Virus record (IMG/VR): IMGVR_UViG_3300032307_000622 | Coordinates: 32,001 to 96,000 of that record | Source of the DNA: a virus | Direction: 5' to 3' (one strand) | DNA: 64,000 nucleotides | Part shown: one piece after another, positions 1-64,000 of the stretch | How the letters are laid out: each line of letters begins with the position of its first letter | Numbering within the stretch: position 1 is the stretch's first letter | Notes under the pieces: model-generated | Told to the model about the DNA's origin: nothing | Seen by the model: the letters and a program-made list of their open reading frames with translations, nothing else | Databases searched by the model: none | Made by a program: the position numbers and the translations under genes

Positions 1-132
1 TCGTTCTGATGTTCCATAACGAGTGTTCCATACCTCTAGGTAAGGAATAACATCTCCTTCACGCTTAGCCTTCTTCGTCACCTTAGTTAGACGCTTTGGC
101 TGAGCCTTCTTGGCCTTTGGAAATACTGCCAC
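1..132 (-). CDS. Hypothetical basic protein, runs off the window edge (MAVFPKAKKAQPKRLTK...)
   Basis: Manual translation; GTG start at 132, AAGGAG RBS, promoter at 160-188. Confidence 0.65.
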   Translation of the reverse strand, partial: MAVFPKAKKAQPKRLTKVTKKAKREGDVIPYLEVWNTRYGTSER

Positions 133-159
133 TTTTTTCTCCTTGTTGTTTATGTATTA

Positions 160-188
160 ATTGTAGACTATTCAGTTATGTTTGTCAA
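160..188 (-). promoter_or_regulatory. Sigma70/SigA-type promoter TTGACA-N17-TACAAT
   Basis: Near-consensus hexamers with a 17-nt spacer. Confidence 0.8.
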
Positions 189-193
189 TAGCT

Positions 194-448
194 TTATCCA
201 AGCAAATCATCTAGAGTTTCAAAGCCTGTGTCTTCTATCTCCATGCCAGTTAGAAAAAGATCGAAAGTTTCATTAACAAACTTTTCAGCCATTGTACTTG
301 GCTCTACGATCCTGTTTGCCAGCATGTATGCTAGGGGCAGTCCGATATCGTTATACTCAATAAAGTCCTTAAACTCTTCGTCATCACGATAGTTGAGCCA
401 GAGGTCTCCCAGTATCTCTGTCTTACTAGTAAAAGAAGTTGTTTCCAA
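194..448 (-). CDS. Hypothetical acidic protein (probable TTG start at 448; ORF extends to 514)
   Basis: ORF track; purine-rich RBS before 448. Confidence 0.7.
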   Translation of the reverse strand: METTSFTSKTEILGDLWLNYRDDEEFKDFIEYNDIGLPLAYMLANRIVEPSTMAEKFVNETFDLFLTGMEIEDTGFETLDDLLG

Positions 449-632
449 AATCTTCTTCCTCTCTCTCATACCTTGCGGCATCAGCAATTTCCATAAATCT
501 TCTATAAGTGACATTTGGTGCTGACCTTGCTATGTATTCTCCAACTTGGTCAAGGTCTAGTGTCACATTGTTTACGAGTTTAGATAATTGCTCTGCCACC
601 TTTTCATTATCGCTTTTTGTTCGCTTTCCCAA
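426..632 (-). CDS. Hypothetical protein
   Basis: ORF track; AGGAG RBS; promoter at 654-682. Confidence 0.7.
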   Translation of the reverse strand: MGKRTKSDNEKVAEQLSKLVNNVTLDLDQVGEYIARSAPNVTYRRFMEIADAARYEREEEDFGNNFFY

Positions 633-653
633 TTATACAAATCTCCTGTGCTT

Positions 654-682
654 ATTGTACCAAAAATGGTTGGGGGTGTCAA
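654..682 (-). promoter_or_regulatory. Promoter TTGACA-N17-TACAAT with extended -10 TG
   Basis: Read directly from sequence. Confidence 0.75.
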
Positions 683-758
683 GAGTGAAAGTAGGAAATC
701 TCTCAACACCCCCTCAGTGCCCAGCTACCCAACCAGGCACCTTACTAGGGAGCTAGGC
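672..758 (-). ncRNA. Candidate two-hairpin sRNA; 3' hairpin loop AUUUCCUACUUUCA is anti-RBS
   Basis: 14-bp stem needs tandem G-U pairs that form only on the minus strand; loop complements GAAAGUAGGAAA. Confidence 0.55.
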
Positions 759-775
759 TCAACCTAATAAGATTA

Positions 776-1123
776 TTAAACTACATCTTCCCAGTACTTG
801 GGCAGTTCATCGAAATACTGCTTTAGCCTATCTGACATCTTATCCCAATACTCTAGCTTGAAGCCGTGTAGGCCATACCATGTGTCAACCTCAGTCCTGA
901 AGTATTCATCCTGGTTTAAACCCAAGGCCACAATCTCCTCACCTGTTAATCTAATAGGGTCATTGCTGTACTCTTGAGAGTTACCCTCATTATACGTGTA
1001 GACATGAATGCACCAGCTAGCAGGGTCCCAATATGACTCCCCTCCAGCATCTAGCTCCTCTGGCATATAGATGTTTAAATCATAGTCAATAAGAGTCTTA
1101 TCTCTGTTCTTGTTCCTATACAT
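776..1123 (-). CDS. Hypothetical protein (probable start 1123; ORF extends to 1186)
   Basis: ORF track; start coupled to the upstream gene. Confidence 0.7.
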   Translation of the reverse strand: MYRNKNRDKTLIDYDLNIYMPEELDAGGESYWDPASWCIHVYTYNEGNSQEYSNDPIRLTGEEIVALGLNQDEYFRTEVDTWYGLHGFKLEYWDKMSDRLKQYFDELPKYWEDVV

Positions 1124-1508
1124 ACTTTGTAACATAGCCGTAGCCCTCACATTCTTGGCAGTCTGGGTCTCCCCATTCGTTGCCACGCTTCTCTAACATT
1201 TCTTCGTCTTCACTGTAGCACTCACATTCTGTTTCTACAGATAGGATAACTTCATAGTCTGTGTCATCTTGCCACGGTACCTCGCAAACATGATAACTAA
1301 TCCTATTAACCCAAGCAATACCTGCCACTAGCAGGCTAGACATGTCTCCGTCCACCCATGTCCAAACATAGTGTGGGTCTAGGGATTTGATGTACTCCCA
1401 TTCCTCACCATAGGTTTCAAAGTTGTAATTGTTGGTGGGCACGAGGTGATTTTGCTTTGGCTTGAATTCTTCTTCAAAAGCATCCCAACCTTGGATTTCT
1501 CTAAACAT
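1116..1508 (-). CDS. Hypothetical protein with C-terminal CxC...CxxCxGxG zinc-finger-like motif
   Basis: ORF track; CECY...CQECEGYG. Confidence 0.75.
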   Translation of the reverse strand: MFREIQGWDAFEEEFKPKQNHLVPTNNYNFETYGEEWEYIKSLDPHYVWTWVDGDMSSLLVAGIAWVNRISYHVCEVPWQDDTDYEVILSVETECECYSEDEEMLEKRGNEWGDPDCQECEGYGYVTKYV

Positions 1509-1532
1509 TTCCTACTCTACTTTCTACTGGGG

Positions 1533-1763
1533 TTATTTCCTAAAGACATTATAGCCTGACATACCGACTTTGTCAACAGCAGTTCTCTGAACATCCATCC
1601 AAGCAGTCTCACCAAAGAAATACTTAGGTCGCTGCCCTTCAATAACTAACTTATAAAAGTCATAGTAGCGATCAGACTCCATAACCTGGACGGTATTGTA
1701 GTGATAGATCCTGGTCCAAGTGGTATCTTTTACACTAGGCTTTTTATCAACATAAATCTGCAT
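1533..1763 (-). CDS. Hypothetical protein
   Basis: ORF track; TAATG coupling. Confidence 0.7.
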   Translation of the reverse strand: MQIYVDKKPSVKDTTWTRIYHYNTVQVMESDRYYDFYKLVIEGQRPKYFFGETAWMDVQRTAVDKVGMSGYNVFRK

Positions 1764-1867
1764 TAGACTCTCTTTCCTTTGTATAAATCTACACCAAGAC
1801 CTTTATTGATCTTCTTGCCACACCATGTACATGCTCCATAGCTATAGTAATGCATGTGTTTACTCAT
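1763..1867 (-). CDS. Small CxxC protein (MSKHMHYYSYGACTWCGKK..., 34 aa)
   Basis: Manual translation; RBS; stop overlaps the next start. Confidence 0.6.
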   Translation of the reverse strand: MSKHMHYYSYGACTWCGKKINKGLGVDLYKGKRV

Positions 1868-2003
1868 CTACTTATCTCCTAGGGTTGAAGGGTTTGATAA
1901 TCAATTATCTCAAATTCTGCGAAAAAAGTCAAGCTGTTCGTAATTCTTTTTTATCACTAACAATATTATGTAAGTTATGCTGTCGCCCCAGAATGGGGTC
2001 CTG

Positions 2004-2213
2004 TTATAGACCCCACTCCTCTGTAAAGTTATCAAGTTCAATGTGACGAACTTTGTCATCATCTCCAGCAAGGATAGCCTCAACATAGTCAAGCCTGTCC
2101 ATAGAAGACATGTCCTCTAGATTAGACCACTGCTGTTCGTTGAGGGCATTGAAGTCAAACTCCAATACGATAGAAGAGCCGTTGTATTCACCGTCATTAG
2201 TTACCCATGCCAT
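2004..2213 (-). CDS. Hypothetical acidic protein
   Basis: ORF track; GGAGG RBS. Confidence 0.7.
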   Translation of the reverse strand: MAWVTNDGEYNGSSIVLEFDFNALNEQQWSNLEDMSSMDRLDYVEAILAGDDDKVRHIELDNFTEEWGL

Positions 2214-2386
2214 TAGTCATCCTCCTGTATTCTAATTGTCGCAAGAAGTATTCCGAGAGCCTGCCGTGCTGACATTATGTCGAGAGCAGGATTGTCTATC
2301 GCATTCTTGATTGTTCTTTCTACATAGGCAATGGTGTCAACCATACCTTGCTCGTAGCCAATCTGTTCTAGTTCTGATACAGCCAT
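2213..2386 (-). CDS. Hypothetical protein (MAVSELEQIGYEQG..., 57 aa)
   Basis: Manual translation; coupled to neighbours at both ends. Confidence 0.65.
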   Translation of the reverse strand: MAVSELEQIGYEQGMVDTIAYVERTIKNAIDNPALDIMSARQALGILLATIRIQEDD

Positions 2387-2598
2387 CAGTAGTTGTCCTC
2401 GTATTTCGGTAGTTGGTCATAGGGATAGCCAATAGCACCTAGAACATTTTCATAGGCACTGATAAGGCCATTGAAATAGTCCTTAGAACTATCGTTCATG
2501 TCTAGCATGTTGTAGTGTGGCACAAGCTCATCTAGTCTTCCCAATAGATACTTTGCCAAACCGTTCATAGTTACATAGTCTGCGTCTTTACTCAACAA
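2386..2598 (-). CDS. Hypothetical protein
   Basis: ORF track; GGAGG RBS. Confidence 0.65.
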   Translation of the reverse strand: MLSKDADYVTMNGLAKYLLGRLDELVPHYNMLDMNDSSKDYFNGLISAYENVLGAIGYPYDQLPKYEDNY

Positions 2599-2722
2599 CT
2601 GTTGCCTCCCATGCTCCGTCAGGTAGATTAGCGTGATACTCTAATGCCATGTCAATAGCCTCATCTTCATCTAAGGCTTCTACTTCATACTCGCAAGTAT
2701 AAGTAACTAGATACTTCTTCAT
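2588..2722 (-). CDS. Small acidic protein (MKKYLVTYTCEYEVEALDEDEA..., 44 aa)
   Basis: Manual translation; resembles 3209-3400 and 7584-7745. Confidence 0.65.
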   Translation of the reverse strand: MKKYLVTYTCEYEVEALDEDEAIDMALEYHANLPDGAWEATVVE

Positions 2723-2817
2723 TTTACTTTCTCCAACATCTCTGCCAACTTCTTCAGTTGCTCAGGGGTAAGGTTGTTCAATATATCTTCGTTGATTAGG
2801 TTGCTATTTGTCCACAT
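2719..2817 (-). CDS. Small, probably leaderless protein (32 aa)
   Basis: ATG 7 nt after the -10 hexamer at 2825-2830; ATGA overlap with the next gene. Confidence 0.55.
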   Translation of the reverse strand: MWTNSNLINEDILNNLTPEQLKKLAEMLEKVK

Positions 2818-2824
2818 AGAAACC

Positions 2825-2847
2825 ATTGTAGCGTTAGGGTCTGACAT
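2825..2847 (-). promoter_or_regulatory. Early promoter ATGTC-N12-TACAAT
   Basis: One of 15 equally spaced copies. Confidence 0.75.
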
Positions 2848-3234
2848 TTATTCCTCGTCTTCCTCTCCAAAGAATTGTCCAATAACAGTAACAAACTTAT
2901 CAGTCTCATCATCATTGGTAAACACAGCGTTGATGAATCTCAGGGAACAAGAATCCTCATACCAAGTAAGGACTAGGTCTTTCATCGCAGCAGGGGTATC
3001 AATAATAGTCTTATCATAACCATAGCCAATCATCTTCTCAGTCTGCTTAGCATCCATGTTTAGATAAATTTTGTGACAGCCATCAAAGGATACTGAGTCT
3101 GTTTGGTACATCAGGTCATCTAGGTTTGTTTCCTGGTTTCCCTCGCATAGATTACAGAAAGGGGTACAGTCAAAGTTGCCTTCGTGATTAGGGCATTCGA
3201 TGGTGGTATCAATCATTGTCATCATCATCTTCAT
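2848..3234 (-). CDS. Hypothetical protein with N-terminal Cys/His motif
   Basis: ORF track; CPNH...CTPFCNLC; true start probably near 3213. Confidence 0.7.
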   Translation of the reverse strand: MKMMMTMIDTTIECPNHEGNFDCTPFCNLCEGNQETNLDDLMYQTDSVSFDGCHKIYLNMDAKQTEKMIGYGYDKTIIDTPAAMKDLVLTWYEDSCSLRFINAVFTNDDETDKFVTVIGQFFGEEDEE

Positions 3235-3400
3235 CCTCCTCTAGCTCCTCAACATCAATGTCATAGACACCATCATAGGTAATGTCGTTGTCCATAGAAT
3301 CTCCCCAACTAGTCCAAGCTAGCTGTTCGGCTGCCTCTGCTGATTCTGCTTCTAGCTCACCAGCAAAGTCAATACGCATCTTCACATAGTATTTGGGCAT
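3209..3400 (-). CDS. Small acidic protein
   Basis: ORF track; AGAAAGTAG RBS. Confidence 0.7.
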   Translation of the reverse strand: MPKYYVKMRIDFAGELEAESAEAAEQLAWTSWGDSMDNDITYDGVYDIDVEELEEDEDDDDND

Positions 3401-3426
3401 TTATCTACTTTCTTTAGGGTAGGTCT

Positions 3427-3449
3427 ATTATGACATGACCCTCAGACAT
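3427..3449 (-). promoter_or_regulatory. Early promoter ATGTC-N12-CATAAT
   Basis: Motif copy. Confidence 0.7.
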
Positions 3450-3553
3450 TTTGTAGTTTCTGGGAAAAAAGTTATGCGGTCGTAATTATTTTTTTATCTT
3501 AATCTATATGATTATTGAAAACCTGGGCGGCTCAATTTCGATCCATGAATGGA

Positions 3554-3580
3554 GGGCAGTTTATACTCATGCCCAGGAGT
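3554..3580 (-). ncRNA. Compact H-type pseudoknot, copy 1 (ACUC CU GGGCA U GAGU AUAAAC UGCCC)
   Basis: Covarying stems across 4 copies. Confidence 0.65.
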
Positions 3581-3585
3581 GTTGC

Positions 3586-4590
3586 TTAGTTAGCTAAAAC
3601 CAACTGAAGCAGTCTGTTCTTTTCAGCAGTTGTCACTGGGTCAAAACCAGAAGCAGCTGCTAGGATAGATTCGTTAGAACCACCACGAGCAGAGCGGTAC
3701 CAGTCTAGTCTTTCAGTTAGAGCGTTGAAAGCTCCCCACTTAGTTCCAGCGATTGTGTTGTTATACTCACCAACATAGATTGCGTTGATTAGGTCAATCT
3801 TATCGTTGTGCTTTTTGAATGAGCCCTTAGAGTCTTTTTCTGGGGCAGGGTAAGCGAGTTCAACAATCTTGTCAAACTGTGCCTTGGTGATTTCAGTTTC
3901 AATCATAGCCTTAGCCATCTCATCAAACTTATCCATGTAAGCGTTAGCCAAACCAAGAGCCTCTCTAGCTTGCTGAACTTTGCCAGAAGCTGTTGCGGTG
4001 TGTCTAATCTTGAATGACTGCTTGACACTTCCACCTCTGCCACGATTACCAAGAGCAAGGTTTAGAGTGTTAGCACATACAACACGAACTGGTGTGATAC
4101 TAGCTTGAATGGCAACAGAACCATCATGGCTAGTGTTGATTAGAAGATAAGTGTTTACCTTATCAGACACGCCGTTAGGGTCTAGGATAGTCTCACGCTC
4201 AAGAGCAAGAGAACCAAAAACCTGTCTGCCACCCTTGATAGAGCCAGCAGTCTCCCAACGACCTCCGCCATCTAGCATCAGGTCTCCGAAATCAAACAAG
4301 TCTTCATTCTGAAGCGGAACATAACGCTCACCAACTACGCCAAGAACATCATTTTGTTCTGAGTTGAATGGGTTAGTTCTAGTTACGAATGAGTAACCCT
4401 TGTCTGAAGCAAAACCATCAGGAATTGCTACATCTTCCAAGCGAACATTCCAGTTAGACAAGTGTGCCAAGTCTAGCATCTCTGCTGTGGTTACTTCCTT
4501 GTCAAAGACTGTGCCTAGCCCATGCCAAGCTGGCTGGCGAAGGGAAGCAAAAGCGGTCTGTCCGTTTACGGTCTCTAGCTCATGTGCCAT
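3586..4590 (-). CDS. DUF932/DUF945 family phage/plasmid protein
   Basis: MAHELE...AWHGLG N-terminus, Y..LQNE, WETAGS..GG, SHDGS, TPVRVVCANTL motifs. Confidence 0.9.
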   Translation of the reverse strand: MAHELETVNGQTAFASLRQPAWHGLGTVFDKEVTTAEMLDLAHLSNWNVRLEDVAIPDGFASDKGYSFVTRTNPFNSEQNDVLGVVGERYVPLQNEDLFDFGDLMLDGGGRWETAGSIKGGRQVFGSLALERETILDPNGVSDKVNTYLLINTSHDGSVAIQASITPVRVVCANTLNLALGNRGRGGSVKQSFKIRHTATASGKVQQAREALGLANAYMDKFDEMAKAMIETEITKAQFDKIVELAYPAPEKDSKGSFKKHNDKIDLINAIYVGEYNNTIAGTKWGAFNALTERLDWYRSARGGSNESILAAASGFDPVTTAEKNRLLQLVLAN

Positions 4591-4628
4591 GTTTTTCTAC
4601 TTTCTGTTAGGGGATTTCTAATAATCTA

Positions 4629-4657
4629 ATTATAGGGTTACCCTCCGACATTGTCAA
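4629..4657 (-). promoter_or_regulatory. Perfect TTGACA-N17-TATAAT promoter containing the ATGTC box
   Basis: Read directly from sequence. Confidence 0.9.
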
Positions 4658-4781
4658 GGATTCAGGGCAAAATAATTAATCTTCGTAAATAACAGTTTGG
4701 TAACAAAATGGGGGCCGCCCAAATCCACCCACTCAGTATTTGTGATCACGAGATCTTCAGCTTTTGTGTGGGTGGCTGGGT

Positions 4782-4808
4782 GAGCAGTTTAGCGACATAC
4801 TCAGGTCG
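4782..4808 (-). ncRNA. Compact H-type pseudoknot, copy 2
   Basis: CGAC CU GAGUA U GUCG CUAAAC UGCUC; U-G wobble fixes the strand. Confidence 0.65.
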
Positions 4809-4817
4809 TTTGTCTGT

Positions 4818-5264
4818 TTAGATAAGTTCCATTACAGACGAGTAAGATGAAGCAGAAACTTCCTCTTGCGTAGTCATACGAAGCACCTTGAGATTACGCT
4901 CTAGGATTTCCTTACGAGTTGAGTGTTCCCTACCAAACCACTCACGCTGGTTAGGCTTGCTTGGCTCAGTTGGCTTCTCTCCCAACCCAATTAGTTCTGG
5001 GTCTAGGACAAGTTCCAGCCTACCATTGTAGTTGGTTGAGATACGAATAACGCTATCGTAGTCATAACCAATCTTGGCAGAGTTGTTCTTGAGATACTCA
5101 GAAACAGCACTAGCAACCTTCTTCTTGTATTCCTCAGTTGCCAACTCATACTGCTTACGCTCATCTGCGTAGTTTGCTACTGCCTCGTCAATCTTCGCAA
5201 TAGACTTCTCAATGTCTGCGATTAGAACGGATACAGGGATTTTTACGGACATAGTTCTAGCCAT
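4818..5264 (-). CDS. Hypothetical coiled-coil protein
   Basis: ORF track; AGAAAGTAG RBS; own promoter. Confidence 0.8.
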   Translation of the reverse strand: MARTMSVKIPVSVLIADIEKSIAKIDEAVANYADERKQYELATEEYKKKVASAVSEYLKNNSAKIGYDYDSVIRISTNYNGRLELVLDPELIGLGEKPTEPSKPNQREWFGREHSTRKEILERNLKVLRMTTQEEVSASSYSSVMELI

Positions 5265-5296
5265 AATTTATTTCTACTTTCTTTCAGGGTAATTAC

Positions 5297-5319
5297 ATTA
5301 TACATAGGGGGTAGGACAT
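5297..5319 (-). promoter_or_regulatory. Early promoter ATGTC-N12-TATAAT
   Basis: Motif copy. Confidence 0.8.
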
Positions 5320-5334
5320 TTATTTAGTTGTGGT

Positions 5335-5363
5335 GAGCAGTTTATCTTGACTTGCTCAGGTCA
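5335..5363 (-). ncRNA. Compact H-type pseudoknot, copy 3
   Basis: UGAC CU GAGCA A GUCA AGAUAAAC UGCUC. Confidence 0.65.
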
Positions 5364-5373
5364 GAGGAGGTGA

Positions 5374-5520
5374 TTACTTTACAGTAGTCCAGCGAGGCTG
5401 TCCGTTTACATCAAGGCGAACACGAGCAGAGCCACTAGGGTTCTTTACGATTTCCTTGATAGTTCCAACGACACCAGACTTAGCGGTGGTGAACTGTGAG
5501 CCAACAGTTAGATTTACCAT
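5374..5520 (-). CDS. Small basic beta-rich protein (MVNLTVGSQFTTAKSGVVG..., 48 aa)
   Basis: Manual translation; AAGGAAG RBS; own promoter. Confidence 0.75.
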   Translation of the reverse strand: MVNLTVGSQFTTAKSGVVGTIKEIVKNPSGSARVRLDVNGQPRWTTVK

Positions 5521-5584
5521 TTTGCTTCCTTTTCCGCCCCAGAGGGACTGTTTTGATTTATTACCAACCTTTGTTGATAGGTCT

Positions 5585-5613
5585 ATTGTAGCCTAACCCT
5601 CCGACATTATCAA
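5585..5613 (-). promoter_or_regulatory. Early promoter TTGATA-ATGTC-N12-TACAAT
   Basis: Motif copy. Confidence 0.8.
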
Positions 5614-5688
5614 GCATTGTTTTATAACATTTCTGGGGAAAATTGTTATACTTCGTAACTTGACAAAATGTTGATCTTGGGGCGACAC

Positions 5689-5718
5689 AAAACCCCCAGG
5701 ATGTCAAGTCCCAGGGGT
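5689..5718 (-). terminator. Intrinsic terminator after the 5726 gene
   Basis: CCCCUGGGA/UCCUGGGGG stem followed by UUUU. Confidence 0.6.
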
Positions 5719-5725
5719 AGTGTGT

Positions 5726-6274
5726 TTAGACTGCTTGTTCTTCTTTGAGGTACGAGTATACTCCGCACTTTGCTCTCTCACAATAGTCCTCATTAGTTAT
5801 CTCACGGACCTCTTGGAAAGTCAGAGTCAAAGTATTGTCTCCGTAGGTTGTAGCAAAGGTTTGGTTATCAAGATTTATGATGTAGATACCCTCACAGAAT
5901 AAATCATCATTCTTGAACTCTGGGTCTAGCACTAGCGGCACAGGGTCAGTAGCGTTGACAATTACCTCAAGAATACCAGCACCAGTATCTCTAGTTAGGC
6001 TAGGATAGTCCTTACTAAACCTCTCGCCATCTTCCAGACTTCCCATACCATCTTCTCTAAAGTAGTTGGCATAGATTTTCTTTAGCTCCTCATCACTTGC
6101 CTGATAGGTCAGGTGTAGGTCAAAGTTTTTCTCTAGCTTTTCGATGTTCGTTGGCTTAGACAAAAAGTTTACAATAGTGATACCCTGCCCACTTGGATAG
6201 TGGTCCCATTGACCATACTGGGCTACTACTGTCTTTCCGTTGTAAATTACCTCTGTAATTCCTCTAGTTCCCAT
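5726..6274 (-). CDS. Conserved phage hypothetical protein (MGTRG...QYGQWDHYPSGQG)
   Basis: ORF track; ATG at 6274 after GAAAGTAGG RBS. Confidence 0.8.
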   Translation of the reverse strand: MGTRGITEVIYNGKTVVAQYGQWDHYPSGQGITIVNFLSKPTNIEKLEKNFDLHLTYQASDEELKKIYANYFREDGMGSLEDGERFSKDYPSLTRDTGAGILEVIVNATDPVPLVLDPEFKNDDLFCEGIYIINLDNQTFATTYGDNTLTLTFQEVREITNEDYCERAKCGVYSYLKEEQAV

Positions 6275-6302
6275 TTTCCTACTTTCTTTTGTTGGTGAGA
6301 TT

Positions 6303-6325
6303 ATTATACATTGGGGGTCAGACAT
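6303..6325 (-). promoter_or_regulatory. Early promoter ATGTC-N12-TATAAT
   Basis: Motif copy. Confidence 0.8.
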
Positions 6326-6380
6326 TTAGGTTCTTAATTCGTAACTGTTATAAAGCTGTGATCTGGGCCGCCCTAAAGGT

Positions 6381-6463
6381 GGCCAGTTTTTCGTCATGGC
6401 CAGGACGTGGTCCACATGTTAGAAAGGATAAGAAGTGTGGACCATCTTGCCCCTATGCAAGAT
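6381..6463 (-). ncRNA. Candidate sRNA: short hairpin, anti-RBS hairpin (loop CUUCUUAUCCUUUCUAACA) and pseudoknot copy 4 (6381-6407)
   Basis: Perfect 7-bp and 9-bp stems abutting CGUC CU GGCCA U GACG AAAAAC UGGCC. Confidence 0.6.
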
Positions 6464-6535
6464 CTATTTTCTGGAATATACAAATATGAGACATGCTATT
6501 CCTAGGAAGTACAGAGCCCAGTGATACAGCTCCAT
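6464..6535 (-). CDS. 23-aa single-TM peptide MELYHWALYFLGIACLIFVYSRK
   Basis: TAATG coupling to the upstream gene; hydrophobic. Confidence 0.5.
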   Translation of the reverse strand: MELYHWALYFLGIACLIFVYSRK

Positions 6536-7254
6536 TACTTTTTACTCGCACTAAACAATATGTCATTGCGAGCAAATACGCATTGTCCGCAGGTAACGCA
6601 GGCGGAACCCTTGTCGCTAATTAGCGGAAGTTTCTTAGCATTCTCAGGGCACGGTATTGCAGACTTGACGGTGATAGACAACATCCGCTCTTTACCGCTA
6701 GCAAAATTGTTAGCAAGATATGCAAGCTTTACGCCACTATCTTTCTTTAGCTTTTCTGCCAGCTGCCAGTTGTCATCATCAGTTGAGAAGTATAGTGCAA
6801 GGTTGTCAACATCGCTAAGAATTGGAACAGCAAAATCTGACCTCGTGTATACCCAGAATTGAATTTGGGGGAATGCCTTGATTACATTCTTCCAGGCCTT
6901 AGTATAGTCTTCACTAAAGAAGTCACCATCCCAGTGAATTCGAAACAGCTTTTCTGCATTACGCTTGTCACAATCTTTCTCAAACTCTTGAATCATTTGA
7001 TAAATTAGAATTTCCATTTCCAATTCATCTGCATTACGTAGCAGGTCCCAATTGTTTATGAGAACAGCTTTTACGCCCTTGTAGACTTTTTCGAGCTTGC
7101 CTGCATAACAGACTTTCTCGCATACACTTGTTGCTCCAGGGCAGGAATAAGCTTTCCCTGAAGGAAGGCCAAAAGTGTTCGCAATAGTTGGCGTTTTACC
7201 ATTTGGAGAGACTGCATTAGTTACCTTTCGGTCTTTAGAACGGATTAGGGGCAT
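6535..7254 (-). CDS. Gp88-family protein (radical-SAM-like Cys motif)
   Basis: CPGATSVCEKVCYA, FRIHWDGDFF, WVYTRS, CP...CVTCGQC; start 7254 after GAAAGGA. Confidence 0.8.
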   Translation of the reverse strand: MPLIRSKDRKVTNAVSPNGKTPTIANTFGLPSGKAYSCPGATSVCEKVCYAGKLEKVYKGVKAVLINNWDLLRNADELEMEILIYQMIQEFEKDCDKRNAEKLFRIHWDGDFFSEDYTKAWKNVIKAFPQIQFWVYTRSDFAVPILSDVDNLALYFSTDDDNWQLAEKLKKDSGVKLAYLANNFASGKERMLSITVKSAIPCPENAKKLPLISDKGSACVTCGQCVFARNDILFSASKK

Positions 7255-7276
7255 TAGGGGTCCTTTCAACAGTTAT

Positions 7277-7299
7277 ACTATAGCAGGGGGTACCGACAT
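7277..7299 (-). promoter_or_regulatory. Early promoter ATGTC-N12-TATAGT
   Basis: Motif copy. Confidence 0.75.
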
Positions 7300-7584
7300 C
7301 TATAGCTCTTCGTAGTATACCCAACCATCTAAGTGGTGAGCCTCTATGATAGCGTGAACAGGGGCAGCGGTAAGTCCTCTATAGCCAATACCCTCAGGAA
7401 GTCCAACTAACTTATCAAACTCACCCTCATTAGCTAAGTCAATAGCCTGAATACAAACAGGTACCATAGACTTAGGTACAGGGGGGAAGTGATTAGAAGT
7501 TAGGTGCCACTCAATAGCTTGCTCTAGTGTAATTGAACCAATCTCAGCTAGCTCTCTAAATTCTGTTGCGTGTAGTGAACCCAT
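7300..7584 (-). CDS. Hypothetical protein (HLTSNHFPPVP...HHLD)
   Basis: ORF track; ATG 7584 coupled to the upstream gene. Confidence 0.75.
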   Translation of the reverse strand: MGSLHATEFRELAEIGSITLEQAIEWHLTSNHFPPVPKSMVPVCIQAIDLANEGEFDKLVGLPEGIGYRGLTAAPVHAIIEAHHLDGWVYYEEL

Positions 7585-7745
7585 TACTCTACCTCTTCCG
7601 CTTCGGCAACATACCATTCACCCTCATCACCATCATTGATAAGGTTAGACTTACTTAGATACTTGTTAGCCTTTTCATAGGCCTCTTCTTCATTTTTAGC
7701 ATTGACAATAATGAATCCGTCATAAGCAACAGAATACTTTCCCAT
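7584..7745 (-). CDS. Small acidic protein (MGKYSVAYDGFIIVNAKNEEEA..., 53 aa)
   Basis: Manual translation; AGAAAGG RBS. Confidence 0.7.
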   Translation of the reverse strand: MGKYSVAYDGFIIVNAKNEEEAYEKANKYLSKSNLINDGDEGEWYVAEAEEVE

Positions 7746-7783
7746 TACTTTACCTTTCTTGTTGAGGGGTGTTGAACTCTAAT

Positions 7784-7812
7784 AGCATAGCACCTACCAC
7801 AGACATTGTCAA
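7784..7812 (-). promoter_or_regulatory. Early promoter TTGACA-ATGTC-N12-TATGCT
   Basis: Motif copy. Confidence 0.8.
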
Positions 7813-7865
7813 GCAGGTGGCCGTACAAGTTTTCTGGTCTAATTAGTCTTTGGCAGTCTGTACAG

Positions 7866-8018
7866 TTATAGGTTTTCTTTGATAGCATTTCGTCTATTTT
7901 CACTTCTTGTGCCTTTCTTTGGCTTAGGGGTTATTACAGTGTGCTTAGACTTTAGCATAGAGTGAAACAACGCTTGACTCTCAGCCTTGCGTCTTGCTTC
8001 ATTTCTTTTTCCTAACAT
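7866..8018 (-). CDS. Small basic leaderless protein (50 aa)
   Basis: Manual translation; ATG 6 nt after the -10. Confidence 0.65.
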   Translation of the reverse strand: MLGKRNEARRKAESQALFHSMLKSKHTVITPKPKKGTRSENRRNAIKENL

Positions 8019-8024
8019 ACTAAA

Positions 8025-8047
8025 ATCTTAGCATAACCCTCTGACAT
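8025..8047 (-). promoter_or_regulatory. Early promoter ATGTC-N12-TAAGAT
   Basis: Motif copy. Confidence 0.75.
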
Positions 8048-8164
8048 TTTGGGAAAATTCCTGGGGCATTTTTAATAGACTACGTAAAGTTATTTCTAGA
8101 TCAGAATTGGGGCGGCACAACCAACGGACATTGTCAAGTGCGACACGCCGTAGTTGTGAAAGTT

Positions 8165-8272
8165 TTAGAACGGTGGTTGGTTTTTGCGGTATCCAATTCC
8201 GTGAGCAATCACATACACAACCGCAATTAGAATTAGGTCAATCATTAGGTTGAATCCGTTGTAAAAAATCAT
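8165..8272 (-). CDS. Small single-TM protein (35 aa)
   Basis: Manual translation; GAGG RBS. Confidence 0.6.
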   Translation of the reverse strand: MIFYNGFNLMIDLILIAVVYVIAHGIGYRKNQPPF

Positions 8273-8389
8273 TTAGTTTTCCTCTCTTGTTGTGAATAGG
8301 CTACCAACACCCTCAGACATTTTATCTTCTGAGAGCATTAGGTCAATTTGGAAAATTAGGGTTTCTAGTTCTTCTACTGATAGGCTCAC
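8273..8389 (-). CDS. Small hypothetical protein (38 aa)
   Basis: GTGA overlap; GAGGGG RBS. Confidence 0.45.
   Translation of the reverse strand: MSLSVEELETLIFQIDLMLSEDKMSEGVGSLFTTREEN
8298..8320 (-). promoter_or_regulatory. Early promoter ATGTC-N12-TAGCCT
   Basis: Motif copy. Confidence 0.65.
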
Positions 8390-8556
8390 TTGTCCCCCTC
8401 CCACTCTAGGATTAGTTCTGCGATACGCTTGGCATCTTCTAGTGGCACATTAGGCATTAGGTATCCAACCATTCTCGCATAAGGGTATTGAGCCTTAGTC
8501 TTTAGAACTGCTAGGGCTGAGTCTAGTAGTTCGTGTGATTCTCTGTTGTAAGCCAT
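8386..8556 (-). CDS. Hypothetical protein (MAYNRESHELL..., 56 aa)
   Basis: Manual translation; AGAAAGGA RBS. Confidence 0.7.
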   Translation of the reverse strand: MAYNRESHELLDSALAVLKTKAQYPYARMVGYLMPNVPLEDAKRIAELILEWEGDK

Positions 8557-8582
8557 TTATTTTCCTTTCTTCTGATACTTAG

Positions 8583-8605
8583 AATCTAGCATAGGGGTAT
8601 GACAT
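8583..8605 (-). promoter_or_regulatory. Early promoter ATGTC-N12-TAGATT
   Basis: Motif copy. Confidence 0.7.
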
Positions 8606-8606
8606 T

Positions 8607-8756
8607 TTAGACTAGTTCCAGATACTCTTCTGGAAAATCTTCGCCAAGATAACTCCTGGCATCATCTAGGGGCATTAGTCCCTTGTAGTCATTACACTCG
8701 TGGCAAACATAGTCATTGACTAGGTTCATACAAAACACACAAATTGTTTCAGTCAT
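8607..8756 (-). CDS. Small zinc-finger-like protein (CVFC...CHEC, 49 aa)
   Basis: Manual translation; GAAAGGA RBS. Confidence 0.7.
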   Translation of the reverse strand: MTETICVFCMNLVNDYVCHECNDYKGLMPLDDARSYLGEDFPEEYLELV

Positions 8757-8760
8757 TTAT

Positions 8761-8946
8761 TTAGTTTCCTTTCGTTGATAGTTCTAACTTAGCATAACCC
8801 TCAGACATTTTCTTGGGCAACACGCTGTAGTGATAGGGCAGGTGGTTTGCGTCCCACTGCTTGCGGTCTAGGTAGTAGCTAGTGCTTGTTTCTTGGACAT
8901 AGCCACAGCCTTTACATTCAGTTTTACGCCACATTCTTCTACTCAT
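8761..8946 (-). CDS. Small CxxC protein
   Basis: ORF track; AAGGA RBS. Confidence 0.6.
   Translation of the reverse strand: MSRRMWRKTECKGCGYVQETSTSYYLDRKQWDANHLPYHYSVLPKKMSEGYAKLELSTKGN
8786..8808 (-). promoter_or_regulatory. Early promoter ATGTC-N12-TAAGTT
   Basis: Motif copy. Confidence 0.7.
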
Positions 8947-8971
8947 TTATTCCTTCTTTCTAACTACTAAA

Positions 8972-8994
8972 AACCTATCACGACCCTACGACAT
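8972..8994 (-). promoter_or_regulatory. Early promoter ATGTC-N12-TAGGTT
   Basis: Motif copy. Confidence 0.7.
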
Positions 8995-9150
8995 TTTGGG
9001 GACATTTAGGGGTGTGTCGTGATACTTGTTATCATTTTGTTATAATTCTGGGGGGTCTAGATCTAGTGTCTTAAATTGATCTGGGTACTAAATGTGGGCG
9101 GCACACAAAAGCGGATCTGTCAAGCAGACACGCCGTAGATTTAGAATTTT

Positions 9151-9261
9151 CTAGTGAATCTCACCATACTCATTCCAGCATGACTCACAGCCATACTCAT
9201 CTTCTTCTACTACGAAGACTTTCTCTACTACTACATCGCATAATTCACAAACTGAAAACAT
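9151..9261 (-). CDS. Small zinc-finger-like protein (CELC...CESC, 36 aa)
   Basis: Manual translation; AGAAAGGATAA RBS. Confidence 0.7.
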   Translation of the reverse strand: MFSVCELCDVVVEKVFVVEEDEYGCESCWNEYGEIH

Positions 9262-9371
9262 TTGTTATCCTTTCTTTTATTTATCTTTATTTATCTTTAT
9301 ACTTATACTCTACTCCCTATTGTCCCTTTGTCAAGTTGACACGCCGTTATTTTTATAACTTTTTGGTAACA

Positions 9372-9488
9372 CTACCTGCTAGTGCTTTCGCAGTAGAGGC
9401 ATCCACCATTTACAGTTTCTGGAACTGTTGAGTGGAAGTCACAGACATAAGGCCTGCCTGTGGTTTCTATCTTTTGAATCTTTATCAT
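9372..9488 (-). CDS. Small CxxH/CxxC protein (38 aa)
   Basis: Manual translation; AGAAAGGATAA RBS. Confidence 0.65.
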   Translation of the reverse strand: MIKIQKIETTGRPYVCDFHSTVPETVNGGCLYCESTSR

Positions 9489-9512
9489 TTTTTATCCTTT
9501 CTTTATACTATT

Positions 9513-9535
9513 ACTCTATAAAGGGGGTCTGACAT
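9513..9535 (-). promoter_or_regulatory. Early promoter ATGTC-N12-TAGAGT
   Basis: Motif copy. Confidence 0.7.
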
Positions 9536-9630
9536 TTTGGGGGATTTTTAGGGGTGTTTTATAGAATGTTACTATTTTGTTATAAACGTCGCCACCTTTC
9601 GGTGGGAATGTCAAATCGACACGCCGTGTT

Positions 9631-9804
9631 TTAGAAATTTTCTTTGTATAGCAAGTGAGTGATCACAGCAAACAAAGAAGCTACAACAACAAAGCCAGTG
9701 CCCAAGACCAGGCCATACATTATGAATCCATTGAGTGGAAAAAACCACATTGAAAAAATTGCGGTAAGTATTGAAGCAATTGTTAGAGTTAGGGTTGTTC
9801 TCAT
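9631..9804 (-). CDS. Small two-TM membrane protein (57 aa)
   Basis: Manual translation; AAAGGATAA RBS. Confidence 0.65.
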   Translation of the reverse strand: MRTTLTLTIASILTAIFSMWFFPLNGFIMYGLVLGTGFVVVASLFAVITHLLYKENF

Positions 9805-9895
9805 TAGTTATCCTTTGCTAGTTCTGTTTCTAATACTACAATAGAGGCAATAGCCTTGTCAAATTCTTCCCAAGTGTCAAAAGTTAGAGTTATCA

Positions 9896-10087
9896 TTACC
9901 AAGCCCTTCTAGTTCCAAGTGCCTTAGCAACCTTGATTAGTCCGTTGATTTCGTTGATTAGTTCCCAACTAGGGTCATCAGAGATAGACATTAGCAAGTC
10001 AATCTCATCTTCTACAGCCTGTAGATTTAGGAGATTTACCTTAGCGTATCTAGTTAGGCTATCTGTTGGGGTTGTGTATCTTTTCAT
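9896..10087 (-). CDS. Hypothetical protein
   Basis: ORF track; AGAAAGGATAA RBS. Confidence 0.7.
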   Translation of the reverse strand: MKRYTTPTDSLTRYAKVNLLNLQAVEDEIDLLMSISDDPSWELINEINGLIKVAKALGTRRAW

Positions 10088-10107
10088 TGTTTATCCTTTC
10101 TATCTAG

Positions 10108-10130
10108 ATACTAGCATAAACCACCGACAT
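10108..10130 (-). promoter_or_regulatory. Early promoter ATGTC-N12-TAGTAT
   Basis: Motif copy. Confidence 0.75.
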
Positions 10131-10131
10131 T

Positions 10132-10260
10132 TTAGTCAGTGATTTTCACAATCTCAAAACCCATTTTCTTTAGGTTCTGAACCTGTGTTTCTAGAGTGTT
10201 TGGCATAGCACCAAACCAAATCATTGAGGAACCAACTTTGTTTACAAAAATCTTTTTCAT
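10132..10260 (-). CDS. Small hypothetical protein (42 aa)
   Basis: Manual translation; AGAAAGGATA RBS. Confidence 0.65.
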   Translation of the reverse strand: MKKIFVNKVGSSMIWFGAMPNTLETQVQNLKKMGFEIVKITD

Positions 10261-10513
10261 TTTGTATCCTTTCTATTTATCTAATTTATCTTTATATATA
10301 TATCTAAACATACTATTAGTGAAAAGTCAAGTATCAAAACATACAAACTTTAGCGTGTCGTTTTGTAGGGTTCAAACAAAAGTTATTAACAGAGTTATTA
10401 ACAGGTGGCACTAGTGTGTGCTCACTAAGTTTTTTGTTGTGTTTGTTGTAAAATCTGCATCATACATCTCTACAAAATATTCAGATTTTGCAAAATATAA
10501 AATTTTTCAGATT

Positions 10514-11149
10514 TTACACTGTGGTGGGGTATTTTTTAAAATACTTCTCTAGCTCTGCATCTTGCAGGATTTGCATATTTTGGTAATGAGAAGGTAGCAG
10601 GTATTCTGATCCATCTATTGACATCTGACAAACCAGGATGTCTAAATAATCATTTTCAGAAAAATTGGTTGGTGGTCTCCAATGCATTTGGTGAGATCCA
10701 GAAAAGACTAAAGCTTCATTAGATGCGAGGGTATCACATGTATCATATGCACATAGCTCCCAATCCAAAGTACTATCCAATTGAATAGATAAAGTAATAG
10801 ATGGCTTCTTTAGCTGATTGTCGCTATGTGGTCTTAGCTCTGGCTGATGTCCAGTTTTAGTTGTATATCTAGCAAAATGTACTTGTGCGGTCTTAAGAGA
10901 TAGTCCTGTAACATCTTCTGTAAAATCTCTTATTGTTAAAAGAAAGTTATTGTCAAAACCTTTAATATATGCAAAATATCCTAGCTCTGGAACATTTAGA
11001 TATTCTAGACCTTCTCTATTATCTGGCGGTAGATCAGGAGCTAGCTCCTCTGGGAAAGCATTCTTGACGCATTCATACACATAGGCATAATCCTCCTGAG
11101 ATAAAACATCCTTGACAACAAAAGGCTTAAATTCTGTTAAGTTCGTCAT
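10514..11149 (-). CDS. 2OG-Fe(II) oxygenase-family protein
   Basis: FARY...LRPHSD...HWRP (HxD...H triad). Confidence 0.75.
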   Translation of the reverse strand: MTNLTEFKPFVVKDVLSQEDYAYVYECVKNAFPEELAPDLPPDNREGLEYLNVPELGYFAYIKGFDNNFLLTIRDFTEDVTGLSLKTAQVHFARYTTKTGHQPELRPHSDNQLKKPSITLSIQLDSTLDWELCAYDTCDTLASNEALVFSGSHQMHWRPPTNFSENDYLDILVCQMSIDGSEYLLPSHYQNMQILQDAELEKYFKKYPTTV

Positions 11150-11765
11150 TTAGGCTTCTTTCCAGTAAGTGCTTATACTTCTCGATAAACTGTCCTGATA
11201 TCTTATCCATTTCGTCAAAGTAGCTATCCTCCAAGACGGTATCATCGTCATCTTCAATATATGTCTGCAAGATAATCACATCAAAGTAATCATCGTCTTT
11301 AAATTCTATGTCTGGTCTCCAGTGTACATCCTTAGATCCAGAGAAAAGCAATATCTGGTTCTTTTCTAGATTATATTTCTCGTCGTTCACATAGATATCC
11401 CAATCTAGTGTTGTATCTAGTTCTATAGTAGCTGTTAGGGATGGTCTCTTTACCGCCCTATCTACGTGCGGTCTTAAACGTGGACGATATCCAGAATCTC
11501 TTGTGTACCGTGCAAATAGGACACCTGGCAAAGCTACTGTGGCATGGAGGATATCTTCAAGCTTTTCTCTAATTGTTTCAACGACATCATCCTTAACTAC
11601 GTCAAAGTAAATAATAAAGCCGTTGTTGTCGATAACAGCAAAACCATCGTCATACTTGCCAAGATCATTTTTTAAGTTGTTTTCGATCTTTTCATGTACG
11701 GCCTCATATACCAAATCATAATGTTCTTTAGTTAAAAAATCTGAGGCTACAATAGTTTTTTCCAT
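11127..11765 (-). CDS. 2OG-Fe(II) oxygenase-family protein, paralog of 10514
   Basis: FARY...LRPHVD...HWRP; probable leaderless ATG at 11765. Confidence 0.75.
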   Translation of the reverse strand: MEKTIVASDFLTKEHYDLVYEAVHEKIENNLKNDLGKYDDGFAVIDNNGFIIYFDVVKDDVVETIREKLEDILHATVALPGVLFARYTRDSGYRPRLRPHVDRAVKRPSLTATIELDTTLDWDIYVNDEKYNLEKNQILLFSGSKDVHWRPDIEFKDDDYFDVIILQTYIEDDDDTVLEDSYFDEMDKISGQFIEKYKHLLERSLNDELNRI

Positions 11766-11787
11766 AGATATATGATACACTATAGTT

Positions 11788-11838
11788 ATGTGTAATGGCA
11801 ATTGTACTTGTGGCAAAGAGCAGCCACAGCCAAAGTAA
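11788..11838 (+). CDS. Possible 16-aa Cys-rich peptide MCNGNCTCGKEQPQPK
   Basis: TGaTACACT 6 nt before the ATG; fills the intergenic gap. Confidence 0.4.
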   Translation: MCNGNCTCGKEQPQPK

Positions 11839-12033
11839 TTATCGGATTATAGTATATTCTTTTAGCAGGTCGTAAAGCTCTCCGTTTACACGGTTTAGCT
11901 CAGGCTGCATCTCTTCTATTGCCTTGTCGATCTTTTCAGCCGAACCACCAATATTCAGCATTGCTTCACGATTCATCTTGTTAATGTAATCTGTCATTAA
12001 CGCTACAACTTCATCTCTAAACATTTCTACCAT
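11839..12033 (-). CDS. Hypothetical protein
   Basis: ORF track; GGAG RBS before 12033. Confidence 0.65.
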   Translation of the reverse strand: MVEMFRDEVVALMTDYINKMNREAMLNIGGSAEKIDKAIEEMQPELNRVNGELYDLLKEYTIIR

Positions 12034-12224
12034 TTCTCCAAAGGGCATTTAGCCTGTCTTAAAGTGGATTTCAATTTCATAAAACATCCACACTTTTTGC
12101 ATTTCGTAAGACGCTTGTCCAGCCATGGACATTGGTTACAAATTGCAAGTCTCTGTTCGATAAGTTCTCTATCGCTCCTAGGTTGGCTAGGATCAAATAG
12201 ATCAAAAAACTTCACATCGCCCAT
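12027..12224 (-). CDS. Small Cys-rich protein (DUF6171-like; RLAICxxC...CKKCGCFM..K...CP.xKW)
   Basis: Motif; paralog of 21530; leaderless promoter. Confidence 0.8.
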   Translation of the reverse strand: MGDVKFFDLFDPSQPRSDRELIEQRLAICNQCPWLDKRLTKCKKCGCFMKLKSTLRQAKCPLEKW

Positions 12225-12381
12225 CTATAAATGATACCACACATAGGCTACATGTTGCATATATGTTTATGCATATTGGGTAGATAGGGTGTATGGGATC
12301 TCTTATTCCGCCGAGCTACATCCGCCGAATTTAATTTCTATTTTTACGCCGAACTAAAAAATCAGTTATAATTGTTATATT

Positions 12382-12699
12382 ATGACCCCCATCGAAATAA
12401 CTAACATGATACTGGGAATTGTAATTTCCGTAGGAACCATAATCTCAATTGCCGCCCTGGGAATCAGATGGCTAGTCAAGCATTATTTTGATGAAATTAA
12501 AGCAGAGCTAAAACCTAATAGTGGATCAAGTATAAAAGATCAGGTTACTAGACTAGAAAAACAAATGGTAGAGTCTCAGGAACAGCGAAAAGAAGCTAAC
12601 AAAAAAATAGATCACATGTACGATCTGCTTATTGAATATATCGCAAAAAGCTCAGAGCCAAAAAACTCAGCAAGAAAAACTACAAAAAAATCAAGCTAA
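12382..12699 (+). CDS. Membrane protein with TM segment and coiled coil (possible holin or lysis accessory)
   Basis: N-terminal TM; ELKPNSGSSIKDQVTRLE motif. Confidence 0.65.
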   Translation: MTPIEITNMILGIVISVGTIISIAALGIRWLVKHYFDEIKAELKPNSGSSIKDQVTRLEKQMVESQEQRKEANKKIDHMYDLLIEYIAKSSEPKNSARKTTKKSS

Positions 12700-12897
12700 A
12701 AGCCGATTATTATATTATAATATAAAAACTAAATCGTAAATTTAATATTTAAGATATCTTATATATAGATATATATTATACTCGAATATCAGCTTTGTCA
12801 AGTCATTTTTTGATAACAATTGTGTAAATTTTTTGTTACATTTTGATAAACTGTGAAAACATACATATAATAAGAAACTTTATGTTATAATTTATAC

Positions 12898-12950
12898 AAC
12901 TAGTGTTCAGGGAAGTCTCTCATACCCACGTCCTTGAACACTAGTTTTAT
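12898..12950 (+). ncRNA. Candidate ~50-nt single-hairpin sRNA with loop AGUCUCUCAUACCCACG
   Basis: TGtTATAAT 6 nt upstream, 16-bp stem with a G-U pair on +, U-tract after. Confidence 0.65.
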
Positions 12951-12977
12951 TATTTTTACTGGTATAATTAGAGTATT

Positions 12978-13361
12978 ATGGCTAATTGTGGACCTCAAGT
13001 ATTCGGTGCTGATCCGATGAATCTTAAATGGCAAATTGTTAGGGGAGATACCTCTCCTCTGAGGGTAGAATTTTACGAAGATGACGAAGTAACCCCATAT
13101 GATACTACTGATTGGGAATTTGCTGCCTCTGCCTATGATTTTAAAGCAGATACCGTGGATGAGCTTGATATTGAAGTCGGAGATGGGTATGTAATTATTA
13201 CAGCACCCTCAGACATAACTCAGTACTGGGGCACTGGATATAGATCGTCCGTAGCAGAATTAGCCTTTGATCTCCAAGTCATAGTTGATGGAGAAACCGT
13301 CTGGACACCTATTGTTGGTACCATTTCGGTTATTGGAGACGTTACAGGAGGAAGTTTATAA
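12978..13361 (+). CDS. Virion/baseplate adaptor-like protein (BppU N-terminal-like)
   Basis: VRGDT...FDLQ...GTISVIGDVT; paralog of 18170 and 24837. Confidence 0.6.
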   Translation: MANCGPQVFGADPMNLKWQIVRGDTSPLRVEFYEDDEVTPYDTTDWEFAASAYDFKADTVDELDIEVGDGYVIITAPSDITQYWGTGYRSSVAELAFDLQVIVDGETVWTPIVGTISVIGDVTGGSL

Positions 13362-13552
13362 TGCCAACAGTTAAAATTGTGCCTTTCCCAGGCGGACCTG
13401 GCCCACGTGGCGAACAGGGACCAAGGGGGTACCAGGGAGATCCTGGGCCAACCTATACTCCAACAGGAGCTTCAGGAACTTTTGTTTCAAATGATAACAA
13501 AACGATAACAGTTGTTAATGGAATTATTACAGCAATCACAGAGGGAGATTAA
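13361..13552 (+). CDS. Small collagen-repeat protein
   Basis: GPGPRGEQGPRGYQGDPGP. Confidence 0.7.
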   Translation: MPTVKIVPFPGGPGPRGEQGPRGYQGDPGPTYTPTGASGTFVSNDNKTITVVNGIITAITEGD

Positions 13553-13553
13553 T

Positions 13554-13838
13554 ATGGCAACATCACATGCACTAGTTACTTTAGGAAATTCTACAGCTAC
13601 AAGGCTTACCCCAAACGGAGTTCACTCTGGTATGGATATCACTATTCAAAACGTAAGTGACGAAAACTATGTTTACATTGGTGGTGAAGACGTAAACCCT
13701 GAAGACTTTGGATACCGCTTGAGCCCTGGCCTAGCTATTTCCTTTGAGCTTCCTGGAAAAAACGCACTTTATGCCATTGCAGACGAAAATGAAACTTTGA
13801 TCGCAGTTCTAAAGACTAATCTGGAGACTGGTAACTAA
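13554..13838 (+). CDS. Putative virion protein
   Basis: ORF track; GGGAG RBS before 13554. Confidence 0.7.
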   Translation: MATSHALVTLGNSTATRLTPNGVHSGMDITIQNVSDENYVYIGGEDVNPEDFGYRLSPGLAISFELPGKNALYAIADENETLIAVLKTNLETGN

Positions 13839-16800
13839 TGGCTAGATTTTCTCAGAATTCATCCAGTAATGATGCATCAGCACTAAACTACGTACAGGTA
13901 GTTGGAACGCAGCAGGTAATCTCATCTGCCCCAAACTCAATTATTGACCTAAACATTACAACTACTGGTAAGCCAGTTCAAATCTCTATAACTGGTGAGG
14001 GTGCAAATGCAAATGCTGGATCTTGGCTAAGACTCAACCTATTCCGTGACAACGTAGAAATCGGAAACGCAATTCAGCTTGAGTCCTCTGCAGCTTCTGA
14101 GAACGTACCATTCGCAATTAACTTTATTGATGCAGTAGAAGCAGGTACATATAACTATTCTGCTCGTGTTACATCTATTACTGGTGGTAACTGGACATTT
14201 GGTGAGGCTGCTGGTCCTGTTATGAATGCCGTTGAGCTTACTGGTTTTGAGGGTGATCGTGGTCCTAGGGGATTTACTGGAGCTGACGCTCTATGGAACT
14301 TTACTGGTGCCTATGACCTTGGTGCATCTTACGCTATCGGAGATGTTGCAACTTATGAAGGACAAACCTGGTACAGACTAGATGCTAACGGCGGTAACAC
14401 TGGAGATACCCCAGTAGAGGGAGACTTCTGGACTCTAATTGCACGTAAGGGTGACACTGGAGATACCGCAAATATTGCTGACTTTGTGTTTGAAGTTGAT
14501 CCTGATAACCTCAGCACGATGACTGTGGCTAATCACGACATGGCAATTCGCACTACTCGTGATGATAACCAAGATGCAGACATAAGTATTGAATCTGCAG
14601 ATGACGTTTGGGTTTACGCAAATGGAGATGACATTCATCTTTATGCAGCAGACGACGTAGAAATTACTACTAACAATAACGGTGACACGTCCTACAACTG
14701 GGAGTTTAGAAATACTGGTGGACTAAAGTTCCCAGATGGCACTGTTCAGAATACCGCCTATACTGGTGGCTCAGGTGGCGGTGGCAACACAGCTGACTTT
14801 GTATTTGCTCTTCATGAGGACGGCGAGGACACTGAAAGCAGAATGACGATCCACAACCACGACATGCGTATTGAAACGACTCGTGATGGTGAAGAAGATG
14901 CAGACATTGAGATTAACTCAGCAGATGATGTTTGGATTACAGGATACGACGAAGTTGAAATTCGTTCAACTACCGATGAAGTAAGAATTATTACAAATAA
15001 TTTCCAAACTCAATGGCACTTTAGACCTGATGGTGGCATTCTCTTCCCAGACAATACCGTCCAGACAACTGCCTATACAGGTAATGACGCAGGTCTTCCA
15101 CAAGACTTGGGAACTTCAGATAGCCCAACATTTAACAAGATTATTCTTACAAGCAATAACGGAGAAGCAGACAACATTGCAATTGGTGATGACGCATTTG
15201 TTGGCGATGCCAATGTTGCAAACCACGTAGCAATTTTTGGTAACCAAGATTCAACTAATGGCGGTATTATTCTAGGTGACGGACTTACAGAGACACTATC
15301 TTCTGATGGCTCAAACCTTTTTGTAACTGCAGACAACGACATTGTTCTTAACCCTGGAAGTACATATGCTTACATTGGTACCCCAGAACTAGACGGAAGC
15401 AATAGAATTGCCAAGATGTCTGACATCCAAGGTGGCGGACCAGACAGCCACGGTAACTTTGAGTTCAATAACAGCGAAATGTTTACCGAAGGCTCAATGG
15501 ATATTAATGCTAAGCGTGAGGATTCAGCATTAGGTGCTGCTATTGAGCTAGACCCAAATGATGGCTATATTGCTCTTTTTGCATACTCAAGCCCTAGAAC
15601 TAATTCTTTCTCACCAGACGACTGGTCAGATGCAATGTGGTTAACATGGGGAGAAGGTGGAAGCCAAGTAGTTCTAAGTGGTGCCAGCTCAATAACCACA
15701 TACATGGGTGAAGAATTTAACTCAGCACCTTTCCAGTCTATAAGCGTAAACGGTTCAGATTTTTACTCCTATCAGGGGGGATCAAGTGGAGACGGTCAAA
15801 CAACCATCTATCTATCAGGTGGTTCTCCAGACTTCCCTACCACTGTAACTTCACTTGAGTTTAAGCATCAGACCGAATCACGCATTGAAATTGATGATGA
15901 CGATGAGGAAATCTTGATCCAGGGTATAGGTTTAGATGTAAACCTTGAGTCAACAGAGGGCATTACGTTTAGGTCTAATCTAAATAGCAATACAGAATAT
16001 ACCTGGGCAATGGGATCAAATGGCGAATTTAGACTTCCTGGTGACGGATACATTCAGAACGTTGCCAATGGTTCTGGTGACGGCAGTGGGAACGACACAA
16101 TCAAAATTGTTCCAGACTCAAGCCTTGACAATGACCAATACATAATCATTGATCCAACCTTTGGTTCTCCAAACCACATTCACATTCGTGCAGGTGGTGA
16201 GCAGGATAACTCAAGTGCAGACTTGATTCTCGGTGGTGAAAGAACTCACGTCAGGCTATCTGACACCGATGGGGCAGTCTACGTTTCTTCGAAGCGAGAA
16301 GACACAACCACCGCTTATGTAAACGGCGGTGGCTTTGAGGCTAATGTTCTAGCCATCGTTGGAGATCTATCGCACATCCAGCCATATGCAAACTTCAGTG
16401 TTGAGGTGGGCGGAGATCTCTATCAGATCGACTATGTAAGCTACAACTCTGGCACAAACGTAACTCAAATTACCGCAACCCCAGCAACGTTTGAAATGAA
16501 CGGTGTCTACGTAATCCACCAATCAAACGGTGAAAACTACTGGGCATTTAACGAAAACGGATATCTAATGGGTCCTGCAATGGGTAGCCTAGGTGTTACA
16601 GGTATTATAAATGCTGATGGTGACCTATACGTTCAGTCCTCCAATGACAATGTATCTGTTAGCAGTGGTGCAAGCATAAACCTAAATGCTAACAATGCTG
16701 TTAGAGTAACTACAGATGGTGGGGATTCGGCTTGGGACTTTGGTGCTGACGGAAAGCTGTACGGTCCAGGAGAAGAGGGTACTCTAATACTTGGTGGAGA

Positions 16801-17398
16801 GCTTTTGACTACAGATAGGAACATGTCAATCAGGTCTACCCAGCAGTCAGTAGTTCTAAGTGGACAGCTTGGAGAATTCCTGGGAAGTTCAGATGATGCA
16901 AGCAGCCAGATTGCAACTATTGGAGATGTAAACGCAGCTAGATTTGGTGCCTCAGCATCATTCTTTAGCACGGTAGACCAGGGTCCATCTGCTGCAAACA
17001 CAATCCAGGCATTTACCTTTAACAATACTGATTGGGCAACTGGAGTTACACTTGGTAGCACAACTCAGATAACGATGGCAAATGCTGGAAAGTATAATAT
17101 TGCGTTCTCAGCTCAAATGCACCAAACCAATAGCTCTGGCCTTATCAACATCTGGCTAAACAAGAACGGTACTCCGCTAGCAAACTCAAACACAAAGTTT
17201 GCAATTACTTCTAATAATCCATACTCTGTTGCAGCACTAAACCTGTTTGTAGATGCTGCTGCTGGTGATTACTACGAACTTATGTGGTCTTCTGACAGCC
17301 AACACACGGTAATGGAATATGAGGCAGCAACTGGTTCTGGAGCAACACTCCACCCAGCAGTACCATCAGTTATTTTGACGGTAAATCAAGTTGGATAG
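13838..17398 (+). CDS. Large tail fibre/receptor-binding protein with internal repeats
   Basis: 1186 aa; short GXY stretch, carbohydrate-binding-like Y.IGDV.TYEG..W motif, FPD.TVQ.TAYTG repeats. Confidence 0.75.
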   Translation: MARFSQNSSSNDASALNYVQVVGTQQVISSAPNSIIDLNITTTGKPVQISITGEGANANAGSWLRLNLFRDNVEIGNAIQLESSAASENVPFAINFIDAVEAGTYNYSARVTSITGGNWTFGEAAGPVMNAVELTGFEGDRGPRGFTGADALWNFTGAYDLGASYAIGDVATYEGQTWYRLDANGGNTGDTPVEGDFWTLIARKGDTGDTANIADFVFEVDPDNLSTMTVANHDMAIRTTRDDNQDADISIESADDVWVYANGDDIHLYAADDVEITTNNNGDTSYNWEFRNTGGLKFPDGTVQNTAYTGGSGGGGNTADFVFALHEDGEDTESRMTIHNHDMRIETTRDGEEDADIEINSADDVWITGYDEVEIRSTTDEVRIITNNFQTQWHFRPDGGILFPDNTVQTTAYTGNDAGLPQDLGTSDSPTFNKIILTSNNGEADNIAIGDDAFVGDANVANHVAIFGNQDSTNGGIILGDGLTETLSSDGSNLFVTADNDIVLNPGSTYAYIGTPELDGSNRIAKMSDIQGGGPDSHGNFEFNNSEMFTEGSMDINAKREDSALGAAIELDPNDGYIALFAYSSPRTNSFSPDDWSDAMWLTWGEGGSQVVLSGASSITTYMGEEFNSAPFQSISVNGSDFYSYQGGSSGDGQTTIYLSGGSPDFPTTVTSLEFKHQTESRIEIDDDDEEILIQGIGLDVNLESTEGITFRSNLNSNTEYTWAMGSNGEFRLPGDGYIQNVANGSGDGSGNDTIKIVPDSSLDNDQYIIIDPTFGSPNHIHIRAGGEQDNSSADLILGGERTHVRLSDTDGAVYVSSKREDTTTAYVNGGGFEANVLAIVGDLSHIQPYANFSVEVGGDLYQIDYVSYNSGTNVTQITATPATFEMNGVYVIHQSNGENYWAFNENGYLMGPAMGSLGVTGIINADGDLYVQSSNDNVSVSSGASINLNANNAVRVTTDGGDSAWDFGADGKLYGPGEEGTLILGGELLTTDRNMSIRSTQQSVVLSGQLGEFLGSSDDASSQIATIGDVNAARFGASASFFSTVDQGPSAANTIQAFTFNNTDWATGVTLGSTTQITMANAGKYNIAFSAQMHQTNSSGLINIWLNKNGTPLANSNTKFAITSNNPYSVAALNLFVDAAAGDYYELMWSSDSQHTVMEYEAATGSGATLHPAVPSVILTVNQVG

Positions 17399-17453
17399 CT
17401 TTTAGCGTTACAACAGCATATATTATTCTTTAATAATCTGAGATAATATATGT

Positions 17454-18155
17454 ATGCCAACCTCTAAAAGTATGGATTTCCCAAAAACAAACTATGCTGC
17501 TGCAGTTAGTAAATCAAAATCAGATGAGCCATTCCTTATTCCAGTAGCTGGACCACAGGGACCAGCTGGAAATCCTGGTCCAAAAGGAGATCGTGGAGAG
17601 CCTGGCCAGCCTGGAAAAGATGGTTTGCCAGGACCAAAAGGAGACAAGGGAGCACCAGGAAAAGATGGAAAATCTTATTTGGGCTCTTACGGACAAAGTA
17701 TTGGTTGGGCAAAATATATAAATTCTAAACCATCATCAATAGCACTTGGCTCAGACCGTGGAGAGGATGGTTGGGTAACAGTTTTTATCAAAGACGATGA
17801 CAAAATAGAAAGCTACCTACCAGAAGGCGGAGTTTCTCTATACAACAAAGAAGTTAAAAGATTTAACTTTAAGGGCCTAAAAACTGGTACGCAGGTTCAA
17901 ATTGTTTATAACTTTGTGATAACAACACTTAACCCAAATACCGAAGTATGGGCAAGAACCATTTTCCCAGAATCAAAAAATGAAACAACCACTTTTGTGG
18001 CATCCTTAAAGTATCAATATGAGTATGATTTGTCTACGACCCACAACTTCACTATTGATACTGATATAGACAGATCCTCTGGTGCCATCATTCAGCTACG
18101 TACTGATATGCAGTCTTCTGTCAAGCTAAAATCAATATATATATCAGTTTATTAG
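17454..18155 (+). CDS. Collagen-like minor tail protein
   Basis: About 13 consecutive GXY triplets; leaderless start. Confidence 0.8.
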   Translation: MPTSKSMDFPKTNYAAAVSKSKSDEPFLIPVAGPQGPAGNPGPKGDRGEPGQPGKDGLPGPKGDKGAPGKDGKSYLGSYGQSIGWAKYINSKPSSIALGSDRGEDGWVTVFIKDDDKIESYLPEGGVSLYNKEVKRFNFKGLKTGTQVQIVYNFVITTLNPNTEVWARTIFPESKNETTTFVASLKYQYEYDLSTTHNFTIDTDIDRSSGAIIQLRTDMQSSVKLKSIYISVY

Positions 18156-18169
18156 TGTATAATGATATC

Positions 18170-18517
18170 ATGGCTTTTCCAGGTACCCACAACATTTCAT
18201 ATTATCAGGGAGATACCCTAGAATTTACTATTAGGCCGAAGGCATCAGATGGCTCAGCATTTTCTCTAGATGGATATTCCAGCAAATTCTTTATTGCTGA
18301 CAGAAGGGGTCCATCTTTTACCGTTCAGCATGAGTGTACTGCAACTATATCTAATGGTGCAGTGTTTTGCACAATTTCTCCAGGTGTTGGTAGATTACTA
18401 ACTGCTGGTACTACATACTTTTATGATGTTCAAATAAGCAAATCTGCAGGGGCGGTTATTCACACTTTGCTAACTGGAACAATTTCAGTTACAGCAGACA
18501 TTACTGGAGCTGCATAG
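18170..18517 (+). CDS. Virion adaptor-like protein (BppU N-terminal-like)
   Basis: YQGDT...YDVQ...GTISVTADIT. Confidence 0.65.
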   Translation: MAFPGTHNISYYQGDTLEFTIRPKASDGSAFSLDGYSSKFFIADRRGPSFTVQHECTATISNGAVFCTISPGVGRLLTAGTTYFYDVQISKSAGAVIHTLLTGTISVTADITGAA

Positions 18518-19077
18518 TGACCGTATTAGTTGCAAACGATGACTTAACTGTAATTGGTGGACCAACATCAATCAATGTTAGTTTAGATATTGGGGCAACT
18601 GGAAAACGTGGAAGCCGAATATTCCTAAGTCCTGGTAATCCAAATGATGTTGCAATTGGACAGACTCCAGAAGTTTTTGACTTAGTTATAAACGTTCTTA
18701 GATCAGATCAGGAATACCTGTATCTGTATCAGTATCAAAACTTAGGTGCTGCTAACCAATGGGTGCCTCTTTTTAAGCTAATGCCAGACACATTTTCAGA
18801 AAATCTAACAAAGCTATTCGTTGATGGAGAAACTGAGATTAATGTTCCAATATTTAGCATCACCTCAACTGAAAACCTAACTGCCCAAAATTTTAATGTT
18901 CAATGTTCAGTGATTGAGGCACACCCAGTAGTTTCTTCTGTATCTATTGGAGAAATTCAAATAATTGACGATGTACAAGTTTTACCGCTTTCTGTAAGTT
19001 CTGTAGAGTTCGTTGATGGCGAATGGACACCATTGTCTGGAACTAAGATAGTTCATTTAACGATTACTGTGGTATAA
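18517..19077 (+). CDS. Putative virion structural protein
   Basis: ORF track; operon context. Confidence 0.65.
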   Translation: MTVLVANDDLTVIGGPTSINVSLDIGATGKRGSRIFLSPGNPNDVAIGQTPEVFDLVINVLRSDQEYLYLYQYQNLGAANQWVPLFKLMPDTFSENLTKLFVDGETEINVPIFSITSTENLTAQNFNVQCSVIEAHPVVSSVSIGEIQIIDDVQVLPLSVSSVEFVDGEWTPLSGTKIVHLTITVV

Positions 19078-19096
19078 TTTAAAATGGTGATAAAAC

Positions 19097-19819
19097 ATGG
19101 CATCTGAAAATATTGGCCCCATATATACTACTCAAATTCCAGGGTACGAAGACTCTGCTGATATTCAGGCAGCACTAAAGCTATATCACTATGGAACAAC
19201 GACTGTTCCAACTCAAGAATCTCAAATAGTACCAAACTCTGTCGCTGGACACATAAAGGCCCTTGATACAAGAGTAGATACCATAGAATCTTTAGGTGTG
19301 GGATCATCATATACAAACGTAGAGCCAACATCTCCAGTAGAGGGCTTTATTTGGGTTAAGGCCGATAGCACAGTTCCACAATTTAATGTCCCTACATGGA
19401 AACTTAAAGGCTCTGGAAATCTTTCTGGAACATCTTTCTCAGTTTCTAATATTTCTGGAGAAAAGGTTTACTTAATACTAAAAGATTGGGGACATTCAAA
19501 TACTGGAGAAGATGTTGGCCTAGTTATTAAGTTTAATTCTGATTCTGGACCAAACTATGTTAATACTGGAGGGCTTACTTCTGCCTCTGGTTTATATTCT
19601 CCAGAGTTTCCAAATACAACAACTCAAGATTTGACGGTAGAAATAGATTTAGCAAACACTGCAGCAGCTCTTAAACCAGTTGCAACAATTGCAGATACTT
19701 CTGCTGGTCCATATTTTGGATACTACAAGAATACAAATGAAATTACATCAGTTCAGGTAACACTGTCTAGCACTGGAAACTTTGATACTGGATCTTACCA
19801 AGTCTGGAGTTATGAATAA
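19097..19819 (+). CDS. Putative minor tail protein
   Basis: ORF track; operon context. Confidence 0.65.
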   Translation: MASENIGPIYTTQIPGYEDSADIQAALKLYHYGTTTVPTQESQIVPNSVAGHIKALDTRVDTIESLGVGSSYTNVEPTSPVEGFIWVKADSTVPQFNVPTWKLKGSGNLSGTSFSVSNISGEKVYLILKDWGHSNTGEDVGLVIKFNSDSGPNYVNTGGLTSASGLYSPEFPNTTTQDLTVEIDLANTAAALKPVATIADTSAGPYFGYYKNTNEITSVQVTLSSTGNFDTGSYQVWSYE

Positions 19820-20451
19820 TGTCTACTATTTCTTCTACCCCTAAAGTTGCCTACATCTATGACTCTCAAACAGATACATGGCACCCAACTGCTGGAGCAG
19901 CAAACACCTCAGAAAACTATTCGTGGTCTGGCGAACACACCTTCAACGATTCTGTAACCCTGAACGATGTAGTTGTTGCAAAAGCTGGCATTAATAATTT
20001 TCAAAATCCTACAGCGAGAGATGCAGCAATTCCAAGTCCAGCTAACGGAACAGTTTGTTTTGTTAGACAAGACAATTCTGGAAATTCAATTAGGCAAATT
20101 CAATATTATTCTTCAACCAGTTCACGATGGGTAAACTACTATGACGCTCAGCTTGAAAATAAAACTGCCAACTATGTTATTACTCTAAGCGATAGTGCTA
20201 AGGCAATTACAATGGACTCATCTTCCGCAAACACTGTCACTGTTCCAGCAAATTCTACAACAGCAATTCCTGTAGGAACTATCGTAACAGTTATTCAGAC
20301 TGGAACTGGTGCAACATCTTTTGTAGAGGCATCAGGAGTAACAATAAGAAGCAAAAACTCCCACAAAACTTTAAATACCCAGTATTCAGCTGCACAATTA
20401 GTAAAAACTGATACCGATATTTGGATACTATTAGGCGATCTTAAGGCATAG
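19819..20451 (+). CDS. Tail-fibre protein with C-terminal domain shared with 29396 (...W.L.GDL.A)
   Basis: Visible paralogy of the last ~95 aa. Confidence 0.7.
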   Translation: MSTISSTPKVAYIYDSQTDTWHPTAGAANTSENYSWSGEHTFNDSVTLNDVVVAKAGINNFQNPTARDAAIPSPANGTVCFVRQDNSGNSIRQIQYYSSTSSRWVNYYDAQLENKTANYVITLSDSAKAITMDSSSANTVTVPANSTTAIPVGTIVTVIQTGTGATSFVEASGVTIRSKNSHKTLNTQYSAAQLVKTDTDIWILLGDLKA

Positions 20452-20459
20452 GAGGTCCA

Positions 20460-21461
20460 ATGTTAAATGCTGGAATCCTTGCATCTTCGTCTTCCCTAGT
20501 TTTAGTGCCAGATCTATCAAACTTTAATCTTGCCCAGGTTAACTCAGCATTGCAGACAGCTGGGCTTGTTGTTGGCACTGTTACGACTACAGGAACAAAC
20601 GCTACACCATCAAATAGTGGACTAGTTTCCTCACAATCGCCAACTGCTGGAACGCTTGTTGAAAGATTTAGTCAGGTAAATTATGTAACCTACTCATATA
20701 CAGCACCAAGTCCAACACCAACACCAATTACGCCAACACCAGTTACACCAACCCCAGCAAACTGGTATGCAGCTGGGTGTTGTAACGGTTCTCCAATATA
20801 TGATTCAGATAATGACTATAATACTCTTAATCAAAGATTTACAGCATCATGTGCTGGTGGAACGCTAACAAATACATCTATTGGTACTACATCTTTTATG
20901 TCTGTGACCTGTACTCCAGCTCCAGTTCCAGCTCCATCACAAGATATTCCAGTTTGGTATGGTGCTGCCTGTTGTGGAGGAACTGCAATAACATCTTCAA
21001 GTGCCGCTAGCTCGTCAAACGTTTATGACAATCTTGATGCAAACTGTATTGGCGGAACAATTTATAACGCAACAGTTATTTTGGGAACTTTTGGAAATCC
21101 AAGTTATCCATCTATTAGCTGTACCTCAACACCTACACCAAGTACGCCAACACCAGGTGGAACAGTCTGGTATTGTAGCTATAGCGGAACTGATGGATCT
21201 GCTAGAACAACCCAGACATCAGATTTAACACAAACAGGAGACTGTGACTATGCTGTTGTGTGTAGCACTTCTGGATATCCAGCCTACCCAAGCTATACCC
21301 CATGTGGTGGCTCTACACCTACACCAACACCTACACCAACACCTACACCTACACCAACTCCATCTGGCGGAGGAACTTGTGGTTCTGCTTGTGGAAACTG
21401 TCTAGACTATGGATGTACATGGTATTACAGTGGACCATTTGGCCCATACTGCCAATGCTAA
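20460..21461 (+). CDS. PASTA-domain protein with Cys-rich modules and Pro-Thr linkers
   Basis: VPDL...AL..AGL...G.VSSQSP.AG; WYxxxCC modules; (TP)n. Confidence 0.75.
   Translation: MLNAGILASSSSLVLVPDLSNFNLAQVNSALQTAGLVVGTVTTTGTNATPSNSGLVSSQSPTAGTLVERFSQVNYVTYSYTAPSPTPTPITPTPVTPTPANWYAAGCCNGSPIYDSDNDYNTLNQRFTASCAGGTLTNTSIGTTSFMSVTCTPAPVPAPSQDIPVWYGAACCGGTAITSSSAASSSNVYDNLDANCIGGTIYNATVILGTFGNPSYPSISCTSTPTPSTPTPGGTVWYCSYSGTDGSARTTQTSDLTQTGDCDYAVVCSTSGYPAYPSYTPCGGSTPTPTPTPTPTPTPTPSGGGTCGSACGNCLDYGCTWYYSGPFGPYCQC
21313..21363 (+). repeat. 6-nt ACACCW tandem repeat encoding (TP)n
   Basis: Read directly from sequence. Confidence 0.8.
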
Positions 21462-21529
21462 AAATATCATTTTTGTGATCAAGCGAACTTGTGATATAAT
21501 TTTTATGATATGAGAGGACACGCCTTAAA

Positions 21530-21769
21530 ATGGAAGAAAACTTAAATCCTTGGCAAAAATATAAGAAAAATCTTGGTGACACCAGGGTTTGGGACATGGT
21601 AAATCCAAATGCAGAACGAGTTGATGATGAGACTGCAGCAAAAAGGCTTGCAATTTGCAATGAGTGTCCAGAATTAATTAAACTTACAAAACAGTGCAAA
21701 AAGTGTGGATGCTTTATGGCTGCAAAAACTAAATTGGGTAGGGCCACCTGTCCTCTAGGGAAGTGGTAA
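21530..21769 (+). CDS. Small Cys-rich protein (DUF6171-like)
   Basis: RLAICNECP...CKKCGCFMAAKTKL..ATCPLGKW. Confidence 0.8.
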   Translation: MEENLNPWQKYKKNLGDTRVWDMVNPNAERVDDETAAKRLAICNECPELIKLTKQCKKCGCFMAAKTKLGRATCPLGKW

Positions 21770-21770
21770 T

Positions 21771-22367
21771 ATGAAAAAAATCGAACTTGCAACTGGAATT
21801 ATGGTTTATGATGATGTTATTCCAAATCATGAATCACTTGTAAACGACATTGAAGAAGTTGTGTCATCAGGAGCTGTCTCTTGGCAGGCCGCCGCAGTAA
21901 AGACATATGACCAACCAGCAGTGGATACTAACAGTAGAGACACTAGCACAATATCTGTTCCATATAGCTCACAACCTGCGGTAGATTATTCAAATCCACA
22001 AACAACTTTCTATGGAGAGCTATCAAACATTTTTTATTCAAGCTTTGATCCTATTGAGCGTGATTATATGAATTCTTTTGGGATAAACTTTAAAGATCAT
22101 TATCCTTGGGACATTCTAAAATATGGTATTGGTCAAAAGTTTACGAACCATATAGATGATCACACAGACTATCCACGTAGAGTTTCTACTGTTTACTATA
22201 TGAATGATGATTACATGGGCGGTATGATTCATTTTCCAAGATTTAACCTTAGCTTCAAGCCAAAGGCAAATCAGATGATTCTCTTCCCATCAAACTATGT
22301 TTATAACCACTCTGTTGTTCCAGTAATAGAGGGTACTCGCTATGCAGTTGTGAGCTGGATTAACTAG
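21771..22367 (+). CDS. Prolyl-4-hydroxylase-like 2OG-Fe(II) oxygenase
   Basis: HID...YMNDDYMGG...FPS...HSV.PV..GTRY. Confidence 0.9.
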   Translation: MKKIELATGIMVYDDVIPNHESLVNDIEEVVSSGAVSWQAAAVKTYDQPAVDTNSRDTSTISVPYSSQPAVDYSNPQTTFYGELSNIFYSSFDPIERDYMNSFGINFKDHYPWDILKYGIGQKFTNHIDDHTDYPRRVSTVYYMNDDYMGGMIHFPRFNLSFKPKANQMILFPSNYVYNHSVVPVIEGTRYAVVSWIN

Positions 22368-22368
22368 C

Positions 22369-22959
22369 ATGAAGGAACCAGTGATTCTAGACTCAGTATT
22401 GAGTTTTGAGGATCGTAACGAGCTTGTTAATGCAGTAAAAGACTATAAGCGATTTGAATTCCAGCCTGGATTTTCTAGATACATAGCATCAGATATGACA
22501 ATATCAAAGTTGGGGGAACTGGCAAATAGCCTAATTCCATTAGCAAGAAAAACCTTTAATAGTAACACTTTGCTACCAAGCTATACGCTTTTTTCTCATT
22601 ATGAGGGAGCTAACCCACCACCAAGCTTGTACAAGCATAAAGATGACAATGCCTGTACATATACGATAGACCTATGCCTATATCAAACTGAGCCATGGGA
22701 TTTATGGGTAGATGACAAATCATACACGCTACAAGAAAATCAAGCATTAGGGTACTATGGCAACGATCAACTTCATTGGCGAGAAAAGTTTCCAAAGCCA
22801 GGGGCTCAGCATGTTGCCATGGTATTTTTTCATTTTGTAGAACCAGATCATTGGTGGTTTACAAAGGGTAGCTCATATCTAAACGTTATTCGTGGACAAC
22901 TTACTAATGATGCTTGGGAAAAAAGCGAGTCAATTCGGAAAAGTATGAATAATGTCTAA
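22369..22959 (+). CDS. 2OG-Fe(II) oxygenase-family protein
   Basis: LYKHKD...C...HWRE. Confidence 0.75.
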   Translation: MKEPVILDSVLSFEDRNELVNAVKDYKRFEFQPGFSRYIASDMTISKLGELANSLIPLARKTFNSNTLLPSYTLFSHYEGANPPPSLYKHKDDNACTYTIDLCLYQTEPWDLWVDDKSYTLQENQALGYYGNDQLHWREKFPKPGAQHVAMVFFHFVEPDHWWFTKGSSYLNVIRGQLTNDAWEKSESIRKSMNNV

Positions 22960-23433
22960 AGCAGTATTCTTGGTTGACCAAGCACTCCAGTTTTTTCCAC
23001 CATTTGACATTTGATAAGCAATTCTTGCATTAGTTAGTGGATCATACAAATCCTCATTGGAGGATAGTCCATACTTTTTTCTACGATCAGGCCCCATTGA
23101 GCCAGTCATATTAATCTGAAATAATCCATAGCAATTGCTAGACTTGTTTAGTGCCATTGGTCTTTTTGTAGATTCCTTTACGACAATGGCCCAAGCATAC
23201 CTTAGCTCATATCCCCTAAATCCAGCCTCTTTTAAAATTGAGATAAGCTCTTTATCAGATAACATGGTTTTTGGGGTTCTAGTAGACTTAATAATCTCGT
23301 AGTCTCCACGTTCAAATGAAACTGTGTACGTGTTTGGAACTACCAGGCTCTGAGTCTTTGGAGAATTCAAGAATCCAAATGTGGATATAGATAGGGTTGC
23401 ACTAATTAACCCAATAGCTATGATTACATGCAT
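22930..23433 (-). CDS. Lytic transglycosylase (SLT/lysozyme-like) with N-terminal signal or TM segment
   Basis: AWAIVVKES...YGLFQIN...DPLTNARIA...W..WST. Confidence 0.85.
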   Translation of the reverse strand: MHVIIAIGLISATLSISTFGFLNSPKTQSLVVPNTYTVSFERGDYEIIKSTRTPKTMLSDKELISILKEAGFRGYELRYAWAIVVKESTKRPMALNKSSNCYGLFQINMTGSMGPDRRKKYGLSSNEDLYDPLTNARIAYQMSNGGKNWSAWSTKNTALDIIHTFPN

Positions 23434-24071
23434 TAGTTTTCAAGTATCCTAACAAAGGTAATTTCGCTTTTCTTAAATTTTTCATCAGAAAGAGATACTA
23501 GCTCTGTTACAGTTCCCTTACGCCTAGCGTGAATGATTTCATTATTTCCAACGTATATCCCAATGTGATAATACTTTTCAGCATTATAGTGACGGAATGC
23601 AACCAAATCTCCTACTTTGGGATAGTCCACATGAAATCCAGCATAAAGAGCTTGCTTTGTTGCAGAATGCTCTAGCTCAACACCAAGACCACGATAAAAC
23701 CAAAGAGTCAGCCCTGAACAGTCCCACCCACTTGGGGTAGATCCACTAAATACATACCAGGTTTTATTTACATAGTTCCTTAGCTCAGAGACTCTTATTT
23801 CTAGCAATAGCTTGTTCTCTTTGAGCATCTTTTGTCGTTGTTTTTCAGCCTCAATCTCCAAGAGCTTTTCTTGTTGAATTTGAACAAGCTCTAATACGTC
23901 TTGTTGCTCTTGCCCAAACATCTCTGAGACGCTTTGGGGTATTACCTGACTATATGATTTTTCAGGCATCGTTGAATCTGATACAGCCTTGGCTTTTTCT
24001 GGGGTTTGAGTTGTAAGGCCCATAATAATTAGTCCAAAGACTACAATTGCAGCAATTTTTTTGTTATCCAT
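23433..24071 (-). CDS. NlpC/P60 peptidoglycan endopeptidase with signal peptide
   Basis: YVFSGSTPSGWDCSGL...GDLV.F...HIGIYVG...IHA; start 24071 after AAGGAGG. Confidence 0.9.
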   Translation of the reverse strand: MDNKKIAAIVVFGLIIMGLTTQTPEKAKAVSDSTMPEKSYSQVIPQSVSEMFGQEQQDVLELVQIQQEKLLEIEAEKQRQKMLKENKLLLEIRVSELRNYVNKTWYVFSGSTPSGWDCSGLTLWFYRGLGVELEHSATKQALYAGFHVDYPKVGDLVAFRHYNAEKYYHIGIYVGNNEIIHARRKGTVTELVSLSDEKFKKSEITFVRILEN

Positions 24072-24314
24072 TGCTACCTCCTTTTTATTCTTTTCGTAGT
24101 TACGGCTCTTACACAGCCTCACCGACAATATTTTTATTAGTGCGATAGCAATAAAATTGTCTGTTTTTTAGAGTTAGTACTCAATGTCACTTTGTTGTTA
24201 CTCTGTTTCATCGTTTTGTCCTCCTAGAACAAAAACTCCCTTTTCAGGAAGTTGGATATAATTATACCATTATTTAACCCCATGTTCAACTTTTTTGCGT
24301 GGTATAATTATTGG

Positions 24315-24818
24315 ATGGCAACTGGACAATCGGACGCATATGATCTACCCTATCCATTAGCAGAGGATAATGTTAATGTTCATGGGGATATTAAGCAGCT
24401 AGTAGAAAAACTTGAGGCTGTCTTGCCCCTAGCATCATATTCACAGGTAAATGTGTTAAATAATAGTGGACAAGTAATTAATGCTGGAGATCCAGTATAT
24501 GTTACTGGATATACCACTGCTACAACGGTAGCTAAAGCTACACAAAGTACAACGGCACCAATCTTAGGATTGGCAAAAAGTTCAATCGTTAACAATGCTA
24601 ATGGAATTGTTGTAGTGTCTGGAATCATTCAAAATATTAATACATCTGCATTTGCTGCTGGAGATATTTTGCATGCAGGAACAAACGGCGGACTGACTAA
24701 CGCAGAATTGCCTGGCGGAGCAGTAGCCGTTGTTGTTTATGCAGCTGAAAATGGAATAGTCTCTGTTGACTCAAAAGGTAATGGAACATGGGGGGCACTA
24801 AAAGCTGGACTAGCTTAA
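24315..24818 (+). CDS. Putative virion protein
   Basis: Leaderless ATG after TGGTATAAT; LPYP N-terminus. Confidence 0.7.
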   Translation: MATGQSDAYDLPYPLAEDNVNVHGDIKQLVEKLEAVLPLASYSQVNVLNNSGQVINAGDPVYVTGYTTATTVAKATQSTTAPILGLAKSSIVNNANGIVVVSGIIQNINTSAFAAGDILHAGTNGGLTNAELPGGAVAVVVYAAENGIVSVDSKGNGTWGALKAGLA

Positions 24819-24836
24819 TAGTGATATAATGATAAA

Positions 24837-25229
24837 ATGGTAAGAACAGCTGCTTATAATGTAGGGAACACTCCTCCAAGAGTTACTTGGACAGTTGTTC
24901 GTGGCGATACCGCATCATTTAGGGCATACGTAACAGATGACTTCAAAGTAGCCTTAAATATCCCAGACTGGACAATTTCCATGAAGATCAAGCGTCCAAA
25001 TCTTGCCATCAATGCTGGAAAGATTACGGATGATGCAACCCTTGTTTTAATTCTATCACCAGAACCCATTGATGGCGATGGGGCTGGAGAGTTTACAGTT
25101 TCTTTAACAGCAGAAGAGTCTAATGTTCTTCAAACTGGGGATATTTTTGACATCCAGCTATCTGATGCTACAAGAGTTTGGACAGTTGCTCAGGGCAGCA
25201 TGATAATTCTTGAAGATGTGACAGACTAA
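24837..25229 (+). CDS. Virion adaptor-like protein (BppU N-terminal-like)
   Basis: VRGDT...FDIQ...GSM...EDVT. Confidence 0.65.
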   Translation: MVRTAAYNVGNTPPRVTWTVVRGDTASFRAYVTDDFKVALNIPDWTISMKIKRPNLAINAGKITDDATLVLILSPEPIDGDGAGEFTVSLTAEESNVLQTGDIFDIQLSDATRVWTVAQGSMIILEDVTD

Positions 25230-25453
25230 TGGCCTTTGTAAAGATTTCGGAACGCAACTATTCTTCTAAAATAAAAAAGCATTTTAGCTATGGCATTTTT
25301 AGAATTGGCAAAACTTCTAGAAAAGTAGAGATAAAAGAGGTTCTTCCTTTTAGGATTAAGTTTACAAATACCAACATTAGAAGCAACTATGGACCAGGTA
25401 ATGCTGCCCCAATCGGAATAGCAATTATTGGCCTAAACAATTACGTAATGTAA
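25229..25453 (+). CDS. Hypothetical basic protein
   Basis: ORF track; TAATG coupling. Confidence 0.65.
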   Translation: MAFVKISERNYSSKIKKHFSYGIFRIGKTSRKVEIKEVLPFRIKFTNTNIRSNYGPGNAAPIGIAIIGLNNYVM

Positions 25454-25476
25454 ATAAACAATGATATAATTTAATC

Positions 25477-25923
25477 ATGTCTAGAACAACCCTATCTTAT
25501 GTAAAGACCAGATTTGAGACTGGTGACCGTCCAGAGCAGCAAGACTACGTTGACCTAATTGATACAGTGTCAGCCCAGTCAACTGACCTTGGTACTTTTG
25601 GAAATAACGAAAACACAATCAATGAAATCGAAAACGTAACAGTTCTTGATAGCTTTGATGCGACTGTTTGGAGAATGGTTAAGTACCTGATTTCTATTTC
25701 TAAAACCACAAACGGAGATAATAAGTTCTACGCAACAGAATTGACCATACTAGTTGACGGTAACAACGTTAATGTTAGCGAATATGGAACGATAGACAAC
25801 GATGGGAATATGGGAACCATAAGCGTCTCTAGAGCTGGAGATACAGTGGCAATTACACTAACTCCAGATTCAGTAATCAAGCCAGTAACTGTACGTTATG
25901 CACGTATGGGACTTAAGGCATAG
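25477..25923 (+). CDS. Putative virion protein (FETGDRP motif)
   Basis: C-terminal domain resembles the C-terminus of 25941. Confidence 0.7.
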   Translation: MSRTTLSYVKTRFETGDRPEQQDYVDLIDTVSAQSTDLGTFGNNENTINEIENVTVLDSFDATVWRMVKYLISISKTTNGDNKFYATELTILVDGNNVNVSEYGTIDNDGNMGTISVSRAGDTVAITLTPDSVIKPVTVRYARMGLKA

Positions 25924-25940
25924 ACTAATAGGAGATAATA

Positions 25941-28844
25941 ATGGCAACAGTAAACAAGAATTTTAAGGTCAAGCATGGCTTGGTCGTTGAAGGTACCACA
26001 GGTACCATTGCTGGTGAGGACATCCTTACCAAAAAGCAAGAAGATATTGATTATATTATTGATCAAGTTGGTGGCTCTGGTGTTCCTACTAATACCCCAA
26101 ATACCCTAGTCCTTCGTGATGAAAACGGAGACTTCGCTGCTAACGATATTACAGCAAATGAAATTAGCATTGGCTCAATAGGTCGCATTTACGATGACGG
26201 TGGCGACATGGTCATTGACAATCTTGATGGCAACGATGTTACGATTAATGCTGATGATATTAGACTTAATGCACAAGATGATGTTCGTGTCAGTGCAAAC
26301 GATTTAGTTCAGCTTACATCTAATAATGGAGACATTGAGCTGGTTGCAAATGGCAATGTCTACATTGGGACTGACAATAGTCCAGAATATGTGGTAGTTG
26401 CCAAGGGAACACTTGACAGCCACATTGGTGATGTAACTGTTGACGGCACTGCAGGAAACACTGTAACTGACAGAATTGCTACTGCTAAGCAGGAAGCTAT
26501 TGATGCTGGTTCTTCAGACGTAACCACTCACTCAAACCTTACAACTGGAGTTCACGGTGTAACTGGTGATGTTGTTGGAACAACTGACACTCAGACACTT
26601 ACAAACAAGACTCTTGGTTCTGGAACTAATCTTTCTGTAAACCTAGACATGAACGGTAACAAGATTGAAGATCTTGGAACACCTACTGCTGGTACAGATG
26701 CTACAACTAAGAACTATGTAGACGATGGAGATACCGCAACTCTTGGTTCCGCCAACTCCTACACAGATGACGAAATTACTGCACTAGACACTTCTCTAAA
26801 GGCTTATGCAGACCAGGCAGAGTCAGATGCAATTAGCTCAGCAGCTTCAGCTGCAGCAGCTCTATATGCACCACTTGCTGGAGCAACCTTTACTGGTGAT
26901 GTTATCCTTCCTGGAGACCCTACCCAGGCTCTAGGTGCAGCTACAAAGCAGTACGTAGACGCAGTTGCAGAAGGACTACACGTTCACGCATCTACAGTTG
27001 CAGCTACTACCGCAAACGTGGATCTTGCAACAGGTGGATTGCTAACAATTGATGGCGTAGGTCTTAATGAAGACGAGCGTGTTCTTGTTAAGAATCAGTC
27101 AAATGCAACTCAGAACGGTATCTACCTAGCCAAGCCTGGTGCTTGGGTACGTGCAGATGACTACAACTCTGCTGCAGAAATTCAGGGTGGTGACTTTACC
27201 TTCGTAACTGGCGGTAACACTTACGCAAATACTGGATGGGTTCAGACAAATGTTGTAACAACTCTAGGAACATCCACAATTAACTTCGACCAGTTCTCTG
27301 GTGCTGGAGAATATGTTGCAGGTACTGGTCTAACTCTAAATGGAAACTCATTCGCTATTGATGATACCGTTACAGCTACCAAGTCTTACGTAGATGGCGA
27401 AATTTCAGACCTAGACGCTGCTGCTCAAGGCTATGCAGATGATGCAGAGGTTGATGCAAAAGCGTACACTGATCAGCGTGAAAGTGCAATCACAACTGCT
27501 TACCAAGGTTATGCAGATAACGCAGAAGCTGATGCAAAGCTTTACACAGATCAGGAAATTTCTGCTCTAAACACTGATGACATTGAAGAAGGTCTTACCA
27601 ACGAATACTTCACAGATGCTCGTGCGAAAGGATCTGCTGCAGATCTTTTGGTAAATGCTAATAAGACAAACATTACCATTACTGGAAACGAAGATGGTCT
27701 AACCATTACTGCAGAAAATGGTGTTGCTCAGTCTACCACAGACGATTTGACTGAAGGATCAGCAAACCTATACTTCACAGATGCTCGTGCTCAGGCTGCA
27801 GTTGCAGGAGATATAACTACTGCAATAAACGCTCTTGACACTGATGCTATTGAAGAGGGCGTAGGCAATCTTTACTTTACAGATCAGCGAGCACTTACTG
27901 CTACATCTTCAGCATATGACCCAGCAGGTTCTGCTCAGGGTGCTTATGACAATGCAGTGTCTTACACAAACACAACGCTTGAAAATTACACTCCAACAAA
28001 CTCGCTAGATTCAGTAGTTGATAATTTTGGATTCCTCAAGCAAGAAGATCTTACAGGCTATGCAACAGAAACCTATGCTAATAATGCTGCAAATACAGCA
28101 CAGCAAAATGCAGAAAGCTATGCAGATTCCAAGATCAGTGATTCCTCATCTGCCTCAGACAAGGTTTGGTCCGCATACAAGACAAGCACTGAGATTAGTC
28201 TTGCTCAGGCAGCTGCAGAGCTACACGCAGATAACGCAATTGCTGCTCTCGTAGATGCTGCACCATCAACTCTAGACACTCTAAATGAGTTGGCTGCAGC
28301 ACTTCAGGATAACCCAGACATCATTTCTGACCTTCAGGATATTGCTGCTGGAAAGCAGGATACACTAACTGCTGGAGCAAACATTGACATTACAGGGGCA
28401 ACAATCTCTGTAACTGGTCTAGACACTAACGATGTTTCTGAGGGTACAAACCTGTACTTTACAGACCAGAGAGCAATTGATGCAGTTCAGAATACAACTC
28501 CAGTCTTCTCAGCAGTTGATATTGATTCAGTTGCTAAGCAGGTTGCAGCAAGTCTTGAAGCATCAACAGCAGGACTTCAGGTAGCATATGCCTGGAACAA
28601 GTCAGAATATCGTTCAGCAGAATTCCTTGTAAAGGTTGAAACCTTGACAAACTCTGAAATTTCAAAGATTCTTCTGACACTTGATTCTTCAGACAACATT
28701 GCAATTACTGAATATGGAATTGTTGGAACAAATGGCTCAATGTCATCTGTTTCAGCAGGTATCTCAGGATCAGATGTACAACTTGAGGTAACAACCACTA
28801 ACAATAACTCAGTAGTTACTGTTATGGGAACTCTACTAGCATAA
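25941..28844 (+). CDS. Long tail fibre protein
   Basis: Repeated ATK.YVD and TDD..EG..NLYFTD.RA motifs; RVLVKNQ...QNGIY. Confidence 0.8.
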   Translation: MATVNKNFKVKHGLVVEGTTGTIAGEDILTKKQEDIDYIIDQVGGSGVPTNTPNTLVLRDENGDFAANDITANEISIGSIGRIYDDGGDMVIDNLDGNDVTINADDIRLNAQDDVRVSANDLVQLTSNNGDIELVANGNVYIGTDNSPEYVVVAKGTLDSHIGDVTVDGTAGNTVTDRIATAKQEAIDAGSSDVTTHSNLTTGVHGVTGDVVGTTDTQTLTNKTLGSGTNLSVNLDMNGNKIEDLGTPTAGTDATTKNYVDDGDTATLGSANSYTDDEITALDTSLKAYADQAESDAISSAASAAAALYAPLAGATFTGDVILPGDPTQALGAATKQYVDAVAEGLHVHASTVAATTANVDLATGGLLTIDGVGLNEDERVLVKNQSNATQNGIYLAKPGAWVRADDYNSAAEIQGGDFTFVTGGNTYANTGWVQTNVVTTLGTSTINFDQFSGAGEYVAGTGLTLNGNSFAIDDTVTATKSYVDGEISDLDAAAQGYADDAEVDAKAYTDQRESAITTAYQGYADNAEADAKLYTDQEISALNTDDIEEGLTNEYFTDARAKGSAADLLVNANKTNITITGNEDGLTITAENGVAQSTTDDLTEGSANLYFTDARAQAAVAGDITTAINALDTDAIEEGVGNLYFTDQRALTATSSAYDPAGSAQGAYDNAVSYTNTTLENYTPTNSLDSVVDNFGFLKQEDLTGYATETYANNAANTAQQNAESYADSKISDSSSASDKVWSAYKTSTEISLAQAAAELHADNAIAALVDAAPSTLDTLNELAAALQDNPDIISDLQDIAAGKQDTLTAGANIDITGATISVTGLDTNDVSEGTNLYFTDQRAIDAVQNTTPVFSAVDIDSVAKQVAASLEASTAGLQVAYAWNKSEYRSAEFLVKVETLTNSEISKILLTLDSSDNIAITEYGIVGTNGSMSSVSAGISGSDVQLEVTTTNNNSVVTVMGTLLA

Positions 28845-28862
28845 TAAGGCAAAGGTGATAAA

Positions 28863-29324
28863 GTGACTGTAGAAAATAAAGACTTTAAAGTCAAGCATGG
28901 TCTTCAGGTTGCTAACGGCGGTATATTTGGTGCTGCAGTTGTGGTTGGTACTCCAACAGAAAATACACACGCTGCAACTAAAGAATATGTAGACTCTGTA
29001 GCAGCAGCTCCACTTGTCCCAATTGAGTCAGATGCCCCAGAGGCTCCAATAGATGGACAGATGTATTTTGATGCAGAATCAAAGAGATTAGCAATCTATC
29101 ATGATGGAGTTTGGACAACACTTGCAACATTGGCAGATGCCGCAGAGTTGCCACAACACATTCACGATACAGCAATTGGCGGTACTGGTTTAATCGTAAG
29201 TACTTTCGTAGATGCTGGGTTTTATAACGATTCTTCTTCTACACCAGTAGATGCAGGATACTATAACACATCGTCTTGGAATGAGACTTGGGATGGCGGA
29301 CTAGCTATCGACAACTTTAACTAA
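28863..29324 (+). CDS. Short fibre-associated protein
   Basis: N-terminus NK.FKVKHGL.V shared with 25941. Confidence 0.7.
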   Translation: MTVENKDFKVKHGLQVANGGIFGAAVVVGTPTENTHAATKEYVDSVAAAPLVPIESDAPEAPIDGQMYFDAESKRLAIYHDGVWTTLATLADAAELPQHIHDTAIGGTGLIVSTFVDAGFYNDSSSTPVDAGYYNTSSWNETWDGGLAIDNFN

Positions 29325-29395
29325 TTCATAATAAAATAGATGATATAATTATGAATAGAACACTTGGGTAAACCCCACTTAGAGGAGATATAGAC

Positions 29396-30967
29396 ATGGC
29401 AACAAGAATGCAACAGCGACGAGGCACTGAGGCTCAGTGGACCTCTGCAGACCCAATCCTGGCTTCTGGAGAAATTGGTTTTGAGTCCGATACTGGTCAG
29501 TTTAAGATTGGTGATGGTATCAATCACTGGTCAGACCTATCCTACTTCAAGGATCTTAGCGATCTTGGTGGAACCCTAGATGATTATGTTCCACTAACTC
29601 AAAAAGGTTCAGACAATGGAGTTGCCACACTAGATGGCAATGGGTATGTTCCAGTTGACCAGCTTGGCAATGTTATTGGAGATGCTCCACAAATCTTGGA
29701 TACACTAGGAGAAATTGCTAGTGCTGTTAATGATGCAAATGGAATTGTGTCAAGCAAAATTGAAATTGCCATTGGAGAAGAAGCTACCGCTAGGGACACT
29801 GCAATAGACACTGCAGTTCAGACTCTAACTGGACTTATTAATGATGAAGAAAATGCTAGAATAGATGCAATTCACGACGAAGCTGATGCAAGAGCAGAGG
29901 CAATCTCTAGTGCAATCGGAACCCACTCTAGCGACACTACAAACGTTCACGGTATCGCAGACACATCTTTGCTTGTTACAACAACAACTGCACAGGGCTA
30001 TGTTTCCACTCACAATTCTGAGACTGAAAACGTGCACGGCATTGCAAGTACCGCAGACCTAGTAACAAAGTCTGCAACTCAATCTCTATCAAACAAGACC
30101 ATTAACACCGCAGACAATGACATCACAGTTGTAGCTGCAGACATTAGCGATGTTACTGCCTCTGCTGCAGAGCTTAATGTTCTTGACGGAATCACCGCCT
30201 CAACTACAGAACTAAACTATGTAGACGGAGTGACATCTGCCATCCAGACTCAGCTAAATGCCAAGGCACCCATAGCTGACCCAACATTTACAGGAACTAC
30301 CACTACAGCAAATCTTTCTATTACTGGAAACCTTACTGTTGGCGGAACAACCACAACTGTTAATGCAACAGACTTGAGCATATCAGACCCACTAATTTAC
30401 ATGTCTAGCGGAGCCTGGACAACAGATATCGTAGACGTAGGATTCCTTGCTGCTACAGGTGAAGTTGGAGGAACTGAGCAAGACCACAAGCACTCTGGAT
30501 TGTTCCGTGACGTAAGTGATAACAAGAAATGGAAGCTTGTTTCGAATGTTCCACACCCAGTATCAAATACTGTAGACCTGACAAACGCTGCATACGACAC
30601 CCTCAGATTGGGTGCGGTTGAGTTCTCTGATGGTGTACAGGTTAAGCAGGGTGTTCCATCCCTTACTGAAATTAACCAGAAGACATCTGCTTACACAACT
30701 GTTCTAACAGACCGTGATAAGCTTGTAGAGATTAATTCATCTTCTGGTGTAACTGTTACAATTCCTACAAACTCATCTGTGGCCTATCCAGTCGGAACAT
30801 CATTTGATATTCTGCAAACTGGAACTGGGCAGGTAACAATTGCTGGTGCAGGTGGCGTAACTGTAAATGCAACACCTGGACTAAAGCTACGTACTCAGTG
30901 GTCATCTGCCACCCTATTTAAGAGGGCAGAAAACACCTGGGTTGTCTTTGGAGACCTTTCAGCATAA
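29396..30967 (+). CDS. Tail fibre with Mtd-N (major tropism determinant N-terminal)-like domain
   Basis: QRRGT...W...P.LASGEIGFESDTG.FKIGDG...W..L.Y. Confidence 0.8.
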   Translation: MATRMQQRRGTEAQWTSADPILASGEIGFESDTGQFKIGDGINHWSDLSYFKDLSDLGGTLDDYVPLTQKGSDNGVATLDGNGYVPVDQLGNVIGDAPQILDTLGEIASAVNDANGIVSSKIEIAIGEEATARDTAIDTAVQTLTGLINDEENARIDAIHDEADARAEAISSAIGTHSSDTTNVHGIADTSLLVTTTTAQGYVSTHNSETENVHGIASTADLVTKSATQSLSNKTINTADNDITVVAADISDVTASAAELNVLDGITASTTELNYVDGVTSAIQTQLNAKAPIADPTFTGTTTTANLSITGNLTVGGTTTTVNATDLSISDPLIYMSSGAWTTDIVDVGFLAATGEVGGTEQDHKHSGLFRDVSDNKKWKLVSNVPHPVSNTVDLTNAAYDTLRLGAVEFSDGVQVKQGVPSLTEINQKTSAYTTVLTDRDKLVEINSSSGVTVTIPTNSSVAYPVGTSFDILQTGTGQVTIAGAGGVTVNATPGLKLRTQWSSATLFKRAENTWVVFGDLSA

Positions 30968-30990
30968 TTAAAGAATTAAGGAGAATATAA

Positions 30991-31716
30991 ATGGCAGCAA
31001 ATAAAAGAGCAGGAAAGAAGTCTCTTGCACAAAATGATTATCTGGCTCCAGCAGCCCCATTAATTGGGACTGCGGAAGATACTGGAAGCGGTAGATCTTT
31101 TAATGATGCCAAGGTTCTTGTAACATTTACTCCTCAGGGACCAAATGATGCTACTTCGTTCACAGTAACATCTTCTCCAGGAGGATATACTGCAACAGAT
31201 TCATCCTCTCCAGTTATTCTTACTGGGCTTCAGTCAGGAGTATCCTATACATTTACAGTAACAGCAACTAATTCTTATGGAACTTCTGCTCCATCTGCAG
31301 CTACCTCTGCAATTACAGCAACAACTGTTCCTGCTGCCGTAGGTACGCCATCAGTTAGCTCCCCATCAGCTGGTATTGACAGAGTTAGTTGGGACGCTCC
31401 TGCAAATGGTGGAAAAGCTATTTCTAGCTATTACTGGTATTCCTCTGATGGAAAGTCTGGAACGACATCTTCAACAACAGTAGATGTTAGCCAGGAGCAG
31501 GGAACATCTCAGACATACCAGGTTTATGCAACGAATGCTAATGGAAATGGAGCATCGTCTCCAAGCTCAGCTTCAGTCACCACAACCTTCTCCTTTGCAC
31601 CTTTTGGTGCGTTTGGATTCTCACCATTTGGATTCTCTCCATTCGGCTTCTCGCCCTTTGGCTTCTCTCCATTTGGGTTTGCTCCAAACTGGTATGGCTG
31701 TGCTGGCTGGTGCTAA
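30991..31716 (+). CDS. Fibronectin type III domain protein with C-terminal (FGFSP)n repeats
   Basis: TGLQSGVSYTFTVTATN.YG and W.AP.NGG..I..Y Fn3 motifs. Confidence 0.85.
   Translation: MAANKRAGKKSLAQNDYLAPAAPLIGTAEDTGSGRSFNDAKVLVTFTPQGPNDATSFTVTSSPGGYTATDSSSPVILTGLQSGVSYTFTVTATNSYGTSAPSAATSAITATTVPAAVGTPSVSSPSAGIDRVSWDAPANGGKAISSYYWYSSDGKSGTTSSTTVDVSQEQGTSQTYQVYATNANGNGASSPSSASVTTTFSFAPFGAFGFSPFGFSPFGFSPFGFSPFGFAPNWYGCAGWC
31588..31686 (+). repeat. Degenerate 15-nt repeat encoding FSPFG pentapeptides
   Basis: FSFAPFGAFGFSPFGFSPFGFSPFGFSPFGFAP. Confidence 0.85.
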
Positions 31717-31775
31717 AAAATTGCAACAAAATCTCCTATAGTGTATAATAAAATATATCGTTAGGAGATTTTATT

Positions 31776-32435
31776 ATGGACACCATGTCCCCACTAAAAA
31801 GTGTAAGCCAATCAACACAACCACATCGCTTTTTTGAAGCTTTTTTGGATAATGACCTTGAAAAGTTAAAAACAGAGCTAATTGATAGGTACGAAAAGAT
31901 TAGACGAGCAGAGGTCTCTGGGGTAGGAGATCTAAGAGAAGACGAGCTTTGGAAATCTTCCAATAGTGTCTCTACAATGAAATGGAGAGAATATAACGTC
32001 TTCCAGTTTCACATTGATGGGGTTCGCAAACTATATAACGCAGTTTCCCAAATGGTCAAAGATGCCTGTGCCCACTACGATCTAGATTTTCAAAAAGAGC
32101 AGTTTATGCTTCAGGGATGGTTTAACATTAATGAGGCACACAATGGAAAGCTAGACTGGCATGATCACGGAGGCAGCGGTGCTCCAAATTTCCATGGATA
32201 TTATTCAGTTTCTGCAGAACCATCAACAACTCACTACATTGTTTTTGGAACAGAAGTAGAAAACAACAATAAAAACAATCGTGCAATTCTCTCTGAGATG
32301 GGCCACCCTCATGCTATGGGGGACTGGGATTGGTCAGGACCTAGAATTACCATCGCATATGACGTAATACCACTAAGAAGCCTGCAGACTCCAGTAGGCA
32401 TGACACAGGAGCAGCATTGGATACCTCTAAACTAA
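31776..32435 (+). CDS. Putative 2OG-Fe(II) oxygenase/cupin-fold protein
   Basis: GWFN...WHDH...HGYY...GHPH...RITIAYD. Confidence 0.7.
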   Translation: MDTMSPLKSVSQSTQPHRFFEAFLDNDLEKLKTELIDRYEKIRRAEVSGVGDLREDELWKSSNSVSTMKWREYNVFQFHIDGVRKLYNAVSQMVKDACAHYDLDFQKEQFMLQGWFNINEAHNGKLDWHDHGGSGAPNFHGYYSVSAEPSTTHYIVFGTEVENNNKNNRAILSEMGHPHAMGDWDWSGPRITIAYDVIPLRSLQTPVGMTQEQHWIPLN

Positions 32436-33070
32436 TTAGTCCAAAGCCACCACACAAGTTCTTTGACAGGTTCTTAGATAATGACCTAGATGATATGTAC
32501 TCTTATCTTTATCTAAAGGCACAAGACTTAGTTGCTGGCAAAATTGGGAACGTCCCACAAGAAATTTTGTCAAAGTTTAATATCTATAATGGTGCACCAA
32601 CACAGCTAGGTGACTACTACAATATATTTACGTGGGATCATCCAGGAATAAAGAAGCTCAAGGATGCCTTAGCTGACACAATTCAAGAAGCCTGTGAGTA
32701 TTACGGAATTGACTATGCTAAGGAAAACTATTTTATTAATGGATGGTTTAATTTAGACTTTAAAACTGAGGGTGAGGGAGCTGGAGTTTCCCCACTTAAA
32801 CATCCAGAACACTATCACGACCACGCAGGTGGAACTGGAATTCCAGTATTCCATGGATATTACTGTGTAAACGCTGAGCCATCCTCAACCTTTTATAAAA
32901 TAAAAGATACTGACACTGTTTTTGAAAATATTAATAAAAACAATAGATTAGTTGTTTCAGAAACTGGACATCCTCACGGCCGTGATGACTGGTTTGATGA
33001 CAGATACAGGATTACAATTGCATACGATATTGCAAGCGAACCAATAATAAGAAATGGAGTTAAGCTTTGA
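32417..33070 (+). CDS. Putative 2OG-Fe(II) oxygenase, paralog of 31776
   Basis: Same HDH...GHPH...RITIAYD motifs. Confidence 0.7.
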   Translation: MDTSKLISPKPPHKFFDRFLDNDLDDMYSYLYLKAQDLVAGKIGNVPQEILSKFNIYNGAPTQLGDYYNIFTWDHPGIKKLKDALADTIQEACEYYGIDYAKENYFINGWFNLDFKTEGEGAGVSPLKHPEHYHDHAGGTGIPVFHGYYCVNAEPSSTFYKIKDTDTVFENINKNNRLVVSETGHPHGRDDWFDDRYRITIAYDIASEPIIRNGVKL

Positions 33071-33204
33071 AAAAAGTAATATGTTTAATCATTGGGCATA
33101 ATCTACAGTCTAGCCAATGTCCAGTAACGAAGGCAAAGCTTTCATCCTGCAGTCGTTGCGGTATGGGGCAGGGCAAATCACACTCATCTATGAGTTTTAG
33201 CTAA
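33067..33204 (+). CDS. Small Cys/His protein (MKKVICLIIGH...CP...CSRCG, 45 aa)
   Basis: Manual translation; TTGA overlap with the upstream stop. Confidence 0.6.
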   Translation: MKKVICLIIGHNLQSSQCPVTKAKLSSCSRCGMGQGKSHSSMSFS

Positions 33205-33215
33205 TTGGACTATTT

Positions 33216-33815
33216 ATGGAAATTGTAAAAGGCTTTTTATCAAGAGAAGACGTTGAGGTTGTTGCTAACTACATAGCAACTATAAAGTTTAATACCAAAG
33301 ACGAACATGTTCCACTACACGATAAGCTATATACAGAATATAATGCTCAGTTTGACCTTCACACACGTGGAGAAATGCCAGACTATATACTACAAATATT
33401 TTCCAAATATTCAAAAGCATTTTATGAAATTATAGAGTCTAGATTTCCAGGAGAATACCTTCCACCAATGTTTTCAAAGCACTATATTGCTAGGTACATG
33501 GTTGGTGCAGAAACTGGGCCACAGTTCGATAATACAAAGCCAAAAGGGACCTACAAGTCAATTATTTTTTGGAATAACGACTTCGATGGCGGCAACCTTG
33601 TATTTCCTAAATTAGAAAAGACAGTAAAGCCAGAACCTGGCGATCTAGTCTTTTTTGAAGAGGGTGAAGAAAACATGTGTGCAATTACAAAAATTCTATC
33701 AAAGCCATTGTATTTTTCAGAAGCCTGGATTGGTAAAAAGGGACAGCTTTGGATGCCCAGTAACGAACCGTATGAGAAGGTTCAGTGGGATAACTGGGAA
33801 ATAAAAGGCTTTTAG
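33216..33815 (+). CDS. 2OG-Fe(II) oxygenase-fold protein with degenerate metal ligands
   Basis: NNDFDGGNLVFP...PEPGDLVFF present; HxD replaced by QFD. Confidence 0.7.
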   Translation: MEIVKGFLSREDVEVVANYIATIKFNTKDEHVPLHDKLYTEYNAQFDLHTRGEMPDYILQIFSKYSKAFYEIIESRFPGEYLPPMFSKHYIARYMVGAETGPQFDNTKPKGTYKSIIFWNNDFDGGNLVFPKLEKTVKPEPGDLVFFEEGEENMCAITKILSKPLYFSEAWIGKKGQLWMPSNEPYEKVQWDNWEIKGF

Positions 33816-33834
33816 TATGATAAAATAGACTACA

Positions 33835-36800
33835 ATGTCTAGTCCATCTAACCTCTATGCAGAAAAGATTTTTAGTGAGCATCCACTGGCACTTTGGGCT
33901 TTAGACGATGTGGTTGACTATAAGTCATTAATTACAGAATCTGACAGGAACATTTCTCTTTGGCCAGACATTTCTGGCGGAACAGCACAGACAGTATCTG
34001 TAGTTGACGAGCCATTTCCAAATAGCGTTACAACAGAAATTACTGGAAGTTTAACAGAAAACAGTTTTGCAGAAATAGAGTGCATTAGCCCCATAACAAT
34101 TGGTGACGATGGGGTTCTCTTTTCTAGCCTAGATAGTGATTTGGGCACTTTCACAATAGGGTCATATTTTTATACAGACTCTGCCTATTTATCTAAGGTT
34201 GAAATTGGATATGAGTACTATGATACTGTATCTGGTAGCAACGTCCAAAGAACAAAATCATTTAATACTTCTGTTTCAGGCAGATGGTTCTTTGTTGCAG
34301 AAACGTTCGATATCCCAAGCGACAACTCTAGCCTAAGACTTGTTATAAAAATTGAGTATTCTGGTGGTGCAGAATCAACAAACGACTATAAGTTCTTAAT
34401 CAATGGATTATCTCTTGGCCAATGGTCAGAAAACTTTAGCTCAACATCCCTTGGCTCTCAGATAATTGACATTCCTAGCAATATTTTAATTTCTGGAAAA
34501 GCAATTGAGGCAAAGTCATATGGGCTTCAGGAAACCCCAGGGTACTATCTAATAAAGTCATCTGGGTCAATCTCCTGTAAAAATGGTGGCCTGCCAATGG
34601 TTTATGGGGCATCAAATACAACAATCTTGTCTCCAAATGAAAATAAGCCATCGCTAATTGTTCCAGGCAATGGGTTCTTAAATGATTATGGAAAGTATAA
34701 GGACTATACTGTTGAGTTTTGGATAAAGGTTTTGAATGACTCTTTAGAGCAAAAAAGAATCTTTGGTCCAATCTCTTCAAGTGACGGACTGTACGTAAAA
34801 GGCCCCTTTATTATTTTAAAAATTGGAAATTCTTATGGATCGTATTTTGTTGGTGAATGGTTTAGGCCAATGCTCATTAATATTAAATATGGCCCAACTT
34901 CAGCAGCATTGTTGATTAATGGAGAGGTTGTTATATCCTTATCTTTGTCAGAATCAGACATTAATTTTCCAGCAAAAATTAACAATCAAAAAGATCAGGA
35001 CTGGCTAGGATTTTACTCTTATGAGGATGTTCCCACAATAGAGTTGGATTGTGTGGCTATCTATCCATACCAAGTATCACAAATACTTTCAAAAAGAAGG
35101 TGGGTCTACGGCCAGGGAGTTGAGTTCCCAGAAAATATTAATGCTGCTTATAGCGGAACTTCCGTATTTATTGATTCAACATTTGCAAAGCATTCAAATA
35201 CATACTCGTACCCTGATCTAGGAAAATGGGATCAGGGGGTTGTTGATAATCTTGTTACCGAAAATGGAATTCTTTCTGTTCCAAGCTATCAGCTACCCAC
35301 TATAGCTTTTAACAATAAAAACAGAGAGACCTGGATTAGAGACATTTCATTAGTACAAAATGAAGAAAAGAACTTTATGTGTCTAAGGCCAAACTCATCT
35401 TGGACAAATACAAATGGTTATTTTCTTATTGAAAATCTTGGATTTTTAGATAAAGACGTAAAGGGATTTTATGGAGTTTTTAAACAAAAATCTAAAAATC
35501 TTAACAAGGAAATTCTTTTTGAAATAGAAGATGTAGGCACGTCAAACTACTTACAAATATCTATTGATGATAGCCAAATAGTTTATACCATGTCTTATGG
35601 GTCGCAGTTGTCAACCATCTATACTTCAGAAATTAGATATGTTGGTGAAGAGTTTTCAATTGGTCTAGACTTCAGGGCATTCTCTGAATATTTTGGTGGC
35701 AACACTGCAGCATTTTTTGGCAAAAAATCATCACTAAGGCTATATGTTGGTGGTAACAAAAAGTTTGAAAATAGCTTTAGTGGCAACATATACTCTATTG
35801 GAGTTTGTACGGAAAGAAACTTTTCTAAGATTTCACAATTTTTTAACACAAAAGGCTTGACACTTGACTATGTAGATATGTTTGGCGTTGACGGAGGAAT
35901 CCCAATAACAGAATATTGGGAGACTCTTTATGACGGCAAGATTCCAACAACTACAACTTGGGATCTACACGTTAATCCAGACAGCAACTATCCTGCACCA
36001 TCCATAGTGGCAACCCAATCCTTCGCTGACTTTATTGCAAGCTACACAGTTAAACTATTTGAGAATTTTGATAAATTCAACATAGGTGTTTCTGTAGATT
36101 CATATTGGGAAGATTACATACCGCTAACCTATATGGCAAAGTATGTTACTGATCCAAATGGTGACTCCAGATATGATCTTGATTTTATTCAATTTAATGT
36201 TAACTATCCAGCACCATCTAAATTTGTTCAGGAAGATGAGTCTAGTTCTTGGACATATGAGGAACTTAGAGAAAAGTTCTACTCTCCAGTTCAAAGAACC
36301 TATGAATCATTAGATAATCAACTATTTACTGGATATGAAAATTATAACGATTTAAAAAATAAATCATTCAAAACTTATAAATACGATACCTTCGGAGCAC
36401 AGGTCAGAACCTTTATAACATTCCAGTATTTGGCTTCAGGAGCAAATGCACCCTATAGCTATTTTACAAATACAATAAGGCCAGATAAGGACGGTACTCT
36501 CGTGCCTGGGTCATACGTTATAGGCTATGACGAAGATAGCAACCCAATCTATGACAGCTTTGAAAATACGATGTACGAGGTTGTTGACAATATGGTTATC
36601 TATCCTCCAAAACATATAGACTTTAACGAACTAGCAATCGTTACACATATGGACATTGTCGTTGATGATATTGTTAGTCATCCAGTTCGAATAAGAAAGT
36701 TGCAATATGCGTCTCAGGCACTAAATGATTCAGTGCCAACAATGATTGGTACAAAGTTTGGTACAGAAATTTACCCATACAGAAAAACTGGCGTGTATTT

Positions 36801-37602
36801 TGACTACAAAAACCTCAACCCTTTTACAACATACAGAGGATCTAGCCCATACCTGTACATGACAAGAAATAGCGGAATTGAGCTTAGAGGTAGATTCGAT
36901 CCTCTTATTAATCGTGGTATAAAGATTCCTATAAATGCTACTAAGTCATCAGAGTACAGGGTAATTGCTATGCAAATGGCCATGCGGTATGACCAAGACT
37001 TTTTCCCATATTCGCCAATGCAGATTTTTGAAATAGAGTCAAAAAACTCTATAATTAAGTTTTACATGGTGTCTGTTCACCCTCAGGGCAAGAGGGCAAA
37101 GATTTATGCAATTAACTCTAGAACTGGAAGACTAGAAAATGGAATCTCTTTTTACTGGAATGGCAAAATCGTAAAAGAGCCAGTCCTAACAGTGAAAGAA
37201 TGGGGAATGCTGGGAATTGGATTCTCCAACAGTTTGATCTATGACAGGTATTTTGGAGGAATAAGGATTACTGGTCCAATTTTAATAAACAGTATTTCTC
37301 ACTACAAGAGCACAAGCCTACAAGAAGTTCAGCAAGTAACTACCAGGCCATGGTTTAAGGTTCGCTCAGTGGGACTAACTGAGTTTGACTGGCAATTCTG
37401 GGAGTCTTCCTATATCTGGAATGGTGTTTTGGTACTATCCTCAACAAGCTACTATGGGGTTGGCCCAGAAGATATCTATAAGACCTATACTGGAACAAAC
37501 AAGATTATCGTTGATGATGAAAGAGTCTTTAGTCTTGGCAACTATGAGTATAGAGCATTAAATAACGTTATTTGGCAATCCAATGTGCTAAATGCGGTAT
37601 AA
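33835..37602 (+). CDS. Large virion protein (LamG/concanavalin-like segments)
   Basis: P.ALWALDD N-terminus; YTVEFW motif; 1255 aa. Confidence 0.65.
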   Translation: MSSPSNLYAEKIFSEHPLALWALDDVVDYKSLITESDRNISLWPDISGGTAQTVSVVDEPFPNSVTTEITGSLTENSFAEIECISPITIGDDGVLFSSLDSDLGTFTIGSYFYTDSAYLSKVEIGYEYYDTVSGSNVQRTKSFNTSVSGRWFFVAETFDIPSDNSSLRLVIKIEYSGGAESTNDYKFLINGLSLGQWSENFSSTSLGSQIIDIPSNILISGKAIEAKSYGLQETPGYYLIKSSGSISCKNGGLPMVYGASNTTILSPNENKPSLIVPGNGFLNDYGKYKDYTVEFWIKVLNDSLEQKRIFGPISSSDGLYVKGPFIILKIGNSYGSYFVGEWFRPMLINIKYGPTSAALLINGEVVISLSLSESDINFPAKINNQKDQDWLGFYSYEDVPTIELDCVAIYPYQVSQILSKRRWVYGQGVEFPENINAAYSGTSVFIDSTFAKHSNTYSYPDLGKWDQGVVDNLVTENGILSVPSYQLPTIAFNNKNRETWIRDISLVQNEEKNFMCLRPNSSWTNTNGYFLIENLGFLDKDVKGFYGVFKQKSKNLNKEILFEIEDVGTSNYLQISIDDSQIVYTMSYGSQLSTIYTSEIRYVGEEFSIGLDFRAFSEYFGGNTAAFFGKKSSLRLYVGGNKKFENSFSGNIYSIGVCTERNFSKISQFFNTKGLTLDYVDMFGVDGGIPITEYWETLYDGKIPTTTTWDLHVNPDSNYPAPSIVATQSFADFIASYTVKLFENFDKFNIGVSVDSYWEDYIPLTYMAKYVTDPNGDSRYDLDFIQFNVNYPAPSKFVQEDESSSWTYEELREKFYSPVQRTYESLDNQLFTGYENYNDLKNKSFKTYKYDTFGAQVRTFITFQYLASGANAPYSYFTNTIRPDKDGTLVPGSYVIGYDEDSNPIYDSFENTMYEVVDNMVIYPPKHIDFNELAIVTHMDIVVDDIVSHPVRIRKLQYASQALNDSVPTMIGTKFGTEIYPYRKTGVYFDYKNLNPFTTYRGSSPYLYMTRNSGIELRGRFDPLINRGIKIPINATKSSEYRVIAMQMAMRYDQDFFPYSPMQIFEIESKNSIIKFYMVSVHPQGKRAKIYAINSRTGRLENGISFYWNGKIVKEPVLTVKEWGMLGIGFSNSLIYDRYFGGIRITGPILINSISHYKSTSLQEVQQVTTRPWFKVRSVGLTEFDWQFWESSYIWNGVLVLSSTSYYGVGPEDIYKTYTGTNKIIVDDERVFSLGNYEYRALNNVIWQSNVLNAV

Positions 37603-37620
37603 TGTGGTATACTAATGGTT

Positions 37621-37998
37621 ATGAATTCTGAAAAAGAACAATTTCCTGGTCAAGTTGGTGACTCTAAGGTAACAATTTTAGATAAGCAGTATGACTGGGG
37701 TATCTATTTCTGGAAGAAGGCTAACGGCAAGCCTTTTACAGATGGTCATGGAAACGTATTAAACATACCGTCCCATAGGGGTGACGCACTTCAGATTCAT
37801 AAATTGGTTCAGGAAGCTACGGCTCTTGGACAAGGGGATGGCTCATATGAGTTTATGCCAGGCGTGTCAAGAGTGTCTGATGAAGAGTATAGCGAACAGG
37901 TTGATAGGATGAAGCAGGGTCTGATTCCAAACCTGAATGACATAGGAGCAGTCATGGCAGCAAAAGAAACATTCGACAAGTATGGAAGTGACGATTAA
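37621..37998 (+). CDS. Conserved hypothetical protein upstream of the portal
   Basis: ORF track; leaderless start. Confidence 0.75.
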   Translation: MNSEKEQFPGQVGDSKVTILDKQYDWGIYFWKKANGKPFTDGHGNVLNIPSHRGDALQIHKLVQEATALGQGDGSYEFMPGVSRVSDEEYSEQVDRMKQGLIPNLNDIGAVMAAKETFDKYGSDD

Positions 37999-39626
37999 TG
38001 TCAGAACAGCACTACATTAGAGATCTTGGTTTGGCAGAACTTGACGAAGAGGTTAATGCTTTTAAGGATCAAGATCCATTTGCCAAGCACTGGGACAGCC
38101 TAAAGCTATTTTCAGGACTAGACAAGAACTTTAAGCGTAGGTCAGACAGAATCGCAAAGGCAGATGTTTCTGCAATCGGCAACAATGTCGATACGACTAA
38201 TCAGAGATATCAGGATAGTGCAAAGACTGTAAGTCGTGGTATTGACGGTGCATACTCAAAAGAAATTAACCCTGGAATCGTATATCGTAACGGATATGGC
38301 ATGTTTGATGTCATTACTCCACCATGGAATCTTTATGAGCTAGCAAACTACTACGACACATCATTTGCCAACCACGCTGCTATTGATGCAAAGGTTGAGA
38401 ACATTGTTGGCCTTGGATATGAGTTTAAAGAAACTCAAAGAACCCTTATGGCCTTGGAGTCATCTACCAATGAGTCTGCTACAGAAAAAGCACGAAAGAG
38501 AATAGAACGTGCTAAAGTAGAAATGCGTGAATGGCTAGAGAGCCTAAACGATGATGACTCTTTTATCGTAACAATGGAAAAAGTTTTTACTGACGTTCAA
38601 GCGACTGGAAATGGCTATCTAGAGGTTGGTAGAACTGTCAGTGGCAAAATTGGATACCTTGGTCACATTCCATCAACCACAATGCGTGTCCGCAGATTGC
38701 GTGATGGATTTGTACAAATTATTGGGCAGAAGGTTGTTTATTTTAGAAACTTTGGGGCAAAGAATCAAAACCCACTAACTACTGATCCAAGACCAAACGA
38801 GATCATTCACTTTAAGCAGTATTCACCACTAAATACTTTTTATGGTGTTCCAGATATCATGTCTGCTATTTCATCACTGCATGGAGATCAGTTGGCATCA
38901 CAATACAACATTGACTACTTTGGAAACAAGGCTGTTCCAAGGTATGTTGTGACACTAAAGGGTGCAAAGCTATCTGAAGAAGCTGAGGATAAGATGTTCA
39001 GGTTCCTACAGACAAGCCTAAAGGGCTCTAGCCACAGAACCTTGTACATTCCATTGCCAGCAGACTCTGACACCAACAAGGTTGAGTTTAAAATGGAACC
39101 AATTGAAAATGGAGTACAGGAGGCATCGTTTAATGAATACCGCATTCGAAACCGTGACGATATTTTGGTTGCACATCAAGTTCCGCTTTCCAAAATCGGC
39201 GGAGGCGATTCATCAGCTATCGCAGCTGCTTTAGCACAGGATAGGACCTTTAAGGAACAGGTCGCAAGACCAGCACAAAGAAATCTGGAAAAGCTAATCA
39301 ATAAAATTGTTAAGGAGCAGACCGATATTCTAGAGCTCAAGTTTAACGAGCTCACCCTGACTGATGAAATTGCACAGTCTCAAATACTTGAACGCTACGT
39401 TAAGAATCAGATTATGGTTCCTAATGAAGCTAGAACGATTCTTGGATTGCCACAAAGGGCGGACGGAGATGAGCCGCTAGAGCTTAGTGCCAGGGCTGCA
39501 GCTGATGCCAAGGGAAATATGGCTGGATCCAAGACAAGGGATTCTGAAAGGGCAAACAACTCTTCAGATAATACTGCGACCATCTCTGGTCGTAATCCAA
39601 AGGGAGAGGGAAGATCTTCTCAGTAA
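37998..39626 (+). CDS. Portal protein
   Basis: TGNGYLE, EIIHFK.YSP...YGVP, YF.N.AVP motifs; position. Confidence 0.9.
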   Translation: MSEQHYIRDLGLAELDEEVNAFKDQDPFAKHWDSLKLFSGLDKNFKRRSDRIAKADVSAIGNNVDTTNQRYQDSAKTVSRGIDGAYSKEINPGIVYRNGYGMFDVITPPWNLYELANYYDTSFANHAAIDAKVENIVGLGYEFKETQRTLMALESSTNESATEKARKRIERAKVEMREWLESLNDDDSFIVTMEKVFTDVQATGNGYLEVGRTVSGKIGYLGHIPSTTMRVRRLRDGFVQIIGQKVVYFRNFGAKNQNPLTTDPRPNEIIHFKQYSPLNTFYGVPDIMSAISSLHGDQLASQYNIDYFGNKAVPRYVVTLKGAKLSEEAEDKMFRFLQTSLKGSSHRTLYIPLPADSDTNKVEFKMEPIENGVQEASFNEYRIRNRDDILVAHQVPLSKIGGGDSSAIAAALAQDRTFKEQVARPAQRNLEKLINKIVKEQTDILELKFNELTLTDEIAQSQILERYVKNQIMVPNEARTILGLPQRADGDEPLELSARAAADAKGNMAGSKTRDSERANNSSDNTATISGRNPKGEGRSSQ

Positions 39627-39689
39627 TTTGTTAATAACTTATTCACATAGTTATTAACATGTTATAAAAGGAGGTATAATTAAACTACC

Positions 39690-41042
39690 ATGACTATAGC
39701 AAAGGCACAGTGGAATTCTGAGGGCGATCTCGTTCGCCTATCCATGCCATTCTCTAAAGTAGATAAAGAGCGTAGAATCGTCTCTGGATTTGCCACACTT
39801 GACAATGTGGACAGACAAAAGGATATTGTCACATCTGAAGCTTCTTTGAAGGCCTTCTCAAAATTCCGTGGCAACATTAGAGAAATGCACCAACCACTAG
39901 CTGTTGGTAAAATGGTAGCTTTTAAAGAAGACAAGTACTTTGACCCAGAGTCAAAAAAGTTTTATTCTGGAGTATATGTTTCTGCATATGTTTCAAAGGG
40001 TGCTCAGGATACCTGGGAAAAGGTTCTAGATGGTACCCTGTCTGGTTTTTCTATTGGTGGAAAAATGAATAAGTGGGATGACGCTTATGACGAAAAGATG
40101 GACTCTACTATTCGAATTATTAAGGAATACGATCTAGTGGAACTATCACTAGTAGACACTCCAGCAAATCAGTTTGCAAATATTTTATCTGTTGAGAAAG
40201 TTGACGGTGTAGATGTGATAAAGGGTGATGGAGTAAATACAGAAATTGAAAATGTTTTCTGGGATCCAGAATCTCAAATTGTTATGCTATCTGAAAAAGA
40301 AGTTGAAATGAGTCCCACTTCTGGAGCCCCAATGCAGAATATAGGTTTCGTTGAGAAAAACGATAACGAAAAAACAGAAATGGTAAAATTCTTAGTTGAT
40401 AGTGCTAAAGGCATTAATACAATTGAGATTAAGAAGGAGGCAAGTCCTATGACTGAAGAAAATACTACTGCAGCTGAAGATGCTGCGGTTGAAAAGTCAC
40501 AAGAGGTCGCTCCAGAGGCAGAGGCCGTTGCTGAGGATGTTGTAAAGACAGACGAAGCTGAGGTTGCCAAGACAGATGACATGGATGAAGATGACAAAGA
40601 GGAAGAGTCCGAAGATGAAGACATGGACAAGTCCGCAAAGAAGTCTAAGGACATGGAAGAAGACAAGTCATATGATGACAAGAAGTCTGAAACTGTTGAT
40701 GCAGCTGAAGAGGTATCTAAGTCAGACGATGCACTTGAAACTGCAGTTGCAGATATCAAGTCAACCGTTACCAAAGCCTTTAGCGATCTAACAGCAGTTG
40801 TTCAAGCTCAGGCTGAGCAGATTGCTGAACTACACAAATCTCTAGCTACAGTAAAGAATGAGGTAACTGCAAGCAAGGATGTGTTTAATGAGTTTGGAAA
40901 GAGGGTTGATGCTGTTGAGGCTGACACCGCTTTCCGTAAGTCTGGTGATCTAGGCGAGATCATTCAGGAAACTCAACCAGAACAGGTTGAGAAATCCCTA
41001 TGGGGCGGTCGTTTCCTCAAAACTGCCGATTTATTTAGATAA
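39690..41042 (+). CDS. HK97-type prohead protease with acidic scaffold-like C-terminus
   Basis: GFAT.DN.D, IREMH, GFSIGG, ELSLVD.PAN. Confidence 0.9.
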   Translation: MTIAKAQWNSEGDLVRLSMPFSKVDKERRIVSGFATLDNVDRQKDIVTSEASLKAFSKFRGNIREMHQPLAVGKMVAFKEDKYFDPESKKFYSGVYVSAYVSKGAQDTWEKVLDGTLSGFSIGGKMNKWDDAYDEKMDSTIRIIKEYDLVELSLVDTPANQFANILSVEKVDGVDVIKGDGVNTEIENVFWDPESQIVMLSEKEVEMSPTSGAPMQNIGFVEKNDNEKTEMVKFLVDSAKGINTIEIKKEASPMTEENTTAAEDAAVEKSQEVAPEAEAVAEDVVKTDEAEVAKTDDMDEDDKEEESEDEDMDKSAKKSKDMEEDKSYDDKKSETVDAAEEVSKSDDALETAVADIKSTVTKAFSDLTAVVQAQAEQIAELHKSLATVKNEVTASKDVFNEFGKRVDAVEADTAFRKSGDLGEIIQETQPEQVEKSLWGGRFLKTADLFR

Positions 41043-41065
41043 AAATCACTTAGGAGGTGACAATT

Positions 41066-42208
41066 ATGTCGGAAGAAATTATTAAGAATCAGCCAGGAGA
41101 GTCTGGCGAGCTAGGAGGCACAGCTCCTGGTCTATATCAAGGACAGGGTGCTTTTGCATCTGGTTCAGACGCAGGTGCTAACATTCCTGGTAACTATACT
41201 AATGGTGGTGTTGTTAACAACATCCCAAATGCTGAGCTAGGTCTTACATCTGGTCCAAACGCTGTTAACCCTTCAGGTGATGCAGGCAGTGGTATCCTAC
41301 GCCCTGAACAGGCACGTCGTTTTATTGACTACGTGTGGGATGCAACAGTTCTCGCCAAGGATGGCCGCCGTGTAACCATGAGAGCCAACACAATGGAGCT
41401 TGAGAAGGTTAACGTTGGAGAGCGTGTAATTCGTGCAGCTGCACAGGCTCTGGGTAACTACGAAAACACTGGTGCTCAGTTCACCAAGGTAGAACTTACA
41501 ACCAAGAAGATTCGTCTTGACTGGGAAGTATCTGCTGAAGCTCTAGAAGACGGAATTGAAGGAGGTGCACTCGAAGACCACCTTGTACGTTTGATGACAA
41601 ACGCATTTGCGAATGACATTGAAGATCTAGCGATCAACGGTACAGGAACTGGAAACGATGCATTCCTTTCAATTATGAACGGATTCGTAAACCAGGCTAA
41701 GACTGGTGACGCACACGAGTCTGTTGTAACCGTAGCTGACAATGCTTGGACTCCAGAGGTAATGCAAAACATTATCTTGGCAATGCCACGTAAGTACCGT
41801 GCACTTAAGAACAACCTTAAGTTCTACGCTGGTACTGACGCATTCCAGGGAATCATCAAGCACAACGGTACCCTAGCTGACGCTATTGCTGAAGCATTTG
41901 CTGGAACTCCAGCAGGTACCCCAGCTAACCGTCAGGCTTACCTAGATGGTACTGGACAGACTTTCGGTGGAGCACGTACTACTCGTGTTCTAGGTGTAGA
42001 TGTTCAGGAAGTTCCTTACTACCCTGCAGGTTATGTAGACCTTACATTCCCTCAGAACCGTGTATGGGGTTTCCAGCGTGACATCACAGTAAACCGTGAG
42101 TACAAGCCAAAGAAGGACACCATTGAGTACACCGTATTCGTACGCTTTGGTATCACTTGGGAAGAAGAGGATGCAATTGCATTCGCAGATGCAGGAGCAG
42201 ACAGCTAG
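41066..42208 (+). CDS. Major capsid protein
   Basis: GILRPEQA..FID, LED.IEG, DIEDLAING; strong RBS, codon bias, terminator. Confidence 0.92.
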   Translation: MSEEIIKNQPGESGELGGTAPGLYQGQGAFASGSDAGANIPGNYTNGGVVNNIPNAELGLTSGPNAVNPSGDAGSGILRPEQARRFIDYVWDATVLAKDGRRVTMRANTMELEKVNVGERVIRAAAQALGNYENTGAQFTKVELTTKKIRLDWEVSAEALEDGIEGGALEDHLVRLMTNAFANDIEDLAINGTGTGNDAFLSIMNGFVNQAKTGDAHESVVTVADNAWTPEVMQNIILAMPRKYRALKNNLKFYAGTDAFQGIIKHNGTLADAIAEAFAGTPAGTPANRQAYLDGTGQTFGGARTTRVLGVDVQEVPYYPAGYVDLTFPQNRVWGFQRDITVNREYKPKKDTIEYTVFVRFGITWEEEDAIAFADAGADS

Positions 42209-42228
42209 TCTGTAACTGAATTCCTTTT

Positions 42229-42263
42229 AGGGGGCAGGAGTTTTTTGGCTCCTGCCCTCTTTT
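42229..42263 (+). terminator. Intrinsic terminator after the capsid gene
   Basis: AGGGGGCAGGAG/CTCCTGCCCTCT stem followed by T-run. Confidence 0.8.
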
Positions 42264-42298
42264 CAATATCTGTTATAATTATAGTTTAGGAGGTTATT

Positions 42299-42766
42299 AT
42301 GTCTGAAAATACAAATAACGAAGATGTCGTACCAGCAATGCTAGAGCCAGGTGAAGCAGTCATTCCACTAGAATATGCAAAAAAGAATGAAGATGCTATC
42401 AATAGCCTAGTCGAGAAGTACAAAGAGTCTGTAGAAGTTGCAGAAGCTAAGGAAGCAGAAGAAGATAATATTGTATCTGCTCCAGAGCCAGTAGAAGAAA
42501 AGCCAGCACTTGGCTTTGTGGCAAACGGTGTCATGGGATCAACCACTGTACCAGCTAAGTCTCAAAAGAAAGAGACTGTTGTAAAGAAGAAGGAAAAGAA
42601 GGATATCACAGCAGTTTACTCCACAAGGAATGTAACCTGGAATGGTGTCGGAAAAGTCTACATTGGATACAACATTGTTACAAAAGAAGCAGCTGACAAG
42701 TGGGCAACTCGTGACCACATCCGCATTGCAACTCCAGAAGAGGTTGCTAGGGAGTACGGCGTATAA
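42299..42766 (+). CDS. Hypothetical head-associated protein
   Basis: ORF track; AGGAGG RBS. Confidence 0.75.
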   Translation: MSENTNNEDVVPAMLEPGEAVIPLEYAKKNEDAINSLVEKYKESVEVAEAKEAEEDNIVSAPEPVEEKPALGFVANGVMGSTTVPAKSQKKETVVKKKEKKDITAVYSTRNVTWNGVGKVYIGYNIVTKEAADKWATRDHIRIATPEEVAREYGV

Positions 42767-43681
42767 ATGGAGATTTTGAGAGTCGCTGAGAATATTAGCT
42801 CAAATGGAATTGGGGTTACGATTCAGGTACCAGGAACACACTCTGAAAGAGAGCATGTTCTGACGATAACTGATCTCAGCGATCTCTCTATCTCTACATC
42901 AATCATTGACACTTCTGGCGGTAGCCAGCTTACTTTCTATCTTGATCCTAGGTATGATGCATCTTACTCAGTTGATCTATCATTAGAAAATGTATCAATC
43001 TTTTCAGAATCTTATGATTTGATTAGACCATATGTAAATCCAAATAGCATGGGGTCTACTGCATCAGAAATAGCAGAATACAAGAAGTGGGAAATTATAG
43101 CTAGAACCATAATTGACAATTATGCAGAGGGCGTTGATTTCTATAACAAGAAGTCAGTTTATCAAACTAGAGGGTCAAATGCTGACTATATGCCAGTATG
43201 GAAAAATGCCAATTCGGTATTAAAGGTTTACGAAAACAATATTCTAATATATGATATTAATGACCCAGATTCCTATGCAGATGAGTTCCGCATAACTCTA
43301 GATAAGTCTGCAATATACAGAGTTGAGTCTGGAGAGGCCAACAGAATATCATCTCCAACAATAAAGCTACCAGCTAGCAGCGGAGATATTGCAACTGCTA
43401 TTTTTAACTACGGAACTTTCCCAGAACGATATGACTACACCTTTATTCTTGATGAGGGCTTTTCAAGTCTGCCAACAGATATCGTCTACGCTACAGAGAT
43501 GCTGATAGATGATCTTAAATGCGGTAAGCTTGACTACTACCAGAGATATGTCACATCTTACAACACTGACCAATTTAGAATTCAATTCGATAAGAGCATG
43601 TTAGAGGGAACAGGAAATATAGTAGTCGATAAGATACTTGACAAGTATGCTAAGCCTATTAAAAAAGTCGGAGTATTGTAA
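42767..43681 (+). CDS. Putative head-tail adaptor
   Basis: Position; C-terminal TGN..VDKIL..Y. Confidence 0.65.
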   Translation: MEILRVAENISSNGIGVTIQVPGTHSEREHVLTITDLSDLSISTSIIDTSGGSQLTFYLDPRYDASYSVDLSLENVSIFSESYDLIRPYVNPNSMGSTASEIAEYKKWEIIARTIIDNYAEGVDFYNKKSVYQTRGSNADYMPVWKNANSVLKVYENNILIYDINDPDSYADEFRITLDKSAIYRVESGEANRISSPTIKLPASSGDIATAIFNYGTFPERYDYTFILDEGFSSLPTDIVYATEMLIDDLKCGKLDYYQRYVTSYNTDQFRIQFDKSMLEGTGNIVVDKILDKYAKPIKKVGVL

Positions 43682-44130
43682 TGGCTGTTTGCGAAACCCC
43701 AGACTTCATCTACCCAATGACAATGAATATTTTTTATCCCATAGTTGAGCAAGGCCCCTATGGTAATGTGAAAAGACAATGGATGCACGACAAGACTGCT
43801 GTTTGCAGTTTGTCTTCAGGTAGCGGAACTTCGACAGAAGAAGTTAAGCCAAACATTAATATTACGCAAGATACTATAATTGTTGGAAGAGTTAAAAGCG
43901 ACATAAGGGTTTCTTCAAAAAAGGAAAACAATAGCATAAATAACATTCTTGTTACAAATATTTGTGATAGATCTGGAAACAGTATTTATAGCGAAACTGC
44001 TGGTCCACGTGCTGGCAAACCAACCCTGTTTGAGGTAGCCTCTAATGAACCAGTTGTCGGACCATTTGGATTAGTAGAGTACTACAAGGTAGTTTTACGC
44101 AGGTCTGAGAATCAGGCGGTAGAGATATGA
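43681..44130 (+). CDS. Putative head-tail stopper
   Basis: Position and size. Confidence 0.6.
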   Translation: MAVCETPDFIYPMTMNIFYPIVEQGPYGNVKRQWMHDKTAVCSLSSGSGTSTEEVKPNINITQDTIIVGRVKSDIRVSSKKENNSINNILVTNICDRSGNSIYSETAGPRAGKPTLFEVASNEPVVGPFGLVEYYKVVLRRSENQAVEI

Positions 44131-44801
44131 AGATGAGAACTGACGATTCGGTTTTTATGAAAGATATGCAGAACATCATTGATTACTCAATAGGCTTTCT
44201 AGATGGCGTACAAAGAGGAAAGAATAGGTTTTTTGAAAACCTTGGCAAAAAGACTATTGACTCAGTTAAAAACTATGTAGATACTATGGCAAAGGTTGAT
44301 GACCAATTGCTACAGCATGTTTATGAGTGGGGCATGTCTGGAAGTCCAGATGCAAGGCTTTTTGACCTAGACTATTCAATAAGAAATAATGGTCTCTCAA
44401 TTGGTTCAACGTTTAAGCAATCTACTTCTGTAAAGGCTGGATCCAATGTTCCTTTTTATGACAAGGCAAGAATTATGGAAGAAGGCATTCCAGTAACAAT
44501 TCGTCCAAAAACTGCAAAGACGCTCGTTTTTGATGTAAATGGGGAAACAGTTTTTTCAAAAGGTCCAGTCAACGTTGTTAATCCAGGTGGTATGGCAGCC
44601 CAGGGTGGACTTCAAAAAACACTAGATAGATTCTTTGATGTATACTTTAGTCAAGCCTTCTTGTACTCAAGCGGTATCTCTGACTATCTAAAGAAGCCTA
44701 GCCTCTATAAGAAAAATATTAATGCAGGTAAGCGTGGAGGAAGAGCCACTGGAATATCTACAGGGTATAGATGGATAGCTAACGCAGGAGCAGAAGCATG
44801 A
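44127..44801 (+). CDS. Putative neck/tail-completion protein
   Basis: Position; MEEG...IRPK.AK.LVF. Confidence 0.55.
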   Translation: MKMRTDDSVFMKDMQNIIDYSIGFLDGVQRGKNRFFENLGKKTIDSVKNYVDTMAKVDDQLLQHVYEWGMSGSPDARLFDLDYSIRNNGLSIGSTFKQSTSVKAGSNVPFYDKARIMEEGIPVTIRPKTAKTLVFDVNGETVFSKGPVNVVNPGGMAAQGGLQKTLDRFFDVYFSQAFLYSSGISDYLKKPSLYKKNINAGKRGGRATGISTGYRWIANAGAEA

Positions 44802-45466
44802 GCATAAGGTCAGCAGAAGAAGTTTCCAATGGTTTAATAAATACTCCAATGCTTTGGATAAATGAGTATTTAAAAGAAAAGCTGGCAAACTTTTTAGAAA
44901 TTGGAGTTCCATTTTTTCCACCATCGCCAAACACTATAGATGATCTGACAGAAACATTTGTTAATATTGGTGGTCAAAATTATGGATATGGTGGAATTCG
45001 TTGCACCTATGATAGGCTAACAAGGCTTAGAAGATCTCCAATGCCACATATTAAGGGCGAGCAGCTTTTGTATTACTTCTTTGCAACTTCAGAGGGTGTG
45101 ACAGAAAAAATGGTAGCAGTAACAGAGCTAACCCTGAGACTAATGGATCGTGAAGATGAGACTGCAGAAGAGATTAATAATTGGGCCAAGGGTAAGACAT
45201 TTGCTGGACTTTCTCCAAAATTCTACTTTCACAAATTTAGGGTATATCAGCTAGAAGAGGTAGCAGACATCATAGACTTTGGAACAGCCAGAACATATGG
45301 TGGAAACAAGATAATCATTGAATATCAGTATCATTTGGTGCCAGAGCTAAATCCAGAATGGAATGATCCAGATTATCCTAATAATTCTGGAATAAACATA
45401 AATGGTGGAGAAGGTTTTGATGAGACCAAACCATATGATCCAAATAAGTATCTACCTATATCCTAA
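44798..45466 (+). CDS. Putative tail terminator
   Basis: Position immediately before the major tail gene. Confidence 0.55.
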   Translation: MSIRSAEEVSNGLINTPMLWINEYLKEKLANFLEIGVPFFPPSPNTIDDLTETFVNIGGQNYGYGGIRCTYDRLTRLRRSPMPHIKGEQLLYYFFATSEGVTEKMVAVTELTLRLMDREDETAEEINNWAKGKTFAGLSPKFYFHKFRVYQLEEVADIIDFGTARTYGGNKIIIEYQYHLVPELNPEWNDPDYPNNSGININGGEGFDETKPYDPNKYLPIS

Positions 45467-45531
45467 AAGGCTGGTATACTTAACTTGAGGAAACAACGCC
45501 CACTAATTCAAAAGAAGAAGAGGTGAATATT

Positions 45532-46176
45532 ATGGCATATACACGTGGTTCAAGTGCTAACATTATTGTTGGTGCTGCAGCACTATTTACTTATGAAGCT
45601 GGAGACCTTTCAGACACAGACCTACCAGCAGTGGTAGACGGCACATCCTTTAAGGATACGCTAAGTACTGATACAGACTTCCGTAACGTAGGTTACACCA
45701 TGAATGGTTTGGAGCTTCAGTTCCAGCCAGACTTTGGTGAGGTACAGGTTGACCAGGTTCTTGACGTTGCAAAGCTTTACAAGCAGGGCATGCAGGTTAA
45801 CCTAAACACAACCTTCGCAGAAGCAACACTAGAGAATCTACTGTTCGCTCTTGCAGGCCAGGATGATGATCTTGCGAACATCGCATCTGGTCAATGGGCA
45901 GCAGGAAACCCAGCACTAAATCTATCTGCAGGTGACATTGGAGAATGTCCAGTAGAGCGTGGTTTGGTTGCGGTTGGTCCAGGTACAGGTGACTGTGCAA
46001 TTGGTGACGAACTAGAGCGTATTTACGTAGCGTATCGTGCACTTTCGATTGAGAGTGTTACAGTTGGTGCAAAGCGTGATGAGGCTACTATGTTTGAGGT
46101 TTCATTCCGTTTGCTACCAAATGACAGTGCTTCGTACGGTAAGATTGTTGACCGTACAATTCCAGCTCAGTCATAA
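45532..46176 (+). CDS. Major tail tube protein
   Basis: NIIVGAA, VGYT.NG.EL, VDQ.LD, T.AEATLENL motifs. Confidence 0.85.
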   Translation: MAYTRGSSANIIVGAAALFTYEAGDLSDTDLPAVVDGTSFKDTLSTDTDFRNVGYTMNGLELQFQPDFGEVQVDQVLDVAKLYKQGMQVNLNTTFAEATLENLLFALAGQDDDLANIASGQWAAGNPALNLSAGDIGECPVERGLVAVGPGTGDCAIGDELERIYVAYRALSIESVTVGAKRDEATMFEVSFRLLPNDSASYGKIVDRTIPAQS

Positions 46177-46190
46177 ACTATAATTTAATA

Positions 46191-46231
46191 GCAAGGCCGT
46201 TTAGCTTTATAGCTAAGCGGCTTTTGCATTT
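46191..46231 (+). terminator. Intrinsic terminator after the major tail gene
   Basis: GCAAGGCCGTTTAGCT/AGCTAAGCGGCTTTTGC stem. Confidence 0.7.
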
Positions 46232-46245
46232 GGTATACTTATTGG

Positions 46246-46929
46246 ATGCCAACAAAGATATACGACTCAGATACCGTCAGCCTAATAGACGGAACTGAGA
46301 TATACGTGACTCCACTTAAGATCAAGTATCTAAAGGAGTTTATGATTAAGTTTGAAGAGGTCAGAAAGGCAACAAACGATGACCAGGCAATAGACAGCTT
46401 GGTTCAGTGCGTTAAGATTGCCATGAAACAATACTGCCCTAGAATAAAGACTATAGAAGATGTGGAAGATTCAATAGATCTTGCCACAATGTATAAAATA
46501 ATAGATGTTGCAGCTGGCATATCTCTAAAAGAGAATTCTGAAAAGCCTATCAAAGATCAGGCAAATGAGGGAGGAAGCTGGGACGAGCTAGATCTTGCAA
46601 AACTAGAATCTGAAGTATTTTTGCTGGGTATCTGGAAAGACTATGAAGAACTAGAAACATCTCTTTCTATGCCTGAACTAGTTGCAACACTATCCTCAAA
46701 ACGAGAGCTAGACTATCAAAGCAAAAAATTCTTGGCTGCAATCCAGGGCATAGACCTAGATGAGCAATCTGGTAAAAAGGATGCTTGGCAAGAAATGAAG
46801 GCTAGAGTCTTCAGTAGAGGAAAAGCAAAAGATGCAAATGATATAACAGCACTACAAGGCCCAAATGCTCAAAAGGCTGGATTCGGAATTGGCCTAGGCA
46901 TAGGCTATGAGGATTTGACTAAAAAATAA
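46246..46929 (+). CDS. Tail assembly chaperone, long form
   Basis: Between tail tube and tape measure; N-half paralogous to 46983. Confidence 0.7.
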   Translation: MPTKIYDSDTVSLIDGTEIYVTPLKIKYLKEFMIKFEEVRKATNDDQAIDSLVQCVKIAMKQYCPRIKTIEDVEDSIDLATMYKIIDVAAGISLKENSEKPIKDQANEGGSWDELDLAKLESEVFLLGIWKDYEELETSLSMPELVATLSSKRELDYQSKKFLAAIQGIDLDEQSGKKDAWQEMKARVFSRGKAKDANDITALQGPNAQKAGFGIGLGIGYEDLTKK

Positions 46930-46982
46930 GGCCTCCGTGTGTTATAATTGATTGACCCAAAATGGTTATATGAGAGGAAAAA

Positions 46983-47309
46983 ATGTCTACAACAATTAAT
47001 GAGGAAAAGAAAGTCCTACTTATTGATGGCACAGAGATTAGCGTTCGTCCACTAAAGATTTCGCTACTTCGTGACTTCATGAAGAAGTTTGACGATATTT
47101 CAAAGGTTGCTGATGACAACAATAAATCCATGGATATCCTGATGCAGTGTGCTCAAATTGCTATGAAGCAGTACAAGCCAGAAATTGCTGAAGATATCAA
47201 GAAGCTAGAGGACCTTCTAGACCTGCCTACAGTTTACGTAATTGTAGAAGCAGCATCTGGTATCAATCTTGGCGGAACAGGGATTGTTGGAACTACAGCA
47301 GCAAATTAA
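46983..47309 (+). CDS. Tail assembly chaperone, short form
   Basis: LIDGTEI.V.PLKI..L..FM.KF shared with 46246. Confidence 0.7.
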   Translation: MSTTINEEKKVLLIDGTEISVRPLKISLLRDFMKKFDDISKVADDNNKSMDILMQCAQIAMKQYKPEIAEDIKKLEDLLDLPTVYVIVEAASGINLGGTGIVGTTAAN

Positions 47310-47331
47310 CAACGAATAGAGGTGCGAATGA

Positions 47332-50300
47332 ATGGCTGATATTGAGACCAGTATTGGTATCAATCTTGATACGTCCAATGCACTAGCAGCTATTAAGAAT
47401 CTCCAAAGAGAGATTTCAGCCTTTCATACCGCTCTCGCCAGGGGCTCATCAACTGCCGCTGCCGCTTCTGCCAGTCTACAAAAAGACTTAATAAACAACC
47501 TAAATGCTACTGGCAAATTCTCTGCCAGCATGACTAACATTAAGTCAACGACTGAATCATTTACTTCTGCACTAGAAAAAAACAAATTCTCCATGGGAGA
47601 ATACTTCCGCTATGCAGGTGGAGCAAGCAAGACCTTTGGCCAAAACTTTACAAAAGAATTTAACACAATTGAGAAGGTAGCTCGTGAAAGAGTTAAAGAC
47701 CTTCAGACACAGTACATACAGCTTGGAAGAAATGCCAACGGATCTCTAGAAGCAATAAAGATCAGACCAATGGTGCTTGATCTTAAAGATGCTGGAACAC
47801 AGATGCAGATTGCTGCACAAAAGCAGCAAATTTTTAATCAGCTTCTTCAGCAAGGTTCAACAAACCTTTTGAATTTTGGTAAGAACACCCAGTGGGCTGG
47901 TAGACAGCTTATGGTTGGTTTCACTATTCCATTGTCTGTATTCGGAAATCTTGCTGCAAAAACCTTTATGGACCTTGAGAAACAGGCCATTAAGTTTAAG
48001 CGTGTTTATGGAGAGTTATTTACATCTCCAGAAGAAACAGACTCAATGATCAAGTCTCTTCAAGAGCTTGCCTTAGAATTTACGAAATATGGTGTTGCAG
48101 TAGAAAGTACCATGGATCTTGCAGCATCAGCTGCAGCTATGGGTAAAACTGGAACAGATCTTTTGGGGCAGGTTACTGAAGCAAACAGACTAGCAGTCCT
48201 TGGTAACGTAGAACAACAGCAGGCACTAGAAACAACTATTTCTGTAACCAATGCTTTTGGGGTAGCGACAGAAGACCTTGCTAGCAAAATTGACTTTTTG
48301 AACGCAGTTGAAAACCAAACTGTAACATCTATTGAAGACTTGACCATTGCCATTCCTAAAGCAGGTCCAGTTGTTCAACAGCTTGGTGGAAACGTAGAAG
48401 ACCTAGCTTTCTTCCTGACAGCGATGAAGGAAGGTGGAATTAATGCATCTGAAGGTGCTAACGCTCTAAAGTCTGGTCTTGCATCTTTGATTAACCCAAC
48501 AGGCAGAGCAGCAGAAATGCTTTCTGGATTTGGAATTAACATCAAGGGCATTGTTGAGGCCAACAAGGGTGACGTTAAGGGTATCGTAATTGATTTTGCA
48601 AAAGCCTTAGACACACTAGACCCACTAAACCGTGCACAGGCAATTGAGCAGCTATTTGGTAAGTTCCAGTTTTCACGTCTTTCCACTCTATTCCAAAACG
48701 TAATTGCCGAAGGTACTCAGGCAGAAAGAGTTTTGGCACTAACAAATGCAACCACAGCTGAGCTAGCAGCTTTGTCAGAAAAAGAACTTGGAAGTGTTGC
48801 AGATTCTACAACCTTTAGATTCCAAAAAGCTATTGAAGAATTGAGGGTAGCGATTGCACCAATTGGAGAACAATTCTTAAAAGCAGTTACTCCAATTCTA
48901 GAATTTGTAACTAAAATTTTAAACTCTTTCAACTCTATGAATGAGGGAGTCAGAAACTTTGTTGTTGTTGGTGGAGCAATTCTGGCAGGTCTTGGTCCAG
49001 TATTCTTAATGCTATTTGGTCTTTTAGCCAATGGTGTAGCCAATATAATTAAGGGATTCTCTGCAGTCAGAGGCCTATTCCAAAAAACCAAAGAGTCTAC
49101 AACGACCCTTGGTGAACAAATGGACTACATGACTCGTGAACAGTTGGAGGCAGCAGCTGTAGCATCTTCTTTGGAACGTGCACACATGCAACTAGAGCAA
49201 AGGTTCACTTCTGAAAAAGATGCGGTAATAAGGCTTATTGAAGTTTACAATAAGGCTATTCAGGCAAAAGCTAGATTCTCAACTGTTCCTGGTGTTGGTC
49301 CTGCAACAGGAATAAAGCTTGCATCTGGAATTGTTTCAGTTCCTGGTCCAAAGGGTGCTGGAGACATTGTTCCTGCAATGCTTTCTCCAGGTGAGGCAGT
49401 TATTCCAGCAGATAAGGCCAAGCAATATGCACCACTGATTAATGCAATGATTTCTGGAAACATACCTGGATACCAGTTTGGTAAAAAGGCCGATATTGCA
49501 CAAGGATTTAGATCTACTGGAAGTTTCTACACCAATGCTTCTCATATGGCAGGCCTTGATCCAGAATCACTTATGGCAAGTGTTAGAGCTGCTGGCCAGG
49601 CTGATGTGGAATTTGGCGATCTAGAAATTAGGCTTGTAAAGCTAGTTCCAATTCTAGATGAATACGGAAAACAAATTGAGCTTAATGGTAAAAAGCAGCT
49701 AGAGGCAATAGAAACAATTAAGAGGGTAAGAGATTTAACAGAAGAGGATGTTAAGGATCAAACTGCTTTTGTGCGTGGTCAAACTTTTGGTGGAACAACA
49801 GTTCTAGAATCAGCTGCAAGAAATTCTGGTGCATATGAGGCATCTCGTAGAGCACTTGCAAGGCAAGGTATTGATGGTGCAAGAGGTGCTTCATTTACTC
49901 TACAAGACGTAGTGTCCATGGGAGAAGGTGCTGAGTTAGCACTTGAGCAGGCAGCTTCTAGCGGACAAGACATGGCAACTGCATTTAATAAAAATGCAAA
50001 AAGATCAGAGCAGGTTCAGGCTGAGCTAGAGCTGCTTGTCAGAGAAGCAAGGGAAGCTCGTGAAGCCCTTTCCTCATCTAGCTCAATTGAAAAGCAGTAT
50101 GCTTTTTCTAGAGACAGAGCAGTTACAGGAATACAGCAAGCACTACTAAGAGATAACCAGTATTCTTCTGACATCGAAAGGGCAGCAGAGGCACAGAGAA
50201 GGGTCGCTACTGTTGACCAACAATATGCAAGATTGCGTCAGAGTGGTTTGGATGAGGTAGAGGCATTAACAAGAGCACAGTCAATGCTTCAAGCTAAAAT

Positions 50301-53300
50301 GGTTTCTGCCTCTACGGCAGTGGATGGCTTTATTACCATTGTTGCTGGACAAGGTTCTGCATCCAAGTTTGCCCTAAGGCCAACAGCAGCATTTGGAAAG
50401 GCCGCATCAAGAGGTTACAGTATTGAGGGCGGACCAGAGGCTATTTCTGCAGGTCGTGGGCCAAGTGCAGCTGACTTAATGACAAAACGTGTAAAAGAAA
50501 TAGAGGCACTTGGACATAGCACAGAAATAGCTATGCAGATGGCATTTGATGAAATTATGGATGCCGCAAGACGAGGACTAAGAATTAGTTCTCCTTCAGG
50601 AACATTTGACGAGCTAGCCATGAATGTAGAGGCTGGTGTTAATCAAGCAGGCCCAGAAGTAAGGGAAGCTGGTCAAGCATTGGGCACAGGAGTCGCTCAA
50701 TCAGTTAATGCAGTTGCTCAAAAAATTTACAAGGTACCAGGTGCAAGACGTGCTACAACAGACCAGTCTGTATACTTGCAGGCTATGTCAGATCAGATAT
50801 CTGGAATTGTTGCAAGAGGTGCTCAAACACAAAATAGATTTATTTCACCAAATGTGGGTCCAGCCACCATGGCATCAGACATAGCATCAAGAAAGCTACT
50901 CCTGGTTGCAGGAAATGCAGAAGAGGCATCTTCTAAACTAAGTAGCTTTGGCACTAAGGCAATGAATGCTAGCTTTGCCATGAGCTCCATAGCTGCAGCA
51001 TCATCTATATTTGGAAATGATCTTGGCTGGCTTAGCGAAGCAATTTACGGAATTACAACAGGTTTGTTTGCTCTTACAGGAATCGTACAGGTTCTCTCTA
51101 TGCTTGAGGCTAAACGAGCTGCAATTGCAGCAAAAGAAGGTGCAAAGAATCTTATTGATGGAATCCTGAATGCACTTTCTGGAACAAAGATTGGTCAATC
51201 AGTAACCATGGCTGGTGGATTGGGTGCCTTAAAAACTGGTAAGCTGTCAACAAATCTTTCAAACTTAGCTGTAATAGCTAGAACACTTTGGTCCAACCTA
51301 AGCTGGGTAAGCCAGGGTCTGTTAAAACTAGCTCCAATTGTTGGAATGTCTGTTATAGCATTTGGTGCGATTGCTCAAGCCTCAAAGGATAGTAGAGCAA
51401 GACTTGACTTTATGGGTAAGGCTGCATTCACGGCAGGAGAAAATCTTAAAGCAATTGCTGGAATCATTGGCTTTGATCCAATCAGAGATCCTTCAGAGTA
51501 TGGAAGAGGAATACAAGCTCCTGCTACTGGAACAAGTGTTTCAGAACAAATTGGTGCAAGCGATCTGGCAAATAGCGATGCACTAAATAGTCTTATTGCA
51601 GAAAATGGAACTTATTTCCAAGAGTTTGAAGGATTGAAGAAGGCATCACTTGAACAAGCTGGACAACAGATGACTTCGCTCATGAATCAGCTTATTGCCA
51701 TTTCTCCTGAGGGTACCGATATATCTAAGATTAGAGAGTTCGTTATTGCTCTTGCAAACAAGGCTGGAAAAGAAGGAATAACTCTAGGAATTGCAGTAAA
51801 TCCATATGCAGACCCAGAAACATTTGATCAGAATATTTCAGCAGTTATTGAAGATTTGCAAGGCAGAACTACTGAGCTTGCTACTGATATAGTTGAAAGA
51901 CAAAGAGAACTTTCTCCAAGTGGTCAGCCAATTAAATCAGGTTCATCAAAGGGAAGGCAACTACAGGTTCAATTTGGGGCTGATGCTAGACAAGTCTTTA
52001 ATGAAACAGCCTCAGCTTTTGAACAACTCAGAACAGCTCTAGGTGCAGGAACTATTGGACTAGACGAGTTTAACCTTCGTTCAGAAACACTAACCAACAA
52101 CTTAAAGAATATACCATCACTAATTGCAAGTCCAGCAATGAATGAGCTAATAGCAACCTATGGAATTGATGGAGAGCTTGTTTCTGGAATAACAAATCTG
52201 ACCAATAAGCTTGCACTTCTTCAAGCACTTCAGATGGGGGCAGTAGTTGATCCTGCAATCATAACTGCACTTGATGCTGCTGATGATGCTAATGCCACTG
52301 ATGCCGAAAAGGCTGCAGGAGCACAAGCCCTGATAGATCTTGAAAATGCAAAGGAGGCCGCAATTGAAGATACTATTGATGCTTCTAAAAAATTAGCTGA
52401 GCAAAATATAAAGACTCAGGCATCTGTAGACCTATCCGCCATAGAAACTGAGATAACTCAAAATAAAGAAATACTTGATCTGGCACCAAAGCTTGTTAAA
52501 GCTGGTATGGACGAGGCTGATGCATATGAGGCATTGACTGATGCAAAGTGGCAGAATATTTTTGCTAGTGCAAAGATTAAAGACTTAGAGGCAGACCCAG
52601 ATGGAAATGTCACAACAAATATTGATGCTGCTGTAGAAGCCTACAATAGATGGAAGGGTAGCATAGAGGCAGTTGATGATGCAAATGAAAAGGCTACATC
52701 TTTAAAGAATTTTGATGACTATGTTAAGGACCTAGAGGAAGATAAAAAGATCAAGGCTGATCTTGAATCTAATTCAAAATTGGCAGCAGATGCTCAGCTA
52801 ATTCTTAATAATGAAATGCTAAAATCAGCATATGTTGCTGCAGTTGCTAACGGAACTGTTGATGAGTTTATCACAACCCTTGCTAAATATAAAAACCTTG
52901 CTCCAGCTACTGGTGGTACTGCAGAACAAACTCCTTTTGAGCAAGCAATTGAGCAGCTAAAGGATCAAAGAAAAGAAATTATCAACACGTCTTCAGCATT
53001 CAACAAACTTAGGTCTGCTGGAGTTGAGGTTACTAAAGCATTTAGAATTGCCAAAGATCCAATTCTTGCTGCTGCTTTGGCTGCAGAAAAGGTTGGTACC
53101 AAAAAGTGGAAAGAACTTGTTGCTCTTATAAATAAGGTTAATGCAGAAGCAGCTGTAGCAGAACTAAGAAATCTAACTAATCAGAATATTGCAGAGTCTG
53201 AGACTACTCAGCAAATAGCTTCTATCGAAAAGTACCTATCTAAGATTGGATATACTGCTGAGCAGGTTGAAAGGGTCACATCTCAGATCGGAAACAACCC

Positions 53301-54708
53301 AGACATTCTTAAGAAGTTTGCTGATGACATTAAGGATGGAAAGGTTAACGCAAAATCAATTAGAGACTATCTTGCATCAGTTAAAAACATTAAGATTGGC
53401 CTGACTATTGAAGACATGGAAAATAAGGTTAACCAAGCTTTCTCAGATATATCTGCTGCCTTTGCTGCAAAGAGAGAGCAGATAAGTATTGATTTTGAAA
53501 TGGGCACAAATATCAGTGGTAAGAATAAGATTAATCCATTAACAGGTCTACCATACAACACAACTGCAATTCAAAAATCTATCAAGGAAGCACAGGAATA
53601 TATTGCAGAAAGAGAATTCTCAATAGATAACTATGAGTACCAGCTCATGGGCATTCAAGAAAAAGAAGAAAAGATTAATGAATCCTATGACAAGAGAATT
53701 GATGCCCTTGACAAGGTTCAAAAGCTTAATGAAAAGAATGCACAAATTGGTAAAGACCAGCTCAACATTGCCAATGCTCTAGCAACAGGAGACATTGCGG
53801 CAGCAGCAGCAGCTGTCCAGGAGGCAAGACAAAACGAAGCATCCAGAGCTATTGATTCTCAAAAGAATGCTCTTGAGGCTGCAAGAGAAGTAGAGCTTTC
53901 TAAAGTTCTTGCTACCAATGGAATGACTCGTGTTCAAATTGAATCTAAGATTAAAACACTTAAGGATGAAATTCTTAAAAAAGAAGAAGAGACTCTTGAG
54001 CCACAGCAAAGAGCTTTGGACCTAGCTAATGGCTACAAAGACGCAGCAGATAAGTCAGTAACATATCTTGAGAAAAATGAGTCAGAGTGGAAGAAGATAG
54101 AGAATGGAGTTAGGCTTGCTAAGGTAGAGGCTGAGGGGTACAAGAAGGCTATTGAAGATGCTATCGCACTAATACCACAACTACAAGCAGGATTTGCTGC
54201 AGGCGGACTTGGCAATAATGGACAAAATGTAGATCCAAACAAGGCAAGAATTGATGCTCTGAACAAGCAGATTACTGCTAACCGCACAGCAGTAGCAGCA
54301 AGTAAGGGAACCACAGCAAATGACAAGAGGTTGATGGCACAAAACGTTAAGCTAATCAAGGAGTTGCGTGACCTAACTGGAGATCCAACTGCTGGAAAGC
54401 CAACCAAAAAGAACTGGGGTGGACTTATTAAGAAGTTCTCTATGGGAGGATTTGCGATGGGTAGCGATACAGTTCCAGCAATGCTAACACCAGGTGAGTT
54501 TGTAGTTAGAAAATATGCCGTTAAGGATTTTGGATTGGACAGGTTGAAGTCAATAAATAACGGAACCTTCAATGGCGAATCAGTGTATAATTATGAGTTG
54601 AACGTGAATATGTCTGGAACAAATCTAAGTGCAGACGATGTTGCAAGAACTGTTATATCTAAGATTAAGCAGATAGATTCACAAAGAATAAGAGGAAATA
54701 GTTTCTAA
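47332..54708 (+). CDS. Tape measure protein
   Basis: 2458 aa, Ala-rich and helical; TP901-like core; D.VPAML.PGE motifs. Confidence 0.93.
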   Translation: MADIETSIGINLDTSNALAAIKNLQREISAFHTALARGSSTAAAASASLQKDLINNLNATGKFSASMTNIKSTTESFTSALEKNKFSMGEYFRYAGGASKTFGQNFTKEFNTIEKVARERVKDLQTQYIQLGRNANGSLEAIKIRPMVLDLKDAGTQMQIAAQKQQIFNQLLQQGSTNLLNFGKNTQWAGRQLMVGFTIPLSVFGNLAAKTFMDLEKQAIKFKRVYGELFTSPEETDSMIKSLQELALEFTKYGVAVESTMDLAASAAAMGKTGTDLLGQVTEANRLAVLGNVEQQQALETTISVTNAFGVATEDLASKIDFLNAVENQTVTSIEDLTIAIPKAGPVVQQLGGNVEDLAFFLTAMKEGGINASEGANALKSGLASLINPTGRAAEMLSGFGINIKGIVEANKGDVKGIVIDFAKALDTLDPLNRAQAIEQLFGKFQFSRLSTLFQNVIAEGTQAERVLALTNATTAELAALSEKELGSVADSTTFRFQKAIEELRVAIAPIGEQFLKAVTPILEFVTKILNSFNSMNEGVRNFVVVGGAILAGLGPVFLMLFGLLANGVANIIKGFSAVRGLFQKTKESTTTLGEQMDYMTREQLEAAAVASSLERAHMQLEQRFTSEKDAVIRLIEVYNKAIQAKARFSTVPGVGPATGIKLASGIVSVPGPKGAGDIVPAMLSPGEAVIPADKAKQYAPLINAMISGNIPGYQFGKKADIAQGFRSTGSFYTNASHMAGLDPESLMASVRAAGQADVEFGDLEIRLVKLVPILDEYGKQIELNGKKQLEAIETIKRVRDLTEEDVKDQTAFVRGQTFGGTTVLESAARNSGAYEASRRALARQGIDGARGASFTLQDVVSMGEGAELALEQAASSGQDMATAFNKNAKRSEQVQAELELLVREAREAREALSSSSSIEKQYAFSRDRAVTGIQQALLRDNQYSSDIERAAEAQRRVATVDQQYARLRQSGLDEVEALTRAQSMLQAKMVSASTAVDGFITIVAGQGSASKFALRPTAAFGKAASRGYSIEGGPEAISAGRGPSAADLMTKRVKEIEALGHSTEIAMQMAFDEIMDAARRGLRISSPSGTFDELAMNVEAGVNQAGPEVREAGQALGTGVAQSVNAVAQKIYKVPGARRATTDQSVYLQAMSDQISGIVARGAQTQNRFISPNVGPATMASDIASRKLLLVAGNAEEASSKLSSFGTKAMNASFAMSSIAAASSIFGNDLGWLSEAIYGITTGLFALTGIVQVLSMLEAKRAAIAAKEGAKNLIDGILNALSGTKIGQSVTMAGGLGALKTGKLSTNLSNLAVIARTLWSNLSWVSQGLLKLAPIVGMSVIAFGAIAQASKDSRARLDFMGKAAFTAGENLKAIAGIIGFDPIRDPSEYGRGIQAPATGTSVSEQIGASDLANSDALNSLIAENGTYFQEFEGLKKASLEQAGQQMTSLMNQLIAISPEGTDISKIREFVIALANKAGKEGITLGIAVNPYADPETFDQNISAVIEDLQGRTTELATDIVERQRELSPSGQPIKSGSSKGRQLQVQFGADARQVFNETASAFEQLRTALGAGTIGLDEFNLRSETLTNNLKNIPSLIASPAMNELIATYGIDGELVSGITNLTNKLALLQALQMGAVVDPAIITALDAADDANATDAEKAAGAQALIDLENAKEAAIEDTIDASKKLAEQNIKTQASVDLSAIETEITQNKEILDLAPKLVKAGMDEADAYEALTDAKWQNIFASAKIKDLEADPDGNVTTNIDAAVEAYNRWKGSIEAVDDANEKATSLKNFDDYVKDLEEDKKIKADLESNSKLAADAQLILNNEMLKSAYVAAVANGTVDEFITTLAKYKNLAPATGGTAEQTPFEQAIEQLKDQRKEIINTSSAFNKLRSAGVEVTKAFRIAKDPILAAALAAEKVGTKKWKELVALINKVNAEAAVAELRNLTNQNIAESETTQQIASIEKYLSKIGYTAEQVERVTSQIGNNPDILKKFADDIKDGKVNAKSIRDYLASVKNIKIGLTIEDMENKVNQAFSDISAAFAAKREQISIDFEMGTNISGKNKINPLTGLPYNTTAIQKSIKEAQEYIAEREFSIDNYEYQLMGIQEKEEKINESYDKRIDALDKVQKLNEKNAQIGKDQLNIANALATGDIAAAAAAVQEARQNEASRAIDSQKNALEAAREVELSKVLATNGMTRVQIESKIKTLKDEILKKEEETLEPQQRALDLANGYKDAADKSVTYLEKNESEWKKIENGVRLAKVEAEGYKKAIEDAIALIPQLQAGFAAGGLGNNGQNVDPNKARIDALNKQITANRTAVAASKGTTANDKRLMAQNVKLIKELRDLTGDPTAGKPTKKNWGGLIKKFSMGGFAMGSDTVPAMLTPGEFVVRKYAVKDFGLDRLKSINNGTFNGESVYNYELNVNMSGTNLSADDVARTVISKIKQIDSQRIRGNSF

Positions 54709-55370
54709 TGGCTACCAATAATTATATGTCTGGAAGAAGAAAGTATGACAGGCCACAAGCCCTGCTATTTTCAGAAAACCCAGGAGTAATTGATGATGGA
54801 GCTCGTGTTCCAATTGGACATGAGTCTGGCACAAATACTGTTTCAGTATCTAACCCAAGGCTGCTAGACCAGTTTATGATTCTTTCTGACGATAATCGTC
54901 AACCAATAGATGTAAAAATTATTAGAATAGAAAATCGTGAACGTATGGTTAATGGGAGGATGCGTTCACATCATATAGCAGACAAGAGATCCTTCTCTAT
55001 TTCTTGGACCATGCTTCCATCTAGGTCATTTTCATCTAAGCCAAATTTTTCAATTAATACTGGAGAAACAGGCCTCAATGTTTCTGGAAGTCCTACGTTA
55101 GCCGATAATAGGTATACGACAGATGGTGGTGCAGGTGGTGTAGAACTAAAAGACTGGTATGACAGACACAAAGGATCTTTTTGGGTTTTTGTAGCATACG
55201 ACAATTATAAAGAGCTTGGTCTGGCTCATCCAAACAACATTCTTGCAACGCTACAAAGATATAATGAAGTTGTAGAAATGTACATAACAGACTTCAATTA
55301 TTCAATTCAGAAGCGTGGTGGAACGAACTACGACTTGTGGAATATATCAATGACACTTGAGGAAGTTTAG
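54708..55370 (+). CDS. Distal tail-like minor tail protein
   Basis: Directly after the tape measure; ends W...MTLEEV. Confidence 0.7.
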   Translation: MATNNYMSGRRKYDRPQALLFSENPGVIDDGARVPIGHESGTNTVSVSNPRLLDQFMILSDDNRQPIDVKIIRIENRERMVNGRMRSHHIADKRSFSISWTMLPSRSFSSKPNFSINTGETGLNVSGSPTLADNRYTTDGGAGGVELKDWYDRHKGSFWVFVAYDNYKELGLAHPNNILATLQRYNEVVEMYITDFNYSIQKRGGTNYDLWNISMTLEEV

Positions 55371-55371
55371 T

Positions 55372-58300
55372 ATGTTTCAAGATGTCTTGTTACAAAATCA
55401 CCTAGAGACAGCCAGCTCAGTAAAGTCTGAGTCTATTGTTATTGCTGAATGGAACATGAATTCCTTAGAGAATATTCGTACACTTGGCAACTACAGGCAT
55501 CGTCCACTAGACCCATCAGGCTCAGTATACAAGACAACAATTAATACGTTTGATCCAAATGATGATGGAAATTTTTACACTAATGCAACCTACTCTGATG
55601 TTAAGGTTGATGGTGGATTTAGAGACAACAACCAGCCAATATTTTTTGAGTCAAGGATTGAAAAAGAGCAATCCCTATATTCCCTAGAAGAATGTTTTGG
55701 AAAATTCAGGCCAAGATCTGGAATCAATAAGCTAAGATATTTTGATAATAAATTCTCACATCACAGCAACATAAATATGGCCCAGAGACCAAGATACTAT
55801 ATGGCAGATAAGTATGACTCTTTTAAGTATTGGACATCTTATAGAATTGAAAATAATATAGAAAGAGGAATTGCCAAAAATAGTTTTAATGGTCAATTCT
55901 TTATTGACGATGCAGCACCATTTGTTGTTTATAAGGAAAGTGTTCCAGCAAATAGATTAACCATAAAAATGCAGACCAATGTTGGAGATATTGATCTAGG
56001 ACCATTTTCAAATTCTTTTGGATCATTTCCAGATCCACTATATGGAAATTCAAACAAGACTACCCCAGTTAAGTGGAAGATTCAAACACTGCAAGACGGT
56101 GCATGGGTAGATGCAAAAACTTTTGATGCAAGTTCTACACGACTAGATGGCTCTCCAATAGTTGGTTCAGATGGCTATGTAGAACTATATTTTGGAATGA
56201 TTGTCCCTAGAGAGTATATGGGTATATTTAAGCATGCAGGCATCTTGTACTCAGATTTAGTTTTGCCAAAAAACCCTTTTGAGGGCGAAGCCTTTTTGGT
56301 AAAAAGCAGTGATGACGATCTAGGGCAATATCACATATGGTTCAACAACTCATATAGAACATTTACTCCAACATATGGATGGATGCTGTATCATGAGTCT
56401 GATGTAATTTTGAATGGGTTGGTTGAAAACTTGTCCAATCCAGATACCTATATTGATATTGGCTCAGGGAAAAGACGGTACAGGGACATAGAATATATTT
56501 CTGGTATAAGGGTTGTTGTAGACACTATGAATAAAATAGACTCAACCTTTGACTTAATTGAAATGTCACCAAGACTAGTTGGAGACATATCAGATATGGT
56601 TCTGGACTTTAATGTTAGCAAGCATGCATCAGATCTTGGTGTTAGCGGTTTACCAGTTGGACAGCTTTTGGCATCATCTGGAAGCTTGTCAATTTTTGAT
56701 GAAGCCCAAGTCTTCAATAGCAATAATCCAGATAGCCTGGTTTCAGCTCATCTAGATAAGAAAATTAAGTTTAAGTTTTATGAAGCGATTTTAGAAGCAG
56801 AAGATATTGCAAATTACTATGTACCAATAAAAACACTATACTCTGACACAATGCCTAAAACCGATAGCAATTCAAAAAGAGTTACTATTCCTCTCAGAGA
56901 TATGTTTTTTTATTTTGAATCACTAACAGCACCACAAATATTTCTCCAAAATGTTTCTGTTAGCTATGCAGTGTCTTTCCTATTGGACAACATAGGATTC
57001 TCTAACTATATGTTTAAGAGGGCACCTGGAGAAACTGAAATGACGATTCCTAGTTTCTTTATTGGAACAGACAAGTCTGTTGCCCAAGTTCTTCAAGATA
57101 TAGCAGTTTCTACACAAACTGCAATGTTCTTTGATGAGTACAATAACTTTATTATGATGAGCAAAAACTATATGTTGCCATCAGAATCAGAAAGACCAAC
57201 TGACATCTCTCTATATGGGCAAGACATTCTAGTAGACTCTAATGGAAACGAATACCCATATATAGATCAAGTTAGCTCAGTTGCAATGCTTCCAAAAGAC
57301 AAGTTTGGTGGAGCATATACGGTTGGAGTTAACCAGGAAATATATGTATGGTCAGACACCCAGAATTCTCCAGTATCTGCAGGCCTTTATCGTAGAACTA
57401 AAAATCCTGCAAACATTGTAGAAATTTCAGCTGAAAACAATAGCATCTACAATGACGGTAGAATCAATTACACCTCTAGGTCTTTGCAAAAAACTTATGG
57501 TTCTATTAGACAAGCATATCTTTTAGACCAGGACAAAACATGGGTATATAAGCCAGCATTGCTTTGGGAGGTAACTGGCACTGACAGAACTAGGTCAATC
57601 AATGGAGAAATCTCTAGTCAGTCATCCTATGTTTTAGGAGCAATGCCATTAAATTCTCGTCTTAGTGAAAGGGTTCCCCAAGTAGTCAACCATAGGGTTG
57701 TAGACAATATCATGGACCTTGGTGAAGGTGTTTACTGGATTACCAGATATAACGGATACTTTTATGCTAATGGAGAAATTATACGGTATGACGCTGTTCA
57801 ATTTAATATTCCTAAAACTGTTTCCACATCAACTGGGGTATCTGTTGTAGACAACAATGTTTGGATTACTAGCATTGAGGAGTATGACAGCTATTTCTCT
57901 AAGCTTTCTTTTAATGGAAAAATTTACCCAACAGGTTTGGTAAGAATATACTCACAACCAAAATATGAAACTGTAGATGGGGTTGCTAGGTTAAAGAATG
58001 GACCAGTTGAGAAACACGGTAGAGGCCAGTTTGGAACCACAATCTCTAGCCATGAAGCAGGGCTTAGCGACTATTGGTCTAACCCATCTAACAGAAAAGC
58101 ATGTGTTATGGACTCATCATACCTATTTTCTGATAAAGACATTCCAGCAACTGCAATTGGACCAGCTGGTATTAGTCCATCAATTGCGTCAAAAACTACT
58201 GTTAATGGGGTAATAAAGAATTTCCTAAGCTCCTCATACATAACTGAATCAGAGCTTAATGGTCTTAGATCTACACAAACTGGAACCGTTCAATCGTCTG

Positions 58301-59817
58301 CACTAATCTTGAATGGTCCATCATTTACAACTACAGAAAAGCCCCTAGACTCTGTTACATATGTTCACAAAGCACTTGGAGATCACTATAGACACTTTGG
58401 CACTAGAATGAGAATTGTTGGCAAATCAGAAAACAATCTAGATAAGTTTCAAACTCCTATAGGAAGCACACCATATTATTCTGGAATTGGTGTCAATGAC
58501 TCTACTGTAAACATTGCTGGCTCCTCTGGAGGACTGGCAGTGATGGTAAACCCACAAACAAATGTTGGATATTATTTTGAGCTAATTGCTTTATCAGATA
58601 CGAAGTTGGAAAATTCTACGAACAACGATATCTACAATATTATTTTTTATAAGGTAAAGCAAAAGAATGGAACCACAGAAGCAATCCCAATAAAATTGTG
58701 GGCAGGCCTAACCCAAATTCTAGTAGATAGTGGAACATTTGTTGGACAGTCTAGAATAATTGGCGAAGAAGCTACAACCGTATACGACCTTGCTGTAGAG
58801 TATGAAAACATAGGTTCATCAAGAAAGTTCTATCTTTATTTAAATAATAATATTGTTGCCATTGTGGAAGATGATGACCCTTTGCCAATTTATAACAATA
58901 TGGCACTCTTTGTACGTGGATCTGCAAGGTGCATGTTTGAAAATCTTTATGCAATAACAAACAACTATAGCAGGGACACCTCCTATATTTTGGATACGCC
59001 AGTAAATTCTGTTTTTGGCGATGACGAAATTAGCGTAAATGAGTCATTTAGAAAGTACTCCATGAGCGGTATGATTCAATCAACATATCTTTCTGGAATA
59101 GCCTCAGCATCTCCGCCAAAGTACAATCTTTACTTTGAGGAATTTGGAACCATCATGAGGGAAGCTGCATATTTTAATGTTCGATATGATAAAGCATATC
59201 CAGCACTATATGCCAAGCTATCTCCAACATTTAATAATTTAAAGGGATACACAACATCTGGATTTGTGGCTGGAGCCTATGGTGCAGAGTTTTTGATCTT
59301 TAATTCTACAGATACCGCTCTAAGCCTGGACGAATCCAGCGGAAACTATTTAAGAATACAGGGCGTGACATTTACGCAACAGTCTTCAAATGAATTAACT
59401 GTAGATGATTATTTTGCAAAGAAGAGTGACTCCTCTAATCCACAAATATCTGGATCGAACTTAGTCTATTCTCCTTTGGTCGCAGAGCAAGAATTTTTAG
59501 ACATAAAATATAGTCGTGCAACCCATGGCAGAAAAGAGTTTTCTCTAGATGCAGAATATGTTCAGACTAGAGATGACGCAAACTCTTTGATGGGCTGGCT
59601 TGTTTCAAAAATTATGAAACCTAGAAAGTCTGTAGGGTTAAAAATATTTTCAATGCCAATCTTGCAACTTGGAGATATTGTAAATATTAGGTACATGAAT
59701 AAGAAGGGCTTTGACGAAATAGCTTCTGATAACTCTAGGTTTGTGATATATAGCATAGAGTATAATAGAACACCCAATGGACCAGAAATGACCGTATTTT
59801 TAAGTGAGGTAGTCTAA
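55372..59817 (+). CDS. Large tail tip/hub protein
   Basis: Position; ~1480 aa; P.LQLGDIV near the C-terminus. Confidence 0.7.
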   Translation: MFQDVLLQNHLETASSVKSESIVIAEWNMNSLENIRTLGNYRHRPLDPSGSVYKTTINTFDPNDDGNFYTNATYSDVKVDGGFRDNNQPIFFESRIEKEQSLYSLEECFGKFRPRSGINKLRYFDNKFSHHSNINMAQRPRYYMADKYDSFKYWTSYRIENNIERGIAKNSFNGQFFIDDAAPFVVYKESVPANRLTIKMQTNVGDIDLGPFSNSFGSFPDPLYGNSNKTTPVKWKIQTLQDGAWVDAKTFDASSTRLDGSPIVGSDGYVELYFGMIVPREYMGIFKHAGILYSDLVLPKNPFEGEAFLVKSSDDDLGQYHIWFNNSYRTFTPTYGWMLYHESDVILNGLVENLSNPDTYIDIGSGKRRYRDIEYISGIRVVVDTMNKIDSTFDLIEMSPRLVGDISDMVLDFNVSKHASDLGVSGLPVGQLLASSGSLSIFDEAQVFNSNNPDSLVSAHLDKKIKFKFYEAILEAEDIANYYVPIKTLYSDTMPKTDSNSKRVTIPLRDMFFYFESLTAPQIFLQNVSVSYAVSFLLDNIGFSNYMFKRAPGETEMTIPSFFIGTDKSVAQVLQDIAVSTQTAMFFDEYNNFIMMSKNYMLPSESERPTDISLYGQDILVDSNGNEYPYIDQVSSVAMLPKDKFGGAYTVGVNQEIYVWSDTQNSPVSAGLYRRTKNPANIVEISAENNSIYNDGRINYTSRSLQKTYGSIRQAYLLDQDKTWVYKPALLWEVTGTDRTRSINGEISSQSSYVLGAMPLNSRLSERVPQVVNHRVVDNIMDLGEGVYWITRYNGYFYANGEIIRYDAVQFNIPKTVSTSTGVSVVDNNVWITSIEEYDSYFSKLSFNGKIYPTGLVRIYSQPKYETVDGVARLKNGPVEKHGRGQFGTTISSHEAGLSDYWSNPSNRKACVMDSSYLFSDKDIPATAIGPAGISPSIASKTTVNGVIKNFLSSSYITESELNGLRSTQTGTVQSSALILNGPSFTTTEKPLDSVTYVHKALGDHYRHFGTRMRIVGKSENNLDKFQTPIGSTPYYSGIGVNDSTVNIAGSSGGLAVMVNPQTNVGYYFELIALSDTKLENSTNNDIYNIIFYKVKQKNGTTEAIPIKLWAGLTQILVDSGTFVGQSRIIGEEATTVYDLAVEYENIGSSRKFYLYLNNNIVAIVEDDDPLPIYNNMALFVRGSARCMFENLYAITNNYSRDTSYILDTPVNSVFGDDEISVNESFRKYSMSGMIQSTYLSGIASASPPKYNLYFEEFGTIMREAAYFNVRYDKAYPALYAKLSPTFNNLKGYTTSGFVAGAYGAEFLIFNSTDTALSLDESSGNYLRIQGVTFTQQSSNELTVDDYFAKKSDSSNPQISGSNLVYSPLVAEQEFLDIKYSRATHGRKEFSLDAEYVQTRDDANSLMGWLVSKIMKPRKSVGLKIFSMPILQLGDIVNIRYMNKKGFDEIASDNSRFVIYSIEYNRTPNGPEMTVFLSEVV

Positions 59818-59818
59818 G

Positions 59819-60316
59819 ATGGTAGATGCAGTTCCAACGCAATATTTCTTGGAGACCAAGGTATCTCCACCAAGGCCTGCTATTAAAATAGCTACACCAG
59901 ACCTAATATTAGAAAATAACGAACAAGTTCAAATTGATGTTATGACAGACCTAATCTTTGAAGATATTGGTGGTCAAGAGATAATTAATATTGCTAGAAA
60001 CGATTCTGTCAATGGGCAAAACATTCGGTATAGCCCAATCAAAAACCTATTGGACATTAACTTTCAATATAACTCTAAAAACATTATATCCCTTGAGAAC
60101 ACATCAGAAACCTTTTTCAATAACTTTCCGATTAAGCTAGATGCCCACATTCCAAATGTTGGTAATGGTCCAAACGGAGAGTATGTTTATATAGATAGTC
60201 AAACTGGAAATCTAATTATAAATGTTATAAATATGCAGAATAATGAGCAGGTGGAGGTCCAGATTTTGGCTGCAGGACAGATCCTAGATGATACAATATA
60301 TGAGGATGAATCATGA
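59819..60316 (+). CDS. Minor tail protein
   Basis: ORF track; operon context. Confidence 0.6.
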   Translation: MVDAVPTQYFLETKVSPPRPAIKIATPDLILENNEQVQIDVMTDLIFEDIGGQEIINIARNDSVNGQNIRYSPIKNLLDINFQYNSKNIISLENTSETFFNNFPIKLDAHIPNVGNGPNGEYVYIDSQTGNLIINVINMQNNEQVEVQILAAGQILDDTIYEDES

Positions 60317-61470
60317 TAACTAATACTGGCAAAGACATTATTGCAAAATATTTAATTGGACAGGCTCCAGCCTATGCCTCATATATTGCCGTTGGCTGTG
60401 GTGCCAGGCCACTAGCCTCTGACGCAACTCTTGGTGATTACTCTGAAAAAAGAAACTTAGATTTTGAAATGTTTAGAGTACCTATTGTTTCTAGAGGATA
60501 TGTTAATGAAAATGATATATCTAAAGTTGTGTTTACAGCTGAACTACCATCAGAAGAAAGATATGAAATAACAGAAGTTGGAGTTTATTCGGCTGGGTCT
60601 AACCCTGCAGTTGGTGCCAACGGTAGCAAAACCATTTATGCTTTTAACAATGAGGCTTGGGAATATCACACCGTAAGCCCAGCACAAGCAATTGCTATTC
60701 CAACCATATATGAGCCACTAGACGGAGACTTTAGAGACAACACAATTCATGACGAGGTTGGCTATCCAGCTTACAACAAGCCAGTATTTCAAACAAATGC
60801 AGACAATCGAATATTTACTGACGAGGATAGAGTTGCTAGGCATGAAAGATGTAGATTCTTAAATAACATGATTGCGATTGCTGGCAATGATTCAACATTA
60901 AACGTTTCTGGCGGTCACCTGTCTCCAACAGCAGGATCAAACCACATACATTTACTTGGTGCAAACCTAGATTTAAATCAGAATGCACCAAATGATGAAT
61001 TGCGTCTTGCGTTTTCAGTAATCAATAAGGTGGTGGATGGTCCAGATCCAGACAAGGTAAAGATTTTACTAGAGTTTGCATCTACAGATGTTCACAATGA
61101 GGCTGGATCGCAATATGCAAGATTTGAGGTAATCTTAGAAAACGGAAATACCCAGGGCAAGCATGATTTTTCAACTAATAGATACGTGGTTGCCAAAAAG
61201 CAAATGCAGGAGTTATATAAGAGCACAGGGTTTACCTGGAGCACTGTTGACGTAGTTAAGATTTATGCGTCTGTAGAAAAGAACGGAACTCCATCAGCAG
61301 ACTACTATGTTTGTCTAGACGCACTAAGGCTTCAAAATCTGTCTTCAGCAAACCCTCTATACGGTTTGACAGGATACTCAGTTATTAGAAATACAGACTC
61401 AAGAGCAATCGTAAAGTCAGCAAACACAACTAACTTTATAGAGTTTAGGTTTGCAATGGGAGTGCAGTAA
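60313..61470 (+). CDS. Minor tail protein
   Basis: MITNTG...IAVG.G...EITEVGVY N-terminus typical of fibre-collar proteins. Confidence 0.65.
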   Translation: MITNTGKDIIAKYLIGQAPAYASYIAVGCGARPLASDATLGDYSEKRNLDFEMFRVPIVSRGYVNENDISKVVFTAELPSEERYEITEVGVYSAGSNPAVGANGSKTIYAFNNEAWEYHTVSPAQAIAIPTIYEPLDGDFRDNTIHDEVGYPAYNKPVFQTNADNRIFTDEDRVARHERCRFLNNMIAIAGNDSTLNVSGGHLSPTAGSNHIHLLGANLDLNQNAPNDELRLAFSVINKVVDGPDPDKVKILLEFASTDVHNEAGSQYARFEVILENGNTQGKHDFSTNRYVVAKKQMQELYKSTGFTWSTVDVVKIYASVEKNGTPSADYYVCLDALRLQNLSSANPLYGLTGYSVIRNTDSRAIVKSANTTNFIEFRFAMGVQ

Positions 61471-61973
61471 TGGCAGATCCTGGAATCAAAAACGTAACAA
61501 TTTTTAATAATGATCTACCAATTATAAATTCAAAAGTAAAGGGGTATGCTGTCCGATATCGCATCGTGTCTGAGGATAAAAACAGAGTTTCACATTGGTC
61601 ACCAACACACTATATTGATGCAGGCTATGTCTACCTTCCCCAACTGACTCCAGAAGTAACAAAGTCTGGGAACACCATTTCAATAGTTTGGAATAAGGTT
61701 CGGATACAAAAATCTGGCAACCTAATTGGAACAATTAGAGACTATGATATTTGGGTTAAATGGGGCAAGGACGGAGAGGGTGACTGGATTTATGATGGCA
61801 AATCAAACATAAATAGCATATCTATGATAATTCCGCCAACATACTCAGTAAATGGTGTTGATCAAGAAGAGCGACCAGACGAACTATCTTTAGAGATTTA
61901 CCTGGAGAGCGTCCCAGTATCAAGGAGCAACCAGCAGCTTTTGGTCTATTCTCTATCCCAGATTACCGTTTAG
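61470..61973 (+). CDS. Minor tail protein
   Basis: ORF track; coupled start. Confidence 0.6.
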   Translation: MADPGIKNVTIFNNDLPIINSKVKGYAVRYRIVSEDKNRVSHWSPTHYIDAGYVYLPQLTPEVTKSGNTISIVWNKVRIQKSGNLIGTIRDYDIWVKWGKDGEGDWIYDGKSNINSISMIIPPTYSVNGVDQEERPDELSLEIYLESVPVSRSNQQLLVYSLSQITV

Positions 61974-61989
61974 TGATATAATATAAGTT

Positions 61990-62436
61990 ATGGCTAAAAT
62001 TCCACTTCCCCAAAGAGGGCAACCAGTAGATCTTACATATTTGTACGAAATTGCAAATGCTGTTAACAACCTATCAACACAAATATCTCCATCTTCGTAT
62101 AAGTATGTCACAGTGGATACCCCTACTTCTGGAAAGCAAAATGTTAAGGCATCAGAGGCAAAAATTATTGGTGGGTATATTGAGGTAGCAAACAATAGTA
62201 CTGTTTCAGCCTCTAACGAAAAAGAGTTTTCGTATGCCATAACTGGTGGAGAATTTAAGTATGCACCAATAGTTACCGCTACCCCAGTTATGATAGGAAC
62301 TACTGATGCTGGAAAAAGTGCTAGCATAATTTTAAAAAATGTAACAACCTCAAAGGTTGAGGGTGTAGTAAAGTTTAACGTTTCTGGTGATGCCAAGGTA
62401 GGAATTAATTTAATTATCATTGGCATTCCAAACTAA
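61990..62436 (+). CDS. Minor tail protein
   Basis: ORF track; leaderless start. Confidence 0.6.
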   Translation: MAKIPLPQRGQPVDLTYLYEIANAVNNLSTQISPSSYKYVTVDTPTSGKQNVKASEAKIIGGYIEVANNSTVSASNEKEFSYAITGGEFKYAPIVTATPVMIGTTDAGKSASIILKNVTTSKVEGVVKFNVSGDAKVGINLIIIGIPN

Positions 62437-62446
62437 GGGAATCATC

Positions 62447-62992
62447 GTGCCCATTAATAAAAAAGGCAGCATTGAGCAAGAAGGGTACAACTCTGCACCA
62501 ATAATTCCTGGCAGCAAAAAAGTGTGGTTCTTAAATGGTGACCTTGTTAGAGTTCATCATCACAATAAATCAAATGGCATAATGTCTGTTTATAATATTA
62601 TTCAAGATAGAATTGAAAGTTGTTTAATTAGTGATTTTAAGAAAAATCGTGAAAGAGCTTTTACTGTTGGAGAAACGGCAACTCTTGTAAATAGACACAA
62701 AAAGTATATGCCCAGCCTAATGAAGCGTGGTATTATTCCACATCCCACAGGATCGCAAAAGGGCGGATCAACAGGCTGGCAGGTAAGAAGTTATTATTCA
62801 GAGTCGCAAGTTAGAGAAATTCGTGATATACTTGCCTCATATCATATGGGTAGGCCAAGAGGAGACAGGCTTATTACCAATGACATCACTCCATCCAAAC
62901 AAGAGTTGACAAGGCGTATGGGGGATGGTATACTAACGTATACAAGGACAGAAGACGGAAGATTTATTCCAATTTGGAGTGAATCAATATAG
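62447..62992 (+). CDS. Helix-turn-helix (MerR-like) DNA-binding protein
   Basis: FTVGETA.LVNR...RG.IP...R.YYSE; probable GTG start at 62447. Confidence 0.6.
   Translation: MPINKKGSIEQEGYNSAPIIPGSKKVWFLNGDLVRVHHHNKSNGIMSVYNIIQDRIESCLISDFKKNRERAFTVGETATLVNRHKKYMPSLMKRGIIPHPTGSQKGGSTGWQVRSYYSESQVREIRDILASYHMGRPRGDRLITNDITPSKQELTRRMGDGILTYTRTEDGRFIPIWSESI
62906..62934 (+). promoter_or_regulatory. Promoter TTGACA-N17-TATACT with extended -10, inside the HTH gene
   Basis: Read directly from sequence. Confidence 0.8.
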
Positions 62993-63005
62993 TTAGGAAA
63001 TGGGT

Positions 63006-63197
63006 ATGGAAGAGACTAAGGTCACTGTATCGCTAGGATATACACTTAATTTGGGTAATTTTCAATCACTAAGAATTGATATAGGCATTCAAGACTCCAA
63101 GAGAAATGGAGAAACAACCAACGATGCCTTTGAGCGTGTTTATAAATACGTTGAATCTAAGCTTTCAGAAAAAATTGCTGAGAACCAGGAAAGCTAA
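63006..63197 (+). CDS. Conserved small phage protein (GYTLNLGNFQSLRID)
   Basis: ORF track; start at 63006 or 63000. Confidence 0.75.
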   Translation: MEETKVTVSLGYTLNLGNFQSLRIDIGIQDSKRNGETTNDAFERVYKYVESKLSEKIAENQES

Positions 63198-63508
63198 TGG
63201 CAGTAGAACGCAAAGACCGAATGGCTTTGCTTTCTCGCTATAGCAAGCTGCATACAGCTAAGTATAAAGAAAAGCCATTATTAAACCTAAATGTTGAGCA
63301 GTGGTCAGCAGATGCTCTTATAGAGTCCTACGGAATAGCATTCTGCTATGATCTGCTAGAATACTATTTTGAAGTTGCTCAGTCTCCAACATGGAAATAT
63401 TTTGCTAACTATGCAGACAAACTAATTGAAGCAAGAGAAGATTACAAGAAAGATTTACAGGAAAGGGCTGAACGCCGTAAGGCAGCTAGGGTATGGTTAA
63501 GTGAATAA
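63197..63508 (+). CDS. Hypothetical protein upstream of the helicase
   Basis: ORF track; coupled at both ends. Confidence 0.75.
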   Translation: MAVERKDRMALLSRYSKLHTAKYKEKPLLNLNVEQWSADALIESYGIAFCYDLLEYYFEVAQSPTWKYFANYADKLIEAREDYKKDLQERAERRKAARVWLSE

Positions 63509-64000
63509 TACAGAGTCTAAACTAATTTCTGCAGTTCTTGCAGACAAGCAAATACACGTTCTTTTGCAGGCAAATGTTGATACCTTGCTTCGTACCCACA
63601 ATGATATTTGGAATTTTATAAGAAACTATTCTGAAAATAATGGCTCCTTGCCACCATCCACATTGGTAGTAGAAAAGTTTAGAGACTTTCAGCCAGTTAA
63701 TGAGGTGGGATCTACAAAGCATCACCTGGAGGAGCTGCAGACTGAATATCTTAATGACAGCCTAAAGGATATTCTTCGTTCTGCTGCAACTGAGGTACAG
63801 GGTGGACAAGGCTCAAAGGCACTGGAAGAGCTTATAACAAAAACTTCTGAGCTAAAGAAAAACACTTCTGTCATTAGAGATATTGATGCTACAGATTTAG
63901 AATCAGCTGTAGCGTATTACGAAAATGTTCAAAAGCAAAAAGAGCTGGGTCAGCTTGGAATTAAAACTGGCCTAGCAGGTTTCGACAACTATCTTCCTGC
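63501..64000 (+). CDS. DnaB-like replicative helicase, N-terminal part (truncated by the window)
   Basis: Open frame MNNTESKLISAVL...GIKTGLAGFDNYLP; the G..TG...D motif precedes the DnaB ATPase domain. Confidence 0.75.
   Translation, partial: MNNTESKLISAVLADKQIHVLLQANVDTLLRTHNDIWNFIRNYSENNGSLPPSTLVVEKFRDFQPVNEVGSTKHHLEELQTEYLNDSLKDILRSAATEVQGGQGSKALEELITKTSELKKNTSVIRDIDATDLESAVAYYENVQKQKELGQLGIKTGLAGFDNYLP

Follow-up and report, generated by a model that had tools for sequence, protein, structure and literature searches.

Three hairpins in the genome of an uncultured phage (hp1, hp2 and hp3) are, judging from their folds and their relatives, real, conserved and strand-specific RNA structures with anti-RBS loops, and we regard them as conserved regulatory RNAs whose loops most likely serve as antisense anti-RBS seeds (a probability of about 0.45). 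The real support for this reading is comparative and does not come from in-genome statistics: dozens of related phage contigs in IMG/VR keep all three, with compensatory changes in the stems, and the loops are fixed or change in a clade-specific way while the stems vary. The first-pass annotation had made its case depend on conserved loops, and the loops are indeed kept. The carriers are uncultured phages, about 100-117 kb in size, that form a clade of distant kin of the Streptomyces Stanwilliamsviridae. The genome analysed has 116,302 bp; coordinates are positions in the window, the 64,000-nt stretch under study, in which the genes at 1-12224 lie on the minus strand.

RBS words, hp1 and hp2

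9266-9273, 9493-9500, 9809-9816, 10092-10099 and 10265-10272, minus strand: class-1 RBS words (word search)
1517-1524, 3405-3412, 4597-4604, 5274-5281 and 6279-6286, minus strand: class-2 RBS words (word search)
6408..6444, minus strand: hp1, also "hairpin B" (sequence, fold, relatives)
672..713, minus strand: hp2 (sequence, fold, relatives)
654..682, minus strand: promoter overlapping hp2, with TTGACA, a 17-nt spacer, TACAAT and an upstream TG (11/12 matches)

RBS sequence had been described as zoned along the early region, and both 8-letter words are found where they were said to be, before five genes each. The class-1 word, AAAGGATA, has 11 copies in the whole genome on both strands together: five stand 4-6 nt ahead of the ATG codons at 9261, 9488, 9804, 10087 and 10260, a sixth precedes a start at window position -1278, and one further copy is the hp1 loop read on the plus strand. 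The class-2 word, GAAAGTAG, differs from the class-1 (canonical) word at one position, a change that the hp2 loop mirrors; five of its eight copies in the genome precede the ATGs at 1508, 3400, 4590, 5264 and 6274, and one is the hp2 loop read on the plus strand. The description needs correcting in two respects. The class-1 genes are not the rightmost minus-strand genes, four more ORFs lying at 10514-12224, and class 2, while present at its five genes, is not zone-wide: these are five of the approximately 13 genes at 1116-6325, the others having GGAGG- or AAAGGA-type sites. All five class-2 genes come first after an ATGTC-box/TATAAT promoter, with the RBS word inside the leader behind it; since the zones coincide with shared promoter-leader cassettes, their uniformity could stem from descent.

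In the minus-strand reading, hp1 has a 9-bp stem (6436-6444 with 6408-6416) and an open 19-nt loop (6417-6435) that includes the complement of the class-1 RBS. The complementarity of this loop spans 12 nt at the RBS of 10087, 11 nt at each of the RBSs of 9261, 9488 and 10260, and 9 nt at that of 9804. The 14-bp stem of hp2 (700-713 with 672-685), two of whose G-U pairs form only on the minus strand, closes a 14-nt loop (686-699) in which the class-2 RBS has its complement, over 12 nt for the RBS of 6274, 10 nt for that of 1508, and 8 nt for each of those of 3400, 4590 and 5264. By word search and fold, each hairpin is found downstream of its matching block and on the same strand, as had been claimed.

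The fold of hp2 is strongly strand-dependent (-53.7 kcal/mol, z -5.5, on the minus strand vs -37.8, z -2.4, on the plus), and 19 aligned relatives, with many G-U pairs on the gene strand, are 82% paired as against 48-63% when slid. It is a terminator/promoter junction hairpin closing the class-2 block: it terminates the unit begun at the class-2 promoter 1576, the -35 TTGACA of the promoter that follows lies in its 3' arm, and that promoter is conserved together with it in relatives. Both in the window and in four related contigs (L003, L015, L016 and L017), the loop matches a start region some 820-870 nt upstream. Its type is clade-dependent, with a plain anti-SD version in L019 and L024; the junction hairpins of this type in distant clades have short G-rich loops, and no GAAAGTAG RBSs occur there.

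Close to hp1 lie several further elements:

6445..6463, minus strand: hairpin A, 7-bp stem and G-rich loop, directly 5' of hp1
6380..6407, minus strand: H-type pseudoknot, directly 3' of hp1 (alignment)
6366..6384, minus strand: terminal hairpin / GC box, sharing bases with pseudoknot strand S2 (by-eye reading)
~3554-3580, ~4781-4808 and ~5333-5366, minus strand: three further pseudoknot copies without hp1 (coordinates by eye)

hp1 is placed in the mRNA 3' tail of a 239-aa gene (6535-7254) and a 23-aa ORF, between hairpin A and the covarying pseudoknot, and by synteny it stands behind the orthologous gene in 15 of the 16 loci L002-L017. Its 29 unique instances show 23 distinct 5' arms and a mean stem of 8.9 bp (5.8 bp in shuffled flanks), and 16 of them have G-U pairs on the gene strand only; by nested MFE the region itself folds better on the plus strand (-43.3 kcal/mol) than on the minus (-36.4). 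Hairpin A keeps its loop across L002-L017 while its stem varies by subclade; the minus-strand MFE pairs this stretch otherwise, and on the plus strand it is terminator-like. The pseudoknot (S1, 6404-6407 with 6392-6395; S2, 6397-6402 with 6380-6385) has 95.2% of its alignment cells paired (13-42% in slid controls), and both sides change in 6 of 10 pairs, G-U pairs included, a level matched by 0 of 500 shuffles; the MFE forms the terminal hairpin / GC box in place of S2.

The three copies without hp1 directly follow the stop codons at 3586, 4818 and 5374, and nhmmer returns four pseudoknot matches in the first 16 kb of the window. With the pseudoknot as anchor, a wider survey gave 223 matches in 75 of 81 sequences (192 unique contexts); in this survey, as in the synteny survey, hp1 loop conservation is not selected by the loop motif. 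An adjacent hairpin is present in 64 of the 192 contexts and 28 of these 64 carry the anti-SD core, all of them in L002-L035 plus L048. The 12-nt loop motif of hp1 is also found on an unrelated G-rich stem behind a 48-aa gene (in L002, L004, L006 and L013-L017).

hp3 and its candidate target

12883..12958, plus strand: hp3 small-RNA gene (sequence, fold, 27 homologues)
63000..63017, plus strand: candidate hp3 target, the start region of a 63-aa gene (predicted pairing)

To go by its layout, hp3 alone among the three hairpins is a self-contained small-RNA gene that has both a promoter and a terminator of its own: an extended -10 promoter (12883-12891) is followed by a stem-loop, with a stem of 16 bp (12898-12913 with 12931-12946) and a C-rich loop of 17 nt (12914-12930), and then by a U tract. 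The fold has a z of -6.5, some G-U pairs form on the gene strand only, and among 27 aligned homologues both sides change in 13 of 14 pairs, the alignment being 91.5% paired, a level that 0 of 500 shuffles reach. The hairpin does not lie in the block it was said to match; it is on the plus strand among structural neighbours, with the replication block some 50 kb off (63006).

The hp3 loop is predicted to pair with the start region of the 63-aa gene, the first behind a promoter at 62906, over 15 bp with a 2-nt bulge (-21.6 kcal/mol), and in 10 of the 10 genomes compared this start site of the block's first gene is the best hp3 complement within the 120-nt region. Between two clades the loop class and this start region change jointly (means of 8.3 and 6.6 nt when matched, 5.2-5.4 nt when crossed). 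In the genome G003, in contrast, the longest match (12 nt) is at the start of a different gene, the replication-block gene having only 7 nt.

Loop matches, chance and co-variation

For each loop, 500 shuffled versions were compared with 1530 candidate start regions. The best contiguous match was equalled or exceeded by 17 of 500 shuffles for hp1 (P = 0.034) and 20 of 500 for hp2 (P = 0.04), so that in this genome the matches of these two loops are only modestly beyond chance; that of hp3 was not significant (92/500 as long, P = 0.18). The counts of start regions with a match of at least 9 nt were not unusual (hp1 98/500, hp2 289/500, hp3 192/500), and duplex-energy tests against shuffled loops were not significant for hp1 and hp3. 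Pyrimidine-rich loops match purine-rich RBSs easily, so a single genome alone proves little.

Across clades, the co-variation of loops and RBSs is patchy. Besides the class shift of hp3, an extension of the hp1 loop in the subclade L012-L017 gives 16-18 bp with several early start regions upstream; the top-ranked hp1 sites in the whole locus are there the start regions of 4-6 upstream early genes, and pairing with the start region of the 239-aa-gene orthologue reaches -18 to -26 kcal/mol (0/300 shuffled loops). The class-1 RBSs are four of the seven best hp1 sites in the window, and 10 of the 16 non-self sites of at least 9 nt in the whole genome G003 fall at early start regions. On the other side, the cross-clade matrix of hp1 loops and start regions has no clear diagonal; the phages share one purine-rich RBS design that any loop copying the anti-SD would match, and in L008 and L011 no start-region match of at least 10 nt to their own hp1 loops was found, the pairing with the upstream gene being at shuffle level (146/300 and 152/300). 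The clade L028-L035 keeps the hp2 loop with only 0-1 GAAAGTAG RBS near a start in the 16.7 kb covered, its class-2 gene orthologues using other RBSs.

Antisense control by anti-RBS loops is plausible on this comparative evidence, and the open loops, complementary to RBSs of some of the phage's own genes, mean that the hairpins probably tune translation. Each hairpin exposes a pyrimidine-rich loop, complementary to the sites where translation of some of the phage's own genes is initiated; pairing would compete with the 30S subunit, lowering (or timing) translation, and might create RNase III sites. hp1 and hp2 could work in cis, on the long transcripts that carry them, or in trans, in the form of stable 3' fragments. 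The pairing, the direction of its effect and the cis or trans mode are what we infer.

It is rather unlikely that structure alone is at stake, with hp2 and hp3 as terminators and with hp1 and its pseudoknot as a module that stabilises the 3' end, marks a processing site or controls termination. The loops would then be kept for, e.g., protein binding, and the RBS match would be a pyrimidine/purine by-product or reflect descent from inverted leader DNA. The similar duplex energies and counts of matches of at least 9 nt for shuffled loops and the missing matrix diagonal fit this account, as do the distant hp2-type junctions that work with short G-rich loops, the different conserved loop beside the pseudoknot in distant clades, and the lack of an adjacent hairpin of at least 7 bp at three of the four window pseudoknots and in 128 of the 192 contexts overall. 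It does not readily explain why one loop motif has been retained on three stems of unrelated architecture, nor the complementarity in L012-L017, which far exceeds low-complexity chance; moreover, loops of 14-23 nt that stay open in the folds are unusual for plain terminators.

The strict form of the first-pass proposal, in which RBSs are barcodes and three loop-display sRNAs, made later, silence whole classes of earlier genes one after another in a temporal cascade, we consider improbable, even though the zoned words, the position of the hairpins downstream of their blocks and the one-position change shared by the class-2 word and the hp2 loop are real, and upstream early start regions are the top predicted hp1 targets in the window and in L012-L017. 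hp1 and hp2 belong to the 3' portions of mRNAs, share their transcription with genes of the matching block (hp2 in the unit from 1576) and have no promoter of their own, so a reading as later-made sRNAs is not supported; hp3, with a strong, consensus-like extended -10 of its own at a divergent control region, is more likely early than late, and its proposed target is a replication gene. The minority share of class 2 in its zone and the breaks in loop/RBS co-occurrence in L028-L035 and L008/L011 also tell against it.

Somewhat less probable again is mimicry of the host 16S rRNA 3' tail, with the loops as a decoy for a tail-recognising factor, such as an anti-SD-cleaving toxin or RNase of the host, or as a sponge for SD sequences, including those of host mRNAs (a host shut-off). 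The invariant hp1 core is exactly complementary to the SD consensus of the early genes and by inference equals the host's anti-SD tail, an unchanging target that would fit absent clade-specific co-variation; a mycobacterial MazF toxin is reported to remove the 16S anti-SD (PMC12274833). Yet the hp2 loop, like the class-2 RBSs, has one position that differs from the plain anti-SD, the extension in L012-L017 fits phage leaders rather than a tail, and the hp3 loop is different in sequence. Very improbable is a role at the DNA level (cruciform or single-strand signals for replication, packaging or a hairpin-dependent polymerase), which the promoter overlapped by hp2 and the good folding of the hp1 region on either strand would suit, but against which stand the gene-strand-only G-U pairs in hp2, hp3 and 16 of the 29 hp1 instances, the strand asymmetry of hp2 folding and the G-U pairs within the pseudoknot covariation.

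Comparison with known systems

Phage T4 encodes proteins, RegB and RegA, that direct the shut-off of a class of early messages at their RBSs. The antisense control we favour would likewise be RBS-directed shut-off of an early class, with RNA as the agent where T4 uses protein.

The 3'UTR of S. aureus icaR contains an anti-SD motif, whose pairing with the SD region of an mRNA blocks initiation and yields an RNase III substrate (PMC3868564). hp1 also lies in a 3' tail, and in L012-L017 it pairs best with starts of the same leftward block, including that of the gene just upstream; unlike icaR, the motif sits in a hairpin loop beside a pseudoknot, several genes are matched, the phage is of a lytic type, and the pairing is predicted. 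The c4 antisense RNA of P1/P7 (Citron and Schuster, 1990, as cited in the review PMC12197685) has loops complementary to sequence around the RBS of a phage gene elsewhere in its region, whose translation is blocked, and so resembles our hairpins as a phage RNA with loops complementary to the RBS region of an own gene. It serves temperate-phage immunity with one target, whereas the phage studied here has three elements unrelated to one another and RBS classes of several genes, and no Rfam family, C4 included, matched window positions 1-14000 at E up to 1. For Hfq-dependent sRNAs of E. coli, terminator-hairpin loops take part in gene regulation (PMC11979758); we propose the same geometry for hp2 and hp3 by analogy only. 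The Cuckoo / CcsR-type sRNAs of Alphaproteobacteria have 2-4 adjacent hairpins, all with CCUCCUCCC (PMC4615179), and share with our hairpins the display of a fixed, pyrimidine-rich, anti-SD-like loop motif on variable stems; unlike these bacterial RNAs, the phage has single hairpins with other motifs in three contexts.

Early region and relatives

The IMG/VR virus record is 116,302 bp long and carries direct terminal repeats; the window covers its bases 32001-96000. A leftward (minus-strand) block of mainly small genes of unknown function occupies window positions 1-12224, and structural genes follow on the plus strand from 12382, those for portal, protease and capsid lying at 37998-42208. Against Streptomyces phages, one of which, Jay2Jay, is classed in Stanwilliamsviridae, the identity of the portal does not exceed 48%; megablast of window 1-10400 against named phages gave no DNA-level matches. 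The Rfam 15 models (including C4, sar and 6C) had no match in window 1-14000 on either strand (cmscan, E ≤1), and a tRNA scan of the window found none. A tRNA-like T-arm sequence, seen in a motif listing, lies outside the window at about genome position 3289, where the phage probably has tRNA genes. Relatives were collected with the 239-aa protein encoded at 6535-7254, which led to 108 IMG/VR stretches, 80 of them (identity 58-90%) retained as loci (L numbers below); the genomes G000 and G003 were used for whole-genome loop scans.

Hairpins and promoter elements of the early region
6408-6444, minus strand: hairpin hp1, matched to the class-1 ribosome binding site (RBS) word
672-713, minus strand: hairpin hp2, matched to the class-2 RBS word
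12898-12946, plus strand: hairpin hp3, with a proposed match to the replication block
2275-10130, minus strand: about 17 promoter-like sites whose spacer carries a conserved ATGTC box 12 nt ahead of a TAnnnT -10
8132-9626, minus strand: CGGCGTGTC element of four early promoters, 3-4 nt ahead of a perfect TTGACA

The ATGTC-box sites are restricted to their block, often with a TG upstream of the -10; the box can be likened to the MotA box and may serve a phage activator as its site. The CGGCGTGTC element is present in the relatives L031-L035 as well.

The first-pass annotation had proposed that the RBS serves as a “barcode” by which later-made, loop-displaying sRNAs shut off whole classes of earlier genes. 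The positions that it gave for both words are correct: the class-1 word AAAGGATA has 11 genome copies, five of them ahead of the starts at 9261-10260, and the class-2 word GAAAGTAG has eight, five of them ahead of the starts at 1508-6274, both words being rare away from these sites. Both minus-strand hairpins also fold as described, with open loops, that of hp1 being complementary to the five class-1 sites over 12, 11, 11, 11 and 9 nt and that of hp2 to the five class-2 sites over 12, 10, 8, 8 and 8 nt. Three points need correction. The class-1 genes are not the rightmost (four further minus-strand ORFs lie to their right), and the class-2 word is not used throughout its zone: it precedes only the first gene behind each of five ATGTC-box/TATAAT promoters, the remaining genes there having no class-2 RBS. 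The third hairpin exists, on the plus strand, with its proposed target in the replication block 50 kb away.

For a chance test, each loop was shuffled 500 times and scored against 1530 candidate start regions. The best contiguous match was at least as long as the observed one in 17 (hp1), 20 (hp2) and 92 (hp3) of the 500 shuffles; the number of matches of at least 9 nt to these regions was ordinary, and single-genome duplex energies showed no significant enrichment over shuffles for hp1 or hp3. Within this genome, the loop-RBS matches go only modestly beyond chance. Pyrimidine-rich loops match purine-rich RBSs easily, and the case therefore depends on the relatives.

Three conserved hairpins and a pseudoknot

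Hairpins hp1, hp2 and hp3 are real RNA elements maintained by selection, which also acts on the loop sequence itself. Hairpin hp1 stands directly behind the orthologous 239-aa gene in 15 of the 16 loci L002-L017, where its stem sequence varies by subclade and its loop core is constant. Its 29 instances have 23 distinct 5' arms, and the stem averages 8.9 bp, compared with 5.8 bp in shuffled flanks. Further, the 12-nt anti-RBS loop motif recurs in eight relatives on an unrelated, G-rich stem. That the hairpins function at the DNA level is the least probable of the alternatives, given the gene-strand G-U pairs in 16 of the 29 hp1 instances.

Features around hp1
3554-3580, 4781-4808, 5333-5366 and 6380-6407, minus strand: pseudoknot copies (about 28 nt), right after stop codons
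6464-6535, minus strand: 23-codon ORF with a hydrophobic product, sharing one base with the stop of the 239-aa gene (read by eye)
6444-6463 and 6366-6384, read on the plus strand: hairpin A (directly 5' of hp1) and a terminal hairpin, both terminator-like with a T run after them
L002, L004, L006 and L013-L017, behind the 48-aa-gene orthologue (window 5374-5520): G-rich-stem hairpin

The element beside hp1 is an H-type pseudoknot with two covarying helices, the loop of the first pairing with sequence 3' of it. Overall, it is 95% paired and 6 of 10 pairs are compensatory, with none of 500 shuffles as good; pairing reaches 97.4% in helix 1 (3 of 4 pairs compensatory) and 93.7% in helix 2 (3 of 6). 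The pseudoknot alone was modelled for the survey, which avoids the bias of searching with the loop motif. It yielded 223 matches in 75 of 81 related sequences, or 192 unique contexts, of which 64 have an adjacent hairpin of at least 7 bp; 28 of these 64 hairpins display the anti-SD core, all in L002-L035 and L048. In the window, hp1 accompanies only one of the four copies, by both the profile survey and reading of the sequence.

Several side observations belong here. The pseudoknot-side hairpin of L036, L050, L058, L059, L065 and L071 has another recurring, AAUGUAAUGCAGA-like loop. The G-rich-stem hairpin immediately precedes an ATGTC-box promoter; at the 48-aa-gene position the window has, in its place, a pseudoknot after a pyrimidine-rich string. 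Small ORFs like the 23-codon ORF can be read by eye in L002-L004 and L013-L016. The 3' strand of the pseudoknot overlaps the next hairpin, and the two folds, pseudoknot and terminator-like, may alternate according to whether the upstream ORF is translated (an idea from reading by eye), while hairpin A and the terminal hairpin, in their plus-strand readings, could stop antisense transcription. Two other candidates were dropped after inspection by eye: a small opposite-strand ORF starting in the hp1 loop, whose start and frame are kept in neither L002 nor L012, and pairing of hairpin A with the C-run between SD and ATG, which amounts to 6 bp in the window and only 4 in L014.

The layout of hp2 is kept in far relatives, with a G-rich 5' arm and a 3' arm that holds the -35 TTGAC of the next promoter, followed by the -10 and then a canonical SD; pairing in its alignment is 82%, and slid controls give 48-63%. 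The loop differs by clade: L028-L035 share the class-2 complement with the window's clade, L019 and L024 have a plain anti-SD version, and distant phages have short, G-rich loops. This conserved junction architecture with a clade-specific loop marks hp2 as a terminator/promoter junction hairpin whose loop was recruited in some clades. Two more stable hairpins lie ahead of it (minus strand, 714-775), and the 116-nt stretch that includes them and hp2 folds at -53.7 kcal/mol (z -5.5).

Hairpin hp3 consists of an extended -10 promoter, a stem of 14-16 bp, a C-rich loop and a U tract. It was found in 27 aligned homologues, with 13 of 14 pairs compensatory, and TGnTATAAT, 6 nt before the stem, is kept in all 27. 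In the window, its 16-bp stem runs directly into a U-rich tail, as in an intrinsic terminator; hp2 has a 14-bp GC-rich stem with five Us beginning 6 nt beyond it, and hp1 has no U tract. A simple terminator scan lists none of the three because it limits loops to 3-8 nt. There is no conserved promoter between hp1 or hp2 and its upstream gene, and among the three only hp3, with its own promoter and terminator, resembles a stand-alone sRNA gene.

Do loops and RBSs change together?

The evidence on whether loops and RBSs go together in relatives is mixed; since the relatives are non-independent samples, no count across them is a probability. In L012-L017 the hp1 loop is longer, and the extension is complementary to leader sequence immediately ahead of the SD in several early genes. 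Locus-wide, the best hp1 sites there are 4-6 start regions located upstream of the hairpin, among them the one belonging to the gene that immediately precedes it. Against the 239-aa-gene start region, the hp1 loop reaches -17.7 to -25.7 kcal/mol in these loci (0 of 300 shuffles as good) and -10.7 to -12.0 kcal/mol in the window, L002 and L003 (2-3 of 300); in L005, 22 of 300 shuffles do as well. In L008 and L011, the match to the upstream gene's start region is at shuffle level, so that targeting of the 239-aa gene in cis only was rejected as a general rule; nor do these two loci hold any match of at least 10 nt to their own hp1 loops. A matrix of 14 hp1 loops against the start regions of 14 loci showed no clear diagonal. 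Class-1 RBSs make up four of the seven best hp1 sites in the window, and early start regions 10 of the 16 hp1 sites of at least 9 nt in G003, a second complete genome.

For hp2, five loci of its clade have a start region about 850 nt upstream that the loop matches. In the window's clade, GAAAGTAG RBSs number 1-7 per locus (elsewhere mostly 0). L028-L035 retain the hp2 loop with 0-1 matching RBS close to a start, and other RBSs serve their orthologues of class-2 genes. For hp3, the best complement within a 120-nt region falls at the first replication-block gene's start site in all 10 genomes compared. Its loops fall into two classes, which match the start regions of their own class over 8.3 and 6.6 nt and crossed ones over 5.2-5.4 nt; L030 (12 nt) and L047 (10 nt) have matching flank changes. 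An alternative candidate target exists: a 267-aa gene has a 10-nt complement across its start codon (genome 2245-2254; window -29755), and the longest hp3 match in G003 (12 nt) crosses the start codon of another gene (G003:52292).

Possible antisense control, its rivals and known systems

The simplest function for an exposed loop of 14-23 nt complementary to start regions would be antisense control of translation initiation, and we put the probability that the three loops act in this way at about 0.45. The main rival is that the hairpins have purely structural roles and that their complementarity to RBSs is incidental. The short G-rich loops of hp2-type junction hairpins in distant phages and the conserved AAUGUAAUGCAGA-like loop of distant clades, which is not anti-RBS, sit well with such roles; the loop extension of L012-L017 and the two hp3 loop classes speak for antisense control. 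A second rival is that the loops are a decoy of the rRNA tail. The hp1 loop core, as judged from the phage's own RBSs, presumably equals the host 16S tail; loop sequence beyond that core, as in L012-L017, is what a decoy explains less readily.

A strict temporal cascade is a further step beyond antisense control and finds little support. Judging by their layout, hp1 and hp2 are co-transcribed with the genes that they match and hp3 is probably made early, both of which would count against it, and the RBS zones coincide with promoter-leader cassettes. A broader proposal, which we consider unlikely, is an RNA-only, “address-coded” layer of translational control in these phages. Gene groups would bear private SD variants or extensions (one mismatching the ribosome's tail at a single position), and the 3'-terminal hairpins of phage messages, together with one dedicated sRNA, would display the matching private anti-SD. 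Finished transcripts would in this way exert feedback on the translation of whole gene classes, or set its timing, with no protein repressor.

To our knowledge, post-transcriptional control in lytic phages is documented mainly for proteins such as T4 RegA and RegB, with a few antisense RNAs from temperate phages besides. If the loops do pair with RBSs, the phage would be addressing its own gene sets through RBS variants and matching RNA loops, adding three new families of RNA as well as a widespread pseudoknot of 3' UTRs; elements so short, modular and sequence-addressable would be attractive as orthogonal translation control found in nature. If the loops are incidental, an uncultured actinophage-like lineage would still have yielded three conserved RNA structures with good support. 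A limited literature search found no account of RBS-class-matched actinophage hairpins or of such a cascade, and no paper on such anti-RBS elements in this phage lineage. Orthologues of the flanking genes exist in the cultured relative Jay2Jay, but it lacks the pseudoknot (a partial nhmmer hit at best, E 0.68) and, in 14.6 kb, any comparable hairpin with an anti-RBS loop.

Known systems offer precedents for the antisense reading. The Cuckoo/CcsR family consists of 2-4 adjacent hairpins with CCUCCUCCC in each loop, and its loops stay fixed while the stems vary (PMC4615179); the phage elements differ from that family in that their loops have other motifs and hp1, hp2 and hp3 are each a single anti-RBS hairpin. 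Two further precedents are the c4 RNA of P1/P7 (PMC12197685) and the anti-SD element in the icaR 3'UTR, whose pairing with the SD region of the same mRNA blocks the initiation complex and leads to RNase III cleavage (PMC3868564). Antisense control by the phage loops, if true, would extend the 3'UTR anti-SD control of icaR to viral gene programmes.

Follow-up and report, generated by a model that had tools for sequence, protein, structure and literature searches.

The window analysed here, a single stretch of 64,000 nucleotides of viral DNA, contains near its low-numbered end an array of three consecutive hairpins, predicted by folding the minus strand from 771 to 672. The array and the genes and signals around it lie on this strand. 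H1 (741-771), a long stem with an inner GAG/CUC stem, begins 5 nt past the TAA stop codon (778-776) of a 136-aa gene (776-1186); H1 to H3 form the 3' UTR of this gene. H2 (717-740) is a stem that closes a G-rich (GGGG) tetraloop. H3 (672-713) has a 14-bp stem (713-700 paired with 685-672) in which eight of the 14 pairs are G-C, and it bears an open loop of 14 nt (686-699; AUUUCCUACUUUCA) which is here called anti-RBS because its core, CUACUUUC, is complementary to ribosome-binding sites (RBSs) of the phage. Folding of the 121-nt region yields -53.7 kcal/mol (z = -4.70), a value equalled by none of 200 shuffles. An earlier note on this DNA had described a two-hairpin RNA ending at 758, with one hairpin of about 40 nt before the loop-bearing one; in fact two hairpins precede H3 and the array reaches 771.

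The next gene is driven by a sigma-70-type promoter with an extended TG (654-682; TTGACA-17-TACAAT). As previously noticed, the -35 box of this promoter sits within the 3' arm of H3, and the overlap is kept in nearly all relatives. The gene itself is small (426-632; about 66-68 aa) with a TTG start and an AGGAGA Shine-Dalgarno sequence; a homologue stands after the hairpin in every relative. AlphaFold2 models its product as three helices with a mean pLDDT of 68.5, and a Foldseek search of the PDB with this model had no result at E <= 0.001. Four flanking genes located below position 1800 were searched in both PHROGs and Pfam and matched no family.

The unit that ends in the array has a consensus promoter (1548-1576; TTGACA-17-TATAAT). 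Promoter, leader, two genes and array probably belong to one transcript, and the best explanation places the array at the 3' end of one early unit in a freshwater phage of about 116 kb. The sequencing runs listed for this phage comprise eight of DNA and none of RNA. A second three-hairpin array, paralogous to this one and without such a loop, is found at the end of another unit (genome 31800-31912). The whole window contains no Rfam family at the gathering score, c4 included; at E values up to 10, positions 600-900 give two irrelevant weak matches only. Nothing was found in the window by a tRNA and tmRNA scan or by megablast against phages.

The host is probably a low-GC actinobacterium; the phage genome encodes WhiB and its nearest cultured relatives are actinophages. 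Matches to the phage WhiB fell on contigs binned into MAGs of six different taxa. These contigs are probably mis-binned phage DNA, so the matches name no host. A 16S gene was looked for in two of the WhiB-matched MAGs and neither has one; for this reason, the 16S 3' tail used below was taken from four Microbacteriaceae genomes, which are family-level relatives of one MAG and whose tail may not be that of the host. Many of the phage genes look leaderless.

Conservation of the array

Related loci were collected via the downstream protein, without reference to the loop, and represent 54 distinct upstream regions. CTACTTTC is present in 18 of these, which account for every loop of the H3 type. In all 18 distinct loops the core CUACUUUC is invariant, while the stems have diverged and co-vary; in L039, L051 and L081 the core is kept although the stems are quite different. 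Loop length among these relatives is 10-16 nt.

Pairing is conserved throughout the array. An alignment of 22 distinct relatives has 97.0% of its cells paired and compensatory changes in 18 of 31 pairs; none of 500 shuffles equals it, and slid controls are 45-52% paired. Across the same 22 relatives, compensatory changes occur in five of the seven outer pairs of H1. The 13 pairs aligned in H3 comprise eight changed on both sides and five with wobble-only changes, and 99.3% of cells are paired. The changes also identify the RNA strand. Opposite the fixed TTGACA, the 5' arm shows only C to U and A to G changes (8-10 of 22 rows), which keep pairing in minus-strand RNA only. H3 also has the tandem U.G and G.U pairs, already pointed out in the earlier note, which become A.C mismatches if the plus strand is read. 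In H2, a compensatory UA to AU change (and the reverse) separates lineages. An H2 'loop' was considered as a pairing partner of ACCC(C)UAA, which is conserved where the early leaders begin. The idea was dropped, since the supposed loop is really a stem that closes the GGGG tetraloop and shows that compensatory change.

A loop-agnostic stem pattern applied to metagenome contigs matches at least 102 distinct segments, a very mixed set of mostly unrelated palindromes. At least 12 distinct segments are H3-like with CUACUU in the loop, and at least nine have the full 8-nt core. One of the H3-like segments (L152) matches on the reverse strand too, which results in 13 entries among the matches listed.

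In clade C, a large sister clade, and in one further relative (L028), the same hairpin overlaps the -35 box and has a loop of just 5-6 nt. The basal role of the hairpin, that of a module at the 3' end or at the promoter overlap, is therefore independent of the anti-RBS loop. The clade C loop GUGGUGGG was itself tried as an anti-RBS and rejected; the gene strand shows no enrichment of its complement, and the hairpin zips to a 5-nt loop.

The array might then be a transcript-end module and nothing else, i.e. a terminator, insulator or 3' stabiliser against the next promoter, with a loop conserved for some reason other than RBSs and a complementarity that merely reflects pyrimidine-rich loops meeting purine-rich RBSs. 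We regard this as unlikely. It does fit the position of the array directly after a stop codon, the loop-less paralogous array that ends another unit, and the retention of hairpin and -35 overlap in clade C and L028. As in an intrinsic terminator, H3 ends its unit with a GC-rich stem (at least 5 pairs) and a T-rich stretch follows. However, the loop is 14 nt long rather than 3-8 nt, its sequence is conserved, and AACCA separates the stem from a run of five U, so that the run begins 6 nt past the stem (relatives have offsets of 4-6 nt). The absence of H3 from a terminator scan is explained by the large loop and the displaced five-U run. According to the earlier note, a regulatory loop would be contradicted if the structure acted solely as a terminator and its loop varied freely in homologous loci; an idle loop should indeed drift, but the loop core is constant in the 18 distinct relatives with diverged stems.

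Complementarity between loops and early ribosome-binding sites

The H3 loop core CUACUUUC is the complement of the RBS core GAAAGUAG, and 12 loop nucleotides are complementary to GAAAGUAGGAAA. Five early genes with an RBS of the GAAAGUAG type match the loop perfectly. The longest match (12/12) is at GAAAGUAGGAAA, the RBS of the gene starting at 6274, where the minus strand has an exact copy of the loop complement GAAAGTAGGAAA at 6275-6286. The leader of the unit's own first gene (1116-1508) contains two matches (1507-1524), namely GAAAGUAG (8/8) followed by AGUAGGAAAU (10/10); AGTAGGAA is found at 1509-1516 and the 10-nt match (1507-1516) enters the ATG at 1508-1506. Three further genes have GAAAGUAG as their RBS core, an 8/8 match to the loop: 5274-5281 (gene 4818-5264), 4597-4604 (the DUF932 gene, 3586-4590) and 3405-3412 (gene 3209-3400). 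All of the matches that had been listed before, including the 8-nt ones at 1517, 3405, 4597 and 5274, are thus present on the minus strand. GAAAGTAG occurs on this strand at 1517, 3405, 4597, 5274 and 6279, and each of these sites is 4-9 nt 5' of a start codon.

Counted on both strands of the window, GAAAGTAG occurs seven times against 2.23 expected; two of 100 shuffles reach seven. A relaxed count in the window (up to two mismatches) gives 12 against 9.14 expected, and AGTAGGAA alone gives 4 against 2.66; neither is significant. In the whole genome, 7 of 167 start regions contain at least 8 nt of loop complement. When the loop is shuffled 2000 times with its composition matched, the mean is 2.24, and 4% of the shuffled loops reach seven. 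The excess of complementary start regions inside one genome is modest, because a pyrimidine-rich loop readily matches purine-rich RBSs; the mean of 2.24 matches obtained from composition alone is a point in favour of the transcript-end explanation.

Duplexes between loop and site have calculated energies of -17.1 kcal/mol (6275-6286), -14.4 kcal/mol (1507-1524) and about -11 kcal/mol. The 16S tail pairs more weakly with those sites (-9.4, -6.9 and -6.5 kcal/mol); canonical Shine-Dalgarno sites, in contrast, pair better with the 16S tail than with the loop. The H3 loop is one letter apart from the last ten 16S bases (CCU-A-CUUUC versus CCU-C-CUUUC in the Microbacteriaceae tails), and the proximal early RBSs have the compensating letter, GAAAG-U-AGG versus the extended Shine-Dalgarno GAAAG-G-AGG.

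A second hairpin, hp2 (6408-6444, minus strand), has a 9-bp stem and a 19-nt loop with UUAUCCUUUCU, which is complementary to AGAAAGGAUAA RBSs. Its loop matches RBSs of genes further upstream (8570-10275) over 12, 11, 11, 11, 9, 9 and 8 nt; the gene starting at 10087 has the leader GAAAGGAUAA. Related genomes have hp2 hairpins in which the loop motif is conserved on varied stems. The hp2 loops have UCCUUUCU in common with the Microbacteriaceae 16S tail. The promoter box that follows hp2 lies about 85 nt away, and hp2 is not promoter-adjacent.

Loops of this kind are largely confined to the gene strand. In the early regions of 22 genome pieces, 37 of 259 gene-strand large-loop hairpins have CUUUC in the loop, compared with 1 of 253 on the other strand. 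For the CUUUC loops, the mean number of own start regions with a perfect complement of at least 8 nt is 3.6; the other 222 hairpins average 0.09, which speaks against a module that acts at the transcript end only.

The two families also differ in where their sites lie. AGAAAGGAWA sites are mostly upstream of hp2 (33, with 4 downstream), while GAAAGTAG sites are mostly downstream of it (33, with 13 upstream) and none occurs beyond H3 inside the window. Each of the two hairpin families is located downstream of the genes matched by its loop.

Instead of being an antisense partner of mRNAs, the loop could serve as a landing pad or decoy for a protein, or a part of the ribosome, with affinity for U/C-rich single strands or the 16S 3' tail. 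This might be ribosomal protein S1, a 30S standby for the downstream gene, or a factor or nuclease acting on the anti-SD tail. A 16S-like sequence is at hand, UCCUUUCU in the hp2 loops and the one-letter variant in H3, and with so many leaderless-looking phage genes, tampering with SD-dependent initiation is conceivable. A decoy is nevertheless quite improbable; it leaves unexplained why the compensating RBS letter is restricted to genomes with the variant loop and why the hairpins are placed after the gene groups they mirror, and family searches of the neighbouring genes identified no candidate protein.

Loop and RBS types among lineages

The loop and its sites occur together. GAAAGTAG is present at 44 of 303 start regions in 13 loop-bearing genome pieces, compared with 1 of 253 in nine pieces without the loop. 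In all, 48 RBS sites of the GAAAGTAG type were found over 13 genome pieces, including operon-internal starts far from promoters. Six relatives were tallied for the opposite strand, and in four of them the loop is the sole occurrence there.

Lineage B has the loop UU(C/A)CCUUUCUU and RBSs of the AAGAAAGG type. A DUF932 tree places it within clade A as the sister of L020 (support 100/100); lineage B has switched loop and site type together. There are two natural dialects, with CCUACUUUC versus CCUUUCUU in the loop and GUAG versus GG in the site. A loop that has changed to another RBS type is difficult to reconcile with a role at the transcript end alone. The association of loop and RBS with lineage amounts to about two evolutionary events, as read from a single-gene tree of mosaic phages. 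Covariation of loop flanks with site flanks is not significant beyond the 8-nt core (own 1.33 nt versus cross 1.08 nt; permutation p = 0.135). Some relatives have the loop and few or no sites: G018 has sites at just 1 of 23 start regions, L013 at none of 18 with a gene caller (a count made without the caller gives one), and in G005, a fragment of 9.5 kb, the 6 kb upstream contain no GAAAGTAG site, which makes it a partial counter-example.

Regulation could also operate at the DNA level. Stoperators are asymmetric sites of 13-14 bp that share a single orientation with respect to transcription and serve as binding sites of an immunity repressor. GAAAGTAG might similarly be an asymmetric operator for a phage DNA-binding protein, which would bind downstream of early promoters and, reversed, just upstream of the -35 box of the 682 promoter; the inverted repeat would be an operator of the small downstream protein. 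Read as a DNA duplex, the loop site has the sequence of the RBS sites, and GAAAGTAG is strongly biased to the gene strand, i.e. to one orientation relative to transcription. In addition, the loop is 2-5 bp from the -35 box, and the promoter of the conserved small gene always accompanies the hairpin. This explanation is still less probable than a decoy. The sites keep SD-like spacing to start codons, even at starts far from promoters; merely 8 nt are conserved and the flanks vary, unlike the 13-14 bp conserved over a whole stoperator; the hp2 hairpins do not adjoin a promoter; and the wobble-only and compensatory changes, which are spread over three separate hairpins, are better accounted for by RNA. 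Searches with the small downstream protein, for which the structure model is weak, gave no DNA-binding fold or family.

Proposed role and comparison with known systems

With somewhat better than even confidence, we read the array as an anti-RBS RNA that lies in a 3' UTR and throttles the translation of early genes. The exact mirror between loop and RBS implies that the hairpin probably pairs with early genes and so controls early protein synthesis. H3 keeps a 12-14-nt pyrimidine-rich loop open; the RNA would accumulate and its loop would base-pair with early start regions, in trans on several early mRNAs, in cis on its own 5' UTR, or both. Such pairing would out-compete the 30S subunit, and translation of the gene group would be throttled or shut off. 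The second hairpin family may act likewise on distal early genes that use AGAAAGGAUAA. With each hairpin downstream of the group it mirrors, the outcome would be an RNA-only, position-ordered feedback on early translation. Since the hairpin is co-transcribed with its proposed targets, simple late shut-off would require the hairpin RNA to outlast the mRNAs.

This retains part of what the earlier note proposed, a regulatory RNA whose loop complements the RBS. Conservation of the loop and the tracking of RBS type by loop type argue for such an RNA; the array, however, comprises three hairpins instead of two, covariation is not significant outside the 8-nt core, and in clade C and L028 the hairpin has a role that does not depend on the loop.

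A bolder version, put forward tentatively, is a position-ordered switch of early translation that uses RNA only and is built from private orthogonal SD/anti-SD pairs, each hairpin silencing the group before it. Each early group would have its own RBS dialect (AGAAAGGAUAA, then GAAAG-U-AGG), and after it would come a stable hairpin with a loop that imitates the 16S 3' tail, the matching letter included. With the progress of transcription or of genome entry, hairpin RNAs would beat ribosomes on the preceding group, while leaderless genes and late genes with canonical SD sequences would be unaffected.

Temporal shut-off of phage early genes is classically ascribed to proteins, e.g. RegA and RegB of T4. 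A literature search that had supplementary files outside its scope found no multi-gene anti-RBS hairpin system of this kind for phages. If the proposed reading is true, a whole class of early genes is tagged by a private RBS variant and mirrored by a hairpin that mimics the 16S tail, a natural counterpart to engineered orthogonal SD/anti-SD pairs. Translation scheduling by phages of Actinobacteria, which are chaperone-poor and leaderless-rich, would become testable, and comparison of a loop with the phage's own RBSs would provide a simple signature for annotating regulatory RNAs in uncultured phages.

Several known RNAs share features with the array. The cuckoo/CcsR (alpha-r14) sRNAs of Alphaproteobacteria are described as arrays of two to four neighbouring hairpins in which the stems vary strongly while the pyrimidine-rich, anti-SD-like loop motif is fixed (PMC4615179, PMC8034643). 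The phage array likewise consists of adjacent hairpins with variable stems and a fixed pyrimidine-rich motif, which is also found on other hairpins of these genomes, and its motif is complementary to the RBSs of candidate target mRNAs. In contrast to these sRNAs, only the third of the three phage hairpins bears the motif, and the motif is a private variant, different by one letter, that fits the early RBSs of the phage itself. The array also belongs to a phage genome with a probable actinobacterial host, and it has no sequence or covariance-model membership in this group (0 Rfam matches at the gathering score).

The 6C sRNA of Mycobacterium tuberculosis, an actinobacterium, is reported to bind multiple mRNAs through pyrimidine-rich hairpin loops with no chaperone (PMC6486639). 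6C, however, is host-encoded, has C-rich loops and another architecture, and shares no homology with the phage array.

The icaR mRNA of Staphylococcus aureus has an anti-SD motif in its 3' UTR, which pairs with the mRNA's own Shine-Dalgarno region and blocks the initiation complex, as described in PMC3868564. In systems of this kind the duplex is also a substrate for RNase III. The unit ending in H3 similarly starts with a leader (1524-1507) that has 8/8 and 10/10 complements. The phage differs in that at least five genes in several transcription units have the target tag; because of this, action in trans is equally possible.

Among phages, the antisense RNAs c4 (P1/P7) and sar (P22) use their loops to pair with a phage mRNA in the region of its RBS, which blocks translation of this mRNA, and c4 acts on the transcript of its own operon (PMC12197685). 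The phage antisense RNAs covered by that source control single genes, c4 and sar each acting on one antirepressor gene in lysogeny decisions (PMC12197685). H3, in contrast, mirrors a tag that is common to a class of early genes, in what is apparently a lytic early region.

Structure of the hairpin element

Directly 3' of a minus-strand gene of 136 aa (TAA stop at 778-776) lie three hairpins on the same strand: H1 (771-741), H2 (740-717) and H3 (713-672). In H3, a stem of 14 bp that includes tandem U.G/G.U pairs closes an open loop of 14 nt (699-686). The 121-nt region folds with -53.7 kcal/mol (z = -4.70); none of 200 shuffles folded as well. The 3' arm of H3 contains the -35 box of a minus-strand promoter, TTGACA-17-TACAAT (682-654), which drives a conserved 68-aa gene (426-632, minus strand). 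The unit ending in the hairpin array has a consensus promoter at 1576-1548 (minus strand). The earlier note described the element correctly, including the tandem U-G pairs and the -35 box, except that two hairpins rather than one precede H3 and that the element extends to 771 rather than 758. It matches no Rfam family.

With a loop as long as 14 nt, a U run that begins only 6 nt past the stem and no entry in the terminator scan list, H3 is not a canonical terminator. The hairpin also has a basal role independent of the loop; this is evident from small-loop versions in clade C (a large sister clade) and in the related locus L028, and by a paralogous array without such a loop. This three-hairpin array lies outside the window at genome 31800-31912 (window -200 to -88, minus strand), after another stop codon. 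Its H1 loop is of the same type as that of the element; the third hairpin of this array consists of a long, perfectly paired stem, has a small loop and contains no sequence complementary to ribosome binding sites (RBSs). Long perfect palindromes of an unrelated family share their first ten bases with the H3 stem and continue with CCCCCCGGT; among the matches listed are L125, L132, L142, L126, L147, L186 and others, from several metagenomes (metagenome_contigs).

Loop and stems in related loci

Viral contigs searched with the upstream protein gave five loci, three of them distinct, and all have the three hairpins. A DNA pattern search gave 22 loci, one of which is a chance match. The loop-blind search, for which the small downstream protein was aligned, yielded 59 loci, whose upstream regions comprise 54 distinct ones. 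Among these 54, a hairpin with the -35 box of the small-gene promoter in its 3' arm is almost universal, and loop type differs by lineage. A large loop containing CUACUUUC is present in 18 distinct regions; in L039, L051 and L081 it sits on quite different stems. The four regions of lineage B (L030-L033) have the loop UU(C/A)CCUUUCUU, L060 has CAUCCUUUC, L028 has a 6-nt loop, and L065 and L066 have a short loop with no relation to the RBS; L040 has no obvious hairpin. In the other distinct regions, which make up clade C, the hairpin zips up to a 5-nt loop.

Clade C (L045, L052-L057, L061-L079, L083-L086; genome pieces G006-G010) has a 15-16-bp stem with a GUGGU loop, followed by ACAC and a U run, and is more terminator-like in look. 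Its genomes contain up to four copies of GTGGTGGG on the gene strand.

A covariance model from 17 sequences recovered the element in the protein-found loci. In an alignment of 22 distinct rows, which is fitted to this model, 97.0% of cells are paired and 18 of 31 pairs have changed on both sides; none of 500 shuffles matched this result, and slid controls were 45-52% paired. Independent MAFFT/RNAalifold analysis gave 11 compensatory pairs out of 31. The 5' arm opposite the invariant TTGACA shows C->U and A->G changes only, so pairing is kept only in the minus-strand RNA.

By the earlier note's own criterion, a mere terminator with an unconstrained loop in homologous loci would count against its idea. 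The opposite was found: the loop is constrained and the stems drift, since CUACUUUC is shared by the 18 regions while their stems diverge. A pure 3'-end or insulator module, in which loop similarity is incidental, would accommodate the basal role and the short loops of clade C; beside the shared loop it is unlikely.

Ribosome binding sites matched by the loop

All relatives with this loop have GAAAGTAG a few bases ahead of start codons; a count made without a gene caller gave 48 such sites in 13 genome pieces. Of six relatives tallied, four have no copy on the opposite strand other than the loop itself, and two have 2-3 more. The sites include internal gene starts, where coding sequence, not a promoter, lies upstream. 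Operators acting at the DNA level are an alternative; with such internal sites and stem changes that keep pairing only in the minus-strand RNA, we regard them as very improbable.

Start regions upstream of the hairpin were called in longer pieces of 22 related genomes. The 13 pieces with the CUACUUUC loop have GAAAGTAG in 44 of 303 start regions, the nine pieces without this loop in 1 of 253; over 19.7 kb of the L028 contig, GAAAGTAG does not occur. Lineage B sites (AAGAAAGG/AAGAAAGA) match the lineage B loop. Orthologous genes (DUF932; 148-, 182- and 63-aa genes) alternate between the two site types, with GAAAGTAG only where the genome has the matching loop. In the DUF932 tree, lineage B is nested in the lineage A clade as sister of L020 (support 100/100). 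The loop type must have changed at least twice, the RBS dialect changing along with it. The phages are mosaic, and this co-variation rests on a single gene and some two evolutionary events. G018/L013 retain the loop and have one site; G005, a 9.5-kb fragment, has the loop and no GAAAGTAG site in 6 kb. Co-variation of loop flanks with site flanks was not significant (own 1.33 nt versus cross 1.08 nt, p = 0.135).

Exact search of the window found one further occurrence of the loop's 12-nt complement, at 6275-6286 (minus strand), as the earlier note had claimed; it abuts the ATG of the gene starting at 6274. The 8-nt core GAAAGTAG occurs seven times in the window (2.23 expected; seven reached in 2 of 100 shuffles), and five of the six minus-strand copies are placed 4-9 nt ahead of start codons (1517, 3405, 4597, 5274, 6279); the first four are the 8/8 matches already reported. 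A reported 10/10 match covering part of a start codon was likewise borne out: the leader 1524-1507, which belongs to the same unit that ends in the hairpin array, has an 8/8 match and a 10/10 match extending into the AUG. Complements to the loop of at least 8 nt are found in 7 of 167 genome start regions and in 72 of 20,000 random 36-nt windows; composition-matched loop shuffles average 2.24 start regions, with 4% of them reaching seven. Looser counts in the window are not significant, and GAAAGTAG is absent beyond H3 in the window. Taken alone, these complementarity counts are only moderately unusual.

Other early genes have AGAAAGGA-type sites. The 16S genes of four Microbacteriaceae, whose tail may not be that of the host, end in ...GGATCACCTCCTTT then CT. 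Given this tail, AGAAAGGAGG is its extended Shine-Dalgarno sequence, GAAAG-U-AGG is the same with one central change, and the H3 loop CCU-A-CUUUC equals the tail apart from a compensating change. In nearest-neighbour duplexes with the same, possibly non-host, tail, GUAG-type sites (early RBSs complementary to the H3 loop) give -17.1, -14.4 and about -11 kcal/mol with the loop versus -9.4, -6.9 and -6.5 with the tail; canonical sites give -10.0 and -15.9 with the tail versus -5.5 and -7.9 with the loop. Since these energies favour the loop on GUAG-type sites, translation-reducing pairing is proposed. The likeness to the tail would also suit a landing pad for a protein or 30S, or a 16S-tail decoy; set against RBSs that carry the compensating letter only in genomes with the variant loop, and hairpins placed after the gene groups they mirror, this is improbable.

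Genome setting, a second hairpin family and known systems

The virus record has 116,302 bp and direct terminal repeats; the window, which corresponds to its bases 32001-96000, holds from window position 1 to about 12,800 small minus-strand genes, many with their own promoters. The host is likely actinobacterial because the phage encodes WhiB, its nearest cultured relatives are actinophages (of Streptomyces, Mycobacterium, Arthrobacter and related hosts; about 55% amino-acid identity) and its DNA is present in freshwater metagenomes. The WhiB-family gene (genome 14684-14857, plus strand, window about -17300; 48.9 bits, above the family cut-off) points to such a host; among 14 control genomes, WhiB matched Corynebacterium only. 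Contigs with close WhiB relatives (L106-L111, genome_contigs; 60-69% identity) carry the MAG labels Methylococcus, Polynucleobacter, Chitinophagaceae, Flavobacterium, Acidimicrobiaceae and Aquiluna; they probably derive from phages and were mis-binned with cellular genomes.

Many plus-strand genes look leaderless (e.g. starts at window 18170, 24837, 25477, 12978 and 71713), with a TATAAT-like box just 6-8 nt ahead of the ATG and without a Shine-Dalgarno sequence; late structural genes have strong AGGAGG-type sites. The phage therefore has three initiation modes. Instead of a -35, early promoters at window ~2800-10200 (minus strand) have a common AAATGTC box ahead of the -10; this box, common to related phages, has 23 copies on the genome's minus strand versus 4 on the plus strand. 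The promoter TTGATA-17-TACAAT at 5613-5585 has next to it a terminator-like hairpin (5692-5718, minus strand) with TTGACAT words in its loop and a T run after it. A tRNA scan of the window found none; sequences resembling tRNA 3' ends (T-arm-like GGTTCGAATCC words) lie directly upstream of genes in G001 (~23,000) and G002 (~10,200; oriented pieces).

A second hairpin, hp2 (window 6408-6444, minus strand), has a 19-nt loop containing UUAUCCUUUCU, which matches the RBSs at 10102, 10275, 9502, 9275, 8964, 9816 and 8570 over 12, 11, 11, 11, 9, 9 and 8 nt. Its relatives lie 5-7 kb upstream of H3 in L008-L013, L020, G001, G002 and G016-G019; their 14-19-nt loops with UUAUCCUUUCU, complementary to the AGAAAGGAUAA RBSs of distal early genes, are conserved on very different stems. 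The commonest loop 5-mer across the early regions of these 22 pieces is CUUUC, found in 37 of 259 large-loop gene-strand hairpins versus 1 of 253 on the opposite strand. Loops with CUUUC have a perfect complement of at least 8 nt in a mean of 3.6 of their own start regions versus 0.09 for the other 222 hairpins. Extra CUUUC-loop hairpins occur on varied stems in A and B genomes; clade C genomes have none. AGAAAGGAWA sites are mostly upstream of hp2 (33 versus 4 downstream), and GAAAGTAG sites mostly fall in the stretch from hp2 to H3 (hp2 has 33 downstream and 13 upstream); therefore each hairpin comes after the gene group mirrored by its loop.

In the proposed mechanism, H3 RNA would be made as the 3' end of the early unit from its consensus promoter. 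The open loop would pair with start regions of GUAG-tagged early genes, acting in trans or on the 5' leader of its own RNA, and lower their translation; hp2 may act likewise on the distal group. The earlier note's observation of a loop complementary to RBSs is confirmed. Its interpretation has partial support; beyond the observed structure, strand, conservation, complementarity, co-occurrence and order, we infer RNA accumulation, pairing with start regions and the sign of the effect.

The literature search brought up no published phage hairpin that mirrors a private RBS tag common to an early-gene class. Relatives in kind are cuckoo/CcsR, with hairpin arrays and CCUCCUCCC loops processed from a 3' UTR (PMC4615179, PMC8034643), the 3'UTR-SD pairing of icaR (PMC3868564), the phage antisense RNAs c4 and sar (PMC12197685) and the loop-based, chaperone-free 6C sRNA of Actinobacteria (PMC6486639).

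What the first reader, a model, noticed from the sequence alone, without database searches (positions are those of the whole stretch)
3554..6407. Four copies of a ~27-nt H-type pseudoknot with compensatory covariation in early 3' UTRs
Seen at 3554-3580, 4782-4808, 5335-5363 and 6381-6407 (minus): P1-CU-P2-W-P1'-(N)WAAAC-P2'. P1 is ACUC/GAGU, CGAC/GUCG, UGAC/GUCA or CGUC/GACG. P2 is GGGCA/UGCCC, GAGUA/UGCUC, GAGCA/UGCUC or GGCCA/UGGCC. Stems change while pairing and the CU and AAAC loops persist. Three copies begin 5-10 nt after a stop codon and the fourth caps the anti-RBS hairpin. The topology resembles compact luteoviral frameshift pseudoknots but these are non-coding. Inferred options: exonuclease roadblock, processing or antitermination signal, or a mimic of type III TA pseudoknot antitoxins.
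Basis: partly seen in the sequence, partly recalled or inferred. Interest (0 to 1): 0.82.

Follow-up and report, generated by a model that had tools for sequence, protein, structure and literature searches.

The report
Coremin-like pseudoknot behind phage genes
The four repeats are genuine copies of a tiny knotted RNA fold that many unrelated phages place a few bases after a gene's stop codon or next to tRNA genes; it closely resembles a plant-virus RNA knot that stops RNA-degrading enzymes, but its job in phages has never been tested.

Summary
Observation confirmed. The four 27-29 nt minus-strand sites fit one H-type pseudoknot, NNNC-CU-GRNYA-W-GNNN-NN(N0-2)-AAAC-UGNYC. A loose pattern finds 4 in the window against 0.00 in shuffles. 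The 116-kb phage genome holds exactly six.

It is a large family. In a pattern-only sample of 128 sequences, 95.3% of pair cells are paired against 25-41% in slid controls, and both stems covary. CU and AAAC are almost invariant. No Rfam 15 family matches.

Position is regular. The commonest start is exactly 5 nt after the upstream stop codon (17 of 75 independent gene clusters). Other copies sit 0-13 nt before tRNAs or between tRNAs. Cultured phages of Mycobacterium, Arthrobacter, Staphylococcus, Synechococcus, Nostoc and Paracoccus carry it.

The closest known element is the coremin motif (xrRNA-C/WCC) of plant RNA viruses, which shares the closing C-G pair, the first loop C, the loop end and the NNAAACU spacer.

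My best reading (about 0.45) is a compact roadblock at cistron boundaries against processive RNases. Function is untested.

This scan reported the same motif at least eight times in other genomes.

The parts
3554..3580 (-). Pseudoknot copy 1 (ACUC/GAGU, GGGCA/UGCCC), 5 nt after the TAA of the DUF932-like gene
   Evidence: (41.9 bits)
4782..4808 (-). Pseudoknot copy 2 (CGAC/GUCG, GAGUA/UGCUC with a U-G pair), 9 nt after the stop of the 148-aa ORF
   Evidence: (42.2 bits)
5335..5363 (-). Pseudoknot copy 3 (UGAC/GUCA, GAGCA/UGCUC, with a 2-nt longer L3), 10 nt after the stop of the 48-aa ORF; the next promoter-like -10 box follows within about 40 nt
   Evidence: (28.7 bits)
6381..6407 (-). Pseudoknot copy 4 (CGUC/GACG, GGCCA/UGGCC); no ORF upstream, 1 nt after a hairpin with a CU-rich loop
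   Evidence: (33.8 bits)
3586..4590 (-). Upstream gene of copy 1: 334-aa protein, phrog_1221 (E 7e-100). Homologues in 15 other loci are also followed by the pseudoknot, with different stems
4818..5264 (-). Upstream gene of copy 2: 148-aa protein of unknown family. Homologues in 11 other loci are followed by the pseudoknot
5374..5520 (-). Upstream gene of copy 3: 48-aa ORF. Homologues in 8 other loci are followed by the pseudoknot
6409..6443 (-). Hairpin (8 bp, 19-nt CU-rich loop) abutting copy 4. A similar CU-rich stretch followed by the pseudoknot occurs in L013, L102, L109 and L063. It may be the body of a small RNA that ends in the pseudoknot
6366..6384 (+). Terminator-like hairpin plus U-run on the opposite strand; its 3' arm and U-run overlap P2' and the A-run of copy 4
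5692..5718 (-). Ordinary intrinsic-terminator-like hairpin (10 bp, then a U-run) behind ORF 5726-6325. It shows that this phage also uses standard terminators

Best explanation
The element is an RNA, read on the sense strand of the genes. It folds into a compact H-type pseudoknot: P1 of 3-4 bp closed by C-G, L1 = CU, P2 of 5 bp (6 when U6 pairs with the A that follows), a one-base junction, and L3 = NN-AAAC. It is a phage version of the coremin-type knot (xrRNA-C / xrRNA-WCC). I propose that it works without a dedicated protein, as a small directional roadblock at the boundary between two RNA units (cistron/cistron, cistron/tRNA, tRNA/tRNA, small RNA/cistron). A processive enzyme that degrades the RNA stops at the knot. 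By analogy with coremin this is a 5'-to-3' exonuclease, which would be RNase J in most of the hosts seen; 3'-to-5' enzymes may be stopped as well. The neighbouring unit then survives and gets a defined end. The knot begins 5 nt or more behind the stop codon, so a terminating ribosome never has to unwind it. Shown here: the fold-compatible covariation, the invariant loops, the position rules, the breadth of the family, and the sequence and architecture match to coremin. Inferred: that it blocks any nuclease, which nuclease, and which side it protects.
For: 1. Structure. In 128 sequences chosen by a pattern that does not ask for pairing, P1 pairs 2 and 3 are paired in 127/128 and 128/128 with four Watson-Crick types. 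The two free P2 pairs are paired in 128/128 and 127/128. No shuffle of 500 reaches the observed value, and slid controls give 25-41% paired. Of 146 viral pattern matches, 111 pair perfectly, against 13 of 119 in bacterial genome contigs.
2. Loops. With L3 left free, 111 of 143 matches end in AAAC, and the other 32 show random-like P1 pairing. With the 5' part left free, 141 of 149 are preceded by CCU.
3. Position. The motif starts 5 nt after the stop in 17 of 75 independent upstream-protein clusters, 5-9 nt after it in 36, and closer than 5 nt in only 5. The distance to the next start codon is broad, with a median of 73 nt. Thirteen of 145 copies have a tRNA starting 0-13 nt downstream. Copies also lie between tRNAs.
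4. Orthologous sites keep the knot with different stems: 16, 12 and 9 loci behind three protein families.
5. Match to coremin, from passages read. Coremin has hp1 of 3-4 bp with a pyrimidine-purine closing pair and a U-A second pair. Its first loop base is C (only U is tolerated) and acts as L1. Its loop ends in A-D, loops of 6-8 nt work, and the spacer UUAAACU.. follows. The loop pairs with the spacer. Xrn1 stops 1 nt before hp1. Scanning ribosomes are blocked, and frameshifting was stimulated in a screen run in E. coli. The phage motif has the C-G closing pair, an A-U/U-A second pair in 115/128, first loop base C, loop end A-W, and NN-AAAC-U after P1'.
6. Hosts of cultured carriers are Actinobacteria, Cyanobacteria, Firmicutes, an alphaproteobacterium and crAss-like phages. 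By my recollection most of these groups have RNase J. One weak plasmid hit was found in 5,426 complete E. coli genomes.
Against: No experiment or RNA-end data exist for any phage copy.

Nearest-neighbour stability is low: mean -1.8 kcal/mol for P1 alone and -3.4 for P2 alone. Any resistance must therefore come from tertiary contacts that I cannot compute.

Coremin needs a second hairpin (hp2) for Xrn1 resistance. Only 24% of phage copies have a hairpin starting 0-3 nt downstream, against 14-17% in controls.

The coremin loop rule (G as second loop base) is not met; here the loop begins C-U-G.

If the knot protects what lies 3' of it, the 15 copies at convergent gene ends have nothing to protect. 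This includes the genome's own copy at 16190, which lies 6 nt from the stop of a convergent gene. If it protects what lies 5' of it, copies inside tRNA arrays are hard to explain.

One Vibrio phage cluster carries a variant, and Vibrio lacks RNase J by my recollection.

The host tally rests on BLAST with two 39-nt queries. That finds only copies with similar P1, and I have no denominators.
Confidence: 0.45

Rival explanations
1. A mimic of the tRNA acceptor arm that serves as a processing ('punctuation') signal. The stacked P2 and P1 helices, with U6 as position -1, G7-C27 as the 1-72 pair and the following A(CC) as discriminator plus CCA, would be recognised by RNase P (cutting in L1), and perhaps by RNase Z or the CCA-adding enzyme. 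That would cut polycistronic RNA at gene ends and inside tRNA arrays.
For: U6 and G7-C27 are nearly invariant. The base after the motif is A in 69% of copies. ACC follows 25 of 145 copies, and ACCA is the commonest following 4-mer at 14 of 145. Copies sit like tRNA-sized units flush between tRNAs in L072 and 2-10 nt behind tRNAs in other contigs. Thirteen of 145 lie 0-13 nt before a tRNA. Published work (abstract and passages read, PMC12710915) shows that a small H-type pseudoknot is cut by bacterial RNase P RNA in loop 1 when a 3' RCCA is present, and that TYMV tRNA-like structures are RNase P substrates. A universal enzyme would explain the very wide host range.
Against: Eighty-three percent of copies lack ACC, and in the cited work cleavage depended on the RCC motif. 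The ACC flank does not follow whether the phage's own tRNA genes encode CCA: 2 of 17 copies in CCA-encoding loci against 9 of 34 in CCA-less loci. This genome's six tRNA genes encode no CCA. The helix stack is 9-10 bp, not 12, and has no T-loop mimic. Cutting in L1 would leave the upstream mRNA with an unstructured tail. The strong conservation of AAAC and of C5 is not explained by RNase P recognition.
Confidence: 0.15
2. A transcription terminator, attenuator or pause element in which the pseudoknot replaces the usual hairpin.
For: The first nine bases after the motif are G-poor and A/U-rich. Twenty-eight of 145 copies are followed by a T-run. These include the genome's own copy at 16190 (A then seven U), at a 47-nt convergent junction with no other structure, and the S. 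aureus phage copy. The position right behind stop codons is where terminators lie.
Against: Most copies (117 of 145) have no T-run. About a third of co-directional cases have the next start codon within 19-37 nt, and 13 have a tRNA within 0-13 nt. That leaves no room for a new promoter. Three copies lie inside one tRNA array. The window also has ordinary terminators. Conserved loops are not a feature of terminators.
Confidence: 0.1
3. A binding site or decoy for a conserved host factor or small ligand. It would act in cis, or as a small RNA released by RNase P and RNase Z from tRNA arrays and 3' UTRs.
For: About 13 of 27 positions are invariant, including single-stranded ones, across phages of many phyla. 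P1 shows a position-specific preference: pair 3 is A-U/U-A in 115 of 128. Secondary-structure stability is low. There are 1-6 copies per genome. The flush tRNA|knot|tRNA layout would release a 27-nt RNA.
Against: Carriers include T7-like, T4-like and siphovirus genomes. A shared phage-encoded partner is therefore unlikely, though I did not test this by gene content. No riboswitch family matches. The junction base L2 is not conserved (T 77, A 49, C 18, G 1), unlike the ligand-pairing C of preQ1-I as I recall it. The position behind genes rather than in 5' leaders is atypical for riboswitches.
Confidence: 0.1
4. A very small self-cleaving ribozyme that punctuates phage transcripts, as hammerhead and theta (minimal HDV-like) ribozymes are thought to do.
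For: The pattern is the one seen in small ribozymes: invariant core bases, freely covarying stems, no conserved flanks, sense orientation, intergenic position, and adjacency to phage tRNAs. The strand order P1-P2-(optional hairpin)-P1'-J-P2' matches HDV-like ribozymes; two copies carry a hairpin inserted at L2. Theta ribozymes lie next to phage tRNAs (abstract and passages read).
Against: At 27 nt it would be far smaller than any known natural self-cleaving class, as far as I recall. It lacks P3/L3/P1.1 of HDV-like ribozymes. No ribozyme family matches in Rfam. The coremin relatives are reported as stable roadblocks, not as cleaving RNAs.
Confidence: 0.05

Closest known systems
Coremin motif (xrRNA-C) and its Watson-Crick variant xrRNA-WCC of beny-, cucumo- and other RNA viruses (Dilweg et al.: PMC6546385, PMC10520033, PMC10321173; passages read)
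   Same: A short first hairpin of 3-4 bp whose sequence is free but whose closing pair is pyrimidine-purine (C-G) and whose second pair is U-A. The first loop base is C and acts as L1. The loop ends in A-D. The stretch after the hairpin is UUAAACU in coremin (GUCCGAAGACGUUAAACUAC as printed) and NN-AAAC-U here. The loop pairs with the stretch after AAAC. Loops of 6-8 nt are functional. The element is non-coding, often repeated, and lies in 3' UTRs or intergenic regions.
   Different: The loop here is 8 nt, C-U-G-R-N-Y-A-W, not YGAD or YGNNAD: G is third, not second. It makes a 5-bp Watson-Crick P2 instead of 2-3 mostly non-canonical pairs. The downstream hairpin hp2, which coremin needs for Xrn1 resistance, is not conserved here (24% against 14-17% in controls). 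The carriers are DNA phages of bacteria, and Xrn1 is absent from bacteria. No resistance assay has been done on a phage copy.
Luteovirid -1 frameshift pseudoknots (BWYV, PLRV, PEMV-1, ScYLV)
   Same: Compact H-type topology with a 2-nt L1 starting with C, a one-base junction and an A-rich L3. This rests on my recollection and on the comparison drawn by the coremin authors.
   Different: There is no slippery heptamer: 8 of 145 copies have one 4-10 nt upstream, against 2 of 145 in a shifted control, and those are A/T runs around stop codons. The element lies behind stop codons or between tRNAs, not inside an ORF. According, a BWYV pseudoknot with an added hp2 does not stall Xrn1.
Pseudoknotted acceptor arm of plant-virus tRNA-like structures (TYMV) and small pseudoknot substrates of RNase P (PMC12710915)
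   Same: An H-type pseudoknot followed by A-C-C(-A) in a minority of copies, adjacency to and interleaving with tRNA genes, and U before and G-C at the helix end that carries the 3' overhang.
   Different: There is no anticodon or T-arm domain. ACC is present in only 25 of 145 copies. The element is internal to transcripts rather than at a genome 3' end.
Intercistronic stabiliser structures in bacteria and phages (T4 UUCG hairpins, REP elements, 3' 'retroregulator' hairpins); recalled, not read here
   Same: Placement just behind stop codons inside operons and at operon ends, and the proposed role of defining stable RNA segments.
   Different: Those are plain, thermodynamically strong hairpins without conserved loops. 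This is a weak-looking pseudoknot with invariant loop bases shared across phyla.
   Same: A small pseudoknotted RNA in phage intergenic regions, in sense orientation and associated with tRNAs, with the same 5'-to-3' order of helix strands.
   Different: It lacks P3/L3/P1.1 and the catalytic J4/2 arrangement. It lies mostly 5' of tRNAs, whereas theta ribozymes lie 3' of them. No cleavage is known.
preQ1-I riboswitch aptamer (Rfam RF00522)
   Same: Size, H-type fold and an A-rich L3 (recalled).
   Different: No covariance-model hit even on a 51-nt slice at E up to 10. The junction base is not conserved. It lies behind genes, not in 5' leaders overlapping a ribosome-binding site.

Membership tests
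Coremin motif (xrRNA-C / xrRNA-WCC) | hp1 of 3-5 bp with free stem sequence and a pyrimidine-purine (C-G) loop-closing pair | tested here: met
   P1 pairs covary freely. C4 is kept in 141 of 149 copies when the 5' part is left free. The closing pair is C-G in nearly all copies, with 3 G-C flips among 140. The second pair is A-U/U-A in 115 of 128.
Coremin motif (xrRNA-C / xrRNA-WCC) | Loop consensus YGAD / YGNNAD, with G as second loop base and A-D at the end | tested here: inconclusive
   The loop here is C-U-G-R-N-Y-A-W. The first base C and the final A-W fit. G is third, not second, and C occurs at the last position in 18 of 145 copies. The papers report that 7- and 8-nt loops can work but give no rule for them.
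Coremin motif (xrRNA-C / xrRNA-WCC) | Conserved spacer (UUAAACUAC) after hp1, whose 3' part pairs with the loop | tested here: met
   NN-AAAC-U follows P1' in 111 of 143 matches when L3 is left free, and the remainder look like chance matches. UU is the second commonest NN (26 of 145). Pairing of the loop with the bases after AAAC covaries.
Coremin motif (xrRNA-C / xrRNA-WCC) | Second hairpin (hp2) directly downstream, required for Xrn1 resistance | tested here: not met
   A hairpin of at least 4 bp starting 0-3 nt after the motif is present in 24% of 142 copies, against 14% 25 nt further on and 17% (sd 3%) in shuffles.
Coremin motif (xrRNA-C / xrRNA-WCC) | Resistance to a 5'-3' exoribonuclease, with the stop 1 nt before hp1 | not testable with these tools
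Luteovirid -1 frameshift pseudoknot | Slippery heptamer X XXY YYZ 5-9 nt upstream, inside an ORF with an open -1 frame | tested here: not met
   Eight of 145 copies have such a heptamer 4-10 nt upstream (control 2 of 145), all A/T runs beside stop codons. The motif lies behind stop codons (TAA 84, TAG 22, TGA 13) or between tRNAs.
Any Rfam 15 family (including preQ1-I/II/III, SAM-II/V, guanidine-III, pistol, HDV-like, hammerhead) | Covariance-model match | tested here: not met
   There were 0 hits at gathering score in the 64-kb window. Only chance-level hits at E up to 10 appeared in 3300-6700 and in 4770-4820.
Type III toxin-antitoxin antitoxin RNA (ToxI-like) | Tandem array of identical repeats next to a ToxN/AbiQ-type endoribonuclease gene | tested here: not met
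   The copies are 527-1202 nt apart, separated by genes, and have different stems. The flanking ORFs match phrog_1221, GP88, Hsp20, Cpn10 or nothing. I did not scan the whole genome for ToxN.
tRNA-like structure / RNase P pseudoknot substrate | 3' RCCA after the helix end | tested here: inconclusive
   ACC follows 25 of 145 copies and ACCA 14 of 145; both are enriched but in the minority. There is no link to CCA-encoding tRNA genes.
Intrinsic (Rho-independent) terminator | Stable G+C-rich hairpin directly followed by a U-run | tested here: not met
   A T-run lies within 12 nt in 28 of 145 copies. P2 alone averages -3.4 kcal/mol. The tool's terminator scan calls none of the four window copies on the minus strand.

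The most novel reading that the evidence does not exclude
One small, protein-independent RNA 'stop sign' fold is shared by viruses of bacteria and of eukaryotes: DNA phages of at least five bacterial phyla, a contig labelled as a giant-virus MAG, and coremin-bearing plant and fungal RNA viruses. In phages it would be the first exoribonuclease-resistant RNA class of the prokaryotic world. It would halt RNase J (and possibly ribosomes or Xrn1) at cistron and tRNA boundaries and so shape which parts of a phage transcript survive.
Probability: 0.3. Interest if true: 0.9.

Novelty: new variant of a known kind. Interest (0 to 1): 0.78.

Why it matters
Exoribonuclease-resistant RNAs are so far known only from RNA viruses of eukaryotes. 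[quoted passage not shown] A 27-nt coremin-like knot recurs with full covariation in phages of Mycobacterium, Staphylococcus, cyanobacteria, gut Firmicutes and others. It would make that question directly testable in easy laboratory systems such as M. smegmatis with Labelle, or S. aureus phietaviruses. It would add a missing layer to phage gene expression, namely segmental RNA stability and tRNA-cluster processing. The extended Watson-Crick P2 also gives the coremin field a natural alignment that shows which loop and spacer bases pair. Finally, it could serve as a very small insulator part for synthetic operons. If instead it proves to be an RNase P signal or a ribozyme, it would be equally new.

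Tried and rejected
Rfam 15 gave no match for the whole window at gathering score or for two sub-regions at E up to 10. The hits were only chance-level (MicA, snoR113, mir-4654 and similar).

Megablast of 3300-6700 against the phage collection found no match. The nearest relatives by protein are Streptomyces BE-cluster phages, at about 48-55% identity. One of them, Jay2Jay, has no copy by a loose pattern.

Promoter reading rejected. The motif is tied to the upstream stop codon, not to the downstream start. It occurs at 15 convergent junctions. Its G-U pairs fit only the sense strand. The Pseudomonas T7-like phage BLAST hits are a phage-promoter look-alike of the 3' half only.

Recoding reading rejected. 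There are no slippery heptamers, stops are mostly TAA and often doubled, and no open frame continues behind the stop in the window copies (read).

Riboswitch reading set low. No family matches, and the junction base is variable.

A broad free-loop scan for variant loops returned mostly register shifts and opposite-strand echoes. I used it only to note that no abundant alternative loop class appeared.

The T-loop-then-motif scan returned 44 loci, all read. About eight hold a real or variant copy 2-10 nt behind a tRNA; the rest are unrelated.

Sequencing runs: no RNA holder was listed.

Literature. My searches found no paper describing this motif in phages. PMC11702639 concerns class 3 xrRNAs, not coremin.

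I did not test gene content for a shared phage partner protein. I did not run R-scape and did not model 3D structure.

The host tally and the statement that E. coli lacks the motif rest on BLAST with single 39-nt instances, which miss copies with other P1 words. The RNase J distribution, the ribosome helicase position, the sizes of known ribozymes and the luteoviral and preQ1 details are recalled, not taken from a call.

Full report
**What is in the window.** On the minus strand, four short sites share one layout: a 4-base word ending in C, then CU, a 5-base word G..(C/U)A, one base, the complement of the first word, 2-4 bases, AAAC, and the complement of the second word. They lie at 3580-3554, 4808-4782, 5363-5335 and 6407-6381.

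A strict script scan that allows G-U and no mismatch finds these four and nothing else in 64 kb on either strand. A looser tool pattern with no pairing demanded gives 4 matches against 0.00 expected in 100 shuffles. The window is bases 32001-96000 of a single 116,302-bp virus contig. The same scan finds two more copies on its plus strand, at 16190-16216 and 20423-20449. A covariance model built later separates six hits (28.7-46.3 bits) from noise (12.3 bits and below). All six copies have different P1 words, and five different P2 word pairs occur.

**It is a large family with real covariation.** Of 146 pattern matches in those loci, 111 pair perfectly and 30 have one P1 mismatch. The same pattern in bacterial genome contigs gave 13 perfect matches of 119, with a random-like spread of mismatches.

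I aligned 125 non-identical ungapped pattern matches and three window copies (copy 3 was left out because its L3 is longer). On this alignment:
- 95.3% of pair cells are standard pairs, against 77.7% in shuffles (0 of 500 shuffles reach the observed value) and 25-41% when the partner is slid by 1-3 columns.
- P1 pair 2 is paired in 127/128 with GC, AU, CG and UA all common.
- P1 pair 3 is paired in 128/128.
- The outermost P1 pair is paired in 103/128.
- The free P2 pairs are paired in 128/128 (AU 107, GC 19, GU 2) and 127/128.

The loops are not an artefact of my pattern. With L3 left free, 111 of 143 matches end in AAAC, and the other 32 have random-like P1 pairing; only two of them look like real variants. 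With everything 5' of P2 left free, 141 of 149 are preceded by CCU.

Variants seen:
- a co-change of AAAC-U to AAAA-G in at least six loci;
- a hairpin inserted at the junction base in two loci;
- a 2-nt junction or a 6-bp P2 in two loci.

G-U pairs occur only in the sense reading, and 107 of 145 copies have a same-strand ORF ending upstream. The fold is therefore an RNA fold of the sense transcript.

**Where it sits.** Upstream ORFs were taken as at least 40 codons ending within 60 nt, and copies were grouped by upstream-protein similarity into 75 clusters. The motif starts exactly 5 nt behind the stop in 17 clusters, 6 nt in 8, and 5-9 nt in 36. It starts closer than 5 nt in only 5, some of which are ambiguous. 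The distance to the next same-strand start codon is broad, with a median of 73 nt.

Fifteen copies lie at convergent junctions; about six have a divergent ORF upstream. The genome's own copy at 16190 ends a run of plus-strand ORFs from about 1.5 kb. It lies 6 nt from the stop of a convergent 2OG-Fe(II) oxygenase gene and is followed by A and seven U.

Orthologous sites keep the knot with different stems. There are 16 loci behind phrog_1221/DUF932-like genes (copy 1 here), 12 behind the 148-aa family (copy 2), 9 behind the 48-aa family (copy 3), and 4 behind the Hsp20 gene that precedes GroES in this genome.

Thirteen of 145 copies have a same-strand tRNA starting 0-13 nt downstream. In contig L072, three copies lie flush between tRNAs, two of which have inserts in the anticodon region. 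That contig is labelled as a giant-virus MAG and has RING-finger and collagen-repeat ORFs. A complete scan for a T-loop followed by the motif's 5' half found about eight further copies 2-10 nt behind a tRNA.

Copy 4 of the window has no ORF upstream. It abuts a hairpin with a 19-nt CU-rich loop. The same CU-rich stretch followed by the knot recurs in four related contigs, so it may close a small RNA.

**Carriers.** BLAST with two 39-nt instances against the cultured and annotated phage collection found the motif, usually in stretches with no annotated feature, in the following:
- Mycobacterium phage Labelle and Arthrobacter phage Molivia;
- Synechococcus phages S-EIVl, S-RIM4 and S-H35, Nostoc phage NMeng1 and Microcystis phage Mwe-JY13;
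- Paracoccus phages ParMal1 and ParKuw1;
- 85 Staphylococcus records;
- Streptococcus, Lactobacillus, Bacillus, Moorella and gut-Firmicutes phages, and phage D6E;
- crAss-like phages;
- one Vibrio cluster with CC instead of CU.

I read the sequences of eight of these. In Labelle the knot lies 6 nt behind the gp85 stop. In Molivia it lies 6 nt behind the SSB stop and 4 nt before tRNA-Gly. In S-RIM4 the distance from the stop is 6 nt, in S-EIVl 5 nt and in ParMal1 6 nt. In NMeng1 it lies about 5 nt before an annotated tRNA pseudogene. In StauST398-3 it lies 17 nt behind a stop, then a U-run, upstream of the scaffold-like and major head genes. S-EIVl has four clear copies and two weaker ones by the model. 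The same query found one weak plasmid hit in 5,426 complete E. coli genomes. These tallies miss copies with other P1 words.

**What it resembles.** No Rfam 15 family matches. Earlier notes of this scan report the same motif in at least eight other genomes and name the coremin motif as closest. I treated that as a lead and read passages of the three coremin papers. The papers state the following:
- Coremin (GUCCGAAGACGUUAAACUAC, as printed) has a 3-4-bp hairpin whose stem sequence is free.
- Its closing pair should be pyrimidine-purine and its second pair is U-A.
- Its loop follows YGAD or YGNNAD, and 7- and 8-nt loops can work.
- Its first loop base (C; only U tolerated) is modelled as L1.
- A conserved spacer follows, and the loop pairs with the 3' part of that spacer.
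- A second hairpin is needed for Xrn1 resistance, but not for frameshift stimulation in the Watson-Crick variant.
- Xrn1 stops one base before the first hairpin.
- The motif also blocks scanning ribosomes, and its variants were selected by frameshifting in E. coli.

The phage motif has the same C-G closing pair and an A-U/U-A second pair in 115/128. It has the same first loop base, the same A-(A/U) loop end, and the same NN-AAAC-U after the hairpin. It differs in three ways: an 8-nt loop that starts C-U-G, a 5-bp Watson-Crick P2, and no conserved second hairpin (24% against 14-17% in controls). I therefore file it as 'works like, and looks like, a variant of coremin', not as a proven member.

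**Mechanism I commit to (about 0.45).** It is a protein-independent roadblock at boundaries between RNA units that stops a processive RNase, so that the neighbouring unit keeps a defined, protected end.
- The 5-nt floor fits my recollection that the ribosome unwinds mRNA about 11 bases ahead of the P-site. A knot starting 5 nt after the stop would then stay folded while the ribosome terminates.
- By analogy with coremin, the enzyme would be a 5'-3' exonuclease. From memory, RNase J is present in Actinobacteria, Cyanobacteria, Firmicutes and many alphaproteobacteria, the main host groups seen, and absent from enterobacteria. The near absence from E. coli genomes fits this, but it is weak evidence.

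Against this reading:
- The computed stem energies are small (-1.8 and -3.4 kcal/mol on average).
- hp2 is missing.
- Copies at convergent ends have nothing downstream to protect.
- Copies inside tRNA arrays do not obviously need to protect what lies upstream.
- A Vibrio cluster carries a variant.

**Rivals.**
- A tRNA-acceptor mimic cut by RNase P or RNase Z (0.15). It is supported by U(-1), the G-C end pair, A (69%) and the enriched ACC(A) after the knot, by the tRNA contexts, and by published cleavage of a small pseudoknot in loop 1 when RCCA is present. It is weakened because 83% of copies lack ACC and the flank does not track CCA-encoding tRNA genes.
- A terminator or pause element (0.10). 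It fits the 28 of 145 copies with a T-run. It does not fit copies that lie 4-35 nt before tRNAs or start codons.
- A site or decoy for a host factor or ligand (0.10).
- A minute ribozyme (0.05).
- The remainder is left for something not considered.

**Novelty and value.** My six literature searches found no description of this motif in phages. It may be hidden in closed supplementary tables of PMC10690425. It is a new variant of a known kind: a coremin-like pseudoknot in DNA phages. It has a strict position rule, and cultured carriers make it testable at once.

Noticed in passing
window 6409-6480 (minus), with copy 4 at 6381-6407: A possible small non-coding RNA: two hairpins, the second with a 19-nt CU-rich loop partly complementary to the phage's purine-rich ribosome-binding stretch (AAAGAAAGUAGAAA-like), followed directly by the pseudoknot. 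An ATGTC box lies at 6494-6490, but the -10 box behind it is poor. A similar CU-rich stretch followed by the knot occurs in L013, L102, L109 and L063.
   Followed up: partly
window 4712-4720, 6365-6373, 3525-3533: A GC-rich box, GGGCGGCCC (9 matches with at most 1 mismatch in the window against 2.2 expected), lies 10-70 nt behind copies 1, 2 and 4 and ahead of the next promoter region. It may be part of hairpins or terminators, or a protein site.
   Followed up: partly
window 6366-6384 (+): A good terminator-like hairpin plus U-run on the opposite strand shares bases with P2' and the A-run of copy 4. It might stop antisense transcription into the early cluster.
   Followed up: no
I saw ATGTC plus a 12-nt spacer plus CATAAT/TATAAT ahead of several genes. 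Only one site (4657-4629) is a full TTGACA-17-TATAAT match.
   Followed up: partly
L072:7250-8050 (IMG/VR contig labelled GVMAG): A tRNA array with inserts in the anticodon region of at least two tRNAs, interleaved with three pseudoknot copies. The contig also encodes a RING-finger protein, a collagen-repeat protein and an N6 DNA methylase. It may be a virus of a eukaryote that carries the same knot.
   Followed up: partly
genome 20010-20801 (outside the window; L242:10-801) and 16223-16945, 7770-9188: The phage encodes Hsp20 and GroES (Cpn10) side by side, with a pseudoknot and a TTGACA-type promoter between them. It also encodes a 2OG-Fe(II) oxygenase and a carbamoyltransferase. These auxiliary genes are reminiscent of aquatic phages.
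   Followed up: no
window 29396-30967 (+) and 20460-21461 (+): A 523-aa protein with an N-terminal Mtd (major tropism determinant) domain and a 333-aa protein with a PASTA domain. The first hints at a diversity-generating retroelement target; I did not look for a reverse transcriptase.
   Followed up: no
L174 and L235 (MAG contigs, Aminicenantes and Eubacteriales): A small Cys-containing ORF (about 20 codons, similar in both contigs) ends on the UGA formed by U6-G7-A8 inside the pseudoknot. A ribosome must open P1 to terminate there, which is an exception to the 5-nt rule.
   Followed up: no
L324:690-730 (Pseudomonas phage PPPL-1): The 3' half of some copies (..UUUAAAAC.GCUCACUAUU) resembles the T7-like promoter between the scaffold and major head genes of Pseudomonas ghunaviruses. 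I take this as chance, but it produces false BLAST hits.
   Followed up: yes
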